Shown piece by piece: positions 1 through 64,000 of a stretch of 64,000 bases of DNA. Positions within the stretch are counted from its first letter, which is position 1. The number at the start of each line of letters is the position of its first letter. This DNA is from Mytilus edulis (Eukaryota). The notes under the pieces are model-generated. The model saw nothing but the letters and a program-made list of their open reading frames with translations, ran no database searches and was not told where the DNA came from. The stretch lies in contig NC_092344.1 of NCBI RefSeq assembly GCF_963676685.1, positions 65,162,001 to 65,226,000 on the forward strand. The letters are read 5' to 3'. Made by a program: the position numbers and the translations under genes.

Positions 1-837
1 GCCCCTCCCCTATAAATGATAATTAATTTACCTTATTGGGGGCTTAAATTTGGACACCGATCGCGAGACCTGACTGCCATAAACAACATATTACGAACAG
101 CAAACAATTGATATGTATGAAAGACAACAACGGACACAAAATGATTGCACTGAATAATTTCAACTACCATTCAGATTGATTTTTCAAATCTCATCAAATT
201 AGACATGCATTTGAAAAAAACCTTGGGATATCTATTACCGTTTGGTTTCAAATTGGAATTAAAAATTGCATTTCCCCAAAGAGTTTTACGTAAAATCCCG
301 TGAATCTCACCTCCTAGAAATTTGAAGTGTCAGGATGTTTGAAATATGTCTGAATTTTTTACATTTATTTATTGCAATCAATTATACCAAACATGTAGTT
401 GAAATAATTTCTAGAACCAGTCACTGTCTGTAGATATAATGTGTCGGACATTGTATGCATAAAAGTATAATTAAGATTTTTAACTTTATGAAATAAAATT
501 AGTAAGGGTTTCGCGGAACACAATGTCTCGCCTTCGTTTGCCGTAAACTTGAACTCTCAGGCTGAACAAAATCAAGACACTATATTTTGACTGTTAGGAG
601 CTTCTGTCCAAGTTCACAAACATTTCCGGTGCCTATAAATAGCCGACTTTAATTTTAAGTTATTTGAATCTGAGCTGGCAAAATAGCATATTATCTATTA
701 TGCTGGTATCAGCAAAACAGCTACAAGTAGTGCCTTTAATTAAAATGCATATTGATTTTAAATACTATTCTAAATAAAATAGCTTTGAGAATCGTGTAAA
801 AAGCGTTCGTTGTTCATTCGTCACTGAATCATTCATC

Positions 838-1056
838 GTGCGTGTATCGTGCGTGCGTGTATCGTGCGTGTATCGTGTATTTATCATTCATCGTGCATCG
901 TGCGTGTATCGTGCGTTCATCATTCATCATTCATTTTGCGTTAATCCTCCGTGTAACGCTCATCGCTCATCGTGCGTGTATCGTGTATCGTGCGTGTACC
1001 GTGCGTGTATCGTGCATTCACCGTGCGTGTATCGTGCGTGCGTGTATCGTGCGTGT
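838..1056. repeat. CpG-rich degenerate microsatellite, unit about ATCGTGCGTGT, interspersed with (TCAT)n
   Basis: Repeated cgtgcgtgtat/cgtgtat motifs are directly visible. They explain the low-complexity ORFs 838..1074 and 842..1156. Confidence 0.85.
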
Positions 1057-2684
1057 GGTCAGTTTGAATTTTAGAAGGTCTGTAGCACGCTTGGATATCA
1101 TCTGTATGTTGGAACAGATAGTTAATGGAGATGCTAGCTTATGTTCATTCTTCTAGAGAAGCCCAGAAAGAAGTATGTTTCAAACGAAAAATATATAGAT
1201 TATAGATTAGGCCGTTGGTTTACCTGTTTGAATGGTTTTACAAAATGGAATAAAAGAAAGACTAGTATACTCTTTGTTGAAAAAAGTGGAAAAAAATGAA
1301 ACAAATATAATATTATAAAAATCGAGCTTTTGTATGCGGTCAGTGTAAGAGATATTTAGGTTTGAATAATATGTGTATACACAAAGTTAAGTAAAATTAA
1401 TGTCCAAATGATATTTGTATCTACGATAGTCAATCATCTTCCTTGTGAAACAAATTAAAATGAATCTTTGACGGAGTAATGTATTTCAATACAAGTGATA
1501 AATACTTGAGGAACGGGGTAAAACATCAGTTAAAGTAAAACTTTGATATATATGCATACTATTTATACTAGGTATATGAGGTATGTTTGAACTGATTGTA
1601 CTTAGATAATGATATTTTTTTACACAAATGTGTATTCACATTTTTAAGTTGTGCTATTCTGTCTTTCTTAAACTAACATCTCAATATAGACTGAATTAAC
1701 TTGAAATTTTGCATGTTTATAGATATATTAAAAGATGTTGCTAATGAGACAACTTCTTAAAAAAACTAATGACACAACAACTATTGATCACCGTTTGGCC
1801 TTTAACAATGAGCAAAACCCATACGACCTAGTCAGCTATAAAAGGTCCCGAAATGACAAATGCAAAATAATCAAAACGACAAAACTAACGGCATAATCTG
1901 ATAATGTATATACAAAATAATAAACGAAAAACAATATGTATTCCATGTAAACGGTTACGTCACTTTGTAATCTAATTCAAACTGTGTCCTCAATGCTTCG
2001 TTGTTACATGTTATTTTGTGTGAAAAAAATCAAAACATACAGAGGAACATGCAGAACATGACAAGACAGGGCGTAATGTGTTTGATAAAATACACGTACG
2101 TATTGTCGCTAGTTATATGTACATGTATATACATACGCCAAATGAGGACACTGATGACGATTTAACAAATATAACGTTAATAAACCAAGGGTTGTAATAT
2201 CACACTAACAGTTAAAGTTATATTAACGAAACAGCCAGATAAAGAATGAGTTATTCTCCTTGCAGAAAACTAAGAACTTTCTAACATTAAAACTGTCCCC
2301 TCAGTAAATGTAGATGTTGTCATACCCTTACATACAGTAAAAACGTCTTCTCTGCTACGCTAGGTACATGTATGTCTAGCGAAGTGACGTAACCACTGTT
2401 TCGTAGGTTTTGCAAAACTGTAGTTGTGTTAATTTTGACTTCCCTCTTTCTTTTTTTCCAATTGTCTGCTTACCTCCTTCTTAATATCCATTTGTTAGTC
2501 ACATGTTTCTTAAGCAACTGAAATTTTCATGGTATCTATAGCTTCATGTGCTATACCTAGCAATTCGGATTTTACATTTATCAATCATCAATGATTTACC
2601 GCATATGTATCATGTTGGGATTGGTATCATAAGTGAGTATTAGCAACACAGCAATGGTTCTCCAGATCCATGTCTTAAATCATA

Positions 2685-4844
2685 TAAGAGGGGGGGCAAG
2701 GGGTTTAACTGTTATGCTGTTATGGGGCAATTTAATTCTTTGTTATCTGTTATTCTGAAAATATATTTGCTGTTAGCTGTTATTGTCTTATTCATTGTTA
2801 GGTGTTATTGGGCTTTAAGTTTTTTTGTTATCTGTTATTGTGATAATGTATTTGCTGTTAACTGTTATTGAAAATTGGAATGTTAGAATTTTTTTGACCG
2901 CCAATATTCGGTAGAAATTAAAAATCATTGGACATTGGGGTCTACCACTAGTAGTAATATGTTGGTCCCGTATTCGGAGAAGGATTCCATTAACATATAC
3001 CAATTACAGAAGTGAGGTCCAGGACAATTCCAGTATATCTTATGATTATCCTTTGTAATAAATTCCATATTTTTGGAACATGTATTTAGAGTTATCTTAT
3101 TATTTTTGTATGAGGATAATGTTCCTTGTTTCCCGTATCAACATATTAAATCAGAACAATTATTAATATGACAAAAAGGAAAACATATGGCCAGGAATAT
3201 CTGACAATAATCTCAATTAAGGACTAGGTCCTTACAACCAGTTAACCTTTTATATAATATGGTACATTTACTCAGCTCTGTGATTCTTTTCAAAGCAGAA
3301 CCAAACACATTGTACAATGAAAGTTCCAACCATGTACTGGGTCCCGAAGCAGCACATAGCTCATTACAAACAAAGATTTATTTCGTCTTCAAGCCATTGC
3401 TCCCCACTCAACTATGTATTCTACTTACTAGTACACTTGGTCCAATCAATAGCCTGATAAAAAATTGCTCAAATTGAGCCTTTGAAAATAATGGAATAAA
3501 TTACTTTTGGAGTGTCAAAATTGGTTCGAGGTACTTTATAAACTGCATGCTTATAATTGGTGCTTTTGATTTTTCAACCTTATATACTGACCACTTTGCC
3601 TCATAGTCTTATTAAGAAAAATTCACACACCTCATTAAATGGGCATTTATAAAAAGTCAGAATGCGAATATATATTTTCAAACTCTTTTAGGTCATTTTT
3701 TAGTAGCAACAAACGCCAAAAACTATGTGAATTGAATACCATAACAGCCCTTGAATATTTACTAGATATCATTTTTGTCTCTTTGACATATTCCTCATTT
3801 CCATTCTCAATTTTATTACACACTATTTAAATTACAAGCATGTGTGAGTTTCTATAACTGTATAAAAATAAATGCTGAAAAATGTATTCTTTAACAAATA
3901 AACAGCTATGCCATGAGCGCATGATACGCCCGTCGCTCTTTTTGAAATATTCGATAACTTCCTTATGTCATATCAGATATTTATAAAAATTGAAAGGGAG
4001 CTTCAGTTAATATATATTAACAATACACCAAAGTTTCATGAGAACTGCTGAAATTTTTTTTGAGTTATTGACCGAAAACTGGAAAATACCACCTTTTTTA
4101 ATGAATTAAACCCCTTAACTCAATAAAATAAAATCTAAAATTATTGAAAATAGAAAAGGCGCCTCCAACAATAGCTATTAAAAATTCAGCAAAGTTTCAT
4201 GAGAACTGCTGAAAACGTTTTTGTGTTAATGTCCGAAAACTAGAAAATCCCCCCTTTTTAATTAACAAAACCCCTTAACTCAGAAACGTAAAATCTAAAA
4301 TTTATAAAAATTGAAAGGGAGCTCATGTCAATAGATAGTAACAATTCACAAAAATTCCTTGTAAATTTGTGAAAGGATTTTTGAGATATTATCAGAAAAC
4401 TGAAAAATACCACCATTTTTATTGAATAAAACCCCATTACTCAGAAACTTAAAATCTGAAATTTATGAAATACGAAGGGGAGCTCACGTCAATAGATATA
4501 AACAATTTCCCAAAGTTTTATGCAAATTGGTTAATGTTCGACATGGTGACGACAGACGGACAACAGTATTCCATAATGCGTCCCGTAAACGAGCGTATAA
4601 AAATATATTGAGTAGTAAACACATTCTAGATACATAATTTTAAAAACATGTTCATAGAAAATGGAATTCATTACAAAGGATTATACCCGTAATAAGAAAT
4701 ACTGGATTTGTCAAGGTCCCGACTTATTTTAATATTTCATTTACTGTTATCTGTTTTTGTCCATTTTAATTCCTTGTTATCTGTTATAAGTCAAATCAAT
4801 TTGTTGTTTTGCTGTTATTGGGACCCCCCTTGCCCCCCCTCATA
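2685..4844. mobile_element. MITE-like element with G-rich terminal inverted repeats, interrupted by nested insertions
   Basis: The left end taagagggggggcaagggg (~2685-2703) is the inverted counterpart of cccccttgcccccctca (~4824-4842). Both halves carry ctgttatt sub-repeats. Confidence 0.6.
3897..4602 (+). mobile_element. Non-autonomous Helentron-associated (HINE/Pearl-like) element with about 3.5 internal ~160-bp tandem repeats
   Basis: 5' aacagctatgccatgagcgcatgatacgcc; units start near 3981, 4141, 4301 and 4461 (aaaattgaaagggagct...aaagtttcatg...aaaatctaaaa); short gacagacgga tract; short imperfect 3' stem followed by ataaaaa. Confidence 0.6.
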
Positions 4845-4876
4845 TAACACTATAAATCTTTTTTTTATTTCTATAG

Positions 4877-4985
4877 TTTTGGGAGGTAATTTCGGATGAA
4901 CATGGAATAGACCCTAGTGGAATTTATCATGGCGACTCTGACCTGCAACTTGAGAGGATCAGTGTTTACTTTAGCGAGGCAAGCG
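4877..4985 (+). CDS. TUBB: Beta-tubulin coding exon ([37 protein letters not shown])
   Basis: ctatag acceptor and g|gtaagt donor. The 109 bp translate to beta-tubulin residues 20-56. Not in the ORF track. Confidence 0.95.
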
Positions 4986-5467
4986 GTAAGTGATATGTTC
5001 ATGATGTTAGACGTTTTAACATTAATCTTGTCACGTTTTATGTCTTGAAACCGTAATTAAAATCATGAGGTATATATGATTAAGTAACAGTAGGAGATAG
5101 GTGGAAGTATGGTACATGTAGCATGACTAAGAAAATTCCATTCACAAAGTAGACAATAGTCTGTCTCTTATATTTGAACTTGACTACTATTAATAAGTAT
5201 ACAACATCGATCTCAAAAGAAAACAAAATCTAAACAAGTACAATTACATGTTAACAATTTGTGTAGCTTGCCAACAAGCTAAACGAGAGAAATTAAACAT
5301 ATAATCGAGTTCTTAATTCAAGTTAGATACACATGTATACTGCATCTTAGGGTAAAACTTCGTTGTGAACTTCCTTAAACAAGGTTGACTTTACAACGTT
5401 TTTACCGAGCTGCATTAAACATAGCCGACACCCTGCATGTGGCGTTCTACTCGATGCTTAATAGGCA

Positions 5468-5958
5468 TGGGAGAGATCTGTTTGTGCCAAAAATGCGTCC
5501 TCTTGCGCCACAACTTTTTTCTCCAATGCTACGTTTGCGCCACATGTTTTAAAATTACATGGTATCATTTCGCGCCAAAAATAAAACATATGATTTTACC
5601 AATTAGAAGAAAAATGACTTTCCTACTCCTTTTTTCGGACTTCTGTTTTTTCTTTATTGGCATATCTTTATTACATATTCAGCAAAGCAAGACGTTATAT
5701 TCTCTCCCTGTTTATTGACTATCTAATGCATTTTAAGTCATTTCTCTCTTGATGCTCATCTTCATGGTGAAATATCTCCGAACATATGATACCTTTTAAG
5801 CCAGAAATAAGAATGAATATATATTAATCATTAATATTTATGATAGATATGTGTACAGGTAAATTGGCGCAAATGGGATCCGAATATTGGCGCAATTGAT
5901 ACATTTGGAAAACAAAATTTGGCGCAAATGATACCCCTGAAAACAGTAATTGGCGCTC
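5468..5958. mobile_element. MITE-like element with inverted tttgcgcca/tggcgcaaa subterminal repeats, in a tubulin intron
   Basis: About 4 (t)tgcgcca-type motifs at 5480-5580 face about 4 ttggcgca motifs at 5864-5957. ggtatcatttcgcgccaaaa pairs with tttggcgcaaatgatacc. Confidence 0.55.
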
Positions 5959-6088
5959 AAGGACTGCTGCCGTAGGCATGACATGTTTCTCGCAGGGAAT
6001 TCAAACATGTTAAAAATATCCAAAAGAAATTAAAAAATGTACGGTTTTGGTGTGTTTTTAACCTAATTTGTTATTCATATAATTATAG

Positions 6089-6444
6089 GAAACAAATATG
6101 TTCCTAGAGCAATTCTACTCGATTTGGAACCAGGAACCATGGACTCAGTACGATCGGGTCCATTTGGGGAACTTTTTCGACCTGACAACTACATATTTGG
6201 TCAGTCAGGAGCTGGAAACAACTGGGCCAAAGGTCATTACACGGAAGGAGCCGAATTGGTAGATACTGTCATGGATGTCATCCGAAGAGAGACGGAAACA
6301 TGCGATTGTCTACAAGGTTTCCAGATGGCGCATTCTTTGGGTGGAGGAACGGGATCTGGCATGGGAACATTATTGATCAGTAAAATCCGTGAAGAATATC
6401 CCGACAGGATAATGAACACATTTTCTGTGATGCCATCGCCAAAG
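6089..6444 (+). CDS. TUBB: Beta-tubulin coding exon ([24 protein letters not shown]...GGGTGSG...SVMPSPK)
   Basis: ttatag acceptor whose phase 1 matches the previous exon; aag|gtaata donor; contains the tubulin signature GGGTGSG. Confidence 0.97.
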
Positions 6445-6646
6445 GTAATAAACATGTATAATATTTTAGATTCTCTCGTGCAAACTAACAATGCCGCGGC
6501 AAACAATAGTTCACTAAACACAATATAGAAAAGTAAAGACCGAGCAACATGAACTAAAAAACTATGGATGATCTCAAGTGATTCGATAAGAAAGCAGATC
6601 CTGCTGAACATATTGCACGCGCCGTGTTGCTCATGGAAGTAAAAAC

Positions 6647-7050
6647 CTTACTTACTTTTTATTACTGCCCTTGTACGTCATAAGCGTGTAGGGCAGTAAC
6701 GACGATTTTCCACTTTTTTTTGGCCATTGGCAGTTATCTGTAATGTACCTCATGTCTGTTGATGTTTACTAGCTTCTTTCTCAACAGTTCTTCTCCATGT
6801 CATTATGGGTCTTCTTCTTATTTTACCTTCTGGGTCTAGGTGAGTGCTGTTTTTGTGATGTCCTTCTTGTCTTTTCGAAGGACATGTCCAAACAAACCAA
6901 AGCGTGTTTTCATTATAGATGTGGCTATATCTTGTTGTTTGCATCTGATAAGAAGGATCTCGTTTGATTTTTTTGTGGCCAAAAGATTCGCAACTCCTTC
7001 TCAGAGTTTTGGTATGGAATACAGACAGCTTTTACAAACATGGTTATACG
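6647..7050 (-). mobile_element. RTE-clade LINE 3' fragment (degenerate) in a tubulin intron
   Basis: The minus strand encodes GHVLRKDKKDITKTALT*T, then (after a frameshift) PEGKIRRRPIMTWRRTVEKE, the typical RTE ORF C-terminus. Short (TAAG)n tail at ~6647-6656. Confidence 0.7.
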
Positions 7051-7151
7051 TAAATAAAATTGTTTAAGCATATGTGCTTAGACCTCAGTATCAGAGCAAA
7101 CCAACTAAACAAAAGAAGAACATGTCTTAATAAAGATTACCCATCGATTAA

Positions 7152-8132
<981 letters not shown>

Positions 8133-10480
8133 AATTTCAAAGACGCATTGTTTTTTTTCTTACAGTATAAATTATATACAAGATTTGCCTTTATACTATG
8201 AGACAAATAACTAAAACACACATCTTGCAATTTATTAGTTCCATTTTGGAAATCGGTATGGAGTCTAATAAAAAAAAACCGCAATGCACACGATTTCAAG
8301 TGTCTTAGTCCACAAAAAAAACATCGCCAAATTATTTAATGGTAGTTTTTTTTAAGTTTCAACTTACTACTTGATTATGGTGTACCTTTTGCATAATTAT
8401 ATTAATGTAACATACATGTGTATGTTAATATTTTTTGTTGGGTGTACAAGATTGTACTAGGCATTAAAGAGTTTGTATATTAGATAGGCATAGCTTGTTG
8501 CTTTTGATAATTGCTAACTTGCTCTTGTCTCTAGGTCGTGAAACATTATTAGTAAGTATATCAGTCATGTTCTTTATGTACTTATTTCAACCAACATACA
8601 TGTAGTTACTATTAAAGTTAAGTAGCTGTTTTTTTCACACATCATACATGTACATGTACTTAATACACTCAGTGTTCTGAGAGACACTCAATCATAATCA
8701 GGCCTGCACTTTATTATAGCTATATTATAGCTGTAAGCATATATAGATCGATGACATTTAATGTTAATTAAGTGTTATTTTGAGTTTGACCTACATGTTA
8801 AAATATATTTCTTCATTACAAAAAAATATTTACATTCATAATGGAGCTGGAGGCTTTTCACAGTATACATTGCAGGCCAAACATAAATTTTGATTTAAAA
8901 TTCCTTTGATGTTCATGTATAAAGATTGACGACAAATTAGTCTGTCCGTCCTGAGGTTTATTTTTAACAGTTACCCTTTTTACTCGTGTGTAGGCAATAA
9001 TTTCATGAGCATCTTATATTTTACTCTAATCTTTGATCTAACTCTATCGTAATTCGGTCAAATCAATCCGCTGCATCCGGTTACGTCTGCTCAATGCGAC
9101 TAGTCGGTGATTCCGTGTTTGTAATGGTAATATTTGCTTTGAAACTGAATAGTTCACTTTGTCAACTCATTTACATACTTGATATCTAACTTACGAATCG
9201 CTTCAATAAGATTTAGTAGAAGAACGGGATAGACAATTGCTTCTTTATGTATCTGTGCCAATACAGTGTGCTATTGTACTCTTTCACCCCATACCTCACG
9301 GCGGTACTCCTCAGAATACAAGTTTATACAAAAAATAAATACACCTAAGATCAAATTTGAAAAAAAAACGAAAAACTACTACTAGTATTCAATGCCATAC
9401 TTCACTTGACATTTATCAATTTGAATGTCTTTATATTTTAATATTTAAGCACAAGTTTTTTTTTTTTTTTTTGCCAAATATAGACTGGTTGCAAAATAAA
9501 TGCTGTTCAATAGTCATAATTCGATTAATCAAAAAACAAATCCGGCTAACAAACTAAAACCGAGGGAAACACATTTAATATAAGAGAATTAGGGAACAAT
9601 AAACACACTGAACCACAAAAAAGGAAACGTCAAATTACATAGAAAACAGACTGTGTTAGCAACCAAACATAATGGCAGTATGAGTGCATAATGACCATTT
9701 AGAGTATGGTATACATTGTACATCAACAAACGACAAGCACTGATTTAAAGGATCATGCATGATTTTGGAAAGAAAAAAATATATACAGTCAGGCTGCATA
9801 AGCAACAAACAACAACTACTTTATTACAGGCTGTTGACTGCAGCCCATTTGTAATGAACAAGAACTATTGATATCAAAAAATTGAAACTTTGCAAAAGAC
9901 TTAATTCAAATAAAAGATTTTAAAATTTTAAAATCACAATAAAGTACACTCAAATTAGTTTGTTTTCTCACTATTTCAGCATTTAATTGAAAATGTTTGA
10001 CCCTTTAAAGGTAAACAACTCGTTCAAATGAAACTCTTAATATATAATAGTCTAATACGGAAGGACAAATATACTTAATTGTCATATAAATCAACGAATA
10101 TGATTTGAGACAAAATAGACACAAAACATAGAACATCAAACATTTGCAAATGACAAGATGATTTAACATACAATCTATAAGTATACAAACTTTTTATTTG
10201 ATTATGAGTACTTTAGTATAAACGTTCAAAAAGAAAGGCTACATATTGTGTCGAGCAGCTGATATTTTACAATATAAATATAATGACAACCAGATAATCA
10301 ACAGTGGAACAACCGATAAGTCTAGATATCTCTAGGTTTTCTTGAATAATAAGCCAATTGAACTTATCATATGTGTTTTACAATTTAAAAAATTTTTACA
10401 ACTTTTTCAAAATCTTACAACTGATAAATATTTTTATCTTTATTTTGGGGGCCTCAGTGGCGGGGTGGTCTAAGCAGTTC

Positions 10481-10760
10481 ATTTTATCATCGATACAAAG
10501 ATATCATTCGGAAATATAAATCAACATCCATTCATCTTACATGTTCAAGTATTTCACATTTAAACTTTTTATGGTTATATTCTTTACAAAGCACAAAAAT
10601 GTCGACATTCAACCTAAAAAGCTAACCAAACCTTTAAACAGACTTATTCAGAAGGGATATTGTTACGATATTGTTGTCAGGTCATTAAAGATGGTAATTT
10701 TGGTATTGAAATTTATTCACTTATAGGGTATTTGCATCGGAAATAAACACATTTATTCTA
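10481..10760 (+). mobile_element. 3' fragment of a Penelope-like retroelement ORF
   Basis: Encodes FYHRYKDIIRKYKST...LTKPLNRLIQKGYCYDIVVRSLK, resembling the post-RT C-terminus of PLEs; frameshifted. Confidence 0.45.
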
Positions 10761-11059
10761 AAACAGGAACAATACGGACTATATTCCTCTCATATAAGTT
10801 ATGATGGTATGATACTAAAACCATTACGGGAGGGAGTGTGCTTGATTTTCATATATGATGAAGACATAATCTTTCAATCAGTTTAATTGAGGTCTGGCGC
10901 TGGCATGTCAGTAACTGCTAATTGTCCTTTGTTAATTCATGTATCAATGTCATTTTGCTTAGTTTCTTTTGTCACCTATTCTGACATCGGCTAGAGGTAT
11001 AGAAGAGGGTTGAGATCTCACTTAACCTGTTAAACTCTGCGCATTTTTACGCCTGTTCC

Positions 11060-11314
11060 AAGTCGGGAGCCTCTGTCCCTGTTAGTCATATACGATTTTT
11101 CATTTTAGTTCATTTATATGTTTTGGAAATTAGTATGACGTCCATTTTCACTGAATTAGTACACATTTTTTGTTTATGGGGCCAACTGAAGTCCACCACA
11201 GGGTGCGTTTTTCCCCACTGTGTTGGAAGACTGATTGGTGGCCTTCGGCTGTTTTTGCTCTTTGGTCGGTTTGTTGTCTCTTTGACACATTCCCCATTTC
11301 TATTCTCAATTTTA
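11060..11314 (+). repeat. Dispersed repeat copy (same family as 57355-57608)
   Basis: agtc(a/g)ggagcctctg ... cacattccccattt(c/t)attctcaatttta is shared between copies. Partial copies lie near 3770-3816 and 18775-18860 (inverted). Confidence 0.8.
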
Positions 11315-14119
11315 ATCAAGAGTGACCACTAGCCTGACAACACTGTCTTGTCCCGCTCGTGACAAGGTGCGTTCGTCTCAGATCTTACCAGGATTACTCA
11401 AGGGTTTACTTTACCAACAAAACCTATACGCCATACAATATCAAAGCGTGCTGGAAATGGCGTTAAACACCAAACAATAATCAATAATCGATTTTTCATC
11501 CGATAATAAACTAATAAATAAAATTTAACACGCTCTCACTACATGGCCTGGACAAAAAATAGTCCTTCTAGAAAAACATCGCCAGTGTAACTTATCATGT
11601 CATTATATTTAAAAGTTACATAAGTAATAAAACAGAATAAAGAAAAAAACAATCACATTTAAAAATGATGGATGAAGGGATGGGTTGGATTTTATTACAA
11701 TATTACTTTATTATACGAAACTAAATGACCTTCTGCTAAAGCCCGCGGTGAAATGTACATCGACATGAGAAACATTGCATATACATGACATCACGCACTC
11801 GACTAATTACTTATATGTCTCCAAAGTTATCTCATTTATATGAAATAAAACTTCAAACATTACCATACTTTTTAGTTTAAAGTCCTTTCTGTAAAGGTTA
11901 ATGTCTGGCGGTTCTGTCATACGGGTTGCACTTTATAATGTGCAGATATAACATCTCTTTAGTACTTTCCCAAAATATGAATCCCAAGAAACAAAAAAAG
12001 GGTCATAATGTTCCTGTGTTTATAACTTGTTGAATATCGTAACTTTGTTGACATTTACCCATCTTTCGATTTGTTCGTGTCGTCCAGTTGTTGTCTTTTT
12101 GACGTAACATTTGATTCTCTTAATAAAATGCATGTACCAACACAGTTTTCTCAAATTATGTACGAAGATAAGAAGGCATAATAAGAAGATGTGGTATGGT
12201 AAACAATGAAACAGCTCTCCACTAGATATCGAATGACGTAGAGGTTAACAGCTATATACCATATCCATATGGTCTTATACAACGGGCAAAACCCATACCG
12301 CACAGCAAGCTTTCAAAAGGACCAACATGGCAATTGTAAAAAGAATTCGAACGCAAAAACTATGGTGTGTGTAAAAAACAATAAACGTAAACTAAGTAAC
12401 TATATATAGAACAGACCAACGACAACCACTGATTACAGGCTTCTAACTTGGGACTAGCATTCACAGAATGTGACAGGGTTAAACAAGTTTGCGGGCGTTC
12501 AATCAGCCTCCCCCTATATTAGGTACATGTATATCCCAAAAAGGAAAACATAAATTATATGTGATTATGTAAACTGTAGCATAACATTTGATTTTTTTAC
12601 TCAATTCTTCTAGAAAAATTTAAATGTTTGTTGTTTAAAACGACCAATTTATGAAATTATGTAAAATTGAAAGGTTATGACATTTTTCGCCGTGCCTTTT
12701 TTCAAATTTTAAACAAATTCATTATGTGAATATTTAACATTTTTGAGACATTTGATAGATAACCATTTATAAAAAAAACCAAAACCAACAACATATAAAA
12801 CAAATAAAACATTTAAGTACATGTAGGTACATGTATACATAATGAAACAATGAATAATCATTTAAAGATTTATCAATTTTGACTATCTTTTACACAAAGA
12901 CTGTTACATGTAACTACTGTAACACAATAATGCTCAATTAAAACTAAAACAATAAAAGGAATTCTTTTTTCTTTCTTTTGGTGATTATTTTAGTTATTTT
13001 TGTTAAACTATGGTGATGTCTCTCTTTCCCTGACAAATATTGATACGCATTGGCGTCTTGTTACTTTTTGGGATAAAACAAAGTAATGTAAGTTAGTAAA
13101 GTGTATTCAAAGTCGGCACAATTGTACACAAAATCAGAGAAAACATGAGCTTTGATGAGATCTCCACCCGACTATCATATAAAATTTATGCATGCAAAAC
13201 TAATAAATAATAATAAAAAAAAAGGTATGCGAACATAATGAAAGCAAAATATTTTTGATTTCTTAAACTTCAGGCCAATGCTCATGCGGCGTCACCTCTA
13301 CATGTGTGTGTGTTGAATAGGAAACCAGCAGATATCATAAAATACTAACAAACTAAAAAGCATCAATTAAACAATTCAGTAAGCACTTGCATTGTATGAG
13401 AATGCAAAAACAGAAAAACGAAACAAAAAATAAAAAAAAACAGCAAATTTTTTTTTAACAATAATTTGCAAGCAATTACGTTAAAATACTAAATCCCTGT
13501 GATGTATTTTAGTTAATTTTAGTCTCTGATGCATGATTTTTTAAAAATTATTAATGGTTTTTGGCTTTTAACTAGCTGTCAGTAACTGCGAGTACTCTCA
13601 AATCGTATTTGTTTTTTGTTAATTCGAACTGTTGATACTTTTAATAATGTTTTTTTGTTATTTTATATTAATATGGATCTTGTCTATATACCAGCTTTGA
13701 TTATATGGAATATCTACTAATTTTCACTTCTTCGTACTACATTTGTATGAACATCAAGATTATTCTCCTTAAATCTGTACAGGGATGTTTTAGCTAGCTC
13801 TAATTGTATAGTTTTATTGTTGATATTCACCCCAATTTGTATCTAGTGTTAAATTATGTATTTATATGACATAACTTTCTTGGTATTCCTTATTTTTGGA
13901 AGAATTTTATACACAGAAGTAGTATACCTAAAACGACAATTTTTCATTTACTTGTAGATATTATAAAAACCGTTTTTTTTCAAAAGTGATTATTTTCGAA
14001 GGGTTAAATATTTCAAGGTGGTGTTTTGCCATGGCTTTGTTTGGACTTTTTTGTTTGCTTTTTTGTCTTGTCTGTTTGTCCCTAATATTTTATTAACTGT
14101 GCATTTGCATTCAGGTATC

Positions 14120-14571
14120 GAAGATCAAATTTATTCGTTTATAGTGTGGTAATTTACGTTTTTTGATTGAGTTAAGCCTTCCAATTGATATTTTATCGTG
14201 TGGTTTTCTATGTTGTGATGTTATGCTATTGTTTCAGAAAAAGGGAGAAGGTTTGGTACCATTAAAACGTTTAATCCCGCTGCAAATGTTTGCACCTGTC
14301 CTAAGTCAGGAATCTGATGTACAGTAGTTGTCGTTTATTTATATAATTTATACGTGTTTCTCGTTTCTCGTTTTTTTTTATATAGATTGGACCGTTGGTT
14401 TTCCCGTTTGAATGGTTTTACACTAGTAATTTTGGGGCCCTTTATAGCTTTTTGTTCGGTGTGAACCAAGGCTCCGTGTTGAAGGCCGTATATTGACCTA
14501 TAACGGTTTACTTTTATAAATTTGTTATTTGGATGGAGAGTTGTCTCATTGGCACTCACACCACATCTTCA
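14120..14571 (-). repeat. High-copy dispersed repeat (gaagatgtggt..gagtgccaatgagacaactctcc family)
   Basis: Closely matches the reverse complement of 43494-43930. Further partial copies lie near 1200, 1740, 12185, 18900, 22430, 45825, 48340 and 61100. Confidence 0.85.
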
Positions 14572-16494
14572 TACTATATCTAATTAGAGCATATGGAAAT
14601 CCATATCAAAATCGAAAAACTGTAAAATATGTTATGTACTTTTAGAAAATGAAATATATGTAGAAAGAAGTACACATTTAATGTAAATGATGCACGTAAC
14701 TCGATATCGCTATTTGACTATAATTTGCCTTTTCTGGAAAAACCTGTCTTACTGAATTTCTAAAATTTACTATTATAATATGAGGGGAGCCACCGAAATC
14801 GGGTTTCGCTGTTTAAATTATTCAAGTCTTTTAGTGAATCTGTATTGTCGAAATACGTCTAATAAAAGAGTTCAATGTACAATTCAAAAAATTGAATGTT
14901 TCGAAATGTTATATCAGTGATGATTGAATTTCCATTTATTGAAACATAAATCAGGGTTATTTTTAAAGTGATATAAGTGTTTACGATGATTTAAATATGT
15001 TTCATTGAAAAGTTCTTTACACAGGCTGAGCCCATGGTTAAAAAGCCATATTTCAGTTATTCCAACAATTGCAAATCTAATTTTTCTATTTTCAAGTGTA
15101 GTTCTTTGGGCTCTAGTTACATACTAATTTCATAAAATTCCGATAGACATTTATACGTACTTGTCGCCAAACCAAATATGTTGGTTCTTTTGTAGTTTTG
15201 TTTCTAAAAAAATTAATATCAAAATAGATATTGCATATAGAAAAATTGTAGGTGAACAAAAACACACATGTATACTAATATAGGTGATCTGTGTCATTCC
15301 AAACTCAGAAGCCACTACCGTGTTGATCTTTAAATGTCATATCTGTGATTTTATCATTTTAGTGAATTTGCGTCGGAAGACAAATCATTGATAGTCTGAT
15401 ATTTTTTTCATCACTTTATTTGTCTAAACTCGGGACGATGTAAGAGCTTAACTTTTTATAGACAATGTTAATAGTTCATGTCATGTATGTACATGTACAT
15501 CAACATGTAGCAGTTTCTTGGTGTTTCTTTTGATTTTGTTTTGCTTTCAAATTGACTTGTATACCACATCTTCTTTCTTTGACACAAATTCGAATATAAA
15601 AACACGCGTTTCATGGTATTGTTTACACTTTGAGCGTCTCGATTGTGAATGCCTCTGAGCGTTTATTGTTTAGTATCGCTTCAACACACTGTATTTGTTT
15701 TACCGCAATATATCTATAATAGTTTGCTTTGCGATCTAATGAAAAACATGTTGTTGTGGTTAACATAAACAAACAACAAACAAAATCAGGTGTTTTAGTG
15801 TATTATTGTCTGCATAATTTATTTTTTAATCAGATGGTTTGCTTTCTTTTAGTTATGTCCAGTAACATATGGTTCATGGATGTTTAAGGTGATGTCCTTT
15901 ACATAGCTCAATATAGTGATTGTTCTACAAAATTGACCGACTGAAATGAAAGGCAGACGAAAAATTAATACAGCCCATGAAAAACAGAATATCATATGTT
16001 GAGAATAGAAAACCGTGTTTTCGAAAATGGCATGGTACCCTCTATATTTATAGGTCCAAAAACAATGTATATAGTTTTTTTTTTTTTTATTTCTCACGAA
16101 AACACGTCTTATACATAGAGAAGAAACATTTTTTTCGGAATTTCACAGCTTTATGTATAATGACATGACGCGTAAAACCCCCATTCGTTTTAAATTTTTC
16201 CATTGCCGCAATTAAAAAACCAGGCAGAAATGTTAATCATAATTTAAAAATTCATATAGGCAAAAAAAGGACTCTTATATCTTTGTTTTTCTAATCTTCT
16301 TTCTACTAATGTACAGCACCGTAATGCTCATACATCTTCTATGACATTTTAAACAATGTATATATACAAATTTTATGATTGAGGCGTTACACTTACCAAA
16401 GCGTGATATCAAAAAACCTTGCGTGTACAAATATGGTCATTTATAATTTACCTTTCGCTTTATAAATTGGAAATATTTTAATATTACTAGACAG

Positions 16495-18510
16495 AGAAAA
16501 ATGTTATCATTGCAAGATGAATGGTTTTGAGTCTGTAATTATGATGTTGCAGAAAAATGTTATCATTGCAAGATGAATGGTTTTGAGTCTGTAATTATGA
16601 TGCTACAGAAAAATGTTATCATTGCAAGATGAATGGTTTTGAGTCTGTTATTATGATGTTGCAGAAAAATGTTATCATTGCAAGATGAATGGTTTTGAGT
16701 CTGTAATTATGATGTTGCAGAAAAATGTTATCATTGCAAGATGAATGGTTTTGAGTCTGTAATTATGATGCTACAGAAAAATGTTATCATTGCAAGATGA
16801 ATGGTTTTGAGTCTGTAATTATGATGTTGCAGAAAAATGTTATCATTGCAAGATGAATGGTTTTGAGTCTGTAATTATGATGTTGCAGAAAAATGTTATC
16901 ATTGCAAGATGAATGGTTTTGAGTCTGTAATTATGATGCTACAGAAAAATGTTATCATTGCAAGATGAATGGTTTTGAGTCTGTTATTATGATGCTACAG
17001 AAAAATGTTATCATTGCAAGATGAATGGTTTTGAGTCTGTAATTATGATGTTGCAGAAAAATGTTATCATTGCAAGATGAATGGTTTTGAGTCTGTAATT
17101 ATGATGTTGCAGAAAAATGTTATCATTGCAAGATGAATGGTTTTGAGTCTGTAATTATGATGTTGCAGAAAAATGTTATCATTGCAAGATGAATGGTTTT
17201 GAGTCTGTAATTATGATGCTACAGAAAAATGTTATCATTGCAAGATGAATGGTTTTGAGTCTGTTATTATGATGTTGCAGAAAAATGTTATCATTGCAAG
17301 ATGAATGGTTTTGAGTCTGTTATTATGATGTTGCAGAAAAATGTTATCATTGCAAGATGAATGGTTTTGAGTCTGTTATTATGATGCTACAGAAAAATGT
17401 TATCATTGCAAGATGAATGGTTTTGAGTCTGTAATTATGATGTTGCAGAAAAATGTTATCATTGCAAGATGAATGGTTTTGAGTCTGTTATTATGATGTT
17501 GCAGAAAAATGTTATCATTGCAAGATGAATGGTTTTGAGTCTGTTATTATGATGCTACAGAAAAATGTTATCATTGCAAGATGAATGGTTTTGAGTCTGT
17601 AATTATGATGCTACAGAAAAATGTTATCATTGCAAGATGAATGGTTTTGAGTCTGTTATTATGATGCTACAGAAAAATGTTATCATTGCAAGATGAATGG
17701 TTTTGAGTCTGTAATTATGATGTTGCAGAAAAATGTTATCATTGCAAGATGAATGGTTTTGAGTCTGTTATTATGATGTTGCAGAAAAATGTTATCATTG
17801 CAAGATGAATGGTTTTGAGTCTGTTATTATGATGCTACAGAAAAATGTTATCATTGCAAGATGAATGGTTTTGAGTCTGTAATTATGATGTTGCAGAAAA
17901 ATGTTATCATTGCAAGATGAATGGTTTTGAGTCTGTTATTATGATGCTACAGAAAAATGTTATCATTGCAAGATGAATGGTTTTGAGTCTGTAATTATGA
18001 TGTTGCAGAAAAATGTTATCATTGCAAGATGAATGGTTTTGAGTCTGTTATTATGATGTTGCAGAAAAATGTTATCATTGCAAGATGAATGGTTTTGAGT
18101 CTGTAATTATGATGTTGCAGAAAAATGTTATCATTGCAAGATGAATGGTTTTGAGTCTGTTATTATGATGCTACAGAAAAATGTTATCATTGCAAGATGA
18201 ATGGTTTTGAGTCTGTAATTATGATGTTGCAGAAAAATGTTATCATTGCAAGATGAATGGTTTTGAGTCTGTTATTATGATGTTGCAGAAAAATGTTATC
18301 ATTGCAAGATGAATGGTTTTGAGTCTGTAATTATGATGTTGCAGAAAAATGTTATCATTGCAAGATGAATGGTTTTGAGTCTGTTATTATGATGTTGCAG
18401 AAAAATGTTATCATTGCAAGATGAATGGTTTTGAGTCTGTAATTATGATGTTGCAGAAAAATGTTATCATTGCAAGATGAATGGTTTTGAGTCTGTAATT
18501 ATGATGTTGA
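16495..18510. repeat. Minisatellite, 36 copies of a 56-bp unit AGAAAAATGTTATCATTGCAAGATGAATGGTTTTGAGTCTGT(A/T)ATTATGATG(TTG/CTA)C
   Basis: Exact 56-bp period counted from 16495; only two variable sites. Confidence 0.98.
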
Positions 18511-20343
18511 ATAATTATACATACAACTTGTTGAGATAGATAGGCATACATGTATGGACTAAGCTGACAACCCTGCCATGTTTAAACAAAGCAGAAGTCA
18601 AATTGTAAAGCATACTGTCATTAATTTGTGGATAAGAACACATGTTTTTGATATGTCGCTTCTAAATTTATGAAAGATATCATAGTTAGTTTAATGAATT
18701 TCTACTAACGTCGATAAAACATAAAGCAAATAGTAAAATTAAAACCGATCTTTTAGTGGTTGTTGTTGCTTTATAAAATTGAGAATGGAAATGGGGAATG
18801 TGTCAAAGAGACAACAACCCGACAAGAGAGCAGATAACAGTCGGAGGCCATCAACGGTTTAGTATCATACCATCATAAAATATATGAGAAGGCCATAACC
18901 TGTAGCATGCCAACAACTGGTTTTAAAATATGTCATATTTGTTTTTTGTACAATAAATTGTTTTGTTATAAATTTTAGACTGTTTCTTTTCTCAATTGTT
19001 TCATGTCTTGGCCTTTTATAGCCCACTATACGGTATAGGGTTTTCTTATTGTTGAAGGTCATATTGTTCTCTATAATTACTTACATCCAGTTATTTCGTG
19101 TCATTTTCATATCTCACTACATCTCTTTTTATATATTAACCAAGAGAAACACACTTTTTGCAATCGAGATTGACTTTCGTTCCCTCAGCGGTATTCGGAA
19201 TCAACCAGCTGTGTTATAGTGGCATGACCAACTGAACTATGTCAAGTGCCTAAAACAACCGGCCAAGTAGTTATTTTTTTTAAATTTTAATAGGCAATGA
19301 TAGAAAAAAGAACTTCACTAGTCTGGTAAAGTGTTCTCATCGGCTTAAAGAGGGTGTAATTACTGGGTTAACGAAATAATAATAATAATAAAAAAACAAT
19401 GAGTAAAACATAAAGAACAGAGAAAAATTGGCCGAAAAAAGATCAGAGAAAATAGGGTGCTAGTGGAAACTGGGGGCTGGCTTTATTCAGATTAGTATAT
19501 CTTTGTCATTCGTTTCTATTGCAATACAATAAAGAATATAAAGGATAAGTGTGGCATATCGGCAATGTCAGAGCGAGATTTTCAATCCATTAGCATAAGG
19601 TCTTAACCACCTAACTATGATCATATGAAGATAACAAGTCATTAAAATGTTTTAATGTTTTAAAACTTTATTACAAATCATTAGAATATACGAGTTGCAT
19701 TTGAGATATAATGTTTATGTACATTTGTATCGATACAATAATCGAGTCAAACATCTCTCAAACATCTCTCTCTATCTCCCAGACACACAAACACTCAAAC
19801 ACACACAAACGAAAAACACACATACACAAACACTCTTATGAGTACAAATATAACAATATAAATCGCTCGGAAAAAATGATTAGATTTCATATTCTATCTA
19901 TTAATTTGAGTTTATAAAATTGTAAATAAATGAAGTAAAAACGTGTATGAATGCATTCTTTTGAAGAGAAAATAGTTGAATGCTTAATTCAAATAAAAAA
20001 TGGAAATCATAATTAAATGTAGATAAAAGCATTGTAACGGAAAAGGCACTCTACTGTTTCCATAAAACCAAAAACATACGATAAACTGAGTAAAGATTGT
20101 CAGCGGATCATGTAAACGGTGAGCTGCCTGCAGCAGAACTTTAATTCTTACTCCTTTAAAACAAGTTTTATATACAATTGCGCTATGGGACTTTTGGGTG
20201 AAGCTTATGTCGCCCTATACATTGTGTATTGTCTGATTTCATCAGATTCAGTATCTAACAGTTCACTCACATTAATTTCCTTTATTAATTAATCACATCA
20301 AATCTTTGAGCTTTTGTGAGAAAAATATTGAACAAATTCGTCC

Positions 20344-21467
20344 TCAAAGTGTTTTTGTTCTTTCGGTGAAAGAAGACGTATTAAGAACTTTCTCCGTGGC
20401 GACCTCAGCGATTCGTCCACTCTCATATGACACTGGCTGTCTAATGTTTTCATTGATATCATCACTATTTAGAATACATGTAGTACATTGAGTATGACAT
20501 TTCGAAGGTATTTGTTCTAGAAATTCGTTGCTAACTTCTTGATTGAAAATACATGTCTGACAACTATTAACATTGTGTATACTCCCATAATGCTTCGACA
20601 AGCTGCCATTTTCTGACACAACAATATTGAAGCCGTTCGATTTCTTTCTCCTCTCGCTAGAAGTTCTGCACACATCCGGTATTGAATGTATCTTCGTCGA
20701 TCCAGTACCAAAATGGTTTTCCGGATGCAAATTTAAACTGTTGCCCTTTTCATTCAGTTGATTTTGAAAATGTTGCTTTTGTATTAAGCCTTTTGAATTA
20801 TTGTGTCGAATATCCACATGTTTACGAGGTAATAAAGGATTCAAATCTTTATTAATCAATGGCGAAACGGAAGATGGACTAGGTGTCACAGGACTTGATA
20901 TACCAGAGTCACTTGAGCAAGCACGATTGAGTTTTCTAAAATTATCGGATGAGATATTCAATCGGAACGGATTTCGTAGTAACGTCCGGATTCGTTTTGA
21001 GCTTTGATGATGCGACAAGTAATCATCGGAACTGACCGAGTCGCACGGTTGAATCGAGACATGGCTGTTGTAGCTCGATGAAATACTATCACTACATGAT
21101 GAAATATCTGTTGACTTACTCTCTGAAGAACTTATTGAACTTATGTGTTCCGAGGAAGAACTTGTTTGCTTTTTAGGCATTGAAAGCTTTAGTTGCTTCC
21201 AGAACTTTTCTAGCTTTTTGGAATCAGATTCGCCTGGCCATTCAATGTACGTAACACTACTTAATATAGCCTTTAAGTTCTTGTCAATTTTCAAGTTCGA
21301 TATTTCCTCAAGTATAACTGGAATTATTCTATGTTTCATTTTTAACATTTCATGTTGTGCTTTCTGATATTCAAGTCGACACCATTCACTCTCAATATAA
21401 CTCTTTGAAATAACCATGATTGTTCTCCTGCTATCTTCAACAGCTCTGATGATATTGTTTGCAATTA
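20344..21467 (-). CDS. EGF-TM-TIR receptor, last exon: C-terminal part of TIR (IANNIIRAVEDSRRTIMVISKSYIESEWCRLE...FWKQL) plus Ser-rich tail
   Basis: ttttttccag acceptor in phase 1, matching the upstream TIR exon. WCxxE and box-3 FW motifs present. Open to TGA at 20346-20344. Confidence 0.92.
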
Positions 21468-24343
21468 CTGGAAAAAAGGAGAAACTCATATAAGAAAATC
21501 GTACTAAAGTTTTATTTATGTTTATATAACTATATATATGTATGTGCTTCTGTGTATGACTTTGTAGTTGGATTTGCTTATTTACTTCGGAATATATAGA
21601 TTGTTTTTTGTGCGATTCCATTCGAACGTTATATTTAAAAGCGTGTAATTGCTCACTATTTAGTGAAAATAGCCCCAAAGTACATGTATATGGATAATGC
21701 CCTTATACTTTTTTTTGTTACTGAAAATTTCTATTTAGAATATTTAACAATTATTGTTATATTTGTTCAAATATTCATTCTTTAAATGTTTTAGCCTTGC
21801 TTAATATAGTATGTGTACTTATAATTTAGACTAAATATTCAGATTGTTTACGGAATGTATACAATTTCGTATGCTTCGGTGTTTAATATATGTGTATTCA
21901 AACTGTGTAGTAACTGCAGAAATTATATTAAGTATGCAAAACATTGATCGTATAAATTAGAATCTTATTTTTGCGTGGATGAATATCAAGTTGTTTGGGT
22001 TTACTAGGTCGTCTGCTTCATGTTCAAATTTGTATAATCTCTAAACAAATGTACTGTCTTACGTAATCACATAAATAAATAGTCACGGATGTATTTTTTA
22101 ATTGGTAATAAGCATCAGACACAAAAAGCTCAGAAAGTTCTGCAGGAATGGATTTTATATTCCGTATTATACAATGTTCTAATAAAAGTAGGGTTTCAAA
22201 AATCCACCATCTCAGAAATGTATATAAGCATGCAATATAATTATTTAAAGGGCATTAGCTACGAAAATAACAAAACATCAATTAAAATATGATTTTTTTT
22301 TTGTTTCAAACATTTATTTAAAAAAAAGGAATATACAATTACTTTTCGCTTTTAAAGCAATTAGTTCAGTTAAATTTCGTGGAAATAAACAACACTTTTA
22401 TAATTGGTGCTTGTGTTATATTGGTGTTCCACTATTTCGGGTTATGTGGAGGGTTGGGCACCTGCTTACATGTTTTACCCCTCCACATTGTATGTGTGCC
22501 TGTACCAAGTCAGGAGCTTGTGATTGAGCGGTTGTTCCGTGTTGCTGTGATACATATTTTTTTTTCGTTCATTTATTTTTTGGCGGTCAGTTTTCTCGTT
22601 TGAATTTTTTTACATTTGACATTTTGGGGCCTTTTATATCTGACTATGTAATATGGTCTTTGCTCATTGTTGAAGGCAGTACGGTGACCTTTAGTTTTAA
22701 ATTTCCATGTCATTTGGTCTTTTGTGAAGAATTGTCTCATTGGCGATTATGCCACATCTTCTTTTTATACATACATGTAAAGCGATGATAGTATATAACT
22801 TGAAATGAAAGAGAAATAGAAAAAAAATCTTATTTTCCGATTACATGTGCATGACTATTTATTTTATATAAGCATGGGAAGTCATCAGTCTTCAGAGGTC
22901 ATCTCTATATATAATTTGATAGCGAATGGTCTAAAATACTCACGAAATAATGATTTAATATAAAAAATGCCTCTGTTGTTAATTGTTTCTTTAAGGCATA
23001 ATAATCAATTGAATATACGTTTTAGTATGTTATAAATCATATATGAGAATTTGGGTCATCGTCAAACATGAATTTGTCAGTTAATGCCCCTTTAATGTTA
23101 CAATCAACTCACGAAGTCCTTTTACTTGTAAAACCGTAAAAAGTGTTAAATTTGAACTCGCTTCTGGAAAATTTAAATTGAGATTATTTACTAGTTTACA
23201 GTATGCATAAATTTGTAGCTTTTTCACCTATAAGTGAAGTTTTTATTCAAATTAAACAAATTAACAGTGCACCGAGTACTGGTGACAGTTTACATGTATG
23301 TTAACTTATGCATGTAATTAACGGTCTTTTGGTGCTTTGGCGTTGACTTAAAAAAATAAGCACTCAATATAAAAGATAAGTTGCTTGCAAGTAAAAAATT
23401 TATGTTGCCAGTGTTCACGGAATTGGTGTCACTCACAAGGATGACAAAATCCGAAAGTTTGTTGAATGTTGATGAAACCTATCCGACTTTGAATATTGTA
23501 GATTGTTTACACTCACATTACTATTTAAAACAAATGATATCAAAATTATCATATTTTTTATCCGTGGTATACACTGCTGTTAGAGAGAATTTGAAAATCA
23601 ATAATTATGGCAATTGTAAATGAATTAATTTGAATTTGTGAGAGAAAAAAATCCAACATATTAAATTACAAGCTAGTAAATATAAATTTGATTAATACTC
23701 TTCATGTTTATTTTTGGCCCCGGAATGAGCATCCGAATTATTTCATGATTGAAGTTTTTAGCATTAAACATTTTGTGTTTCGACTTTTTGTTCTAAAATT
23801 AAAACATGGTTAAAACAATTTATTGGAGTGGTACTCTACTTAAAGATTTAGAAAATTGGCTTATTTGAATTCTAAGTAATAGCGCGCGATTATTTCAAAA
23901 CACCACATCTTCTTTGTTATTCATCTTGAAACGGAACTAGAAAATACCCTAATCTCTTCTACATGTACTTAAGATATTACTAATTATCCTTTAGATATGT
24001 TACTGGGAATTCATCTAGAAAATGTCTGATGAATGATCGTTAGAGGATGGTCATTTGATATTCTAATAGAGACCAGGAGGAGTTTTTGGGCAGATTGACT
24101 ATTTATTTTCATTTGTTGCTATGCTAGCTTATTTGTTTCGCAGCATTGTTGTGCTATTCACTATTGTATTAAATATTTCCTGTTACAAAATTTTCATTTT
24201 CATCCTAGTATCTTTAAGTTTTCATATTTCTCCAGTCTTCCGCCTAGACAATCAGAATGATGGTCGCCCGCTCAAACACTATCATCAAAACAGTACAAAT
24301 AATTTATTATCGACATGATTACTATTTCAAATATGTAACTTAC

Positions 24344-24487
24344 CATCTCCTGGAGTAAAGTCCCTGAAGTGCAGACAAAGCTTGTATCCCATTTCTAGCT
24401 CTAGTTTCGGATACAACTGTTTCAATACGAAATCTTGATCTGTCTTTGAAGACTTGTATGAGATGAAAGCGTCATAACTTTTCCCAT
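24344..24487 (-). CDS. EGF-TM-TIR receptor, first TIR exon (D-GKSYDAFISYKSSKTDQDFVLKQLYPKLELEMGYKLCLHFRDFTPGD)
   Basis: ttatag acceptor, g|gtaagt donor, 144 bp, phase 1-1. Contains TIR box 1 (YDAFISY) and box 2/BB loop (LCLHFRDFTPG). Absent from the ORF track. Confidence 0.95.
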
Positions 24488-24572
24488 CTATAATAAAAAT
24501 TGTACAAAATATAAACTGTCAGCTATTTAGAACTAAGGAAGATATTACGCCTTTAGTATACACATGTAATGT

Positions 24573-24802
24573 ATGAGGGTATGAATGTAAAGGGGGAAAT
24601 GGGGGGTGGGGGCATGTCTGTGTTCTTTAACTTGTTTATGCCATTTTTGTCTATTCTTTATACTTTTTGCCCATTATTCTCTATTCTTTATATGTTTGCA
24701 CCTTATTATTATTTATTCTTTATTTATTTTGTCTAATTTCCCTATTCTTTATAATTTTTGCTAGATTATTGTTTATTTTGTAAAACCCTATCACACCCTC
24801 AT
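24573..24802. mobile_element. Short MITE-like element with atgagggt/accctcat ends and internal tattcttt sub-repeats
   Basis: Inverted 8-bp ends. A related copy in opposite orientation lies at ~28965-29278. Confidence 0.5.
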
Positions 24803-25176
24803 GTATACATCCATAGGTATTATAACATTAAATATTGGTTGTCTTATTTTTTCCCTCGATTTATGCAATTTGGTAATAACGATAGATTTTTGAAAGCCTC
24901 AGTCTATCAAGTCATAATGTTGAATTATAATTTTATCCTCTACTATACGAGTTATCTCCCCTTATTTGGCAAAGTTGAAAAAAATCAATCAAACAAAAAA
25001 TGTTGTGTTTTATAGACAATACAGCCGTTAATATGACAAAACACATAATTGTCTATATTAACATGAAGTCTTACACTTGAACTACATAGAAATTTGCATA
25101 TTTCATTAAAGATCTAGTTTTATCTTTTACTTCAAACTAGCTTCATTAATGACGATAACGTATTGTTAAACATATT

Positions 25177-25460
25177 CATACGCTTGAAACACGCGTTTAT
25201 TGTTTGGTTGCCATATGAATGACGTACACAACACGTGTACTTATAGTCGCACTTTAAAAAACACGACAGCATACGTTCATATTGTAGAAACAAGAGACTT
25301 GAGCGTTTAAATCGTTTGGTTGTCTTCTGAATGACGTATAACACACAACAAATCATGTCCTTTTATATACACTCTATAAAACGACATCATACGTTCATAC
25401 TCTCAAAACACATGTCTTGCTTAATTAAATCGTTTGAATGACGTATAAAACGAATGTACT
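25177..25460. repeat. Three degenerate ~100-115 bp tandem units
   Basis: Recurrent catacg...tcgttt(ggttg)...tgaatgacgta motifs. Confidence 0.6.
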
Positions 25461-26685
25461 ACTTTAATTCACAAACACACAAAAAAAAACTGCTTCCATA
25501 CGTTTATATGAAAGACAGTCTGTTACTAAACTGTACCTTCGTACTGACATTTGTGTTTGTTATCCAAAACGAATGTCAAGTTATAATCATATAAACCGCT
25601 GTAATTGTGAATTTTTAATTACTTAACAGGTACAATCAAATTGCATGATATATAAGCTAACCGCATCGATGAACTTGTGGTAACGTCTTCACTAATAGTA
25701 AGAGCAGGGGAGGTCGCGCGTTCGACCCTTGGTGAATAATACATTTGCTGGTTTATAAGCCAATCCCATGGTTATTGAAAGTAGGAGAGAAAAAATGGCA
25801 GGATGGGAATCAAAATAATATCTGCGTTGGAATACTTTGTCAAATCACAGACTTATTACATAAATAATAAAAATCCGCATGCCGTTTTTGTATGTAACAG
25901 GATAGATGAAAAATAAACATCACAAAATATTTTTTTTCATTTTGAATATCTTTGGAATATTGCTTGTTGAACGTGAATTAGAATCCTTTCATAACTTATA
26001 TAGCAAGCCTTAGTTATGTTTTCTCTTTTAATTGCCCCCCCCCCCCCCCAAATAGACTTTGAAATCAGAAGATGTGGTAGAATTTTCGAAGAGACAACTG
26101 TACAGCACAACATAAGAAAAAAAGGTAAAAATCAGCTAAAAATGGCTTTACACAAAAGATTGGTACGGAAAACATAAACAAAACAAACTTGCATAAAAAC
26201 AGAAGACACATAGTACTGTCTAGTAGTTACCTAACATTTAACTAGCTCAAAGCAAATTGCACCTTATATATAAATACCCGGAGTAATTAAAGCTTATTAC
26301 TATACGTAATTTCATGTATTTTTTTTGTCTGTATGTTGACCGATGGTTGTTCCTTTAAATTTGGACTTTCGTTGACAGTTGTGTCTTTGACTATCCTTGT
26401 TTTTGTAATTAACTATGCTTTCGGTTAAGTCATACACATACCTACATGGCTATGGTCTTAAGAAAAAAATCCACTCATACATTTTTTCATGAATATCTTT
26501 TATATATTTAAGTAAATTCTCTCAGTTTAAAATTTTAATTTTTAGTAAATATTAGTATTATAAAACAAGTTATCATATGATGTTATTTAATTGAAATAGA
26601 ATGCGAAACTTCCAGGCAAATTAATTTTTAAATGAAAAGGATAAAATGCAGAACTTCCAATATATTAGCATAACATTTAGCTTAC

Positions 26686-26844
26686 CATCATCTTCGTAAT
26701 GTTGAAAATAATGTAAAATCTTCATAACAAACAGTCTTCTCTTTTTCCAAATACAGTAAGGTAATATAACCATCAGGCCAATAAGGAGTGAACCTATGGC
26801 AACACACACCCCAGTCACGTACCAGTGGTACAGTATTTCGTCTT
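26686..26844 (-). CDS. EGF-TM-TIR receptor, transmembrane exon (E-DEILYHWYVTGVCVAIGSLLIGLMVILPYCIWKKRRLFVMKILHYFQHYEDD)
   Basis: tttttttcag acceptor, g|gtaagc donor, 159 bp, phase 1-1. A ~23-aa hydrophobic helix is followed by a KKRR stop-transfer cluster. Confidence 0.92.
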
Positions 26845-29800
26845 CTGAAAAAAAAGTTAAACAATATTGGTTTTGTATTTTTTCCCTAAATTTGTGTCCG
26901 CCATATTGGGATGATCGTAATTGCAGTTACGATCATCACGTTGACACCAGTGATTTTTTATTTATTATGGTATATGTTGACAGTTTGTTTCAACAAACTT
27001 GCAAGCATCGCTTTGTAAATTTACCAATCACAGAAACAAAATTCTACTGAGTAATATGTGAACTGAACTTAAACGTGTTTGTTCTTCTTTTAGTGTTTCT
27101 TTAATATGCATTAGCCCTACGGATTAAAAAGGTTATTCCACTTTTATAGGAGTCGTTTAGTATTTAAAGCCTCTTTCTGACTTATAAAGGTTCAAAGAAT
27201 TTTAGGTTAAATAGGTAAATTTTTCTTACTTTATTCTTTACAATTTTGATATAACTAAGAGGGTTTTTTTCTTTCAAGGGGGTTATTGAAGCATGCTTTA
27301 AGTTATCTCAACTGAACCTTCGTAAATGCTAGCTAGGACCGTCTAATGCTACCATCGGTCATTGCTGCTAAATTTAAATTTGTTACTTATGATGTTTTCG
27401 TGAAATATTGCTTTGTTTTATTGTCCTTTGTTTCCTTCTGGATTCGAAAGACGTGGGCTGTACTTTGAAATAATTCTTTTAAACTATGTGGTTCAAATTT
27501 CTTGAAATTTTTACTTTTTTTTCAAACGGTCAAAAGTTGTCAAACTTTAAGAAAATTAAACTAGCCAATTATGTTTCAAAGTGTTGGGTACCCATTTAAT
27601 TCAACGTACAAAGTAAGTTTACCAACTGTCACATTTTTATCTTAACAGGTTTATCATAGTTAAAGTACATAAGTACTTCATCAACTAAACTATCCTTAAA
27701 CTGAATATACTTTCATTAATTAAACTAAGCGAGTTGTCCCTTTTCATTATTTATCAATGTTCACCACAACTGGCATACAACATTTAGTTCTAATTGTTTT
27801 AACTGAAACTAGTATTTTTCATCTCTTTCAAATGTCAGCGAAAATGATAGATATAGAAAAGACATAGAAGTATTATTCAAAGTTACTGGTTATAAATTAA
27901 AAACACATTTTGTAACAACGGCTGTATTTTGCTTTTTTAGGTCATGTAGGAAATAAACATCGGTTTTACTTTCAAATTGTAAAAATAATATGGTTAGAAA
28001 TGGTTAGTTGGGAATTTATGTTTCTTCTGCTTTTTTACACGTTCATGTTATATATTGTGGAGAAATTGTGACTTTGATAGTGCTAAATGCAAAATGGTAG
28101 ACAAAAATGGTTAACCGTCACAAAAGACATGATAAGGGTTGGTAGTCAACTGGGGCATTTCTTTCTATTATACATAATTCGTTAGACTTTGTGACATAAA
28201 TAGTACCAATGAAAATTGGTGACAAAAATAGGGATTTGATTATAAACTGAGTGGATCGGGTGACTTAAAAAGTAAAATCATAAAAATACTGTGCTCCGTG
28301 GAAAATTCAAAAAGGAAAATGGCAAAATCAAAAGCTCAAACACATCAAACGAATGGATAACAACTGTCATATTGACTTAGAACAGGCATTTTCTTATGTA
28401 GAAAACGGTGTATTAAACCTGGTTTTATAGCTAGCTAAACCTCTCACTTTTATGACAGTCACATCAAATCCCATTAAATTGACAACGATGTGTGAATATA
28501 ACACACATACGTTTATGTTTGGCCTTATCATTATATGAAAACGTGCCTATTTGATCGAAAAATAACCTTAAAAACACATGCATCATTTCCACACGATATT
28601 TCTACTTGTAAATGTTAGTCATGAATGACGTTCAGGAAACTACATGGTATTATTATTACATAAATGCAAAAATAGCGCTTTGTCATGTTGATGAATTGTT
28701 TTTTTCAGAAGTTATCGTATAATTTATTGAACTTATATTTTCTATTTTATCTCCTTAATCTCGTTTATTATGATTTATTTCGAATTGGTAATAAATTTAA
28801 GTGTTTTAATCATTTCAGTGCATATTTAAATCGGATCCAACTAAAAACTAAATATGAATTTACCACACATTAATTAAAATGTCGGCATGTGATAACTACT
28901 TAACTTGAAATTTTTGCCTTTATTTTGATCCTATAAAAACAGATTCCCTTACAGTAACTGTACATGTATAAGGGTTTAGATGAGGGTTTTAAAAAAAATG
29001 ATAAAAATAATGGCCAAAAAATAAAGAGAATAGAAAGCCTTGAACCAAAAGGAAAAATAAAAGAGTATAATGAGGTACTACGATATAATCTATAAAAAAT
29101 AATGGGCAAAAGATTTAACGAATAGAGAAGAATGAACTGAAAAAAAAAGAAAAAGAATAACGAGGTGCTGAAATATATGGAATAGAAAATAATATACAAA
29201 GAATATAAATAATAGACAAAAATATTATAAAGAATTAAAAGATACAGAGATGAAAATCCCCCATCTAGATCCTCCTTAATTCCTTTTATTGTTAAACATG
29301 AACATGTGCAGAAAGTAGCCTATATGGATGGTATATTTTCATTTTTTTTTTTTACTTAATAAGCTTCTTGTTATTAAATTTTAAAATATCAAACTTTAAC
29401 TATTACGAATGGATAAAATTTACTATCAACAGGATATTGTGGTTGAATCTATAATTTCAAAATATGACATCTGGGAGTGGACAACCTTGTAGCAGAACGT
29501 ATGATATTATTTATGAAATATATCACCTGTTTTTATAGCACCTTACATTTCACAATTAGTATCAAGTAATAACAATCCAATGATGTAAAAGTAAGGGATT
29601 GAAATACAGCAACATAACGATACTAGCATACAAAACGATATCTAGGTCAAATTCATTTATCTAAACGAAAAGGAGTCTATACAAAATACACTGCTGTCGA
29701 AAGTCTAAAAAAAGTTGTAAATACATTAAACAGAAACTATATGCTATGAACAGCAAGTTCTCCATACAAAAAAACATGGAGTTATGACATAGGACATATC

Positions 29801-30040
29801 AATGCATACGTAAATGCATGTTTATAGTATGTTCCTATTGTATATTCATGTATTGACAATTGTTCATTTCAACTGCTCAAGGAGAACTTATGTTAAGGCG
29901 AGGTGTTTATGTCCTATAAGTTCGTATTAAAATGACATTCCTCGATAATATATTGTTTGTTTCGGTTATAACACACTTATATAATTTGTAGTGCAATTCT
30001 TATGTTTATTTTGTTTATTGATATAAAAATACTGTGCAGA

Positions 30041-30265
30041 TAAATAAAGGCAACAGTAGTATACCGCTGTTCAAATCTCATAAATCAATGGACAAAAAAC
30101 AAAATAGGGGTAACAAACTAAAACCGAGGGAAACGCATTAAATATAAGAGGAGAACAACGACACTACACTAAAATGTAACACACACAGAAACGGACCAAG
30201 CATCAGACAAAATCCCACGAGAATAACAAATATAACATCAAAACCAAATACATGAATTTGGAAGT
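30041..30265 (+). repeat. Dispersed repeat copy (aaataaaggcaacagtagtataccgctgttcaaa family)
   Basis: Similar sequence at ~9495-9640 and, inverted, at ~34470-34565. Confidence 0.65.
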
Positions 30266-30337
30266 ATTCCAATTGTATCATATACCCTTTCTTGACGAAG
30301 TGTCTAATAATACAAGTGAGGATCATATATTACCTAC

Positions 30338-31151
30338 CATTTGGAGCAACTATTTTGGTTGTACAGTAGGGTCCAGTGAAATCAGAATCGCACTTGCATT
30401 TAGAGGTGCCATTTATTTTGTCAATTATTTTACAGCTCCCATGCAGTCCACAATCTCTCGTACATCTTTCATCACAAAAGGAACCAGTATAGCCAAATTC
30501 ACAAAGACAAAAAAAACTCTTCCGTTTCCCTTCTGATTTAGTTTTTGGTTCAATTTTTATGCACACACCCCGTTCACATGTCAAGCCTCCACCACAATTG
30601 GAATTTAAATCAGAGCAAGTATAATTATAACTCTCTATGTAACTTTCAACACATTTCCCTCCATTTTGACAAGTATTGCGACATTCATTCCATAACGTTT
30701 GTCGACTTTGAAAGTTTTCGGGATTGTTATGAATTGTTGCATTTCCTTCAGATGTTTCGTTGTATCGGTTTGGATCGGTTACTGGTACAAATAACCGATC
30801 CGTGAAAGAGCTGTTCGGAACTCTGTCATCTTGTTTTGTAGCAGTATGGCGACGGCGAGACATGAAATGATCACTTGACCTAGTATGATTTTTTATGTCA
30901 TCTATTTCGATGTCACACCATCTTCCAGTAGTATTCACAGGACAAACACAGCTTGCAAAACATGTACGACTATCCAAGACACAATGTCCACGGTTACAAT
31001 TTGTAAAAACACAAAAGTCTAAACAATTTTTTCGAGGCGGTCGAAATTCGGGTTTTCCAACAGATCGTATACGAATAATTGAAGAATTTGTTATATCAAT
31101 ATAAATAATAATCGCATATACTACATGCAGCCAAGAACAATAAATAACCAT
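30338..31151 (-). CDS. EGF-TM-TIR receptor, first coding exon: signal peptide and Cys-rich ectodomain with 3 complete and 1 partial EGF-like repeats
   Basis: ATG at 31151 followed by hydrophobic MVIYCSWLHVVYAIIIYI. EGF C-terminal signatures CVCPVNTTGRWC, CLCEFGYTGSFC and CKCDSDFTGPYC; partial repeat CQNGGKC. The g|gtaggt donor is in phase with the TM exon. Confidence 0.88.
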
Positions 31152-32600
31152 GTCGGAACCTATCAACGCTACACATACTAACAGTCCATGAATAGTATAG
31201 TTCTACATGATATGTCTTTAAAAACTTAAATTATATAAAAACCTGATATAAACAGAACAACGAAAATAAATGTTTTTGTTGTATTTCACAATATCATAGA
31301 CTCCATTTTATGTTTTGAACTAACGAAAACATGTCGTTAAAAGTTCATATATAAGTTTTTCTCTAGCAAATTGAGAAATTTAAGACACAAAAGCTTATGT
31401 ACTATACTCCATATCAAGATCATGATTATTTCTTTCCATCCTCATCCAAAATTAAGATAATAAGTACTAATACAAACTCCGCGAAAAATAATTACAACTT
31501 CTTTTGTGTCAAAACAGAAAAAAGATATTATTTAGTAATAAAAAGTGAATACACAGTAGATTTGTCGTCATTTTACCTGTGGGTCATACTAATTTATCAT
31601 ACTTGACACATTGTGACGTGAACAGTTATATCGGAGCCTGATGTGGGCTCAACTATACTAATTGCACAATTCATCAACAAAAATTTCAGATTATTTTGCC
31701 GTTGGCAATTTACAGATTTAAGTGCATTTTCTATTTTGTTACGCAAAGAGTTTATTTACTTGGATTTTTTCTTAAATTTTTAATGTACGAAGCGATGAGG
31801 AGATAACTCATTTGCTTGACATCTTCTGAATATATTAAACTTTAAAACCGTACATAAATTTCACTTACGAAAGAACTTTTGAATATTTTAATTTTAATTT
31901 AATGTTTAGTTTTAACAGAATATAAAAACAATTATTCGAAAAATATCTTCATATAATGTTCATTGGTAAAGTAGTTGCTCGGACGGAGTTTGTTCTATTA
32001 CTTATAAAATATTTGAAGCCCAAAAAATGCCGGTTACCTATAAACGACAATTTTATATCTAGTTTCGCAGGTTAGCTGATATCGGAAATCTCTGGAAAGC
32101 TTGAAAAATTGTTTCAATTGTCAATGTGCATATTTTAAAATAAAGTTGTTCCTGTTTTGACAAGAAATTGATTATGTCGTCATAGTACAAAAATATAAAC
32201 TTATGTTACCACTAATTAATGGAGCTAGAATCTTAAAGGTGTGTGTATAGAATGATCAATTTTATTGTAATACTGGCTTATTCTAAAAGGATTTTTCAAT
32301 GTCATATTATTTTTCAATTTCATATCATTTTTCAATTACAAATTTTATTTGAATAATAGATTGAAAAAGCTATCTATATGTTGCTTTTCTGTAAATATTG
32401 ATAATGCATTTTCCCATAGGAACTCCCTTTACGGCTAAAACTGCCTAGAATGGAAAGTTCAGATGCACTACACTTTTTTTCAAAGGTCAAAATATAGGGC
32501 TATTCCTACCTCGACTGTATGGTTACCATAGATTTCAATATAAACAATATTTACATGTATATTTTCTGGTAACTTTCCTAAGTTATGTTTCTATGAGATG

Positions 32601-33733
32601 CAAAAGAGGGACGAACGATACCAGAGGGACAGTCAAACTCATAAATCGAAAATAAACTGACAACGCCATGGCTAAAAATGAAAAGGACAAACAGGCAAAC
32701 AATAGTACACATAACACAACATAGAAAACTAAAGAATAAACAACACGAACCCCACCAAAAACTAGGGGTGATCTCCGGTGCTCCGGAAGGGTAAGCAGAT
32801 CCTGCTCCACATGTGGCACCCGTCGTGTTGCTTATGAGATAACAAATCCGGTAAATAGTCTAATTCGGTAGGTCACATTTATGAAAGGGAAGGGGATTGT
32901 AGTTACGACGTAAGGAACATATCCGATATCATTTGTGAAACGGTTATTCCATAACGGTCAACCAACTCGTGATGGCGTCCGTAAAATTTACGAAGAGATG
33001 ATTTCAACTTCACCATTTGGAACTCTTGATTTAATAGCTTTCTTGTGAGCAACAACCCTCTATCAAGAAAATCATGATAGGAAATGCAAGCACGGGAATA
33101 TCGTATCAATTGGGAGATATATACCCCGTATGCAGGTGCTGCTGGAATGGTGCTACTTAGAAATGGAAAGTTCACAATTGGAAAGCTGAAATCATCTCTT
33201 TTGTCGTAAAGTTTTGTTTTCAATCGACCCTCATTGTCAATTTCTAGATGTAAGTCAAGATATGAGGCCGAGTGTATCTGTTGTATCCTTTATCTCTAGT
33301 TCAATGGGATAGATGCGTTCGACATAGTCACCAAATTTTGAATTATTTAGTGAAAGAACATAATCTATATAGCGGAAAGTAGAGTTAAAGGATATTGCTA
33401 ACTTTTATCTTTCTTCCTAATAAGTTTCTGTATAAAGTCAGCCCCATTATAATAAAGAAACAAGTCGGCAAGAAGAGGGGCACAATTCGTTCACATTAGA
33501 ATGACGATAGTCTGTTGAAAAACACGTCCTCCGAACGTAACAAATATGTTGTCAATCAAGAAATCAAGCATCTTGATAATGTCAGTTTCAGAGATTTTTT
33601 TGTTTGAATCAGAGTGATCCTTTACAAAGTAGGATGTATCCCTTCCGAAGACAAGATACTTGTATCTTCGTTGGCCATTCTTTTTTATGAAACAAAGCAA
33701 TACCAACTCTTTCAATTTGTCTTTTAGTTGCAA
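32601..33733 (-). mobile_element. 5'-truncated, inactivated Penelope-like retroelement (RT C-terminal half plus 3' repeat)
   Basis: DFLIDNIFVTFGGRVFQQT..M*TNCAPLLADLFL..FRYIDY..KLYDKRDDFSFPIVNFPFLSS..AYGVYISQLIRYSR. In-frame stop, frameshifts, and YIDD changed to YIDY. Confidence 0.85.
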
Positions 33734-36574
33734 CCTACAGATCAGAACTGGGAACCAGTATGTAAACAAAATTTATTTTCTATGAATATTCTAAATCTCC
33801 CCAAAAGAGGCGTGGTTTGAGAAACAGCTGTACTCATAGTATTTACAAAGTGCAACCTAAAGACGGCTGTATAATTTTGCATTAGTAATATAAAAAATCA
33901 TCACCGTTTTACACTACTATAACTAATGCTTAATTGTAAAATCTACTACATCGTCTCTTTAAACATAGCTTTTATTTCTACAAAAATGAGTAACGTAGAT
34001 ACAAATTACATGTTTTAGATGATAAAAGAACATCAATTTGCAAAGAACTACGCCGATTCTTAAAAAAATCCCATAAAAGACGAGATCGCCAAAATCCAAA
34101 AAACAAGAATCTATTTCAAGTTTGATGATTCAACATTCTTTTTTTAGCAGAAATATAGCATCTGATATGAAATGTTACGATCTTGCATATTAACACTATA
34201 CTGACTCCGGCAACATACGTATGCTTGTTGTCCATCAATTTAATGTGTTTGAGCTTTTGATTTTTCCTTTCGATTAGGGACTTTCATATTTCCCCAGAGT
34301 TCAGTATTATTGTGATTTTACTTTTTACGATTAGATTGATGTGTTTGAGCTTTTGATTTTTGCCGTTTTATTATTGAATTTTCATTACGAGTTTTCCTCG
34401 GAGCTCGGTATTTTTGTTATTTTTCTATTTACCCTGTCGACACATCTGATCTTGTCCCTTTCTGGAGTTCATGCGATTCCTTCGGTTTAAGTTTGTCGCT
34501 TGATTTGTGTCTCCCTTTAATCAAATTACGAGATTTGAACATCAGTAACATAGTGTCACATTTATCAGCTATATGTGACGTTAAGATAAAGGTCTACTCT
34601 GGAGAACATGGAAGAACACATTGGCATTATACGGTCTAAAGAAGACCAAATTTTTTGTATACCAGACTCTTTTGATATGTTTTTGTAAGGGTGACACCTT
34701 TACTAATTTGAATGAGATACACAAACTGTCGTATCCAGGGTAACTTTTCATGTAACTAAAGCAAATTGAACACCTAATAGAATAAGGAAGCACTCTCCAC
34801 CAAAGTATCAGATTAAATTTGCTTGCATATTCAATAAAAACCCCTGCCATATCAATTAGCAAAGCATATAAACCCCTTTTCCGATGTATTTATGAGATTT
34901 GTTTTGAGAAAATGATACCATTTTAAGGACTGATAATTGTCTTATTTAATAAATACAGAGTATTGAGTAGAGTCAATAAAAGGATCAAAACGAGAAAACG
35001 TAAACGAGCTGTTCGACCAAATATCTTATGTAATAAATTATTGGCCGCGAATAAGACATATCTAGCAACTATCACCGTGTTCACCTTATGCTTAGATGTT
35101 CAGATTATAAAAAAAGTAGACTAACAAAAATTTTCACGAACTGAAAAAAGAAATTCAAAACGGAAAATCCTATATGAAATGGCAAAATCAAAAGTTCAAA
35201 CACAACTTACAAAAGGAAAACAACTGTCACATTCCTGACTTGATACATACATTTCCTTATGTAAAAAATGTTGATTACACTTTGTTTGTATACAAACGTA
35301 CGACGATAGTTGGTCGATAATCATATAATGATGCTGTTTGGGTAAACGAGATAGTCACTTTAATGAAGATTGTTTATTTCTATGCCACGAGGAGCCCGAC
35401 ACATTTATTTTGATGCATGCCATTCCCTATTTCATGAAGTAGAACATTGGAGATATATTCATGGCTGCTCAAAATATTATTAAACACATCATAGATACTA
35501 GAAAAGTTTGCACACCACACTCGCATTTCGTCAAAAGACCAATCAGTATCACTGAAATAAAAAAAAATGTTTACAAGGCCACATAAAGTTGACGAGCATT
35601 GTCAACCGAAAATGACGAATATGGTGTTAAAACCAATAAAGTTATACATTCCTGGTCTTTTATTAGCTCATTAAACATAGAAAAATTAAAAAGTTGGTAT
35701 GATTGCTGTTACGATCAAGTAACAAATATGATTTTTTGCAATGAAATGCAAATACAAAAAGTCCAAGCTATCGTTTACAAAAAACTTAAACTATTAAAGT
35801 GTCACATTTCCAGAATTTGATGTTAACGAAGTTGAAAAAAGTTATTTACGTGAAAAGTCTGAAGTTATGTGCATGTTTAACATATGAGTAACACTTTTTT
35901 TGAAAACCGAAGTCCCTAGGCGGTCATTTTGTTTTAAACAGTAATGTTTTGGATTCCGCATACCAAAATGGGATTTAAGCTTCTTATGTTGGAACAAGTC
36001 CCTTTTACTAATGCTCAAACACTCCAGCAATCGTGATTAAAGGCCTTACTATAATTGGTAATGATTTCATGTGTCTTTGGTAAGAGGCAACCTGAATCGA
36101 AGATACAAAACAACTCAAATGAATGTTTGGTATGTCTATAATCCTATGCATATGATGGTCAGTGATAGTGTTTTAAATATGAACACTTCCAAATTTTCGA
36201 AAATTAAGTAAAACATTTTCTGTGTCAGAACTATTATCTCTTAAGAAATTACGTTGAGTGCAGAGTTTTATCATTATGTTATTGAAGGCGATATTTTAAT
36301 GTGCCTGAAAAAATGAAACCCAAAATAATTTTTAAATGTCATTGTAGCTATATTTCTATAATTTGTTTGTATTTTCACCGTTTTTTCTTTTGGTCCAGAC
36401 TTTGTCTGTTTGTATTGGACTAAAGACAGGAATTTTGTTGCATAGTTTTTAAACGTAATTCAATTTTAAAAATATCGTTGCGTGAAATAATACTTATTGT
36501 CGTACGCGTAAATCAGTTTTTTGTGTGGGAGAATGTTTTAATTGAATAATACACTGGCGCCGTAAGGTACAATT

Positions 36575-37725
36575 AATAGATTATAAACTTACTGTTTACA
36601 AAATTTTGCATTTTTGAAATACTAAGGCTATCTACGTCAGCAATAGATTACCTAAGCTTTTTGACAGAATGTTAAGGAAGTTTTTGTCCTCAATACTCTT
36701 TAATTTCATACTTTATTTGGCTTTTTTACATTACGGATTCGAGCGTTACCGATGAGTCTTTTGTAGACAAAACGCGTGTTTCGCACTAATACATTTTTTT
36801 TTAAATCCTGGTATCTATGATGATGAGTGTGTTTTCCACGTACTGGGTCGATGCACTGCTGTTGGAGTTTATATTCCCCGAGAACATCACCAGCCTAGTA
36901 CGTAGCCCTTCTGTGTTGACATAAATTATCATTGATATGGTCATAATAATAAATTAACTGTTTACAAAACTTAGAATTTTCGACAAACTAAGGCTTTCTT
37001 CCTCAGGAATAGATTACCTTGGTTGTATTTGGCAAAACTTTTAAGATTTCTTTCTCCTCAATGCTCTTCAACTTCGTACATTATTTAGCCTTGTCAACTT
37101 TATTTGATTCAGGCGTCACTCATGAGTCTTTTGTAGACAACACGTTCGCCACGCGCTTATACAAATGTTTTAGTCCTGGTATATATGATGAGTGTATTTT
37201 CCATCTACTGGGTAGATACCACTTGCATTTTGAAGTTCTAAGACTTTCTTCCTCAGAAATACATTACCTTGGCTGTATTTGGAACAACGTTTAGGAAGTT
37301 TAATCCTAAATGCTCATCGACATCGTACTTTATTTGGCCTCTTTAACCTTATTTGATTCGAGCGTCACTTTTGAAAATAAAACGTTGAATCCTCGTATCT
37401 ATGACGAGTTTATTTACAACCACAGGGTTGATGGCACTGCTGGTTAAGTTTTTATTCCCCGCGGGTATGACCGGCCCAATAGTCAGCACTTCTGTGCTGA
37501 CATGAATTATCATTGATATGGTCATAATTATAAATTAACTGTTTAAAAAACTTTACTTTGTTTAAATACTTAGACTTTCTATCTGAGGTATAGATCAACT
37601 TGGCTGCATTTGGCCTTTTTAACTATTTTTGGGTCAATCATCACTGATGAAACTTTTGTAAATGAAACGCGCGTCTTGCGCTTATACATTCTTTTAATTC
37701 TGGTATCTATAATGAGTTTATTTAC
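36575..37725 (+). mobile_element. Degenerate tandem array of a ~370-bp monomer with hammerhead ribozyme cores (non-LTR retrozyme-like)
   Basis: Cores at ~36749, 37119, 37358 (deleted) and 37644. The cross-copy consensus CTGATGA-GTCT(TTTGT)AGAC-GAAA-CGCG is a hammerhead core. Spacing of the first two copies is 370 bp. Confidence 0.75.
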
Positions 37726-37763
37726 ATTACTTTTTAAAAATATTGATGTTGTCGAGCGTTGCT

Positions 37764-37872
37764 TAATAGTTATCCCACAAGGACGCGGTATGTCAGTGTA
37801 AGATCACCCCGATGGCCGGAGGCCAGAGGGTGATCTAACACTGACACACCAAGTCCGAGTGGGATAACTATT
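37764..37872. repeat. Long imperfect palindrome (~52-bp arms), probably the end of a non-autonomous element
   Basis: aatagttatcccac...agatcacccc..tggcc gga ggcca..gggtgatcta...gtgggataactatt. Confidence 0.85.
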
Positions 37873-38267
37873 TTACATCCAAGTTGTTTTAGATTAGACG
37901 AAAAACCATTTACAATTCATAAAATCTTGTTTAGAACGCCACACAACCATTATAATATACTTTATATATTACTATATGATGTATACCCGAACACGATGAG
38001 TAGATACATTGTATCAAACAATGTCAACTCGCCCGCCTTGCTAATCGTCCCATACTATATCGCCACTTTATAAAAAAAATCGCCCCACTCTTTATTACCG
38101 ACTCGCCCCACTTTCGAAAAAGTGTCAAATTGAACAATCAGTCTGACAACTCACTTATTAACGAAAAAGGTTTAAACCCCACTGAATAATGGTCTGCCAA
38201 CTCGCCCCCCTTATAAAAAGATCTTGCTTCCTTTAAGTATGTTAAATAACTGTTAGTTCGTATCAAG

Positions 38268-38335
38268 TCGTCCTGGTGTAGTGGTATGTGTCGTGGCTTG
38301 ATATGCTAAAGGTCTTGAGTTCGAATAACAGCATA
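38268..38335 (+). pseudogene. tRNA-like sequence (SINE head or tRNA pseudogene)
   Basis: A-box-like TGGTGTAGTGG, stem-loop TGGC-TTGATAT-GCTA and B-box-like GAGTTCGAAT. No convincing acceptor stem. Confidence 0.5.
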
Positions 38336-38574
38336 TACACTGGATTTTTTCTTCGTGAATTTTGATAGATAGTCTTTTCCGTATAATTAATTATAAGTTT
38401 TATAGTGGATTTGACATTCCCGCCAAAATGTTACAGAACAAAGGAAAGCATGCATTACAAAGAAACTCAAACTGGGGTGATCCTGCTCAGATCACCCCTG
38501 TTAGAACAAAGGAGCTGATTTCTGGACGGTCAAATAATAACAAGTCCATTTCATCTTAGTCTAGGGTTCTTTAA

Positions 38575-39310
38575 GTAAGTAAGTAAGTAAGTAAAACTTT
38601 ATTTGGATTCGGCATATTGACAAACAATACAAACATAAGCTCTAATGAGCTTTTCACCGAATATAAAAACATATGCAATAACAAATAAAACAAGGCATGC
38701 AGCATGCAATAAATAATAAGAAACAGCACCAAAAATTAACTCTAAGCAAATAGATAATACATGTATCTTGCAAAATACCAAAACATATATATGAAGCACT
38801 AAAATTTTTAAAAATTTTCTGTTTAAAAATTAATTTTTAAATAATTTATGAATTATAAAGTAAAAAATTTCAAATCTTTCAAATTTTAAAAGGTAAAAAA
38901 CAAAATTTCAGTTGCAACGCAGGCTGTTAATGCAACATGAAAAGCATAAATATTGTAACACAAAGTTATCTACAGGCAGAGCAAAAACATTCTGTTCCAC
39001 TCCAGGACTGTACAAGACTCTTAAAATGTGAGAAGCTGTTAACAGTCCTGAAGTGGTCAGGTAAGCTATTCCATAAAGTAGCAGCAGCAAAACTAAAAGA
39101 TTTTTTTCCATATGAGGTAGTTCTTACCTGTGGTACATCCAAAATATTGCTGTATCTAAAAGAATATTTAGTGTGTTTAATTTTTATTAAATTTTGTAAA
39201 CATACAGGAGCCAAATTATTTAAAATTTTATAAGTCTCAAGTGCCATTGTCCTGATGCGTCTTACTTGTAGGGTTGGAACCTTTGCGTTCTCAAGAAGAG
39301 TTTCAGAGGA
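38575..39310 (-). mobile_element. CR1/L2-group LINE 3' end
   Basis: ORF2 C-terminus LETYKILNNLAP...YSFR...YGKKSFSFAAATLWNSLP, then a 3' UTR, AATAAA and a (TTAC)n tail at 38575-38602. Confidence 0.85.
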
Positions 39311-42300
39311 TGATAATTATTCAACAATGATGTAGTCATATAAGTATTACAAACCCTACAAAATATAACAAGATACATATTAAACACATTTATCTAAAAA
39401 TACTATATCATACTGTGTTACAGTTATTATAACATTACTGCAGATCAACATAATATCAGAACATTGAATGTTTATAGTTCTTATACAATATCTATACACA
39501 AGGTGACATGACATGCCTGATGATAATTAACACTTGCAAATATTCACTCATCGTTCATATAAAATCATCAGCCTTGACAATTTAACATACTACTATAATG
39601 TCAAGATCATATAACAAAGCACACTCTTTCATAAAGCTGGGAATCTTACCAAAATGAATGCAAGAAACATTCATTTCAAAGTTAAGGATCCAGTTAATCC
39701 AAGACACCTCAAAGAGTACAAAATGTAACTTACCATATAAAGTCATGATGTCCTGTTCCAGAATGAATTCCATCACTATACTAATCCATAGAACTTATGG
39801 AATTACTAATCAAACACAATATAAAGTCTATGAGCACAAAGTGCATCAAAACATACAAATATATCAGGATCACAACAAATACATCAATCCTCCATTACTG
39901 TTTTCAAAACTACCACCAAAACTGGGGGCAAGGCTTAATAAACCAATCAGAATACAAGAAAACCTATACACTCTAGTGAACAGTGAGTACTGATAGTAAA
40001 ATCAATAATAGGTAAATGCTACAAGGTAAACAGTTAGATTTTATGGATCAATGAATAATCAATAGGCAATCAATGGAATAAAGGTAAACTTAAGTAAACT
40101 GCTCTGCAAATGAAAGAATATAATGAATGGTGTCTCAGACTAACCTATAAAACATATAAAATATATAAATGATTAATATGATAAAAATCCACACTACCAC
40201 ATAACCAACAGAATATTTTATGGCTTATATAAAATCCAATTTATTTGAAAGAGAAATAGTCAAGTTTAAGCTGTTAGTATATTATTTTTCATTTCATACT
40301 AATAAAAGCTACGATATAGGTCCAAGGACACAATTATCGTCCTATGTTTTTCTTTGCATAAAAAAAGTTCCAATGACATTGGATTCCTTATATAAAATGG
40401 TTTGTTAGAAGCGATTTAGCAAAAAATGTTGAACAACATTTTAATAACCGAGGAACAAGTTGAAACAAGAGACCTAATTTTTAACTGTCTCTTGTTTAGA
40501 ATCAATTGTAAACATTGATTTATTAAAAAGTATTGCAAAATGATGCATGAGAAGATATTCAGGAAGTAATTTTAAAGAGAAAAAAAGGAATCATATCTAC
40601 ATATGTAACATATGGACACATGAAGCGGATTCAAACTTTAAGGTAGCCAGTGTAATGTGTAGTTCCTACTTGAAGTGGCTACATTTATCTTGTGCAAGTC
40701 TAAAACAACTTCCAAAGGCAAAAAAATGGTTTTTTAACAATTGCATATGTTACATCATATGTGTCCATTTGAAATTCGTAGCAAACAACTTTTAATATTG
40801 TCTGTTTTGTGATGCAGTTTTACATAGCAATATTTTTATCACAAGCAGTAGGATATTTAAACCATAGATTTTAATACACAGATTTGAAAATCGACTTTTT
40901 ATATAAATATGTTAGAAACAAATATATTTAATGATGTATATACAAATGTGTTTTTATGCTTTTAATAAATATTATAAAGCTATGCATTATTTATGTATGT
41001 ACATGTTCAATATCTTATTTTTGATTGTTCTGTATTTTCATTGCTTGGTATTGTGATAAATGATTTAAATTATTATTCAGCTTTTTTTTTTCTTTCTCTA
41101 TTAATAACATCAATCAACATTTTTATTCAGTGCCGGCAAAATGATTTTTTTTTATTTTGCCTGTGACGGCTATATCGCAAATTTTCTATTTTGCCGGTGC
41201 CGGTCAAATAGCCACTGCCATAAAAGTTTGGGTGCTGAATCTTTATGTTAAGTAGTGATTTGGTCCAGTTAACGGGGTTAAAATAGGTCAAATTTTATTA
41301 CGTCTGAAGCTGTCAAACTGAATTTTAGACTCCCTTAACACAGAATTGTCAATATTTTGAGTTAGAGCTGGTAGAAGTGTCTTTAATTTAGATATTATTT
41401 GTGCCACTAGTAGTGCATTACACTGTAAAAATCTTTTTGAGATAGAGCAGGTGCGATTCTTTCAATTTGAATTCATTGTCTAAAAGAAATACACTACAAA
41501 ATAACTGTGTTCTCGAGGCATATACTTGGTCGTTATTTGTTTGACGAAAGGTTAAAACAAAAAGTGTCGAGGTACTGAGGTCGTATCTTAAAATTTACAT
41601 TTCATTCTGTAATTTGTATTTTAGAATATGTATTCACTGTACATTGGATTTTTGAAAATAATCTACAGTTAGAACAATAGACTTACAGCAGAGAAATGTA
41701 TTCACATCTGATCTGTAATTTTGTGTTTTTTTTTCCATTTATTGAACAGTTATCTCATGGAGTTTAGTTATTTTCTAATATATAATTTCAGTGTTGTATA
41801 ACAGGGATATAGGACGAGCTTTGTCGTGACTCATAAACTAGGGAATAAACAACAAAGCCCCAATTGGAAGTCCACATATTATATTTACATTTGAATTCAT
41901 ATATATCAACATTTAATGTGCAAAGCAAATTAAATATCAAATTACAAAACAATCAAGTCAACTCTGGTATTGGTCCTTATACATAAACTCGACGTCCGAA
42001 CTTGGATCTCGTCGGATTTTACTTAGAATATATGTTGTGACTGTCAATGTTTAAATATATAACCCCGTATTTTAAAGCACTCAAATTTTATTCACCGATA
42101 AATGTTTAGGGAATAGAATAGAAAGACAATTACGTCATCTCTATAATATTTTTCAACTTATGGTTTTAAAACCTATCAATTGTAACCATAATATAACAGA
42201 TACATAGATAAATAATAAACAATCCATAAAGGTTGAATAAGCGTGACACCGGGACGGGTCCGTATTGCATAACATATAAATAAGGAATTTGACACGTGAA

Positions 42301-43493
42301 CTGTGAGACTTTTAAAAAAGATTGGTAATTTCAATGGCTGTCTTCAACATAAATGCCAAGAAGTTATATAAGTAAGGGCACTTGTGTGGTACTGCAACTT
42401 ATTTGATCATTTTTATTTTGTTTGAATATGATCAAAATTTAACTAGCAATAATTTATTGCCTGCTGTTATTGCAATGACCCGTTAAACAAACTTAAGCTC
42501 AAGTCATTTACAAGGAATGGATGACTGTATTGTTTTCACAAATGGAAAACATACTGTGTTTAATATTCCATAACGGTCAATAACTCACGACGATGTCTGT
42601 TAAAATCACGAAACCACGAATCAACTCGACCATTAACATCATGATCAAGTCTCCTATATTTAGTAATGATAGATCATTGTTTTTAGATTTGCCTCGTTCT
42701 ATTTTTCATAATACTTACAGTTTTTGATAAAAGACGAAGTGAAAAATTGTTATTTCAGATTTCTTCCCCTTTGACTGAACGATAATATAACATATCTGCC
42801 ATGCAATTCCGAAGTATAAAGGTTCGTCACTTTGTTTTTCATTCGTTTTTATTGATGGAGATTTAATTTCAATCAACCATTTTAAAATGTAAGTTGGAAA
42901 TTAGGTAACGAAGTGAACTGTGAAACACATCCATTCAACTCGAATGTTCAACTTGACAGTATTGCACTGCATAATCGAAATATATCAAGAAACGCGTACT
43001 TCCAAATTTATTTAAGAAAATATTATCCAATTTATAACATAGATAGTGCCTATGTTTAGCGGGAATTTCTGACATTTTAGCTATTTATGGTCATGAATAA
43101 ATATACCCTTACGAGCAATAGGCATTTTCACAAAAACGAACTGTTAAAGACTCCAGCTCTACAGTTGCAAACACTAACATCTTCCTAGAAATATTGAAAT
43201 TGGGCGACAACCCTAACGATAAAAAGACTTCACCAAACGATGGCATAGTAAAGAGTAATTTTTGGGGTAAAAGCTTTTGGTGTGATTCAATTTTACTATA
43301 AACCATTTTCAAAATAGCCATTTACATTTGTGGTCAAATATTCAAGTTTGCGCATTTTTGAGTTGTCCATGAGACTTGCAAACGACATTTGTGTACTTCA
43401 GTGAATAGGCTTTATAATACTTTTCCTTTGCAAACAATTTCAATTTCATGGCTCTTGAACAATTTCCTGTCAATAGAATGGTAACATAGATAT

Positions 43494-43930
43494 AGGAAGA
43501 TGTGGTATGAGTGCCAATGAGACAACTCTCCATCCAAGTAACAATTTATTAAAGTAAACCATTATACGTCAAGGTACAGCCTTCAACACGGAGCCTTGTC
43601 TCACACCGAACAGCAGTCTATAAAAGGCCCCAAAAATTTCTTGTGTAAAACCATTCAAACGGGACAAACAACGACATAATCTATAAAAAAAAAAACGAGA
43701 AACACGTATGAACTACATGAACAAACGACAACTACTGTACATCATTTTCCTGACTAAGGACAGGTGCAAACATTTGCAGCGGGATAAACGTGTTAATAGT
43801 ACCAAACAGTTTCTCAAACAATAGTATAACATCACAACATAGACATATACACTAGAAAATATCAATTGGAAGGCTTAACTCAATCAAAAAACGCAAATTA
43901 ACACACAATGAACGAATAAATTTGATCTAT
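43494..43930 (+). repeat. High-copy dispersed repeat copy (inverted relative to 14120-14571)
   Basis: Sequence match to the other copies in the window. Confidence 0.85.
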
Positions 43931-44079
43931 AAGGAATAAATAATTATGGTCAAAAGTAAATAAACAGGTTTATTTAAAACAAAGTTAAAGAAGGACTTTT
44001 TGTTTTTCTTTGGTTCTTATAACGTGACTCTGTACTTTAAAAGATCCCGTCAGTATGATATTGTTCTAATTTATGTCAT

Positions 44080-45272
44080 TAGGTCTTTCCACCTTTCGTG
44101 TGGAAAGACCTATTGATTTTGTTCTGATTATTTTTTTTTTCTTCCGCCTAATTTTTTTCTTGCGGTGTAAAAATGTTTTAAAAGATGTCGCTTAGTTTTT
44201 TTGTATATGAGATCATACAGTCTATACGCTTTTGAAACTCACCCTGTTTAACCGAACACTTTTCTTTGTAAGAGTTATCTCCCCAAACACTGTTTTTCTT
44301 GTTATCAGATCTCCTCCGCAACCGTAAAAGAAAGCGACAAATTTATTTTTCCAAATTGCTCGTTATATGCTCAGGATGTTACGTTTTATTTTGACCAAAG
44401 CTTTACGAAGACCCCATATGAGAGTAATTTTCCCTTTTGTATTGAAATAAGTGAAATAAATTTGTAACTGGAAAACCATAAGTGATAGAGGCCTAGGGTC
44501 TTTTGATTTGAGGCCCTTGCTCAAAAAGTATGAAAATGAGGTCAAGGTCAAAGGTCCAGGTCATGTTCAAATTTTTGATTTTGGCTTGTTATCTCTTATT
44601 TTCAGAAATCATACAAGATATCGACAAAATATTTTCACACAATTGTTAGTTGCGACATGTCGAAACATGTAAATTTTACTTAAAAGGGTACGTAACATTT
44701 AATGCGAGTTTTTCCCCCTTTTATATCTAATATTAGTTGTATGGTAATATAACTCATTAACAATATAAAGTAGAGGCCTAGAGTCTTTTGATTTGAGGTC
44801 CTTGGTTGATGACCTTGAAATTGAGCTCAAGGTCATAGGTAAATTTAACGTTCTAGATTTTGACCTTTGTTTTTTCCTCTTATATATACATGATAAAGCC
44901 ATGGGACTTTTGGCAAAAGGTTGCAAGCAATGTGACCTTGAAAAAGCCAACCGGAAGTGACCTTTTGTAAACCGGAAGTAGCCATTTTTTGTACTAATTT
45001 AATGTAAAAGTATATAGAACCATCTATTTTTGGAATCAGTGTCAAGTAAACTATCAAAACATACCGGAAATAACATCTTTTAAACCGGAAGTAAAAAATT
45101 ATCTCCCTTATGTATATCTTTTTGTATAGAAACCATATATTTTTGGAATCAGCGTCCAATAAGCTGTCATTTGACGTTAAAATTGACATTTAAAACCGAA
45201 TTTTAATATTTTCATATAAAAAAGACCCTTACTGGTGGAAAGACCATCAATGGTTCTCTGAACAATTGGTTT
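44080..45272 (-). mobile_element. Helentron-associated non-autonomous element (HINE/DINE-1-like)
   Basis: Perfect 13-bp stem hairpin taggtctttccac/gtggaaagaccta (44080-44112). The same gtggaaagacc motif recurs near the other end (45235-45245). Internal duplicated blocks near 44489 and 44773; T-rich flanks. Confidence 0.7.
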
Positions 45273-48200
45273 TTAATTATGATATATTTCTATTATGAAT
45301 TAAAAAATACGTTGAACCACAAACGTCAACATCATTCAATCGCGTAGTGGAATTAACTATTAGTGGATTCTTATAAATTCTATATAACTTTTGGACTATT
45401 TTAAATCTCGGTCTATTTCTGAAATTTATTCTTACATACTTTTGATTTTTTAACCCTGTATGCTAACATTGCCTATGTGAAATTTTAAAATTGTTTGTAT
45501 GTACATTGAACGACAAATATATGTGATGTAAAAAAAATTCTGACGTCAGACACGCAAATCAATGAATGTGTTTGTAGATTGATGTTTTTGTGTTCTGTTA
45601 AATTGTTCCTTTTGAAATTGTTACACGATGATGACTTCTGTACCCATATTTTGACTATTTTATTTATTGTGTCTGTTTAATTAACGCATCATGGTAAATA
45701 TAGGAATTTGATGAGACTGTCATCAAAGTGAGAGGGTTAGCGCTATAAAACCACGTTTAATCCACCATTTTCTACATTTGAAAATGCCTGTACCAAGTCA
45801 GGAATATGACAGTTCTTTTTTTCCAATGAGACAACTCTCCATCCAAGTCACAATTTAGTAAACATTATAGGTAAAGGTACGGTCTTCAACACGGAGCCTT
45901 GGCTAATTCCTAACAACAAGCTATAAAGTGCCCAAAAAAATGAGAAACGAGAAACACTTACGAACCACATCAACAAACGACAACTACTGAACATCATATT
46001 GCTGAATAAGGACAGGTGCCAACAGTTTCAGCGGCTGTAAACGTTTTAATGGTACCAAACCTTAAGCCTTATCTGAAACATTTTGCAAATTATTGTCACA
46101 CATGCCATTACTCACCAGTTTATGGATTCCATCTAGCACTATTCCGTCATGCTTCTTAATAATATATTCAAAGTAGTTCTTGAATAAACTATATTGTAAA
46201 CATTTAAAGCTTGAATCATTGTTGAAGGCCGTACGGTGAAATATGATTTTGTGTCATTTGCTCTCTTTTGAAGAGTTTTCTCATGGGCAATCATACCTCA
46301 TCTTCTTGTTTTATTTTAAAATATAAAATTAGGATCTAGAATGATTGCCAATGAGGCAAAAGTGTGGCGAAAGATCACTATCACTCAGAGTCACAATGAA
46401 GTGCAAGTAAACAGTTATAAGCCACAGTGCGACCTTAACCATAAATGTAAATCACCGGTATTTTTTCCTCGATCTTAGTTTTCGATGGTCAATGTTAGTT
46501 TTTCATTAAATAAAGTGTAATAGCTGTGTATTAAGGCTTCTCTTTTAGTGAATAATTTGTTGTTCCATCATTAAAAATAATCATATTTACTTATAGCTCG
46601 ATATATTTATTAAAGTATTTCATAGGAAAATGTTCTATCATAGCAGAATGTAAGAAATAAGGAGAAAAATCTCCCCAAAACACACAGTATGGCTTGTTCT
46701 GTCAACTGAAGATTTAAGGTAGAGTCCTATTTCAAGGAAATTTTCTCATAAAATGTGTTTTGGAGACTCAATCCACTCAGAATATTTATTATTTGTAATA
46801 TTTCACTTAAGTAGCAAGAAATTTTAACACATGAGAGTACTCACAAGGTCAAAGGTGCATGTACAGCTTCCCATATTAGGTTTAATACCACCATAGATTT
46901 TCCCCTATTAGTCTTTGTTAAATTTGCACTTTTCCAAAAAATGTGCATAAGTTCTCTTTGATTCAAATAAAGAAATACTTGGTATGAGTGAAGTTTTATC
47001 CTGTCCAGTACTATAGAAAAAAATCACATAACATTTCATTGCATAAAATAAAATAAAATAAACATCACTGGAAGTGTCCCAAACAAATTTCTCCCCTTTT
47101 TTAACCTGTGTACAAGGAACCATGTAACCTCAAGTTTACAAAATATTCTATAGAAACCCCAAATTAAAAAAAACAATAGTGATTTGAAATATACAAGACA
47201 TATGTTTATGAAACAGAAATGTGTTACTGCAATAAAATGTAGAATTAATTACCTACAACTGTCAAATTAAAGGGAATATTTTTTTCGACCTTTTTTCGTA
47301 TACAATCGAATTTGGTGGTATTACACCTTCAAGGGCTATTATAACTAACTATACTATATTGGCTTTGCTCATTGTTGAATGCTGTATGGTGTCTTGTATG
47401 TAGTTACCTCTTGGTCTGTATTGATAGTTTACTCGTTCATAATAGCATATATACTTTTTTTACTCTATGTTGTATTATAATCTTTCCAAAAAACAATTGC
47501 CACACAAATATGCCAACTACATTTTTGGAGAACGATTCTCATAGACTATTTACTGTTTTGTTTTAACTGGCACACGTATTTTTGAATAAACTTATATAGC
47601 GTTCTAAACTTTCCAGTTGTATGACAGATATTTCTTCACATCTGTTTTATTGATTCTCGTTATATCTATAGAAAACAACATAATTTAAAGTATGACGCAA
47701 AGCACATTTTATACATTTCGCTATCATTCATCTTTATTGGAATCACGATGTTTTATAATCAAAAATATGTTATATTGGCATATTAAACAGTTAACTCTTA
47801 CATTTGTCCATTGACCGTGTCAAATATTTTATGATGCAAATACAAAAAGTGGGGTTTATTGTTTATATGGTTGAATGGCGATGGGTATTTAAACTGTCCG
47901 AAATTTCAACTTATGTTACAGCTGCTGATAAATATAATATATCAAAGACGTAATGCATATTATAGTATGGAGCAGAGTTCATACCAGATAAAAAGGTAAG
48001 GTTCTAACAACAGCGTGTTTTTAAAATGCTAATATTCAGTAATTATAACAGTCCATGTGGTCACTTAAACAATCAGGACGAATGTAGAAAATTCCAAATA
48101 GGACGCAAGAACATTACAAAGTCGACTTTTTTTGTTCCACGGTAACATCTACGCTGCAAAATAAAAACGCATAATACATTTATTCACAAAATTGCATTGA

Positions 48201-49134
48201 GTGTGTTTCAAATCTATATCTACAGCAACATCTTGGTATATAGAGCTTAATCTTCACACACGAATTTTATACATGGAACTGAACAAAGAATTGAAGCAAA
48301 TACTAGTATAGTGTGTTCTTGTTTTGTGATGTTGAACTACTGTCCAATGTTAGGGGGTTGCTGGCATTTACTTAGTTTAAACCCGCTGCATGTGTTTGCA
48401 CCTTTCAGAAGCCAGGAGCCTGTTGTTCAGTGGGTGTCGTTTATTGATGTTGGTCATTAGTGTTTTTCTGTTTACGTTTTTTATATCGATTAGACCGTTG
48501 GTTTTCCTGTTTGAATGGTTTTACTCAAGCCATTTGCAGGGCCGTTTATAGCTTGCTGTTCGGTGTTAGCCAAGGCTAGGTTTTGAAGACCATACTTTGA
48601 CTTATAATGGTATACTTTTTACACATTGTGACTTGGATGGATACCACATCTTCTTATTTATATTAATGAATATTTTCAAACGATCTTGCAATACCATGTC
48701 AATAATAAAACTCGAGGAAATGATAAAAAGAAATCTTCCAAAATCCTCGTATAAAACATAAGAATGAGCAACACGAACTTAAATCAATAAAAACCAGATT
48801 AACGAATATTGAATTAACTTATATATTAACAATGAATAAGTTAAGGTGTATTTAAAAACGAAATGACGGAACCAGTAGTTCAAACAAAAAATGCCTAGAC
48901 TAGTGTATTTTTGCAAGAGCTTAAATGTGAAGATTGCTGTTATCGTGAGGATAAACTGTTCATGTTTTAATCAAGGAAAACTGTTGGTCAATTAACCCAT
49001 GAAACTTGAACAAAACGTTGTTGTTAATCAGGCGATTTTCATTATATCTGTGAAATGCAGGTATTCTAGTATTGTTAAAAAAAACCAACAATATCTTTAG
49101 CCTGTGTCCGGCTGGAAAATCGCAAACTTAGGTC

Positions 49135-49312
49135 AACTACCTCAGAAGCATGGGCAACACAAACAATTAGCAGAATGGGTTACATCAAAAGCAGAAGCGA
49201 CATAAAGCATGTACCCATGATTACCTCAGAAGCAGGAAAGACATAAAACATATCCGCATTGGTCACCTTGGGAGCAGGAACGCCATAAAATATATACGCA
49301 TGGACTACCTAA
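49135..49312. repeat. Degenerate ~41-bp tandem repeat, about 4 copies
   Basis: Recurrent tacctcagaagcagga..gacataaaacatat..gcatgg. Confidence 0.65.
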
Positions 49313-50299
49313 AATTTCAGGCAGGCCACAAAATGATTAAAAAGTAAATTAGACCTGAAATAAGAAAAATAGAATTATGTTTAAGATTTATTAAAGTGTA
49401 TTCATCCTTCATATATTTTTGCATCATTTTGTTAAACACTGTGCATATATTTCTAAACATCAATTAGTGTAAAAAGAAACCATTTAATAGTATGTTTAAC
49501 ATGAAGACTAAAAACGAATATTTAAAAAATAAGATTCTGTTCTTTTGTATTGCTTAAAATCATAAAACAAAATACTATATTTAATTTTTTTTCAAGACAA
49601 TTTTTTTAATTGCTTTTCTTCTATACTGTTTTGATCTTTAATATGGATATCAATTATTCGTTTGCATTAATAATTTAAATTTATAAATCCATTTTTAAAT
49701 TAATATAGTAAACATAATATGGAACACAATATTTTTTTAATTTTGGACTCCAAATTTCTAAGGAGAGTGATATATTGTGACAGATAAAAGTATAAACATA
49801 TTTTATTTAAAATAACATTCAAGTTAAATAATGTACACAATTTGGTATTAATATATTAATACAATTGAATGATTAATAGGATCCGGAAACAATTGTTTAA
49901 CTTATATTAATCCGTTTCTTATAAATCCGTGACATATATTTGACAGTTTTGGACATATATAACGTTACAATTAATATTTTAATTTTGACCCTATTTCGGA
50001 CAATAACTATATTTGGTAATTTCTAGTTGTATGCTCAAAAGAAAGTAATTTTTGCATACAATCAATTAAATGATTGCTATATAAGTATAAATTCTGCTTT
50101 GAGACGTTTGGCACGTTTTGAAAAGTTTGAATTTTGAAATGTATAGCTAGGTAAGTCATGATAATAAAAAATTTAAAATTTAAAGTAAAAAAAATTAAAA
50201 AAAATTAACTAAAATAAAGATAATTAAGAAGCATTCGTAAATAGATCATAGTTATATATACAAGTATGCATATTATAGAAGTTGCACCGCCACAATAGT

Positions 50300-50450
50300 G
50301 AATTTATTGGTTTAATCGGAGTATAATTGACAGTCTATTTGGGTTTATTAATTGGATTGCATCAGTGTTTAAAGGCAGTTTTATATCCTGGTCCAGTTAT
50401 ATGATTGGCCAATGCACTTTCGATTTTTTGTTTTTATATTTGCAGTCATA
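50300..50450 (+). promoter_or_regulatory. Candidate FAS promoter: cluster of CCAAT boxes
   Basis: ATTGG at 50306, 50351 and 50404, plus CCAAT at 50409 (ATTGGCCAAT palindrome). About 2.1 kb upstream of the first coding exon, which begins with a splice acceptor. Confidence 0.35.
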
Positions 50451-52574
50451 AACTTTACTTCAAAATATGTTGTCAAAATGTAGTAGATCAAACCTTATTG
50501 GAGCAAGTATAGTTTACTGGTACGTTTTTAGAAAAAATATAATTAATTATTACTGTAATCGTCATTTTGTTATTATAATTATTATTTTCATCAGTTTTTC
50601 AATGACGGTTACGACATTAATTCATGTGTATAAGGTAATTTATGGCTGCAGATAGCTCAATTCGGGAACTTTACTATCATATCTTCAGTGTTCATGAAAT
50701 GAAAGGTATGTTTAGCTTTTGAAACAGGCAACGTCATCATAAACAATATTTTCAAACAATAATAATATGGATATTTCGATAAGAATATGAGCATTTCTGG
50801 CAGATTTGTAAGCATTAACTGAAAAAAAATCATCCATGTTAAGTCAATCTGAGACGAAAATAAAATTGGAAAAAAATATTGTCCGTTTTTAAAGTTAAAT
50901 TTAATTTGATTTTGACTTTTGTACAAGCTGACATTTGAAATTTATTTTTAATAAATAAATCAAAATCACAAATATATGAGTGATCTCTATATTCTTGGAC
51001 AGATCACATGAGAAAATAACCAAACTTTAAATACCCGACGAATAATGAATATTTGATCGGACCTTTAATGAAAATAACTTTTTTCGACCACAGATAATAA
51101 ATACATATTGTTTTGCGTATGATGCATGGTACGTATATTTATATTACATCTCATTAGTTTTTTTACAGTTATACGCTGATTAATTTTGTGATAACTACAA
51201 CAATACGTATGCAGAAAATTCAAAAAAAAAAATCGCAACCAAATTAAAGCGTCGGCTTTTGATAACATGGGTTACATTTACTGTACAAAAAAACGCATTA
51301 TACATTTCTTTACAAAATTTCATTGAGTGTACTTCAAATCTATTTCTACATCAATAATTTGGCATATTGAGCTTAATCTACAAACATGGATGTTATACAG
51401 GATACTGAACAAAAACATGTAAAAAAATTAGGCTACACCATAAAAGATATTTTGTCTTTTGGTGATGACGTGATAATCCATTAGTTCGACAACTAATGTT
51501 GTGCATCCCTTACGCATGGATCGAATCCAATTTTTTAGTTTGAACTATTAGACAAACATATTGCAACGCTAAGACTGATTCTGTCAAATGATGTTGGCGT
51601 CTTAAAAGTTAGACCCACTTTGACTTGACTTTGACCATCATGAAATATAAATGTTGTTTTGAGTAAGTAAATCCACTGTTACCATTGATGTATTGAGTCT
51701 GGAATTTTTCTTCTCTCACTCAGTCGATCAATAACATTGATCATATGCAGCTGCACAATATCGTCTATTTTATTTGCGGTGTTTAAATGTCTATGAAAAT
51801 TGACTAACACATACGATAGTTTCCACAGCGACAGTTGTAGATTATCGTTGGTCATCTCAACGAGATTGATTTTCTCGCTCTCCGTACGACGAAAGTGAGA
51901 AAAGTAATCGAGTTTACATAGTCAATGATAATCTGTTTATCGCTATTTTGCTTATGATGATGCTGATGTTTACATTGACAAGGGCACGTGTTCCCTTAGT
52001 TTCTATTGTTAATTATTTTATCGTAATATTTAATTAAATAGCGATAATTGGAATATACAAAACGTTCGTTAGAACGCCTGTTTATGCAATGGTTGTAGCA
52101 GTGACTTTTCGATTACATAGATAAAACACAAACTTCTTCCGATCATAAACTAGAAAAGTTATGTTTAGTCTAAACCACGGATTAAATCTTCAGCTTATGT
52201 TTGACACCTATCATTTTCACGAAGTTGTGCTACTTTGACCGTTGAATTTTCGTTGACATAAGTTTAAGTTTTTTTTCAGTTTAATAATGGCCAAAGACAT
52301 TTGATTTTGTTTACAATATTAGAATACCTGAATTTCACAGTAATGATGAAAATCGCCTGATTAACAACAACTTTTTGTACAGTATAGTTTCACGGGTGAA
52401 TTGACCAAAGGTTTCCCGTGGTAAACATGAACTGTGTATCCTCACGATAATAGCAACATTCATCTTTCAGCTCTTAAATAATACACTTTGCAATTGGTTA
52501 AAAATGTAGACGAAGTGATATCTTAACATATACAAATTACTTATCTACATTTTTATTCATTCAGGGACTAAAAA

Positions 52575-52833
52575 ATGTATGCACAGTATTTGAAACGTTT
52601 ATCACGGGGTACAGAGGAGGACAAACCCACTGGTAAAAATAAAGGAAGTAGAACTGGGTCAGATCAATTTGTCTTGAATCCAGTTTCAAGCCCACCTAAC
52701 AGCAAAGTAGAAGATGTTGTCATCAGTGGTGTTTCATGTAGACTTCCAGAATCTGACAATATTGAAGAATTTAAACAGCATTTGATAAATAAAGATGACA
52801 TGGTGACAGATGATGAAAGAAGATGGCCAAAAG
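52575..52833 (+). CDS. FASN: Fatty acid synthase-like (type I FAS/PKS) coding exon 1, KS N-terminus
   Basis: attcag acceptor at 52564, ATG at 52575; [21 protein letters not shown]...[13 protein letters not shown]; g|gtttga donor. Confidence 0.9.
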
Positions 52834-53052
52834 GTTTGAAATGTGTCTTTCTTTAATGCATACGCTTTTCTCACATTTCTTGAGCGGTTTGTGAAAAAAA
52901 CAATTATCATCACTTGTGAAATATCTCTTTTTCCTATCTGAATTTCCTATTGTGACGTCCTGAAAAGGGAGACTATTTCTGATGACGTCACATATAAAAA
53001 CACAAGTTTCTGCAAATCTTTAAAAAGGACGAACAAAAATCATTAGAGAAAC

Positions 53053-53220
53053 AGATTCTACCACTGTTACTCGTGCATTACGATATTTCTCCGCTGTCAA
53101 TAGTTAAATTTTAATTATTGAAAAAGCTCAGCAAGCCTTTCGCTTTAAATGATCTTAAATGTTAAAAACTGTTTCGAGTTGAGAAATATCGTAACACACT
53201 CGTCGCAGTGATGGAATCTA
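53053..53220. repeat. Imperfect long palindrome in the FAS intron
   Basis: agattc..ccactg...ttacgatatttctc versus gagaaatatcgtaa...cagtg..ggaatct. A similar structure lies at ~51840-51934. Confidence 0.65.
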
Positions 53221-55663
53221 AATGCCATTAAGACATTTTGAGAATTAATAGCACTTTTACTGCTTTGTTACTAGTTACTTGTTACTCTTCGTATACAGAC
53301 TAATTATTGTTCTGAATTTTTTTTTTATCAAGGTTTAATTGGGGAAGATATAAAAGATAAAACTTTTATAATTAGCTATTACAAATTATGTTATGTATTG
53401 GAAATGAGTAGTCACATGATTACGTAGAATCTGTACAAACAGTAAGATAGATATAAACTGAAAATGCATTTTATAATTAGACATTTATTGTTGACAACAC
53501 TTTAATATAATACTTGCAATTTTGTCAAAAAACGACACAAGATACAAGTTGGATGTTTAGCTAACTATTAAACCAGATTAGATCCACAATTTTCCTGTTA
53601 AAAATGTATTTACCAAGGTAGGAATCTGAAAACAAGTTTTCAGTAGATTATCTAGGTTGATAGAATGTTTGGTCTTTGTAGAATCCCCGCGTTCCCCTTT
53701 TTGATTTAGTGATGAGTCACGTTTTGCTTTTCGGAATTATTTTTCATCATTGTATATCAATGTTTTATCTTTTAAAAAGGAGTATGTGTGATAATTGCTC
53801 AAAACAGGGCATTTTCTATATCTATAAGATCGAGCGTCTAGAAACTTTAGGACAGAAATGTCAATTTTGATTGCACTTTGAAGTCATAAACATGTTGAAA
53901 TTAAAAGTGACATAAACTTGTAATTATATAGTTTTAGTGAAAAGAAGGCACGAGTCAATTCCTTACAACATTATCATGGCTAAAATAATATGTTAGAAGG
54001 ATATATCATTATGAATTTCGAAATCTATAAGCAAAGTGTTTTGCCTTTGATAACAAGTCAGTAATATCGCAAATGTATGGGAAAAGTATAAATGGATTAC
54101 ACGTCATCAATATTTACCAGTGTTTAATTCGATAAAATTAAACATTGGACTATATCGCAATAATATATGGCTGTCATGCTTTTGTTGGTGTGTTTGTAAG
54201 ACGTTGACGTTTTATACAAACGTGCAATATAATTGTTTTTGTTCGATCAAGTAAAAGTATTCTTATTAAAAAGTCTTAATATTATACTTTTAACTGCCAT
54301 CTCTAATAAAGAAATAATGGTATTTATTATAGATAAATTATACAAAAATATCAATCGGTTTGTAGTGTGTCAAAAATTAAAAAGACAAAAGTAGTTATGA
54401 GGCTCGATATTCAAAATCATCCAATGACGTTATCAATAATATGTTGATCTCAGAGTACTAAAAACATTTGCACAAAATGTCATCTTTTAAAAAAAAAATC
54501 ATTCATTTGTGACAATTTCTTTTGCAGGTCACAAGTACATGCCACATATTAAGAACACAAAATAAATGAAATGACGGCTTCTTGACTTGGTAACCATATT
54601 GAAAAAAATCAGTCCGTTATGTGAAATTAATCAATTTGTAATAATGTTTATAGAGTATTAAAATTGGCGTTTTTAATTGCATAAATATTCAAAAGAATTA
54701 AAGTTTATTTGTCAGAGTTCTGCCTGTGAATTTGATAAATTTGATCGGTAGATATGTCAGGTTTGCATAATACCTTTTTTCAGTATGGGTTTCTGTAAGT
54801 TTTTCAGTCAATGGCTTATAAAATAATTTGAAAAGTTCAAGTTCTGTTATAAAAACATGCATTTTTAATTGTTAAAAGAAGCAATCATAATGCCTTTCCA
54901 GATTTAGAAATATGACAGTTATTTTTCACTTGTTTCGTTGGTTCATAACGTTAGATTTTGTCAGTTTATTATTTATTTACCTTGGAGTTCGGTTTTGCTT
55001 AACTTATATCTCATAAGAGAATTAATCCAAAAATGCATAATCGAGTGAATATGAAATAATAGAATAGAAAGAGATACACAAAATAGAATCAACGTATATT
55101 AAAAAATGTCATAGTTCATATACATGATATATTCATGTATCCCTGTACGGAGTTGATAAAAGCGATCACTACAGCAATATTTGACGAAAAAATATATTTC
55201 TAAGACGATGACTCTTGTTATGTTTTATTCATATATATAACAAACGTAAATGAAAAAGAGAAAGAAATTTTCATCTGTGTCGATACGTAAAATGTAATTT
55301 CTAGAATAAGTTTTATACCTGTATAGTTAGGGTTTCGACTTAACATCTATGTGTTATCCATAATCCTGTTTCAATGAATTTATTTAAACACATTTAATTT
55401 ATTTAAACGAAAAACATATTGTGCTCAGTATCTATATATGTAGTAAGTTTAGTTCAAATATATCGTGTTGGCTAAAAACATATAAAATAGATGAGACATA
55501 TCTTAATCAAACTTAGAAAGTCTTCTCTTAGATATATAATAGTGCCTCAAGATTTCCTAAGATACTAAATTATGATATTTTGTGTATCAAAAATCTATAA
55601 TTATTTAGTTAGTGATATATTGATCTGTGCTCATCGATCAAATAATTAAAATTATCTTTTCAG

Positions 55664-55816
55664 GACTTCATGGCCTACCTGCAAGAATGGGAAAACTTAA
55701 GGATATTACCAAGTTTGATGCAGAATTCTTTAGTATTCACCAAAAGCAGGCCAATAGTATGGACCCTCAATTAAGATTACTATTTGAAGTAACCTATGAA
55801 TCTATCATTGATGCTG
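55664..55816 (+). CDS. FASN: FAS-like coding exon 2 ([23 protein letters not shown]...[20 protein letters not shown])
   Basis: tttcag acceptor, g|gtatgt donor, 153 bp, phase 1-1; KS motifs FDAxFF and MDPQxR. Confidence 0.95.
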
Positions 55817-56022
55817 GTATGTAGCTGAATATATTAATTCTTATAATTTTTTTTAACTAACATTAAAAAATGTTAGATGTCGGTGTCATAATTTATTTTT
55901 CTACTTCATAATGTATTCAGGAAGTTCAATTGCCTTTTATTTCTGTGATTTGGTAGCTATTCCATATATAACTTTTACCAAAAGCTCCGTTTAATTTGAA
56001 TTGAACCATTGTATATTTCAAG

Positions 56023-56196
56023 GAGTTAGTCCAGACTGTCTGAGAGGATCAAGCACTGGAGTTTTTATTGGTAGCAGTCTATCAGAGTCACATGATGCCT
56101 GGTCTTCTGACCCAGATACAACTCTTGGTTACCATTTGATAGGATGCCATCGAACAATGTTTGCAAATAGACTGTCCTTTTACTTTGATTTCAAAG
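56023..56196 (+). CDS. FASN: FAS-like coding exon 3 (GVSPDCLRGSSTGVFIG...MFANRLSFYFDFKG)
   Basis: ttcaag acceptor, g|gtttga donor, 174 bp, phase 1-1. Confidence 0.95.
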
Positions 56197-57354
56197 GTTT
56201 GAACTGTGTTAATATTGATGACATAAACTGAAACAAAGTTTCTTTCAAATGAAGGAGGCATAACTCTTTATGTCATTTAAGATTGTGCTATGCTTCTAAT
56301 GAAATGTGTGATGTTTAGAGATGAAATAGCTTTTTGACCATAAATATTTCTATAAAAACTCAAAAGCTTGAAATATGCCTAATGGTATCGATTTTTTTTT
56401 TTGGGGGGGGAGGGGGGTGCAAATTTCCGAGGACAAATATACGATTTTCATATGTAACAGCATCATAAAATAATGTCCCCTTGAAACAGTTTACGCGGGA
56501 CAAAATTATTTTATAGTAATATATATGTTCAGGACAGTATTTCATTCCGAAATAGTGTCCTTCTCAACGGAATATTGTCAGATTCTTGGGGACAATATGT
56601 CACTGAGAATTTCTGTCCACTACAATATATACTCTGTTTCCTAATTAAAGCATGGCTTCCCTGGGGAATCATACATCATGCATTTGTAAAAGTGTTTCAG
56701 AAAATAGTTCATGAAAAGTATCTGTTTAACCGTGACATGCTGAATCAAATACTTTTCATGTTTAGTGTAAAGGCATGCAACATTCACATTTTTAAATTTA
56801 TAAATGAAAATATTTTACATGGTAAGTATTTCATATAAGAAAATTATATTTTTTATAATAAGCTAATATCAAATTTGCAGAAATATTACTACTTGAAGTC
56901 AAATATTTTAAGTGTACCACTTTGTTGTTTGAATAAAGTTAAAGTACTAGCTGATAGATTATTCTTATTAAATCTATTGATGTCATTGTCCAAAATATTA
57001 GTTTTTATAGCCTCCCTTCCATCAAACAAAATTTTATGATACTCCATTCTTTAAATTAATATTATCTCAATAAACACAAAATGTACTTTTGGATAGATTC
57101 CCGTTAACGATACAAAGTTTCTTGAATATCAGTTTGTGCGAGAATGTCAAATAAGATAACTTTCGTATTCATCTCTAGTCATTTTTCATAGATGGAGACA
57201 AATTATCATAAAAAATAAACATAAAATATTGTCTTAGGGAAAATATTGTGCTTTAGATGATGTGTGGTAAAACTTTTATTCATATTAAAAGATTTTAGAA
57301 ATTTTGAAGTTATTTATGTTTATTCTCAGTTTTGTCATTGTCAATTCATGTCCA

Positions 57355-57608
57355 AAGTCAGGAGCCTCTGGCCTTTGTTAGTCTTGTATTATTTTAAATT
57401 TAGTTTCTTGTGTACAATTTGGAAATTAGTATGGCGTTCATTATCACTGGACTAGTATATATTTGTTTAGGGGCCAGCTGAAGGACGCCTCCGGGTGCGG
57501 GAATTTCTCGCTACATTGAAGACCTGTTGGTGACCCTCTGCTGTTGTTTTTTATTTGGTCGGGTTTTTGTCTCTTTGGCACATTCCCCATTTCCATTCTC
57601 AATTTTAT
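57355..57608 (+). repeat. Dispersed repeat copy (same family as 11060-11314)
   Basis: Direct similarity along about 250 bp. Confidence 0.8.
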
Positions 57609-58439
57609 CATATCGTCGTTCCTAGTATTTCTATACACTTTTGGTCCAAAATGATTCTAACTTGGTTCCCTGCTGGATACTATAACGATCTAGACGGAAA
57701 CCGGTAACTAGATAATTCGTAGATACATGTAGTATTAATATTGGAATTTCCCTTGCCATTCAACATAAAATATGTGATTTTATAGGCATTTTTTTCATAA
57801 ATTCTCCGCTTAAATATTACATGTATTAAGAAACTATCAGAAACTTACATTCGACGATTCAATCTATTATATAGGATCCTTTCTTGTAAAAACTGTTCTT
57901 ATCTTTCATTTCCCTGTCTTCCCTGATATTGAAAATTGTGAGTTTGAGCAAATTGCGCTTGGGCTTCCAAACATAATTGTATGTGTTATTTGCATCAAAC
58001 AGTACATTTATAATTTACTAGCAATCATCTACTTTCGTCCAGTTGAAACGCTGTATTTAATTTGTCATGGTTGACACTTTATTGATTTTGGCAGAGTTAA
58101 TTTTTTTTTATACGAGATGTTGTGTTGATGCATTGTTGTTTCGATATGTTATTTCCTGCAGTGAATCTTATCTAATCTGATCCATTCATCGAAACCGATA
58201 AGATCGCGACAAACCCGTATCGATTAATGACTTAAATGTTCTCTCCCAATTGTGACCTTATACTATCTTATCTAAATTGTGAATTTAGAAAAAGTGATTG
58301 TTTTTCGTTATTTTGTGGCATAGTCTGATTATTTTCTAATATTAGTTTGAGTTTTCCTGTGGTTATCTTCTGTCTTTTTTTCTTAATCCTACAGGTATGT
58401 TTTCATTAGTACGGTTACACTATCAAGTATTTTTTTTAG

Positions 58440-58640
58440 GCCCAAGTCTCAGTGTAGACACTGCCTGCTCCTCCAGTTTGACGGCCATGGATCAAGCTTT
58501 TCATAGCATTAGACAAGGTCATTGTGATGCAGCCATTGTAGCTGGCTGTAATTTGTGTGTACGACCGACATCATCACTACAGTACCATAAGCTTGGAATG
58601 CTTTCAAAAGGCGGCACTTGCAAATCTTTCGATGCATCAG
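58440..58640 (+). CDS. FASN: FAS-like coding exon 4 with the KS active-site Cys (GPSLSVDTACSSS...CKSFDASG)
   Basis: ttttag acceptor, g|gtacag donor, 201 bp; DTACSSS motif. The next expected exon (NGYCRSE-type) was not found before 64000. Confidence 0.95.
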
Positions 58641-61600
58641 GTACAGGTTTTACAGTGTTACTAACCAGTAAAAACATAGGACAGATATAGATTATTGTCG
58701 AAATGCGCATCTGGTGCAGGAAAATTGATACCGTTAATGTTATTAAATACATGTTAAATTATTTAAAATCGACATGTACAAGAATTCGTTCGGTCTTTAA
58801 TGCGCATGCGCTAGTAATTGTCCATATACACCGATTATTTTTACTATAGATTTGTATGGGCAAATAGTTTTTATACCCGTATTACTTTATGTTAACATTT
58901 GAATTTCTTGTTCGCGTGGTTAAATATAGTTTCTTTAAGGTTTGAACTGTTTTATGGTGTAAATTTTATGAAAATAAGATATTTTAAACATCCGTCACTT
59001 TTGATTTAAAATTTGCTACCGTAAATAGCTAAGTAGCCCTTTTAATGTATAGAGAGAAGGCATTGTTTTGCGAACCCCTGACATCTGTTTGCTTAAATAA
59101 CAAATAGTATTCGTTATTTTCTTATTTTCGCGTGGATATTTTAATAATCTTCAAAGACAGGGAAATAAAATGGTATTTTTGTTTAAAAAATAACTTTTGT
59201 AATTCTCCCGTCTTTTTATGGTTGAAAATTGAAAATTGTCATGGAAAAGAGAATTTTACACTCTTGGATACGAAGTCATCGGATAAAAACTTATACTTTT
59301 GTGAATTAGTATGATTATATCTTTTAAGATTCTGATATACAATATAATTTTGAAGATATACATGTTTACTCTACATGTGACATTAAAGTAGAAATACTGG
59401 CAATACACAAGGTATACGTTTTTTTGTGTATTCTCCCCTTTTCAATCATGATAGAGGATAAAGTATACAAAGGAATCATTATGTTGAACTTCCAACAATT
59501 AACAATTACAATGAAAAAAATTAATTTGCTGGAAGCTCCCGAGAAAAACTTTGACAAAAGACTGGTGAAACGGCTGCATGTCGAAATTAAAATCCTCCTT
59601 CGGATTTTAATTGAATAAAAGAATAACCTTGATCGTTATTGCATATATCGTCACCATGCATAAACATCAATTGGATAAAGTTCTTTGGTTGCACTAGTTA
59701 TATTTTTTAACAGAAAAAATGGCTATGATTTTTTAAATTATTAAAATTTCAATAATTATTATTTCATAATTTTTCCATAACCGTAAGCTTACTAACAACA
59801 GTGACATATATGTCTCTGCTAAAAGTAATGATTTATCTTCCCTGAAAAAAACCCCACATATTAAACGTCCCAATACTCAGTAGTATGATAAAGTTTGAAA
59901 TATGTTTTAACAGAAATATTTACTAATTAACTTTTTAACAACTACATGTACTGCATAAACCTACACACCCCGGGATACCAATATTGATTTGTGTGATTCA
60001 AGTATCTTTGATTGTTCTCTACAGGGAGTGATGCGTGTATAAATATTATTAATTTTTCACACTTTTCTTATCATTTCAAGTTGAACACTTTCAGAGTTTT
60101 ATCTTTGACGTGTTTTTGATTTCGCTAAGTTAGCTACATGTATTTAGGAAAATACCCCGTGTTTACTAAATACTTTGTCATAGTTGAGATCCGTTACATA
60201 TATTTCTTTAGAAATGAACATTATTATGAAATAATCATTAAAACGAATATGAAAATAAATTAAAAAAATACTGAAAACTGTAATATATTTGGAAAAGTTT
60301 AATTCTTAAAAATCACACAATGGATTGTTTCTTGAATACACACTGACTAAAATCATAAAATCTCGCAGCATGGAGATTTAGATCTATTGTGTCAAATAAA
60401 AGATACATGAATGCAACCTTTTAAAACGTTTTACCATGAAAATCAAGTTATATAAACATTTGAAACCAGGAAGAGTTTAACCAAACAAATTGAAGTCAAC
60501 AGGGCCGAATTGGTGTCCCTAGTAGTAGATGTTGTAAGAGACCAATATAACAAACAATATAATGAAATTATGTCCAGAATTGCAATATTTAAACAGTGAC
60601 ACTATATATTGATTTTGATTATAAAAATTGGATCTCTCTTTTAGAATCTACTATACTTTATGCAATATCATAATTTAATTTAAAAGATAAAATAAAAAAA
60701 GGCCTAAGTGAGATAAAATTAACATACATTTTGTATCTTCTGTAAGGAGTACAAATTGACTTTTCTTCCCTTTACACACGTATTCCTCATTATAAACTTA
60801 AAGACAATGTAGACTTACAAGTCAATCTTTTGTTAAGTGTCCATAGTTAAAACAATTGTCTTGCTTGAAGAATGGACAAATCACATTTAAAAAACTCTTT
60901 ATTCGTAAAAAAAAAATTGGAACTGTGATACTGTCATGATGTTTGATTTTTTTTCATTGACCAAATGTATGTTATGTTAGATTGACGTTTTTTCAACTGA
61001 GATCAGTTGCATGAAATCCCATCAGAAATAGTTATGGTTCTCTTTTCACCGACATGCATATGTTGCTTTGTTATAACCAAGCTAGTAAAATAAATAAGGC
61101 CGTTAGTTTTCTCGTTTGAATTCTTTTACATTGTCATTTCGGGGCCTTTTATAGCTGACTATAATTTCCGCAATTGTTTAGTCATGACACAGTCTTTCGA
61201 ATCAATTTGTACGTGTTTGCTAAATGTAAAATGAAATTAGAAAAAATTCCGAATGAAAACTTTTAGGATTAATGTATTTATATAACATTGACAATATCAT
61301 TTAATGATTGTGATGTGTTTACAGCGCTTTTCTGTATTTACCCTTATCAATATCCAAAGTTATAACACACCATACAATATTAATTGGTTAAAGGTGTCTT
61401 CTTAAAACTAAGGAATATATAAAGTATCAGTATGATGACCATAAAATCAGTAGGACATCATCGTTAACGAAGCAGTAACAAAAATGTGTTAATTCTGTTT
61501 ATCTTACTATCTTTACATACAAAACATGTAAAAGATCATAAACTTGAAATAGATATTCAAAAAATTTGATTACTTAATACTTTTTATTTATTTTTACCTC

Positions 61601-62966
61601 ATGTATCGAAGAAGTGAAATCGATTTTGTTTTAAATCATTCTCTATTTTAAACTTGCAAAATTTAATAGATTTTATAGATGCATTTCGCCATCTTGCAGT
61701 TCAAAGATGAAAAAAGAAACAAACTTTTCACCAAATTCGGTAATAGCTAAATTGAGTTAATATGAGTTTAGATTTTTCTCTGTACCGATGTAATGCATTG
61801 TATGTATGAGATTCAAAATATATTTACTATGTTCCTTCAACTAGACATGGCAAAATACAATGTTTTGGTGGCCAGATTCATTTCTTTTATGTCTTTTTTT
61901 GTCTTATAAAATCAAATACTTTTCATTTTCTTAACAGAATTTACATGTTTAGAAAAGTGTTCAAAGATAAGAAAGAATTATGTTACACAATAATTACGCA
62001 TCTCGTATAATAAAAAAATAATTGAAATTATTATATATAAACCGTAATAATCCTAATTTGATTCCGTAAACTTGGTTTTCTATTAAGATGACAAATTATT
62101 ATACTATTGGAATTAAGCGTGGACATCGATCATCAAACATTCAAACCCCGTTGTGATCCGATATCTAATTATTTATGTACACAAGTTGGCGTGCAAAAAT
62201 CAACAGCCTCCTCGGAAATACTGATAAACTCGTTTCCCTTTATAAGAAAATTGAGTTACCTCCCCTTTTTTAGTACGAGTTGTCTTTCTTGACCGAACTA
62301 ATAGTTCAGTATGTACGCCCAAATTTTACCGATTTTCATCAAAGATTATTTTTTTTCATTTAATTTTTGTATTTGAAACGAATGACTACATCATGAAAAA
62401 AATTAATACTTGACCATCGTTGTAAAAAAATGAACCTTTTGCCAGGGGCGGATCCAGAACCTCGATTTCTGGGGGGGGGGGGGGGGGGCACCATGAAACC
62501 AAAATTTATATATTTTTTTAGAGATGTACACATGTATATGCGAGTGTGGGTGGGTTTGTTTTGTTGTTTGTTGTTTTTTTGTTGTTTTTTTTGGGGGGGG
62601 GGGACGGGGGGGGTCATCGTTTTCTATTTTTCATAACTATTTCACTTTATACTTTATTTTCCTGTCAATTGATCTTTTTCATATTCGTCCTAAACATGCA
62701 TCAAATATTTGCCACTGGACTTTGAACAACCAACAATCAATCAATATTTTCATTATATTTCATCACCTCTACCTTCTTTTATCTATACTTTTTGGCCTCC
62801 CTTCCAGGCTTACTTTTTTGCACAGAATTATTATCTCTGTAAAACACCTTCATATCTTTATATATGGTGACCTATTCATTTCCTTGTACATGTACGTACA
62901 TATGGTAATTGAAACAAGAAAAATAAACAAATATAACTGTATGCTTTGGCTGTATAAGTCACAGAT

Positions 62967-63116
62967 CAGGGGCGGATCCAGCCATTTTAAAAAGGGGGGT
63001 TCCTTACCCAGGACAAAAGGGGGGGGTTCCAACTACATGTCCCCATTCAAATGCATTGATCGTCAAAAAAAGGGGGGTCACAACACCCGGAACCCTCCCC
63101 TCTGGATCCGCGCCTG
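62967..63116. mobile_element. 150-bp MITE with CAGGGGCGGATCCAG / CTGGATCCGCGCCTG termini and a 5-bp target-site duplication
   Basis: CAGAT at 62962-62966 and 63117-63121. Related termini at 62442 and ~63874-63886. Confidence 0.75.
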
Positions 63117-64000
63117 CAGATTCTGTTTTAAAGTAGATCTTATGGAAATAAAATAGCAATTATAAATGATTATTCATTAGAAAATGTCAATTCATTTTTC
63201 CTGGACCTGGTGAAAAGGAGGAGGGGTAAAAAAAATGTTAATTTCCCTTGAAAATAAGAGGGGAAAGAAATATGACATGCCGTTTAAAAAAATCAATCTT
63301 GTATGGGATTAAAAAAATAGTTTAATTTGTTTGCTGAATAAATTCTCAAAACGAGTTTTGAAATTGAAGAAGAAGAAATTTTATTTGTGAGTACTGTATT
63401 TTGGAATGAAGAAATACCCAAATATAAATGTATGCCATCCTTATATATATGGAAGTGTTTAACGACCTTGACTGGCTTTTCAGCCCTCGAACGGTCTGTG
63501 CCATCCTTATCGACTTCAAACATATATATTTGTACCTATTTAAAAAAAAAACACATCAGAAGTTTCACCTGGTAATCGTAATTACAAACAATAAAAAATC
63601 GTACTATTCGAATCAACATGTAAATGTATTTTACATAAAAGCTTTTGCAAACAGACATTACACACAGGTGTCAATATTTACACACCCATCGATAAGTTGT
63701 CATAAATCACAAATGTGGACGCTGGTATTAATTACATAACGACCAGTTTAAGAAGTCAAATCAAGCTGGGATTAATTTCTGCTCTAGATAAGAAGATTCA
63801 ATAGCAATAAAATTATGTTAGAATGTTTTTTGGTGACCTGAACTGGGGGGAAAGTGCCCCCTGTGCCCCCCGGTAAATCCGCCACTGTTTTGCGACTGTC
63901 AAACAAGCGAGAGGTTCAGCTTACTATAAAACAAGGTTTAATCCATCATTTTCTACATAAAAGAGTACTTGTAACAAGTCTGAAATATGACAGTTGCTAT

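Follow-up and report, generated by a model that had tools for sequence, protein, structure and literature searches.

Receptors that combine EGF-like repeats with a cytoplasmic TIR domain have already been named in molluscs, both in the oyster (figure legend of PMC4346834) and in Aplysia (LOC101855416 and LOC101856027; PMC9334734, Table 5), and their architecture is the same as that of the gene described here. In that legend and table, EGF-TIR is treated as a mere domain class, filed under adaptors in the Aplysia paper, and exon structure, Ig-bearing paralogues and a link to IL-1Rs do not appear, unlike in the present analysis. No paper tying the exon structure of EGF-TIR genes to IL-1Rs was found in the literature searched. 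Invertebrate IL-1R-like receptors of the Ig-TIR type, such as those of Nematostella (PMC1896004), carry the Ig domains that the present gene lacks, and ambulacrarian Ig-TIR genes have been linked to IL-1anc, cytokines that are also reported in bivalves (bioRxiv 10.1101/2025.07.17.662885). Published trees place the Ig-TIRs of amphioxus (PMC2858798) and of the anemone (PMC1896004) apart from vertebrate IL-1Rs. Whether the origin of the invertebrate IL-1R-like receptors was shared or parallel has been stated to be open (PMC1896004; bioRxiv 10.1101/2025.07.17.662885) and has been answered as parallel (PMC2858798), because trees of the short TIR domain do not resolve the question.

The window, which is the whole stretch of 64,000 nucleotides of Mytilus edulis DNA that was analyzed, contains a gene of four coding exons on the minus strand, spanning 20344-31151. 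An earlier note had given the span as 21467-26844, which takes in the TM exon and ends where the last exon begins, short of the whole gene. The joined exons form one open frame of 746 amino acids with EGF-like repeats outside, a single TM helix and a cytoplasmic TIR, and all three introns are GT-AG and of phase 1, splitting the codons of Glu272, Asp325 (of D-GKSYDAF) and Val373 (after RDFTPGD, at Pro370+3).

Exon 1, 30338..31151, minus strand: 814 nt; likely signal peptide, 3-4 EGF-like Cys modules and spacer, with a phase-1 GT donor at its end (from frame, hydropathy, orthologue start and Cys positions).
Intron 1, 26845..30337, minus strand: phase 1, GT-AG; the EGF and Ig ectodomains of the paralogues diverge here.
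Exon 2, 26686..26844, minus strand: 159 nt; TM helix (about residues 279-303) and juxtamembrane region, phase 1 at both ends.
Intron 2, 24488..26685, minus strand: phase 1, splitting the Asp codon that immediately precedes TIR box 1; amniote IL1RL1 has an intron at this codon and in this phase.
Exon 3 (TIR-A), 24344..24487, minus strand: 144 nt; TIR box 1 to BB loop (Pro370); residues 1-45 of the IL-1RAcP TIR (7fcc) align gap-free.
Intron 3, 21468..24343, minus strand: phase 1, in the codon three past the BB-loop proline; equals human IL1RAPL1 c.1372+1.
Exon 4 (TIR-B and tail), 20344..21467, minus strand: 1124 nt; remaining TIR to about residue 470, Ser-rich stretch, 276-aa tail and stop codon.

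The protein is colinear with LOC127717416 of M. californianus (87% identity, same start), in which the TIR domain scores far over the cut-off. Exon 1 of the window gene matched EGF_TEN with an E value of 8e-6, under the curated cut-off, and several orthologues exceed EGF cut-offs. Domain profile searches gave no Ig match in the ectodomain exon or in the M. californianus orthologue, and no LRR ectodomain.

The joint 24487->26686 (CT..AC on the plus strand) was seen in four of four transcript-like runs from four studies, which were taken as RNA by guess, none being recorded as RNA. Positions 21467 and 24344 are consecutive within single contigs of runs X2 and X6, positions 26844 and 30338 are joined within one contig of X6 (to within 5 nt in X2), and a loose contig end at 26845 reads on into exon 1. 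Run X15, a large one that behaves like genomic DNA, by contrast has contigs that lie within the introns. The locus is confirmed as a real, spliced EGF-TM-TIR receptor gene. Both the phase-1 introns that the earlier note had placed in the Asp of D-GKSYDAF and after RDFTPGD, which agree with the gene model and the transcript-like contigs, and the TM helix on an exon of its own (26686-26844) were borne out.

Both TIR introns have counterparts of identical codon and phase in the vertebrate IL-1R family (2/2), the vertebrate positions being read indirectly, from isoform models for IL1RL1 and from one variant name for IL1RAPL1, a different gene for each intron. At intron 2, 10 of 14 pairs of full-length and TM-less IL1RL1 isoforms show a hybrid residue ahead of G-K-I/T-Y, which is accounted for by one base of the preceding exon together with 'AY' (S>N, S/L/C>Y, G/A>D); three of the remaining pairs are without the anchor and one is uninformative. 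At intron 3, the IL1RAPL1 variant c.1372+1G>T (PMC6249203, Table 1) gives phase 1 within codon 458; in 1t3g (P53, T56, Y57), numbered via a TIR start at 403 and Y459X (PMC3221541), this is Pro455+3. Furthermore, the exon 12/12b switch of IL1RAP, which starts at about helix alphaB (PMC9213720), puts an intron approximately at the same place, and the last exon of the window gene encodes everything from alphaB to the C-terminal end, as do those of AcP/AcPb. TIR intron positions were not found in PMC7144542, PMC4090809, PMC9643328 or PMC12688222. The proposal that the introns are equivalent to those of IL-1R genes holds for the family members compared, namely IL1RL1 (first TIR intron), IL1RAPL1 (second) and, approximately, IL1RAP. 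The window gene also shares with the vertebrate family a type I membrane topology, a phase-1 TM exon of its own and the D-G-K-x-Y-D start of the TIR. It differs in its EGF rather than Ig ectodomain and in having no known cytokine ligand, and its probable kinship is with the family at large. Because both TIR introns lie at vertebrate IL-1R codons, the gene likely derives from the same ancient receptor core, and we consider it likely that its TM-TIR exon cassette shares an ancestor with the vertebrate IL-1Rs rather than with the TLRs.

Both TIR introns are common to all six modelled paralogues in the genome, with identical AG/GT sites and a TIR-A exon of 144 nt in every case except one (138 nt). 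Three of the six have EGF repeats, and the other three (p4-p6) each have two Ig V-set exons, giving the two-Ig ectodomain of the IL-1R architecture. The existence of Ig-bearing paralogues with the same exons makes concrete the view, already put forward from the sequence of this locus, of an IL-1R-like module with EGF in place of Ig. TLRs, in contrast, have the LRRs that the window gene lacks, and their loci lack both introns: among the TLR-like loci of the genome, a control made up of intronless TLR loci only, reading is open at the intron-2 site in 45/45 and at the intron-3 site in 44/45, the sole exception being a 1-nt frameshift, so that the intron is absent from all 45. Bird IL1RL1 as a genome query gave uninterrupted TLR-like stretches only, and the Pfam IL1 model had no match in the genome, in a search whose controls were equally blank.

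The proposed history starts from a family of non-LRR TIR receptors, bilaterian or older, that would have retained a TM exon bounded by phase 1 together with two TIR exons, while ectodomain exons of phase 1 (EGF, Ig, HYR) were swapped on this cassette; the two-Ig genes of Mytilus would derive from an EGF-bearing paralogue, and the vertebrate IL-1Rs would be one fixed Ig version of the family. Judging from what is known of the family, a ligand, probably a protein, would unite two receptors (the same or paralogous), and the paired TIRs, with their BB-loop prolines intact, would nucleate MyD88-IRAK and lead to NF-kB/MAPK output, the long tail possibly serving as a docking or regulatory region. Such a MyD88 scaffold is predicted here as reasonably probable, and the explanation as a whole, an IL-1R-related EGF-TM-TIR receptor clustered by its ligand, as probable. 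TIR NADase activity, for which the Glu of W-C-x-x-E is present, is held to be unlikely, given earlier work on the TIRs of TLRs and IL-1Rs.

The same ancestry may instead have served another task, a possible but doubtful reading in which the receptor is inhibitory, accessory or adhesion-type, like SIGIRR, IL-1RAcPb or IL1RAPL1, and acts via its tail or through adaptor sequestration rather than NF-kB activation. EGF ectodomains suit cell-contact ligands, and the window protein has a 276-aa tail. Long tails mark regulatory IL-1R members (PMC3705552), and IL1RAPL1 binds RhoGAP2 through its TIR and tail (PMC3221541), but the AcPb tail is not inhibitory in itself (PMC9213720, section 9). Furthermore, the window TIR retains its BB-loop proline, and most molluscan orthologues are 60-74% identical in the juxtamembrane-TIR region, whereas the length of the post-TIR tail ranges across the family from about 20 to more than 300 aa. 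The long tail that the earlier note had compared with those of SIGIRR and IL1RAPL, a resemblance in length, is not shared across the family, since in the Ig paralogues it measures about 20-25 aa.

The relation to TLRs was further addressed through the TIR itself. If the TIR introns were primitive for all animal receptor TIRs and had been lost in TLRs (e.g. by retroposition), the homology would be real and would imply no special kinship with IL-1Rs. This reading, which we judge improbable, is favoured by the intronless composition of the TLR control and by W-C-x-x-E in alphaC, a TLR-like feature of the window TIR. TLRs also have the TIR fold and the BB-loop proline in common with it. Raw scores also point this way: against solved structures the whole TIR scored 80 bits with vertebrate TLR1/2/6/15, human TLR1/2 included, and 70-48 bits with IL-1R TIRs, and the family profile gave 114 versus 94-65 bits. 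However, the best PDB match of TIR-A is IL-1RAcP, without gaps, whereas the displayed TLR alignments require gaps. A profile of IL1RL1/IL18R1, built from 112 vertebrate TIRs, favoured 39 non-LRR invertebrate rows (median 78 bits; window TIR 83) over 43 TLR-type rows (50; top row 70), and a box-1-to-BB-loop spacing of 37 occurs in 23 of the 35 non-LRR rows scored (four unscored) versus 0/30 TLR rows. To our knowledge, the introns of human MYD88 fall at different codons. The ESM Atlas returned generic TIR clusters, of LRR as well as Ig types.

Outside the molluscs, the closest relatives come from annelids, brachiopods, hemichordates and echinoderms and carry EGF, Ig and HYR ectodomains, the hemichordate and echinoderm matches including Ig-TIR proteins; no cnidarian protein was among the matches that could be named, and one relative is auto-annotated as 'interleukin-18 receptor 1-like'. 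An exon-start fragment (P0295) considered as a deuterostome was dropped, as molluscan rows scored equally. Aplysia LOC101856027 was retrieved by the family profile and fell in the same non-LRR group in both careful trees.

In the first of these trees (70 rows), TLRs split from all non-LRR receptors plus IL-1Rs with a support of 97/91, and the Mytilus Ig genes nest inside the EGF genes (98/92); the TLR split had a support of 80/0 with other sampling (second careful tree) and was unresolved in a quick tree. The trees are unrooted, with no outgroup, cnidarian or amphioxus, the vertebrates are IL1RL1 and one IL18R1 only, on a long branch, and the non-molluscan rows were selected as family-profile matches. 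In AU tests, joining the vertebrate IL-1Rs to 13 distant TLRs was not rejected (p=0.30), a result in line with primitive introns, and sequence alone leaves the position of the vertebrate IL-1Rs unfixed. The window TIR lay outside the TLR groups in every tree, in agreement with the expectation that it would not nest firmly within molluscan TLRs, and joining it to its 17 nearest TLRs, a group picked after the tree, gave p=0.04. Monophyly of the Ig-bearing receptors as a whole was rejected (p=0.003), so that Ig was evidently gained more than once even among these rows.

Modular membrane proteins often have phase-1 introns at the borders of their domains. Parallel origin, in which a TLR-derived TIR joined EGF and Ig ectodomains in separate events and the matching intron positions reflect chance or favoured insertion sites, is the published reading for Ig-TIR (PMC2858798) and accords with the repeated gain of Ig, but we regard it as very improbable, because it needs two exact coincidences of codon and phase, one of them mid-domain (about 1 in 450 positions before site bias, by our own estimate), and faces both the absence of any tree nesting the window gene in TLRs and the presence of relatives in spiralians and ambulacrarians.

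Returning to common ancestry with IL-1Rs, we lean, with modest confidence, towards a broader view in which IL-1Rs are one branch of ancient bilaterian non-LRR TIR receptors that are defined by a fixed cassette of three TM-TIR exons and whose ectodomains (EGF, Ig, HYR and mucin-like) were shuffled time and again. The EGF-TIRs of molluscs would then be true IL-1R relatives, exon exchange in an EGF receptor would have re-invented a two-Ig IL-1R in the mussel, and the presence of both introns would serve in any genome to separate true relatives of IL-1Rs from look-alikes. These two positions are a character independent of TIR trees, open to scoring wherever a genome is annotated, and their match challenges the published view of invertebrate Ig-TIRs as unrelated parallel inventions. 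If the introns hold across phyla, the receptor core would be older than, and separable from, the Ig ectodomain, and the two-Ig paralogues of the mussel would be concrete candidates for IL-1anc receptors.

The EGF-TIR gene was resolved into four coding exons, each assigned from an open frame and a colinear orthologue, and the following features were located in and around it.

31151-30338, minus strand: coding exon 1 of the EGF-TIR gene
26844-26686, minus strand: coding exon 2
24487-24344, minus strand: coding exon 3
21467-20344, minus strand: coding exon 4
~17000-18510, starting before 17000: tandem array with a ~51-bp unit, just downstream of the EGF-TIR gene
32900-33770 and 38966-39316, minus strand: disrupted frames similar to terminal parts of retroelement reverse transcriptases, with no Pfam match at E 0.001
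6067-8132, plus strand: tubulin gene exons (Pfam Tubulin and Tubulin_C; beta-type by sequence)
52572-58690, plus strand: ketoacyl-synthase domain exons (domain match), which probably open a fatty-acid or polyketide synthase gene

The EGF-TIR gene has three phase-1 introns with GT-AG ends, which interrupt codons Glu272, Asp325 and Val373. The earlier note had placed phase-1 introns in the Asp of D-GKSYDAF and just past the BB loop, and the TM segment on its own exon; both placements were confirmed, the former at Asp325 and Val373 in spliced contigs and the latter by phase-1 introns on both sides of 26844-26686. The joined frame of 746 amino acids aligns colinearly, at 87% identity, with M. californianus LOC127717416, and the M. 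edulis model P0042 is near-identical to it across the TM, TIR and tail. In the protein, a likely signal peptide is followed by three to four EGF-like modules, a single TM helix, a TIR domain whose BB-loop proline is Pro370, and a tail; the EGF Pfam matches fall below curated cut-offs in this gene and above them in several orthologues. The junction 24487 to 26686 was present in contigs of all four runs, presumed to be RNA, from four studies, and the other two junctions were likewise carried by contigs of presumed RNA runs; the large run X15 gave contigs located inside the introns. In runs X2 and X6, a second spliced contig differed by ~8-10% in the EGF and TM exons (26688-26844, 30338-30520), with a 1-nt gap and no differences in the first TIR exon, and represents a divergent allele, a related species or an unplaced copy.

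A genome search with the last exon returned seven other loci scoring above every TLR-like match. Three paralogues on contig C1, each built from one EGF, one TM and two TIR exons, make up an EGF-TM-TIR cluster at 120928000-120989000 (L032-L038) in which one gene is inverted; a long reverse-transcriptase-like element lies within the last intron of one paralogue. Three on contig C4, in which a pair of Ig V-set exons precedes the TM exon and two TIR exons and the tails are short, form a tandem cluster of IL-1R architecture (5907500-5952000, L041-L045), nested inside the clade of EGF-TIR genes; in one gene the TM exon is followed by a GC donor. The seventh locus, 88 Mb away at C4 93810700-93811850 (L007, L048), nearly duplicates the last exon of one Ig-TIR gene together with its flanks; no upstream exons were found for it, and it is either a partial duplication or an assembly artefact. 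The first TIR exon of the six modelled paralogues is 144 nt long (138 nt in one), and AG and GT occur at matching codons in all six. The proposal that EGF repeats stand in place of Ig domains gained a concrete form, the same genome holding EGF and two-Ig paralogues with both TIR introns in common.

The claim of an IL-1R-like rather than TLR-like exon structure also held, both TIR introns being missing from TLR-like loci: the frame was open over the first site in 45 of 45 and over the second in 44 of 45, the exception having an 11-nt gap where 12 was expected. These loci are a subset of 150-row match lists, a few being one place counted twice, and they make up the whole of the control.

Vertebrate intron positions were derived indirectly, from IL1RL1 isoform models, an IL1RAPL1 variant name and an IL1RAP exon switch. 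Among 120 IL1RL1-type proteins, many of them isoform models without a TM segment, 22 have Tyr (16) or Asn (6) directly ahead of G-K-I-Y, a place held by Asp in 94 of the remaining 98. In full-length/TM-skipped pairs matched within species or genus, a hybrid residue (one upstream base plus 'AY') was found in 10 of 14, the others having no anchor (three) or being uninformative (one); these residues imply that a phase-1 intron splits the Asp codon, just as it does in the mussel gene. The human IL1RAPL1 splice variant c.1372+1G>T, in Table 1 of PMC6249203, marks a phase-1 intron at codon 458. The BB-loop Pro and Thr-Tyr of structure 1t3g are chain residues 53 and 56-57, which, with the TIR start at 403 and Tyr459 in the part of PMC3221541 consulted, place this intron at Pro455+3, as Val373 stands to Pro370. 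The IL1RAP exon 12/12b swap, described in an excerpt of PMC9213720 as replacing everything from about helix alphaB onward, is consistent with the second TIR intron, its position being inexact. The best PDB match of the 144-nt exon is IL-1RAcP, aligned without gaps, whereas the TLR alignments shown need them. The expected IL-1R-equivalent positions were therefore recovered, in codon and phase, for IL1RL1 (first intron) and IL1RAPL1 (second), by these indirect derivations, and approximately for IL1RAP. A chance match or parallel gain is the less likely explanation.

The main rival is that both introns predate the TLR/IL-1R split and were lost by TLRs. TIR trees were built from 88 assembled rows. 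In a careful 70-row tree (18 redundant or truncated rows dropped), 30 TLR-type rows were separated from all non-LRR receptors and five vertebrate IL-1R rows at 97/91, and the Mytilus Ig genes grouped with two EGF genes at 98/92. In a careful 81-row tree (seven long or truncated rows dropped), the same split reached only 80/0 and an invertebrate non-LRR group 90/82; a quick tree left the split unresolved. A scan of 15 unnamed TLR-labelled proteins confirmed LRRs in 12, and Mytilus TLR rows were labelled by long open frames. In AU tests, a single clade of every Ig-bearing receptor was rejected (p=0.003), joining vertebrate IL-1Rs to 13 distant TLRs was not (p=0.30), and joining spiralian members to the 17 nearest TLRs gave p=0.04, both TLR subsets having been picked after the tree was seen. 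A vertebrate IL1RL1/IL18R1 profile scored the non-LRR family at a median of 78 bits versus 50 for TLRs; in the reverse direction TLR1/2/6/15 TIRs scored above IL-1R TIRs, which faster IL-1R evolution could explain.

Relatives in bivalves and gastropods numbered 41 in one search and 60 in another. A family profile searched against 1.84 billion representatives added, among the best 150 (30 of them named), cephalopods, Capitella, Lingula, hemichordates and echinoderms. Ectodomains vary across these relatives: molluscs and Capitella carry EGF repeats, hemichordates and echinoderms have Ig domains, alone or together with EGF, hemichordates also have HYR plus EGF-like and Ig-like parts, and Lingula has a mucin-like stalk. 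The hemichordate TM-TIR proteins P0234, P0236, P0241, P0255 and P0258 carry HYR (called by Pfam) and EGF-like, Ig-like and cadherin-like N-terminal parts (by eye), an unusual architecture within the same family. Aplysia LOC101856027, among the best 150, is listed as EGF-TIR in Table 5 of PMC9334734, and a figure legend of PMC4346834 names the class in oyster, so the architecture was already known. In the sections consulted, PMC2858798 comes to the view that amphioxus and anemone Ig-TIRs originated in parallel, PMC1896004 leaves separate origins open, and bioRxiv 10.1101/2025.07.17.662885 reports IL-1anc cytokines in bivalves, using intron phase for the ligands and calling receptor ancestry an open question. 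The openly readable literature searched contained no paper that draws on receptor TIR introns as evidence of ancestry; subscription papers, among them a 2017 bivalve TIR survey, and bioRxiv supplements may bear on this.

Unlike vertebrate IL-1Rs, the mussel gene lacks Ig domains and is therefore not a family member in the strict sense; the TM-TIR intron layout is alike, and kinship is supported within the limits stated. The receptor would, judging from its families, work by ligand-driven clustering and MyD88 recruitment via the BB loop; an inhibitory or adhesion role is a possible alternative, the tail being 276 amino acids long and long tails marking regulatory IL-1R members in the part of PMC3705552 consulted. 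The simplest account is that a TM-TIR cassette with phase-1 introns at its bounds and inside would have been inherited by a bilaterian non-LRR family that would include the vertebrate IL-1Rs, ectodomain exons being swapped at the phase-1 intron preceding the TM exon. The mussel genome holds both ectodomain states, EGF and Ig, side by side, and its two-Ig genes on C4 are candidates for receptors of the bivalve IL-1anc cytokines.

What the first reader, a model, noticed from the sequence alone, without database searches (positions are those of the whole stretch)
20344..31151. Intact single-pass receptor coupling an EGF-repeat ectodomain to a TIR domain
Seen: four exons with canonical, phase-compatible (all phase 1) splice sites join into an uninterrupted 746-aa protein: signal peptide, EGF-like repeats, TM, KKRR, complete TIR (boxes 1-3) and a ~275-aa tail. 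Established: well-studied animal TIR receptors use LRR (TLR) or Ig (IL-1R) ectodomains. I recall EGF-TIR architectures being noted in comparative surveys of bivalve TIR proteins, but I know of no ligand or pathway assigned to them. Inference: a receptor class that links EGF-type protein contacts (cell-cell, matrix, wound or allorecognition cues) to MyD88/NF-kB-type signalling.
Basis: partly seen in the sequence, partly recalled or inferred. Interest (0 to 1): 0.8.

Follow-up and report, generated by a model that had tools for sequence, protein, structure and literature searches.

The report
Annotated mussel EGF-TIR receptor gene
This is a real, expressed blue-mussel gene for a membrane receptor with EGF-type outer modules and a Toll-type TIR signalling domain, but the gene is already annotated, its protein class was named years ago, and its ligand and pathway are still unknown.

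Summary
Four minus-strand exons (31151-30338, 26844-26686, 24487-24344, 21467-20344) have GT/AG borders, all in phase 1. Each exon peptide is an exact substring of RefSeq XP_071128102.1 (Mytilus edulis, 746 aa, "uncharacterized protein isoform X1"). Intron-less contigs from four independent studies carry the EGF-to-TM joint (two runs) and the TM-to-TIR joint (three runs, plus a shifted alignment in the fourth).

The protein has a signal helix, an EGF-like module, a disordered glycosylated linker, an EGF cluster, a TM helix and a Toll-type TIR with boxes 1-3. A roughly 270-aa disordered tail follows.

The gene is not new. Orthologues are annotated in five Mytilus species. The family occurs in bivalves, gastropods, cephalopods and one annelid. 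"EGF-TIR" is a named class in the oyster (2015) and Aplysia (2022) immune-gene surveys, and no function is assigned in either survey.

MyD88/NF-kB signalling is a reasonable inference but is untested.

Additions made here:
- An annotated isoform starts at an upstream alternative first exon (39773-39734). It skips the EGF exon and adds no LRR or Ig domain.
- A TIR-less EGF-TM partial duplicate lies about 1 Mb away.
- The ectodomain evolves faster than the cytoplasmic part.

The exons were never joined for any search.

The parts
39734..39773 (-). Alternative first coding exon of the annotated isoform X2 (peptide MEFILEQDIMTLY, donor G|GTAAGT, phase 1). It is joined to exon 2 and gives a TM-TIR protein of 488 aa with no ectodomain.
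   Evidence: The N-terminus of P0268 (XP_071128107.1) was located in the window by six-frame search. The sequence was read. Read support for this joint was not examined.
30338..31151 (-). Exon 1: start codon plus the whole ectodomain (271 codons and 1 base).
   Evidence: Exact match to P0273 residues 1-271. Transcript contigs cover it and join 30338 to 26844.
31080..31151 (-). Probable signal peptide (about residues 1-24, hydrophobic helix 2-22).
   Evidence: Hydropathy. AlphaFold helix 2-22. The N-terminus is shared with the orthologues P0070, P0271 and P0270. No SignalP was run.
30915..31025 (-). N-terminal EGF-like cysteine module (C43-C79).
   Evidence: C47, C52, C57, C64, C68, C70 and C79 are at least 90% conserved in 20 homologues. 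Beta-hairpins at 56-82 in the model. Aligns with Lottia P0022 residues 73-104.
30693..30914 (-). Disordered linker carrying N-glycosylation sequons (about residues 80-153).
   Evidence: pLDDT below 50 for residues 90-147. Four of the ectodomain's eight N-x-S/T sequons lie here. Its length varies among homologues.
30363..30683 (-). Membrane-proximal EGF-like cluster (C157-C263). The last two modules are canonical six-cysteine EGFs.
   Evidence: Invariant C192, C197, C215, C217, C226, C230, C234, C240, C252, C254 and C263. Pfam EGF_TEN E 8e-6, below the cut-off. Foldseek best matches are Notch1 EGF11-13 and EGF4-7.
26686..26844 (-). Exon 2: stalk, TM helix, KKRR stop-transfer and the conserved juxtamembrane motif KILHYFQHYEDD.
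   Evidence: Joints to exon 1 and exon 3 are seen in contigs. Aligns with Lottia P0022 residues 365-410.
26747..26824 (-). Transmembrane segment (WYVTGVCVAIGSLLIGLMVILPYCIW).
   Evidence: Kyte-Doolittle 2.58 over 19 residues. One continuous helix 272-315 in the model of the orthologue.
24344..24487 (-). Exon 3: first part of the TIR domain, with box 1 (YDAFISY) and box 2 / BB loop (LHFRDFTPGD).
   Evidence: Pfam TIR profile positions 2-42, 22.5 bits against a cut-off of 21.3. Sequence.
21148..21467 (-). Exon 4, first part: remainder of the TIR domain, including box 3 (KFWKQL).
   Evidence: Pfam TIR profile positions 45-169, E 1.4e-13. Best PDB matches are the TIRs of TLR1, 6, 10 and 2. pLDDT 80-91 in the orthologue model.
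20344..21147 (-). Exon 4, second part: Ser/Thr-rich cytoplasmic tail of about 270 aa, plus the TGA stop.
   Evidence: 26% Ser+Thr. No Pfam hit. Predicted disordered, pLDDT about 30. Short islands are conserved among bivalves: RNPFRLNI, IPDVC and two CxxC pairs.

Best explanation
Window 20344-31151 (minus strand), plus an alternative first exon at 39773-39734, is the Mytilus edulis chromosome-1 gene already annotated as XP_071128102.1 and XP_071128107.1. It belongs to the lophotrochozoan 'EGF-TIR' family.

Shown here:
- It encodes a type I single-pass membrane protein. In order: signal helix, an N-terminal EGF-like module, a disordered glycosylated linker, a membrane-proximal EGF cluster, a TM helix, a family-invariant acidic juxtamembrane motif, a Toll-type TIR domain with boxes 1-3 and the BB-loop proline, and a disordered Ser-rich tail with short motifs conserved in bivalves.

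Inferred:
- It works like a Toll or IL-1 receptor whose sensor is made of EGF modules instead of LRR or Ig. A protein ligand, or a cell or matrix contact, would cluster the ectodomains. That would bring the cytoplasmic TIR domains together, so that they nucleate TIR adaptors (the mussel MyD88 paralogues) and the IRAK/TRAF6/NF-kB cascade.
- The disordered tail would add regulation by phosphorylation or turnover.
- The ectodomain-less isoform X2 and the TIR-less paralogue could tune signalling.

Confidence is about 0.97 for the gene, its architecture and family membership. It is about 0.5 for the activating MyD88-type mechanism. The figure given below is the compromise for the whole statement.
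For: Gene model:
- Splice sites and phases.
- Each exon peptide is an exact substring of P0273.
- Orthologues of 739-748 aa are colinear in four other Mytilus species.

Transcription:
- Intron-skipping contigs from four independent studies, with zero depth in the unique intron sequence.
- No intron-less genomic copy in the own genome.

Domains:
- TIR in Pfam. Nearest solved TIRs are TLR1/6/10/2, then SIGIRR and IL1RAPL. Outside the family, the next-best proteins are a crinoid Ig-TIR and then Toll/Tollo-type LRR receptors.
- EGF fold and conserved cysteines. Pfam EGF hits above the cut-off in family members.
- TM, KKRR and eight ectodomain N-glycosylation sequons. Full-length orthologue model.

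Family breadth:
- Bivalves, gastropods, cephalopods and the annelid Owenia.
- 41 representatives (clusters at 50% identity) at E<=1e-30.
- The paralogue at C1:120.95 Mb has the same four-exon layout.

Pathway and evolution:
- MyD88, IRAK4 and TRAF6 are present in M. edulis (PMC3308963).
- The ectodomain diverges 9-24% between Mytilus species, against 0-8% for the TM, TIR and tail exons. This fits a ligand-facing surface, or a loosely constrained linker.
Against: - No ligand, adaptor or output was tested, and none is reported in the papers found.
- The runs used are only guessed to be RNA. They carry no tissue or challenge labels, so an immune context is not shown.
- Pfam EGF hits in this particular protein are below the curated cut-offs.
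- The signal peptide lacks a basic n-region and was not scored by a dedicated predictor.
- A long C-terminal extension after the TIR also marks inhibitory or non-immune TIR receptors (SIGIRR, IL1RAPL, Drosophila Toll). SIGIRR is among the better PDB matches.
- Junction e3/e4 has no direct read evidence here.
Confidence: 0.6

Rival explanations
1. It is a negative regulator or decoy-type TIR receptor, working like SIGIRR/TIR8. It would sequester MyD88-type adaptors or TLR TIR domains and dampen signalling. The long tail would contribute to the inhibition.
For: - A tail of about 270 aa follows the TIR, as in SIGIRR and the inhibitory C-terminal extension of Drosophila Toll (my own knowledge).
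- SIGIRR is among the PDB matches at E 1.5e-9.
- The locus and its surroundings produce truncated forms, which are typical of regulatory circuits: isoform X2 without an ectodomain and a TIR-less paralogue.
Against: - Boxes 1-3 and the BB-loop RDFxPG proline are intact and nearly invariant across the family.
- TLR1/6/10/2 score better than SIGIRR.
- The residue changes that mark SIGIRR were not mapped here.
Confidence: 0.2
2. It is mainly a developmental, neuronal or adhesion receptor rather than a pathogen or damage sensor, comparable to Toll-6/7/8 or IL1RAPL1. It would read EGF-type cell-cell or matrix contacts, and the disordered tail would act as a scaffold.
For: - EGF arrays are typical of cell-cell and matrix recognition, and the best structural matches are Notch and Delta EGF arrays.
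- The orthologues found here (Mytilus, Lottia) show little copy-number expansion. The massively expanded mussel TLRs contrast with this: more than 110 TIR exons in the genome but only three places matching the ectodomain exon (this gene, its partial duplicate, and one weaker match near the paralogue cluster at C1:121.02 Mb).
- The tail holds short conserved motifs.
Against: - The ectodomain evolves three to five times faster than the rest between Mytilus species. That is unusual for a conserved developmental ligand pair, though much of the change may sit in the linker.
- No expression data by tissue or stage were available.
Confidence: 0.2
3. The four exons do not form one gene, so the EGF exon and the TM/TIR exons belong to different transcripts and the model is an artefact.
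For: - It starts at an internal Met and uses another donor inside exon 1.
- Isoform X2 skips exon 1.
Against: - Contigs from two independent runs join 30338 to 26844 exactly.
- RefSeq models in five Mytilus species give the same protein.
- Lottia, scallop and clam homologues are colinear over the whole length.
Confidence: 0.01

Closest known systems
Molluscan 'EGF-TIR' proteins. The class is listed for Crassostrea gigas (Zhang et al. 2015, PMC4346834) and Aplysia californica (2022, PMC9334734). RefSeq entries include XP_071128102.1 (M. edulis), XP_052079026.1 (M. californianus) and LOTGIDRAFT_166958 (Lottia).
   Same: The same gene and family. It has EGF-like modules, a TM helix, the invariant juxtamembrane motif HYFQxYEDDDGK, a Toll-type TIR, and the same four-exon phase-1 layout in the paralogue examined.
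   Different: Nothing essential differs. Bivalve orthologues have a long disordered tail that the limpet orthologues lack. The number of EGF modules varies between subfamilies.
Toll / Toll-like receptors (LRR-TM-TIR).
   Same: Single-pass type I topology. The TIR has boxes 1-3 and the BB-loop proline. By sequence it is the nearest TIR type. It presumably uses the same adaptors.
   Different: There is no LRR in any reading, and the ectodomain is built of EGF modules. The TIR is split by a phase-1 intron after box 2. A disordered tail of about 270 aa follows the TIR.
IL-1 receptor family, including SIGIRR and IL1RAPL1/2 (Ig-TM-TIR with a C-terminal extension).
   Same: A non-LRR ectodomain on a TM-TIR cassette, an intron-split TIR, and a C-terminal extension after the TIR. 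Truncated and decoy-like forms exist (isoform X2, the TIR-less paralogue).
   Different: There are no Ig domains, and the TIR scores lower against these proteins than against TLR1/6/10/2.
TLR-like TM-TIR proteins without LRRs in early-branching animals, mentioned in PMC10279657. An example is Hydra HyTRR (PDB 4w8g/4w8h, a weak hit).
   Same: Isoform X2 (a 13-aa stub, then TM and TIR) has this architecture. It suggests that a partner could supply recognition.
   Different: The main isoform carries its own EGF ectodomain of about 250 aa.
Draper / CED-1 / MEGF10 / PEAR1 EGF-repeat receptors. NCBI's automatic names for several family members point to them.
   Same: Single-pass receptors whose ectodomain consists of teneurin/MEGF-type EGF repeats.
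   Different: Their cytoplasmic parts signal through NPxY or ITAM-type motifs, not through a TIR domain. The resemblance is limited to the EGF repeats.

Membership tests
TIR domain (Pfam PF01582) | A profile match above the curated cut-off that covers the domain, with boxes 1, 2 and 3. | tested here: met
   Exon 3 scores 22.5 bits (profile positions 2-42) and exon 4 scores 51.5 bits (positions 45-169), against a cut-off of 21.3. Box 1 is YDAFISY, box 2 is RDFTPG and box 3 is FW. The orthologue model has a TIR fold with pLDDT 80-91.
EGF-like domain | A Pfam EGF-family match above the curated cut-off. | tested here: not met
   In this protein EGF_TEN scores 26 bits against 65, EGF_Teneurin 17.2 against 24.3, EGF 16.3 against 21.5 and EGF_2 16.3 against 22.1. 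Family members P0026 and P0028 do pass, and 26 of the 65 nearest representatives hit EGF_TEN at E<=0.001.
EGF-like domain | A six-cysteine pattern and a two-hairpin EGF fold. | tested here: met
   The cysteines of the two membrane-proximal modules are invariant in 20 homologues. The AlphaFold model has pLDDT 70-88 there. Its best PDB matches are Notch1 EGF11-13 and EGF4-7, Pfs25 and DLK1 (E 8e-5, prob up to 0.97).
Molluscan EGF-TIR class | EGF-type ectodomain, TM helix and TIR in one polypeptide. | tested here: met
   Transcript contigs join the EGF exon to the TM exon and the TM exon to the TIR exon. Each exon peptide matches RefSeq isoform X1 exactly. Members from Lottia, Haliotis, scallops and Owenia are colinear.
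Toll-like receptor | A leucine-rich-repeat ectodomain. | tested here: not met
   No LRR family hits exon 1 at E<=1 or the full-length family members scanned (P0022, P0026, P0028, P0034, P0027). No other long minus-strand ORF lies upstream in the window. The only annotated upstream exon encodes 13 residues.
IL-1 receptor family | An immunoglobulin-domain ectodomain. | tested here: not met
   There are no Ig hits. Ig-TIR proteins appear only as more distant TIR relatives.
MyD88-dependent signalling receptor (functional class) | Ligand-induced TIR-TIR recruitment of MyD88 and activation of NF-kB. | not testable with these tools
   Only the preconditions were seen: an intact BB loop, and MyD88, IRAK4 and TRAF6 transcripts in M. 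edulis (PMC3308963).

The most novel reading that the evidence does not exclude
The EGF-TIR locus may be a self-regulating receptor module that is conserved from annelids to molluscs as a third class of TIR receptor beside the LRR and Ig classes.

Under this reading:
- The full-length form senses an endogenous protein ligand or a cell or matrix contact.
- An alternative promoter makes an ectodomain-less TM-TIR form.
- A nearby partial duplicate makes a TIR-less EGF-TM decoy.
- In paralogues, skipping the phase-1 TM exon would release soluble forms.

This would parallel the receptor, decoy and soluble-receptor logic of the vertebrate IL-1 system, and it would have evolved independently.
Probability: 0.15. 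Interest if true: 0.6.

Novelty: already known. Interest (0 to 1): 0.3.

Why it matters
Molluscs have very large TIR repertoires, and almost all functional work concerns the LRR-type TLRs. EGF-TIR receptors are conserved across molluscs and reach at least one annelid, yet no paper found here assigns them a ligand, an adaptor or a phenotype.

This report does not reveal a new kind of gene. It supplies a verified model, with isoforms, a decoy-like paralogue and a family alignment, for anyone who wants to test what a non-LRR, non-Ig TIR receptor senses.

Tried and rejected
- Joined model. All searches were made exon by exon, or with natural database proteins of other species. P0273, which equals the joined model, was only compared exon by exon as exact substrings and was never used as a query.
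- Read evidence. The single read-laying run covered 24413-30412 (6000 letters), so it could not test the e3/e4 joint, the X2 joint 39734/26844, or the internal donor of the older model P0001. No N stretches were met.
- Run labels. All runs are labelled 'RNA? (a guess)'. I accept them as transcript-derived because their contigs skip introns at exact GT..AG borders, and because the genome holds no intron-less copy.
- Rfam. No matches over 19000-33000.
- Tail. It has no Pfam family and no folded module in AlphaFold. The idea that the conserved CxxC pairs form a zinc knuckle is therefore unsupported. A DSGISS string that resembles a beta-TrCP degron is confined to mytilids, and I did not pursue it.
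- Partial duplicate. I searched 57 kb downstream of it for TIR exons and found none.
- Literature. Searches for a functional study of EGF-TIR proteins found only lists. The bivalve TIR survey by Gerdol et al. 2017 is not held, so what I recall of it is not used as evidence.
- Not attempted. No TIR phylogeny with outgroups and no dN/dS, because coding DNA of the orthologues was not at hand.

Full report
**The sequence**

The region lies in a 32% G+C animal genome of 1.37 Gb. On the minus strand I read four exons: 31151-30338, 26844-26686, 24487-24344 and 21467-20344. The donors are AATG|GTAGGT, GATG|GTAAGC and GATG|GTAAGT, and the acceptors follow polypyrimidine tracts. Exon lengths are 814, 159, 144 and 1124 nt. 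An in-frame stop lies 17 codons upstream of the ATG. Only eight ORFs of 110 aa or more exist in the whole window, and two of them are exons 1 and 4. Chance is not a serious alternative.

**How I handled the spliced model**

Every search used single exon peptides or natural database proteins from other species. The identity of the whole model was settled differently. A cluster look-up of a public hit returned XP_071128102.1 (P0273), 'uncharacterized protein [Mytilus edulis] isoform X1'. It has 746 aa and sits on a contig of 126,317,657 bases, which is the length of this window's contig. Each exon peptide is an exact substring of it, at 1-271, 273-324, 326-372 and 374-746. Colinear orthologues of 739-748 aa are annotated in M. 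galloprovincialis, M. trossulus, M. californianus and M. coruscus.

**Transcript evidence**

Eighteen runs hold 7-10% of the sampled words of the locus, roughly the exon share. I laid four of them, from four different studies, on 24413-30412.
- Contigs join 26844 to 30338 in runs X1 and X7.
- Contigs join 24487 to 26686 in X1, X2 and X3. X7 shows the same joint shifted, as 24488/26688 with one letter between.
- The skipped pieces have CT..AC ends on the + strand, which is GT..AG on the gene strand.
- Unique intron sequence has zero depth. The deep bins at 28317-28373 and 30040-30260 are high-copy repeats.

The runs are only guessed to be RNA. However, the genome has no intron-less copy of these exons, so the joined contigs must come from spliced RNA. 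Three things support it: the Pfam TIR profile runs from positions 2-42 in exon 3 to 45-169 in exon 4; all public models agree; and the contigs are long enough to include exon 4.

**Domains**

- TIR. It is above Pfam's cut-off in both exons. It carries box 1 (YDAFISY), box 2 with the BB-loop proline (RDFTPG) and box 3 (FW).
- Nearest TIR relatives. The nearest solved TIRs are TLR1, TLR6, TLR10 and TLR2 (E about 1e-12), followed by SIGIRR and IL1RAPL. Outside its own family, the next-best proteins are a crinoid Ig-TIR and then arthropod and amphioxus Toll/Tollo.
- Membrane anchor. Exon 2 holds a strong TM segment followed by KKRR.
- Ectodomain. Exon 1 gives only sub-threshold Pfam EGF hits. Against that, its cysteines are invariant or nearly so across 20 homologues. 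An AlphaFold model built with those homologues shows EGF hairpins at 56-82 and 166-254 and a disordered stretch at 90-147. The model's best PDB matches are all tandem EGF arrays: Notch1 EGF11-13 and EGF4-7, Pfs25 and DLK1. Family members pass Pfam's EGF cut-offs.
- Topology. Eight N-x-S/T sequons lie in the ectodomain. The N-terminus is a hydrophobic helix shared with the orthologues. I take it as a signal peptide, though I had no dedicated predictor.
- Whole protein. A model of the full-length M. californianus orthologue shows one continuous helix through the TM and juxtamembrane region, a confident TIR fold, and a disordered tail from about residue 468.
- Tail. It is 26% Ser+Thr. A few short islands are conserved among bivalves (RNPFRLNI, IPDVC, two CxxC pairs). 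The limpet orthologues lack it.

**The family**

Exon 4, and then the Lottia and Owenia proteins, recover dozens of proteins with the same layout. They share a strikingly invariant juxtamembrane motif, HYFQxYEDDDGKxYDAF. The members come from bivalves, gastropods, cephalopods (Octopus, Argonauta) and one annelid (Owenia fusiformis). No other phylum appeared.

An exhaustive HMMER search of 1.84 billion representatives gives 41 at E<=1e-30. I took 65 nearest representatives with at least 180 residues before the TIR, leaving out seven members already known. Among these 65:
- 26 hit EGF_TEN;
- 10 hit Ig_3;
- 7 hit HYR;
- 6 hit LRR_8;
- 2 hit cadherin.

The TM-TIR cassette therefore seems to have been combined with several ectodomain types. 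In this genome, the paralogue at C1:120.95 Mb has the same four-exon layout.

**The literature**

'EGF-TIR' is a named category in the oyster immune-gene survey of 2015 (PMC4346834). [quoted passage not shown] I found no paper giving a ligand, an adaptor or a phenotype.

1. RefSeq isoform X2 (XP_071128107.1, 488 aa) starts at an alternative first coding exon at 39773-39734. That exon has a phase-1 donor G|GTAAGT and joins exon 2. The product is a TM-TIR protein with a 13-residue stub instead of the EGF ectodomain.

2. An older public model (CAG2220059.1, 573 aa) starts at an internal Met and uses a phase-1 donor inside exon 1. That removes the last two EGF modules. The donor at 30338 is the one seen in contigs. 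The internal one lay outside the stretch I could lay.

3. A partial duplicate lies about 1 Mb away, at C1:64,225,622-64,228,560. It copies the promoter region, exon 1, intron 1 and exon 2 at 72-88% nucleotide identity. Its ectodomain ORF is open, at 245 aa. It has a stop codon right after the TM (…YIWKRRRLFV*). No TIR exons follow within 57 kb. It is a TIR-less EGF-TM copy, either a decoy or a decaying duplicate. Its expression was not tested.

4. In paralogues, annotated isoforms skip the phase-1 TM exon in frame (P0095). P0098, an M. edulis isoform X2 of another paralogue, also lacks a TM segment, judging from its sequence.

5. Between Mytilus species the ectodomain exon differs by 9-24%, and the other three exons by 0-8%.

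**How it most likely works**

The shown parts are the transcript, the topology elements and an intact Toll-type TIR. M. edulis has MyD88, IRAK4 and TRAF6 (PMC3308963). From what is established for Toll and IL-1 receptors, the simplest mechanism is as follows. Ligand or contact clusters the EGF ectodomains. That pairs the TIR domains, which recruit MyD88-type adaptors and start the IRAK/TRAF6/NF-kB cascade. I give this about even odds.

Two rivals each deserve about one chance in five. The first is an inhibitory, SIGIRR-like role, suggested by the long tail and the truncated forms. The second is a mainly developmental or adhesive role, suggested by the EGF arrays and by the low copy number of the ectodomain exon (three matching places in the genome) compared with the expanded mussel TLRs. 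None of these can be separated with sequence tools.

**Verdict**

The gene, its family and the class name are already public. I rate it 'already known' and score it low. It remains useful as a verified entry point into an unstudied receptor class.

Noticed in passing
G000:C1:64225622-64228560 (+), held as L015:1622-4560: A partial duplicate of this gene, about 0.97 Mb away. The promoter region, exon 1, intron 1 and exon 2 are copied at 72-88% nucleotide identity. The ectodomain ORF is intact (245 aa). A TAG stop follows directly after the TM segment, and no TIR exons lie within 57 kb downstream. It is a TIR-less EGF-TM copy, either a decoy candidate or a decaying duplicate.
   Followed up: partly
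window 39734-39773 (-): Alternative first coding exon of RefSeq isoform X2 (XP_071128107.1). It bypasses the EGF exon and yields a 488-aa TM-TIR protein with a 13-residue outer stub. Read support was not examined.
   Followed up: partly
window about 30573 (-), inside exon 1: The older public model CAG2220059.1 (573 aa) uses a phase-1 donor inside exon 1 (…GGGLTCER|). This drops the last two EGF modules in frame. It may be a minor splice form or a prediction artefact.
   Followed up: no
L006/L007 (G000:C1:120949946-120957384, +): A paralogous EGF-TIR gene, orthologue of M. trossulus LOC134697051, with the same four-exon layout. The M. californianus orthologue has an annotated isoform (P0095) that skips the TM exon in frame. 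That isoform would place a TIR domain in the secretory pathway.
   Followed up: partly
window 28317-28373 and 30040-30260 (intron 1): Short high-copy repeats with very high summed contig depth (hundreds to thousands) in all four runs, and with many loose ends. They are probably transposon fragments transcribed elsewhere in the genome.
   Followed up: no
window 6124-8132 (+): Two long ORFs with typical beta-tubulin sequence ([10 protein letters not shown]…, acidic C-terminus). A beta-tubulin gene lies next to the receptor gene.
   Followed up: no
proteins of alignment A3: Among the nearest TIR relatives in public data, some carry HYR (7 of 65) or cadherin (2 of 65) domains before the TIR. These are other unusual ectodomains on the same kind of TM-TIR cassette.
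   Followed up: no
window 36575-37725: The hammerhead-ribozyme array noted by another first-stage finding lies inside the first intron of isoform X2, between the exons at 39.7 kb and 26.8 kb.
   Followed up: no
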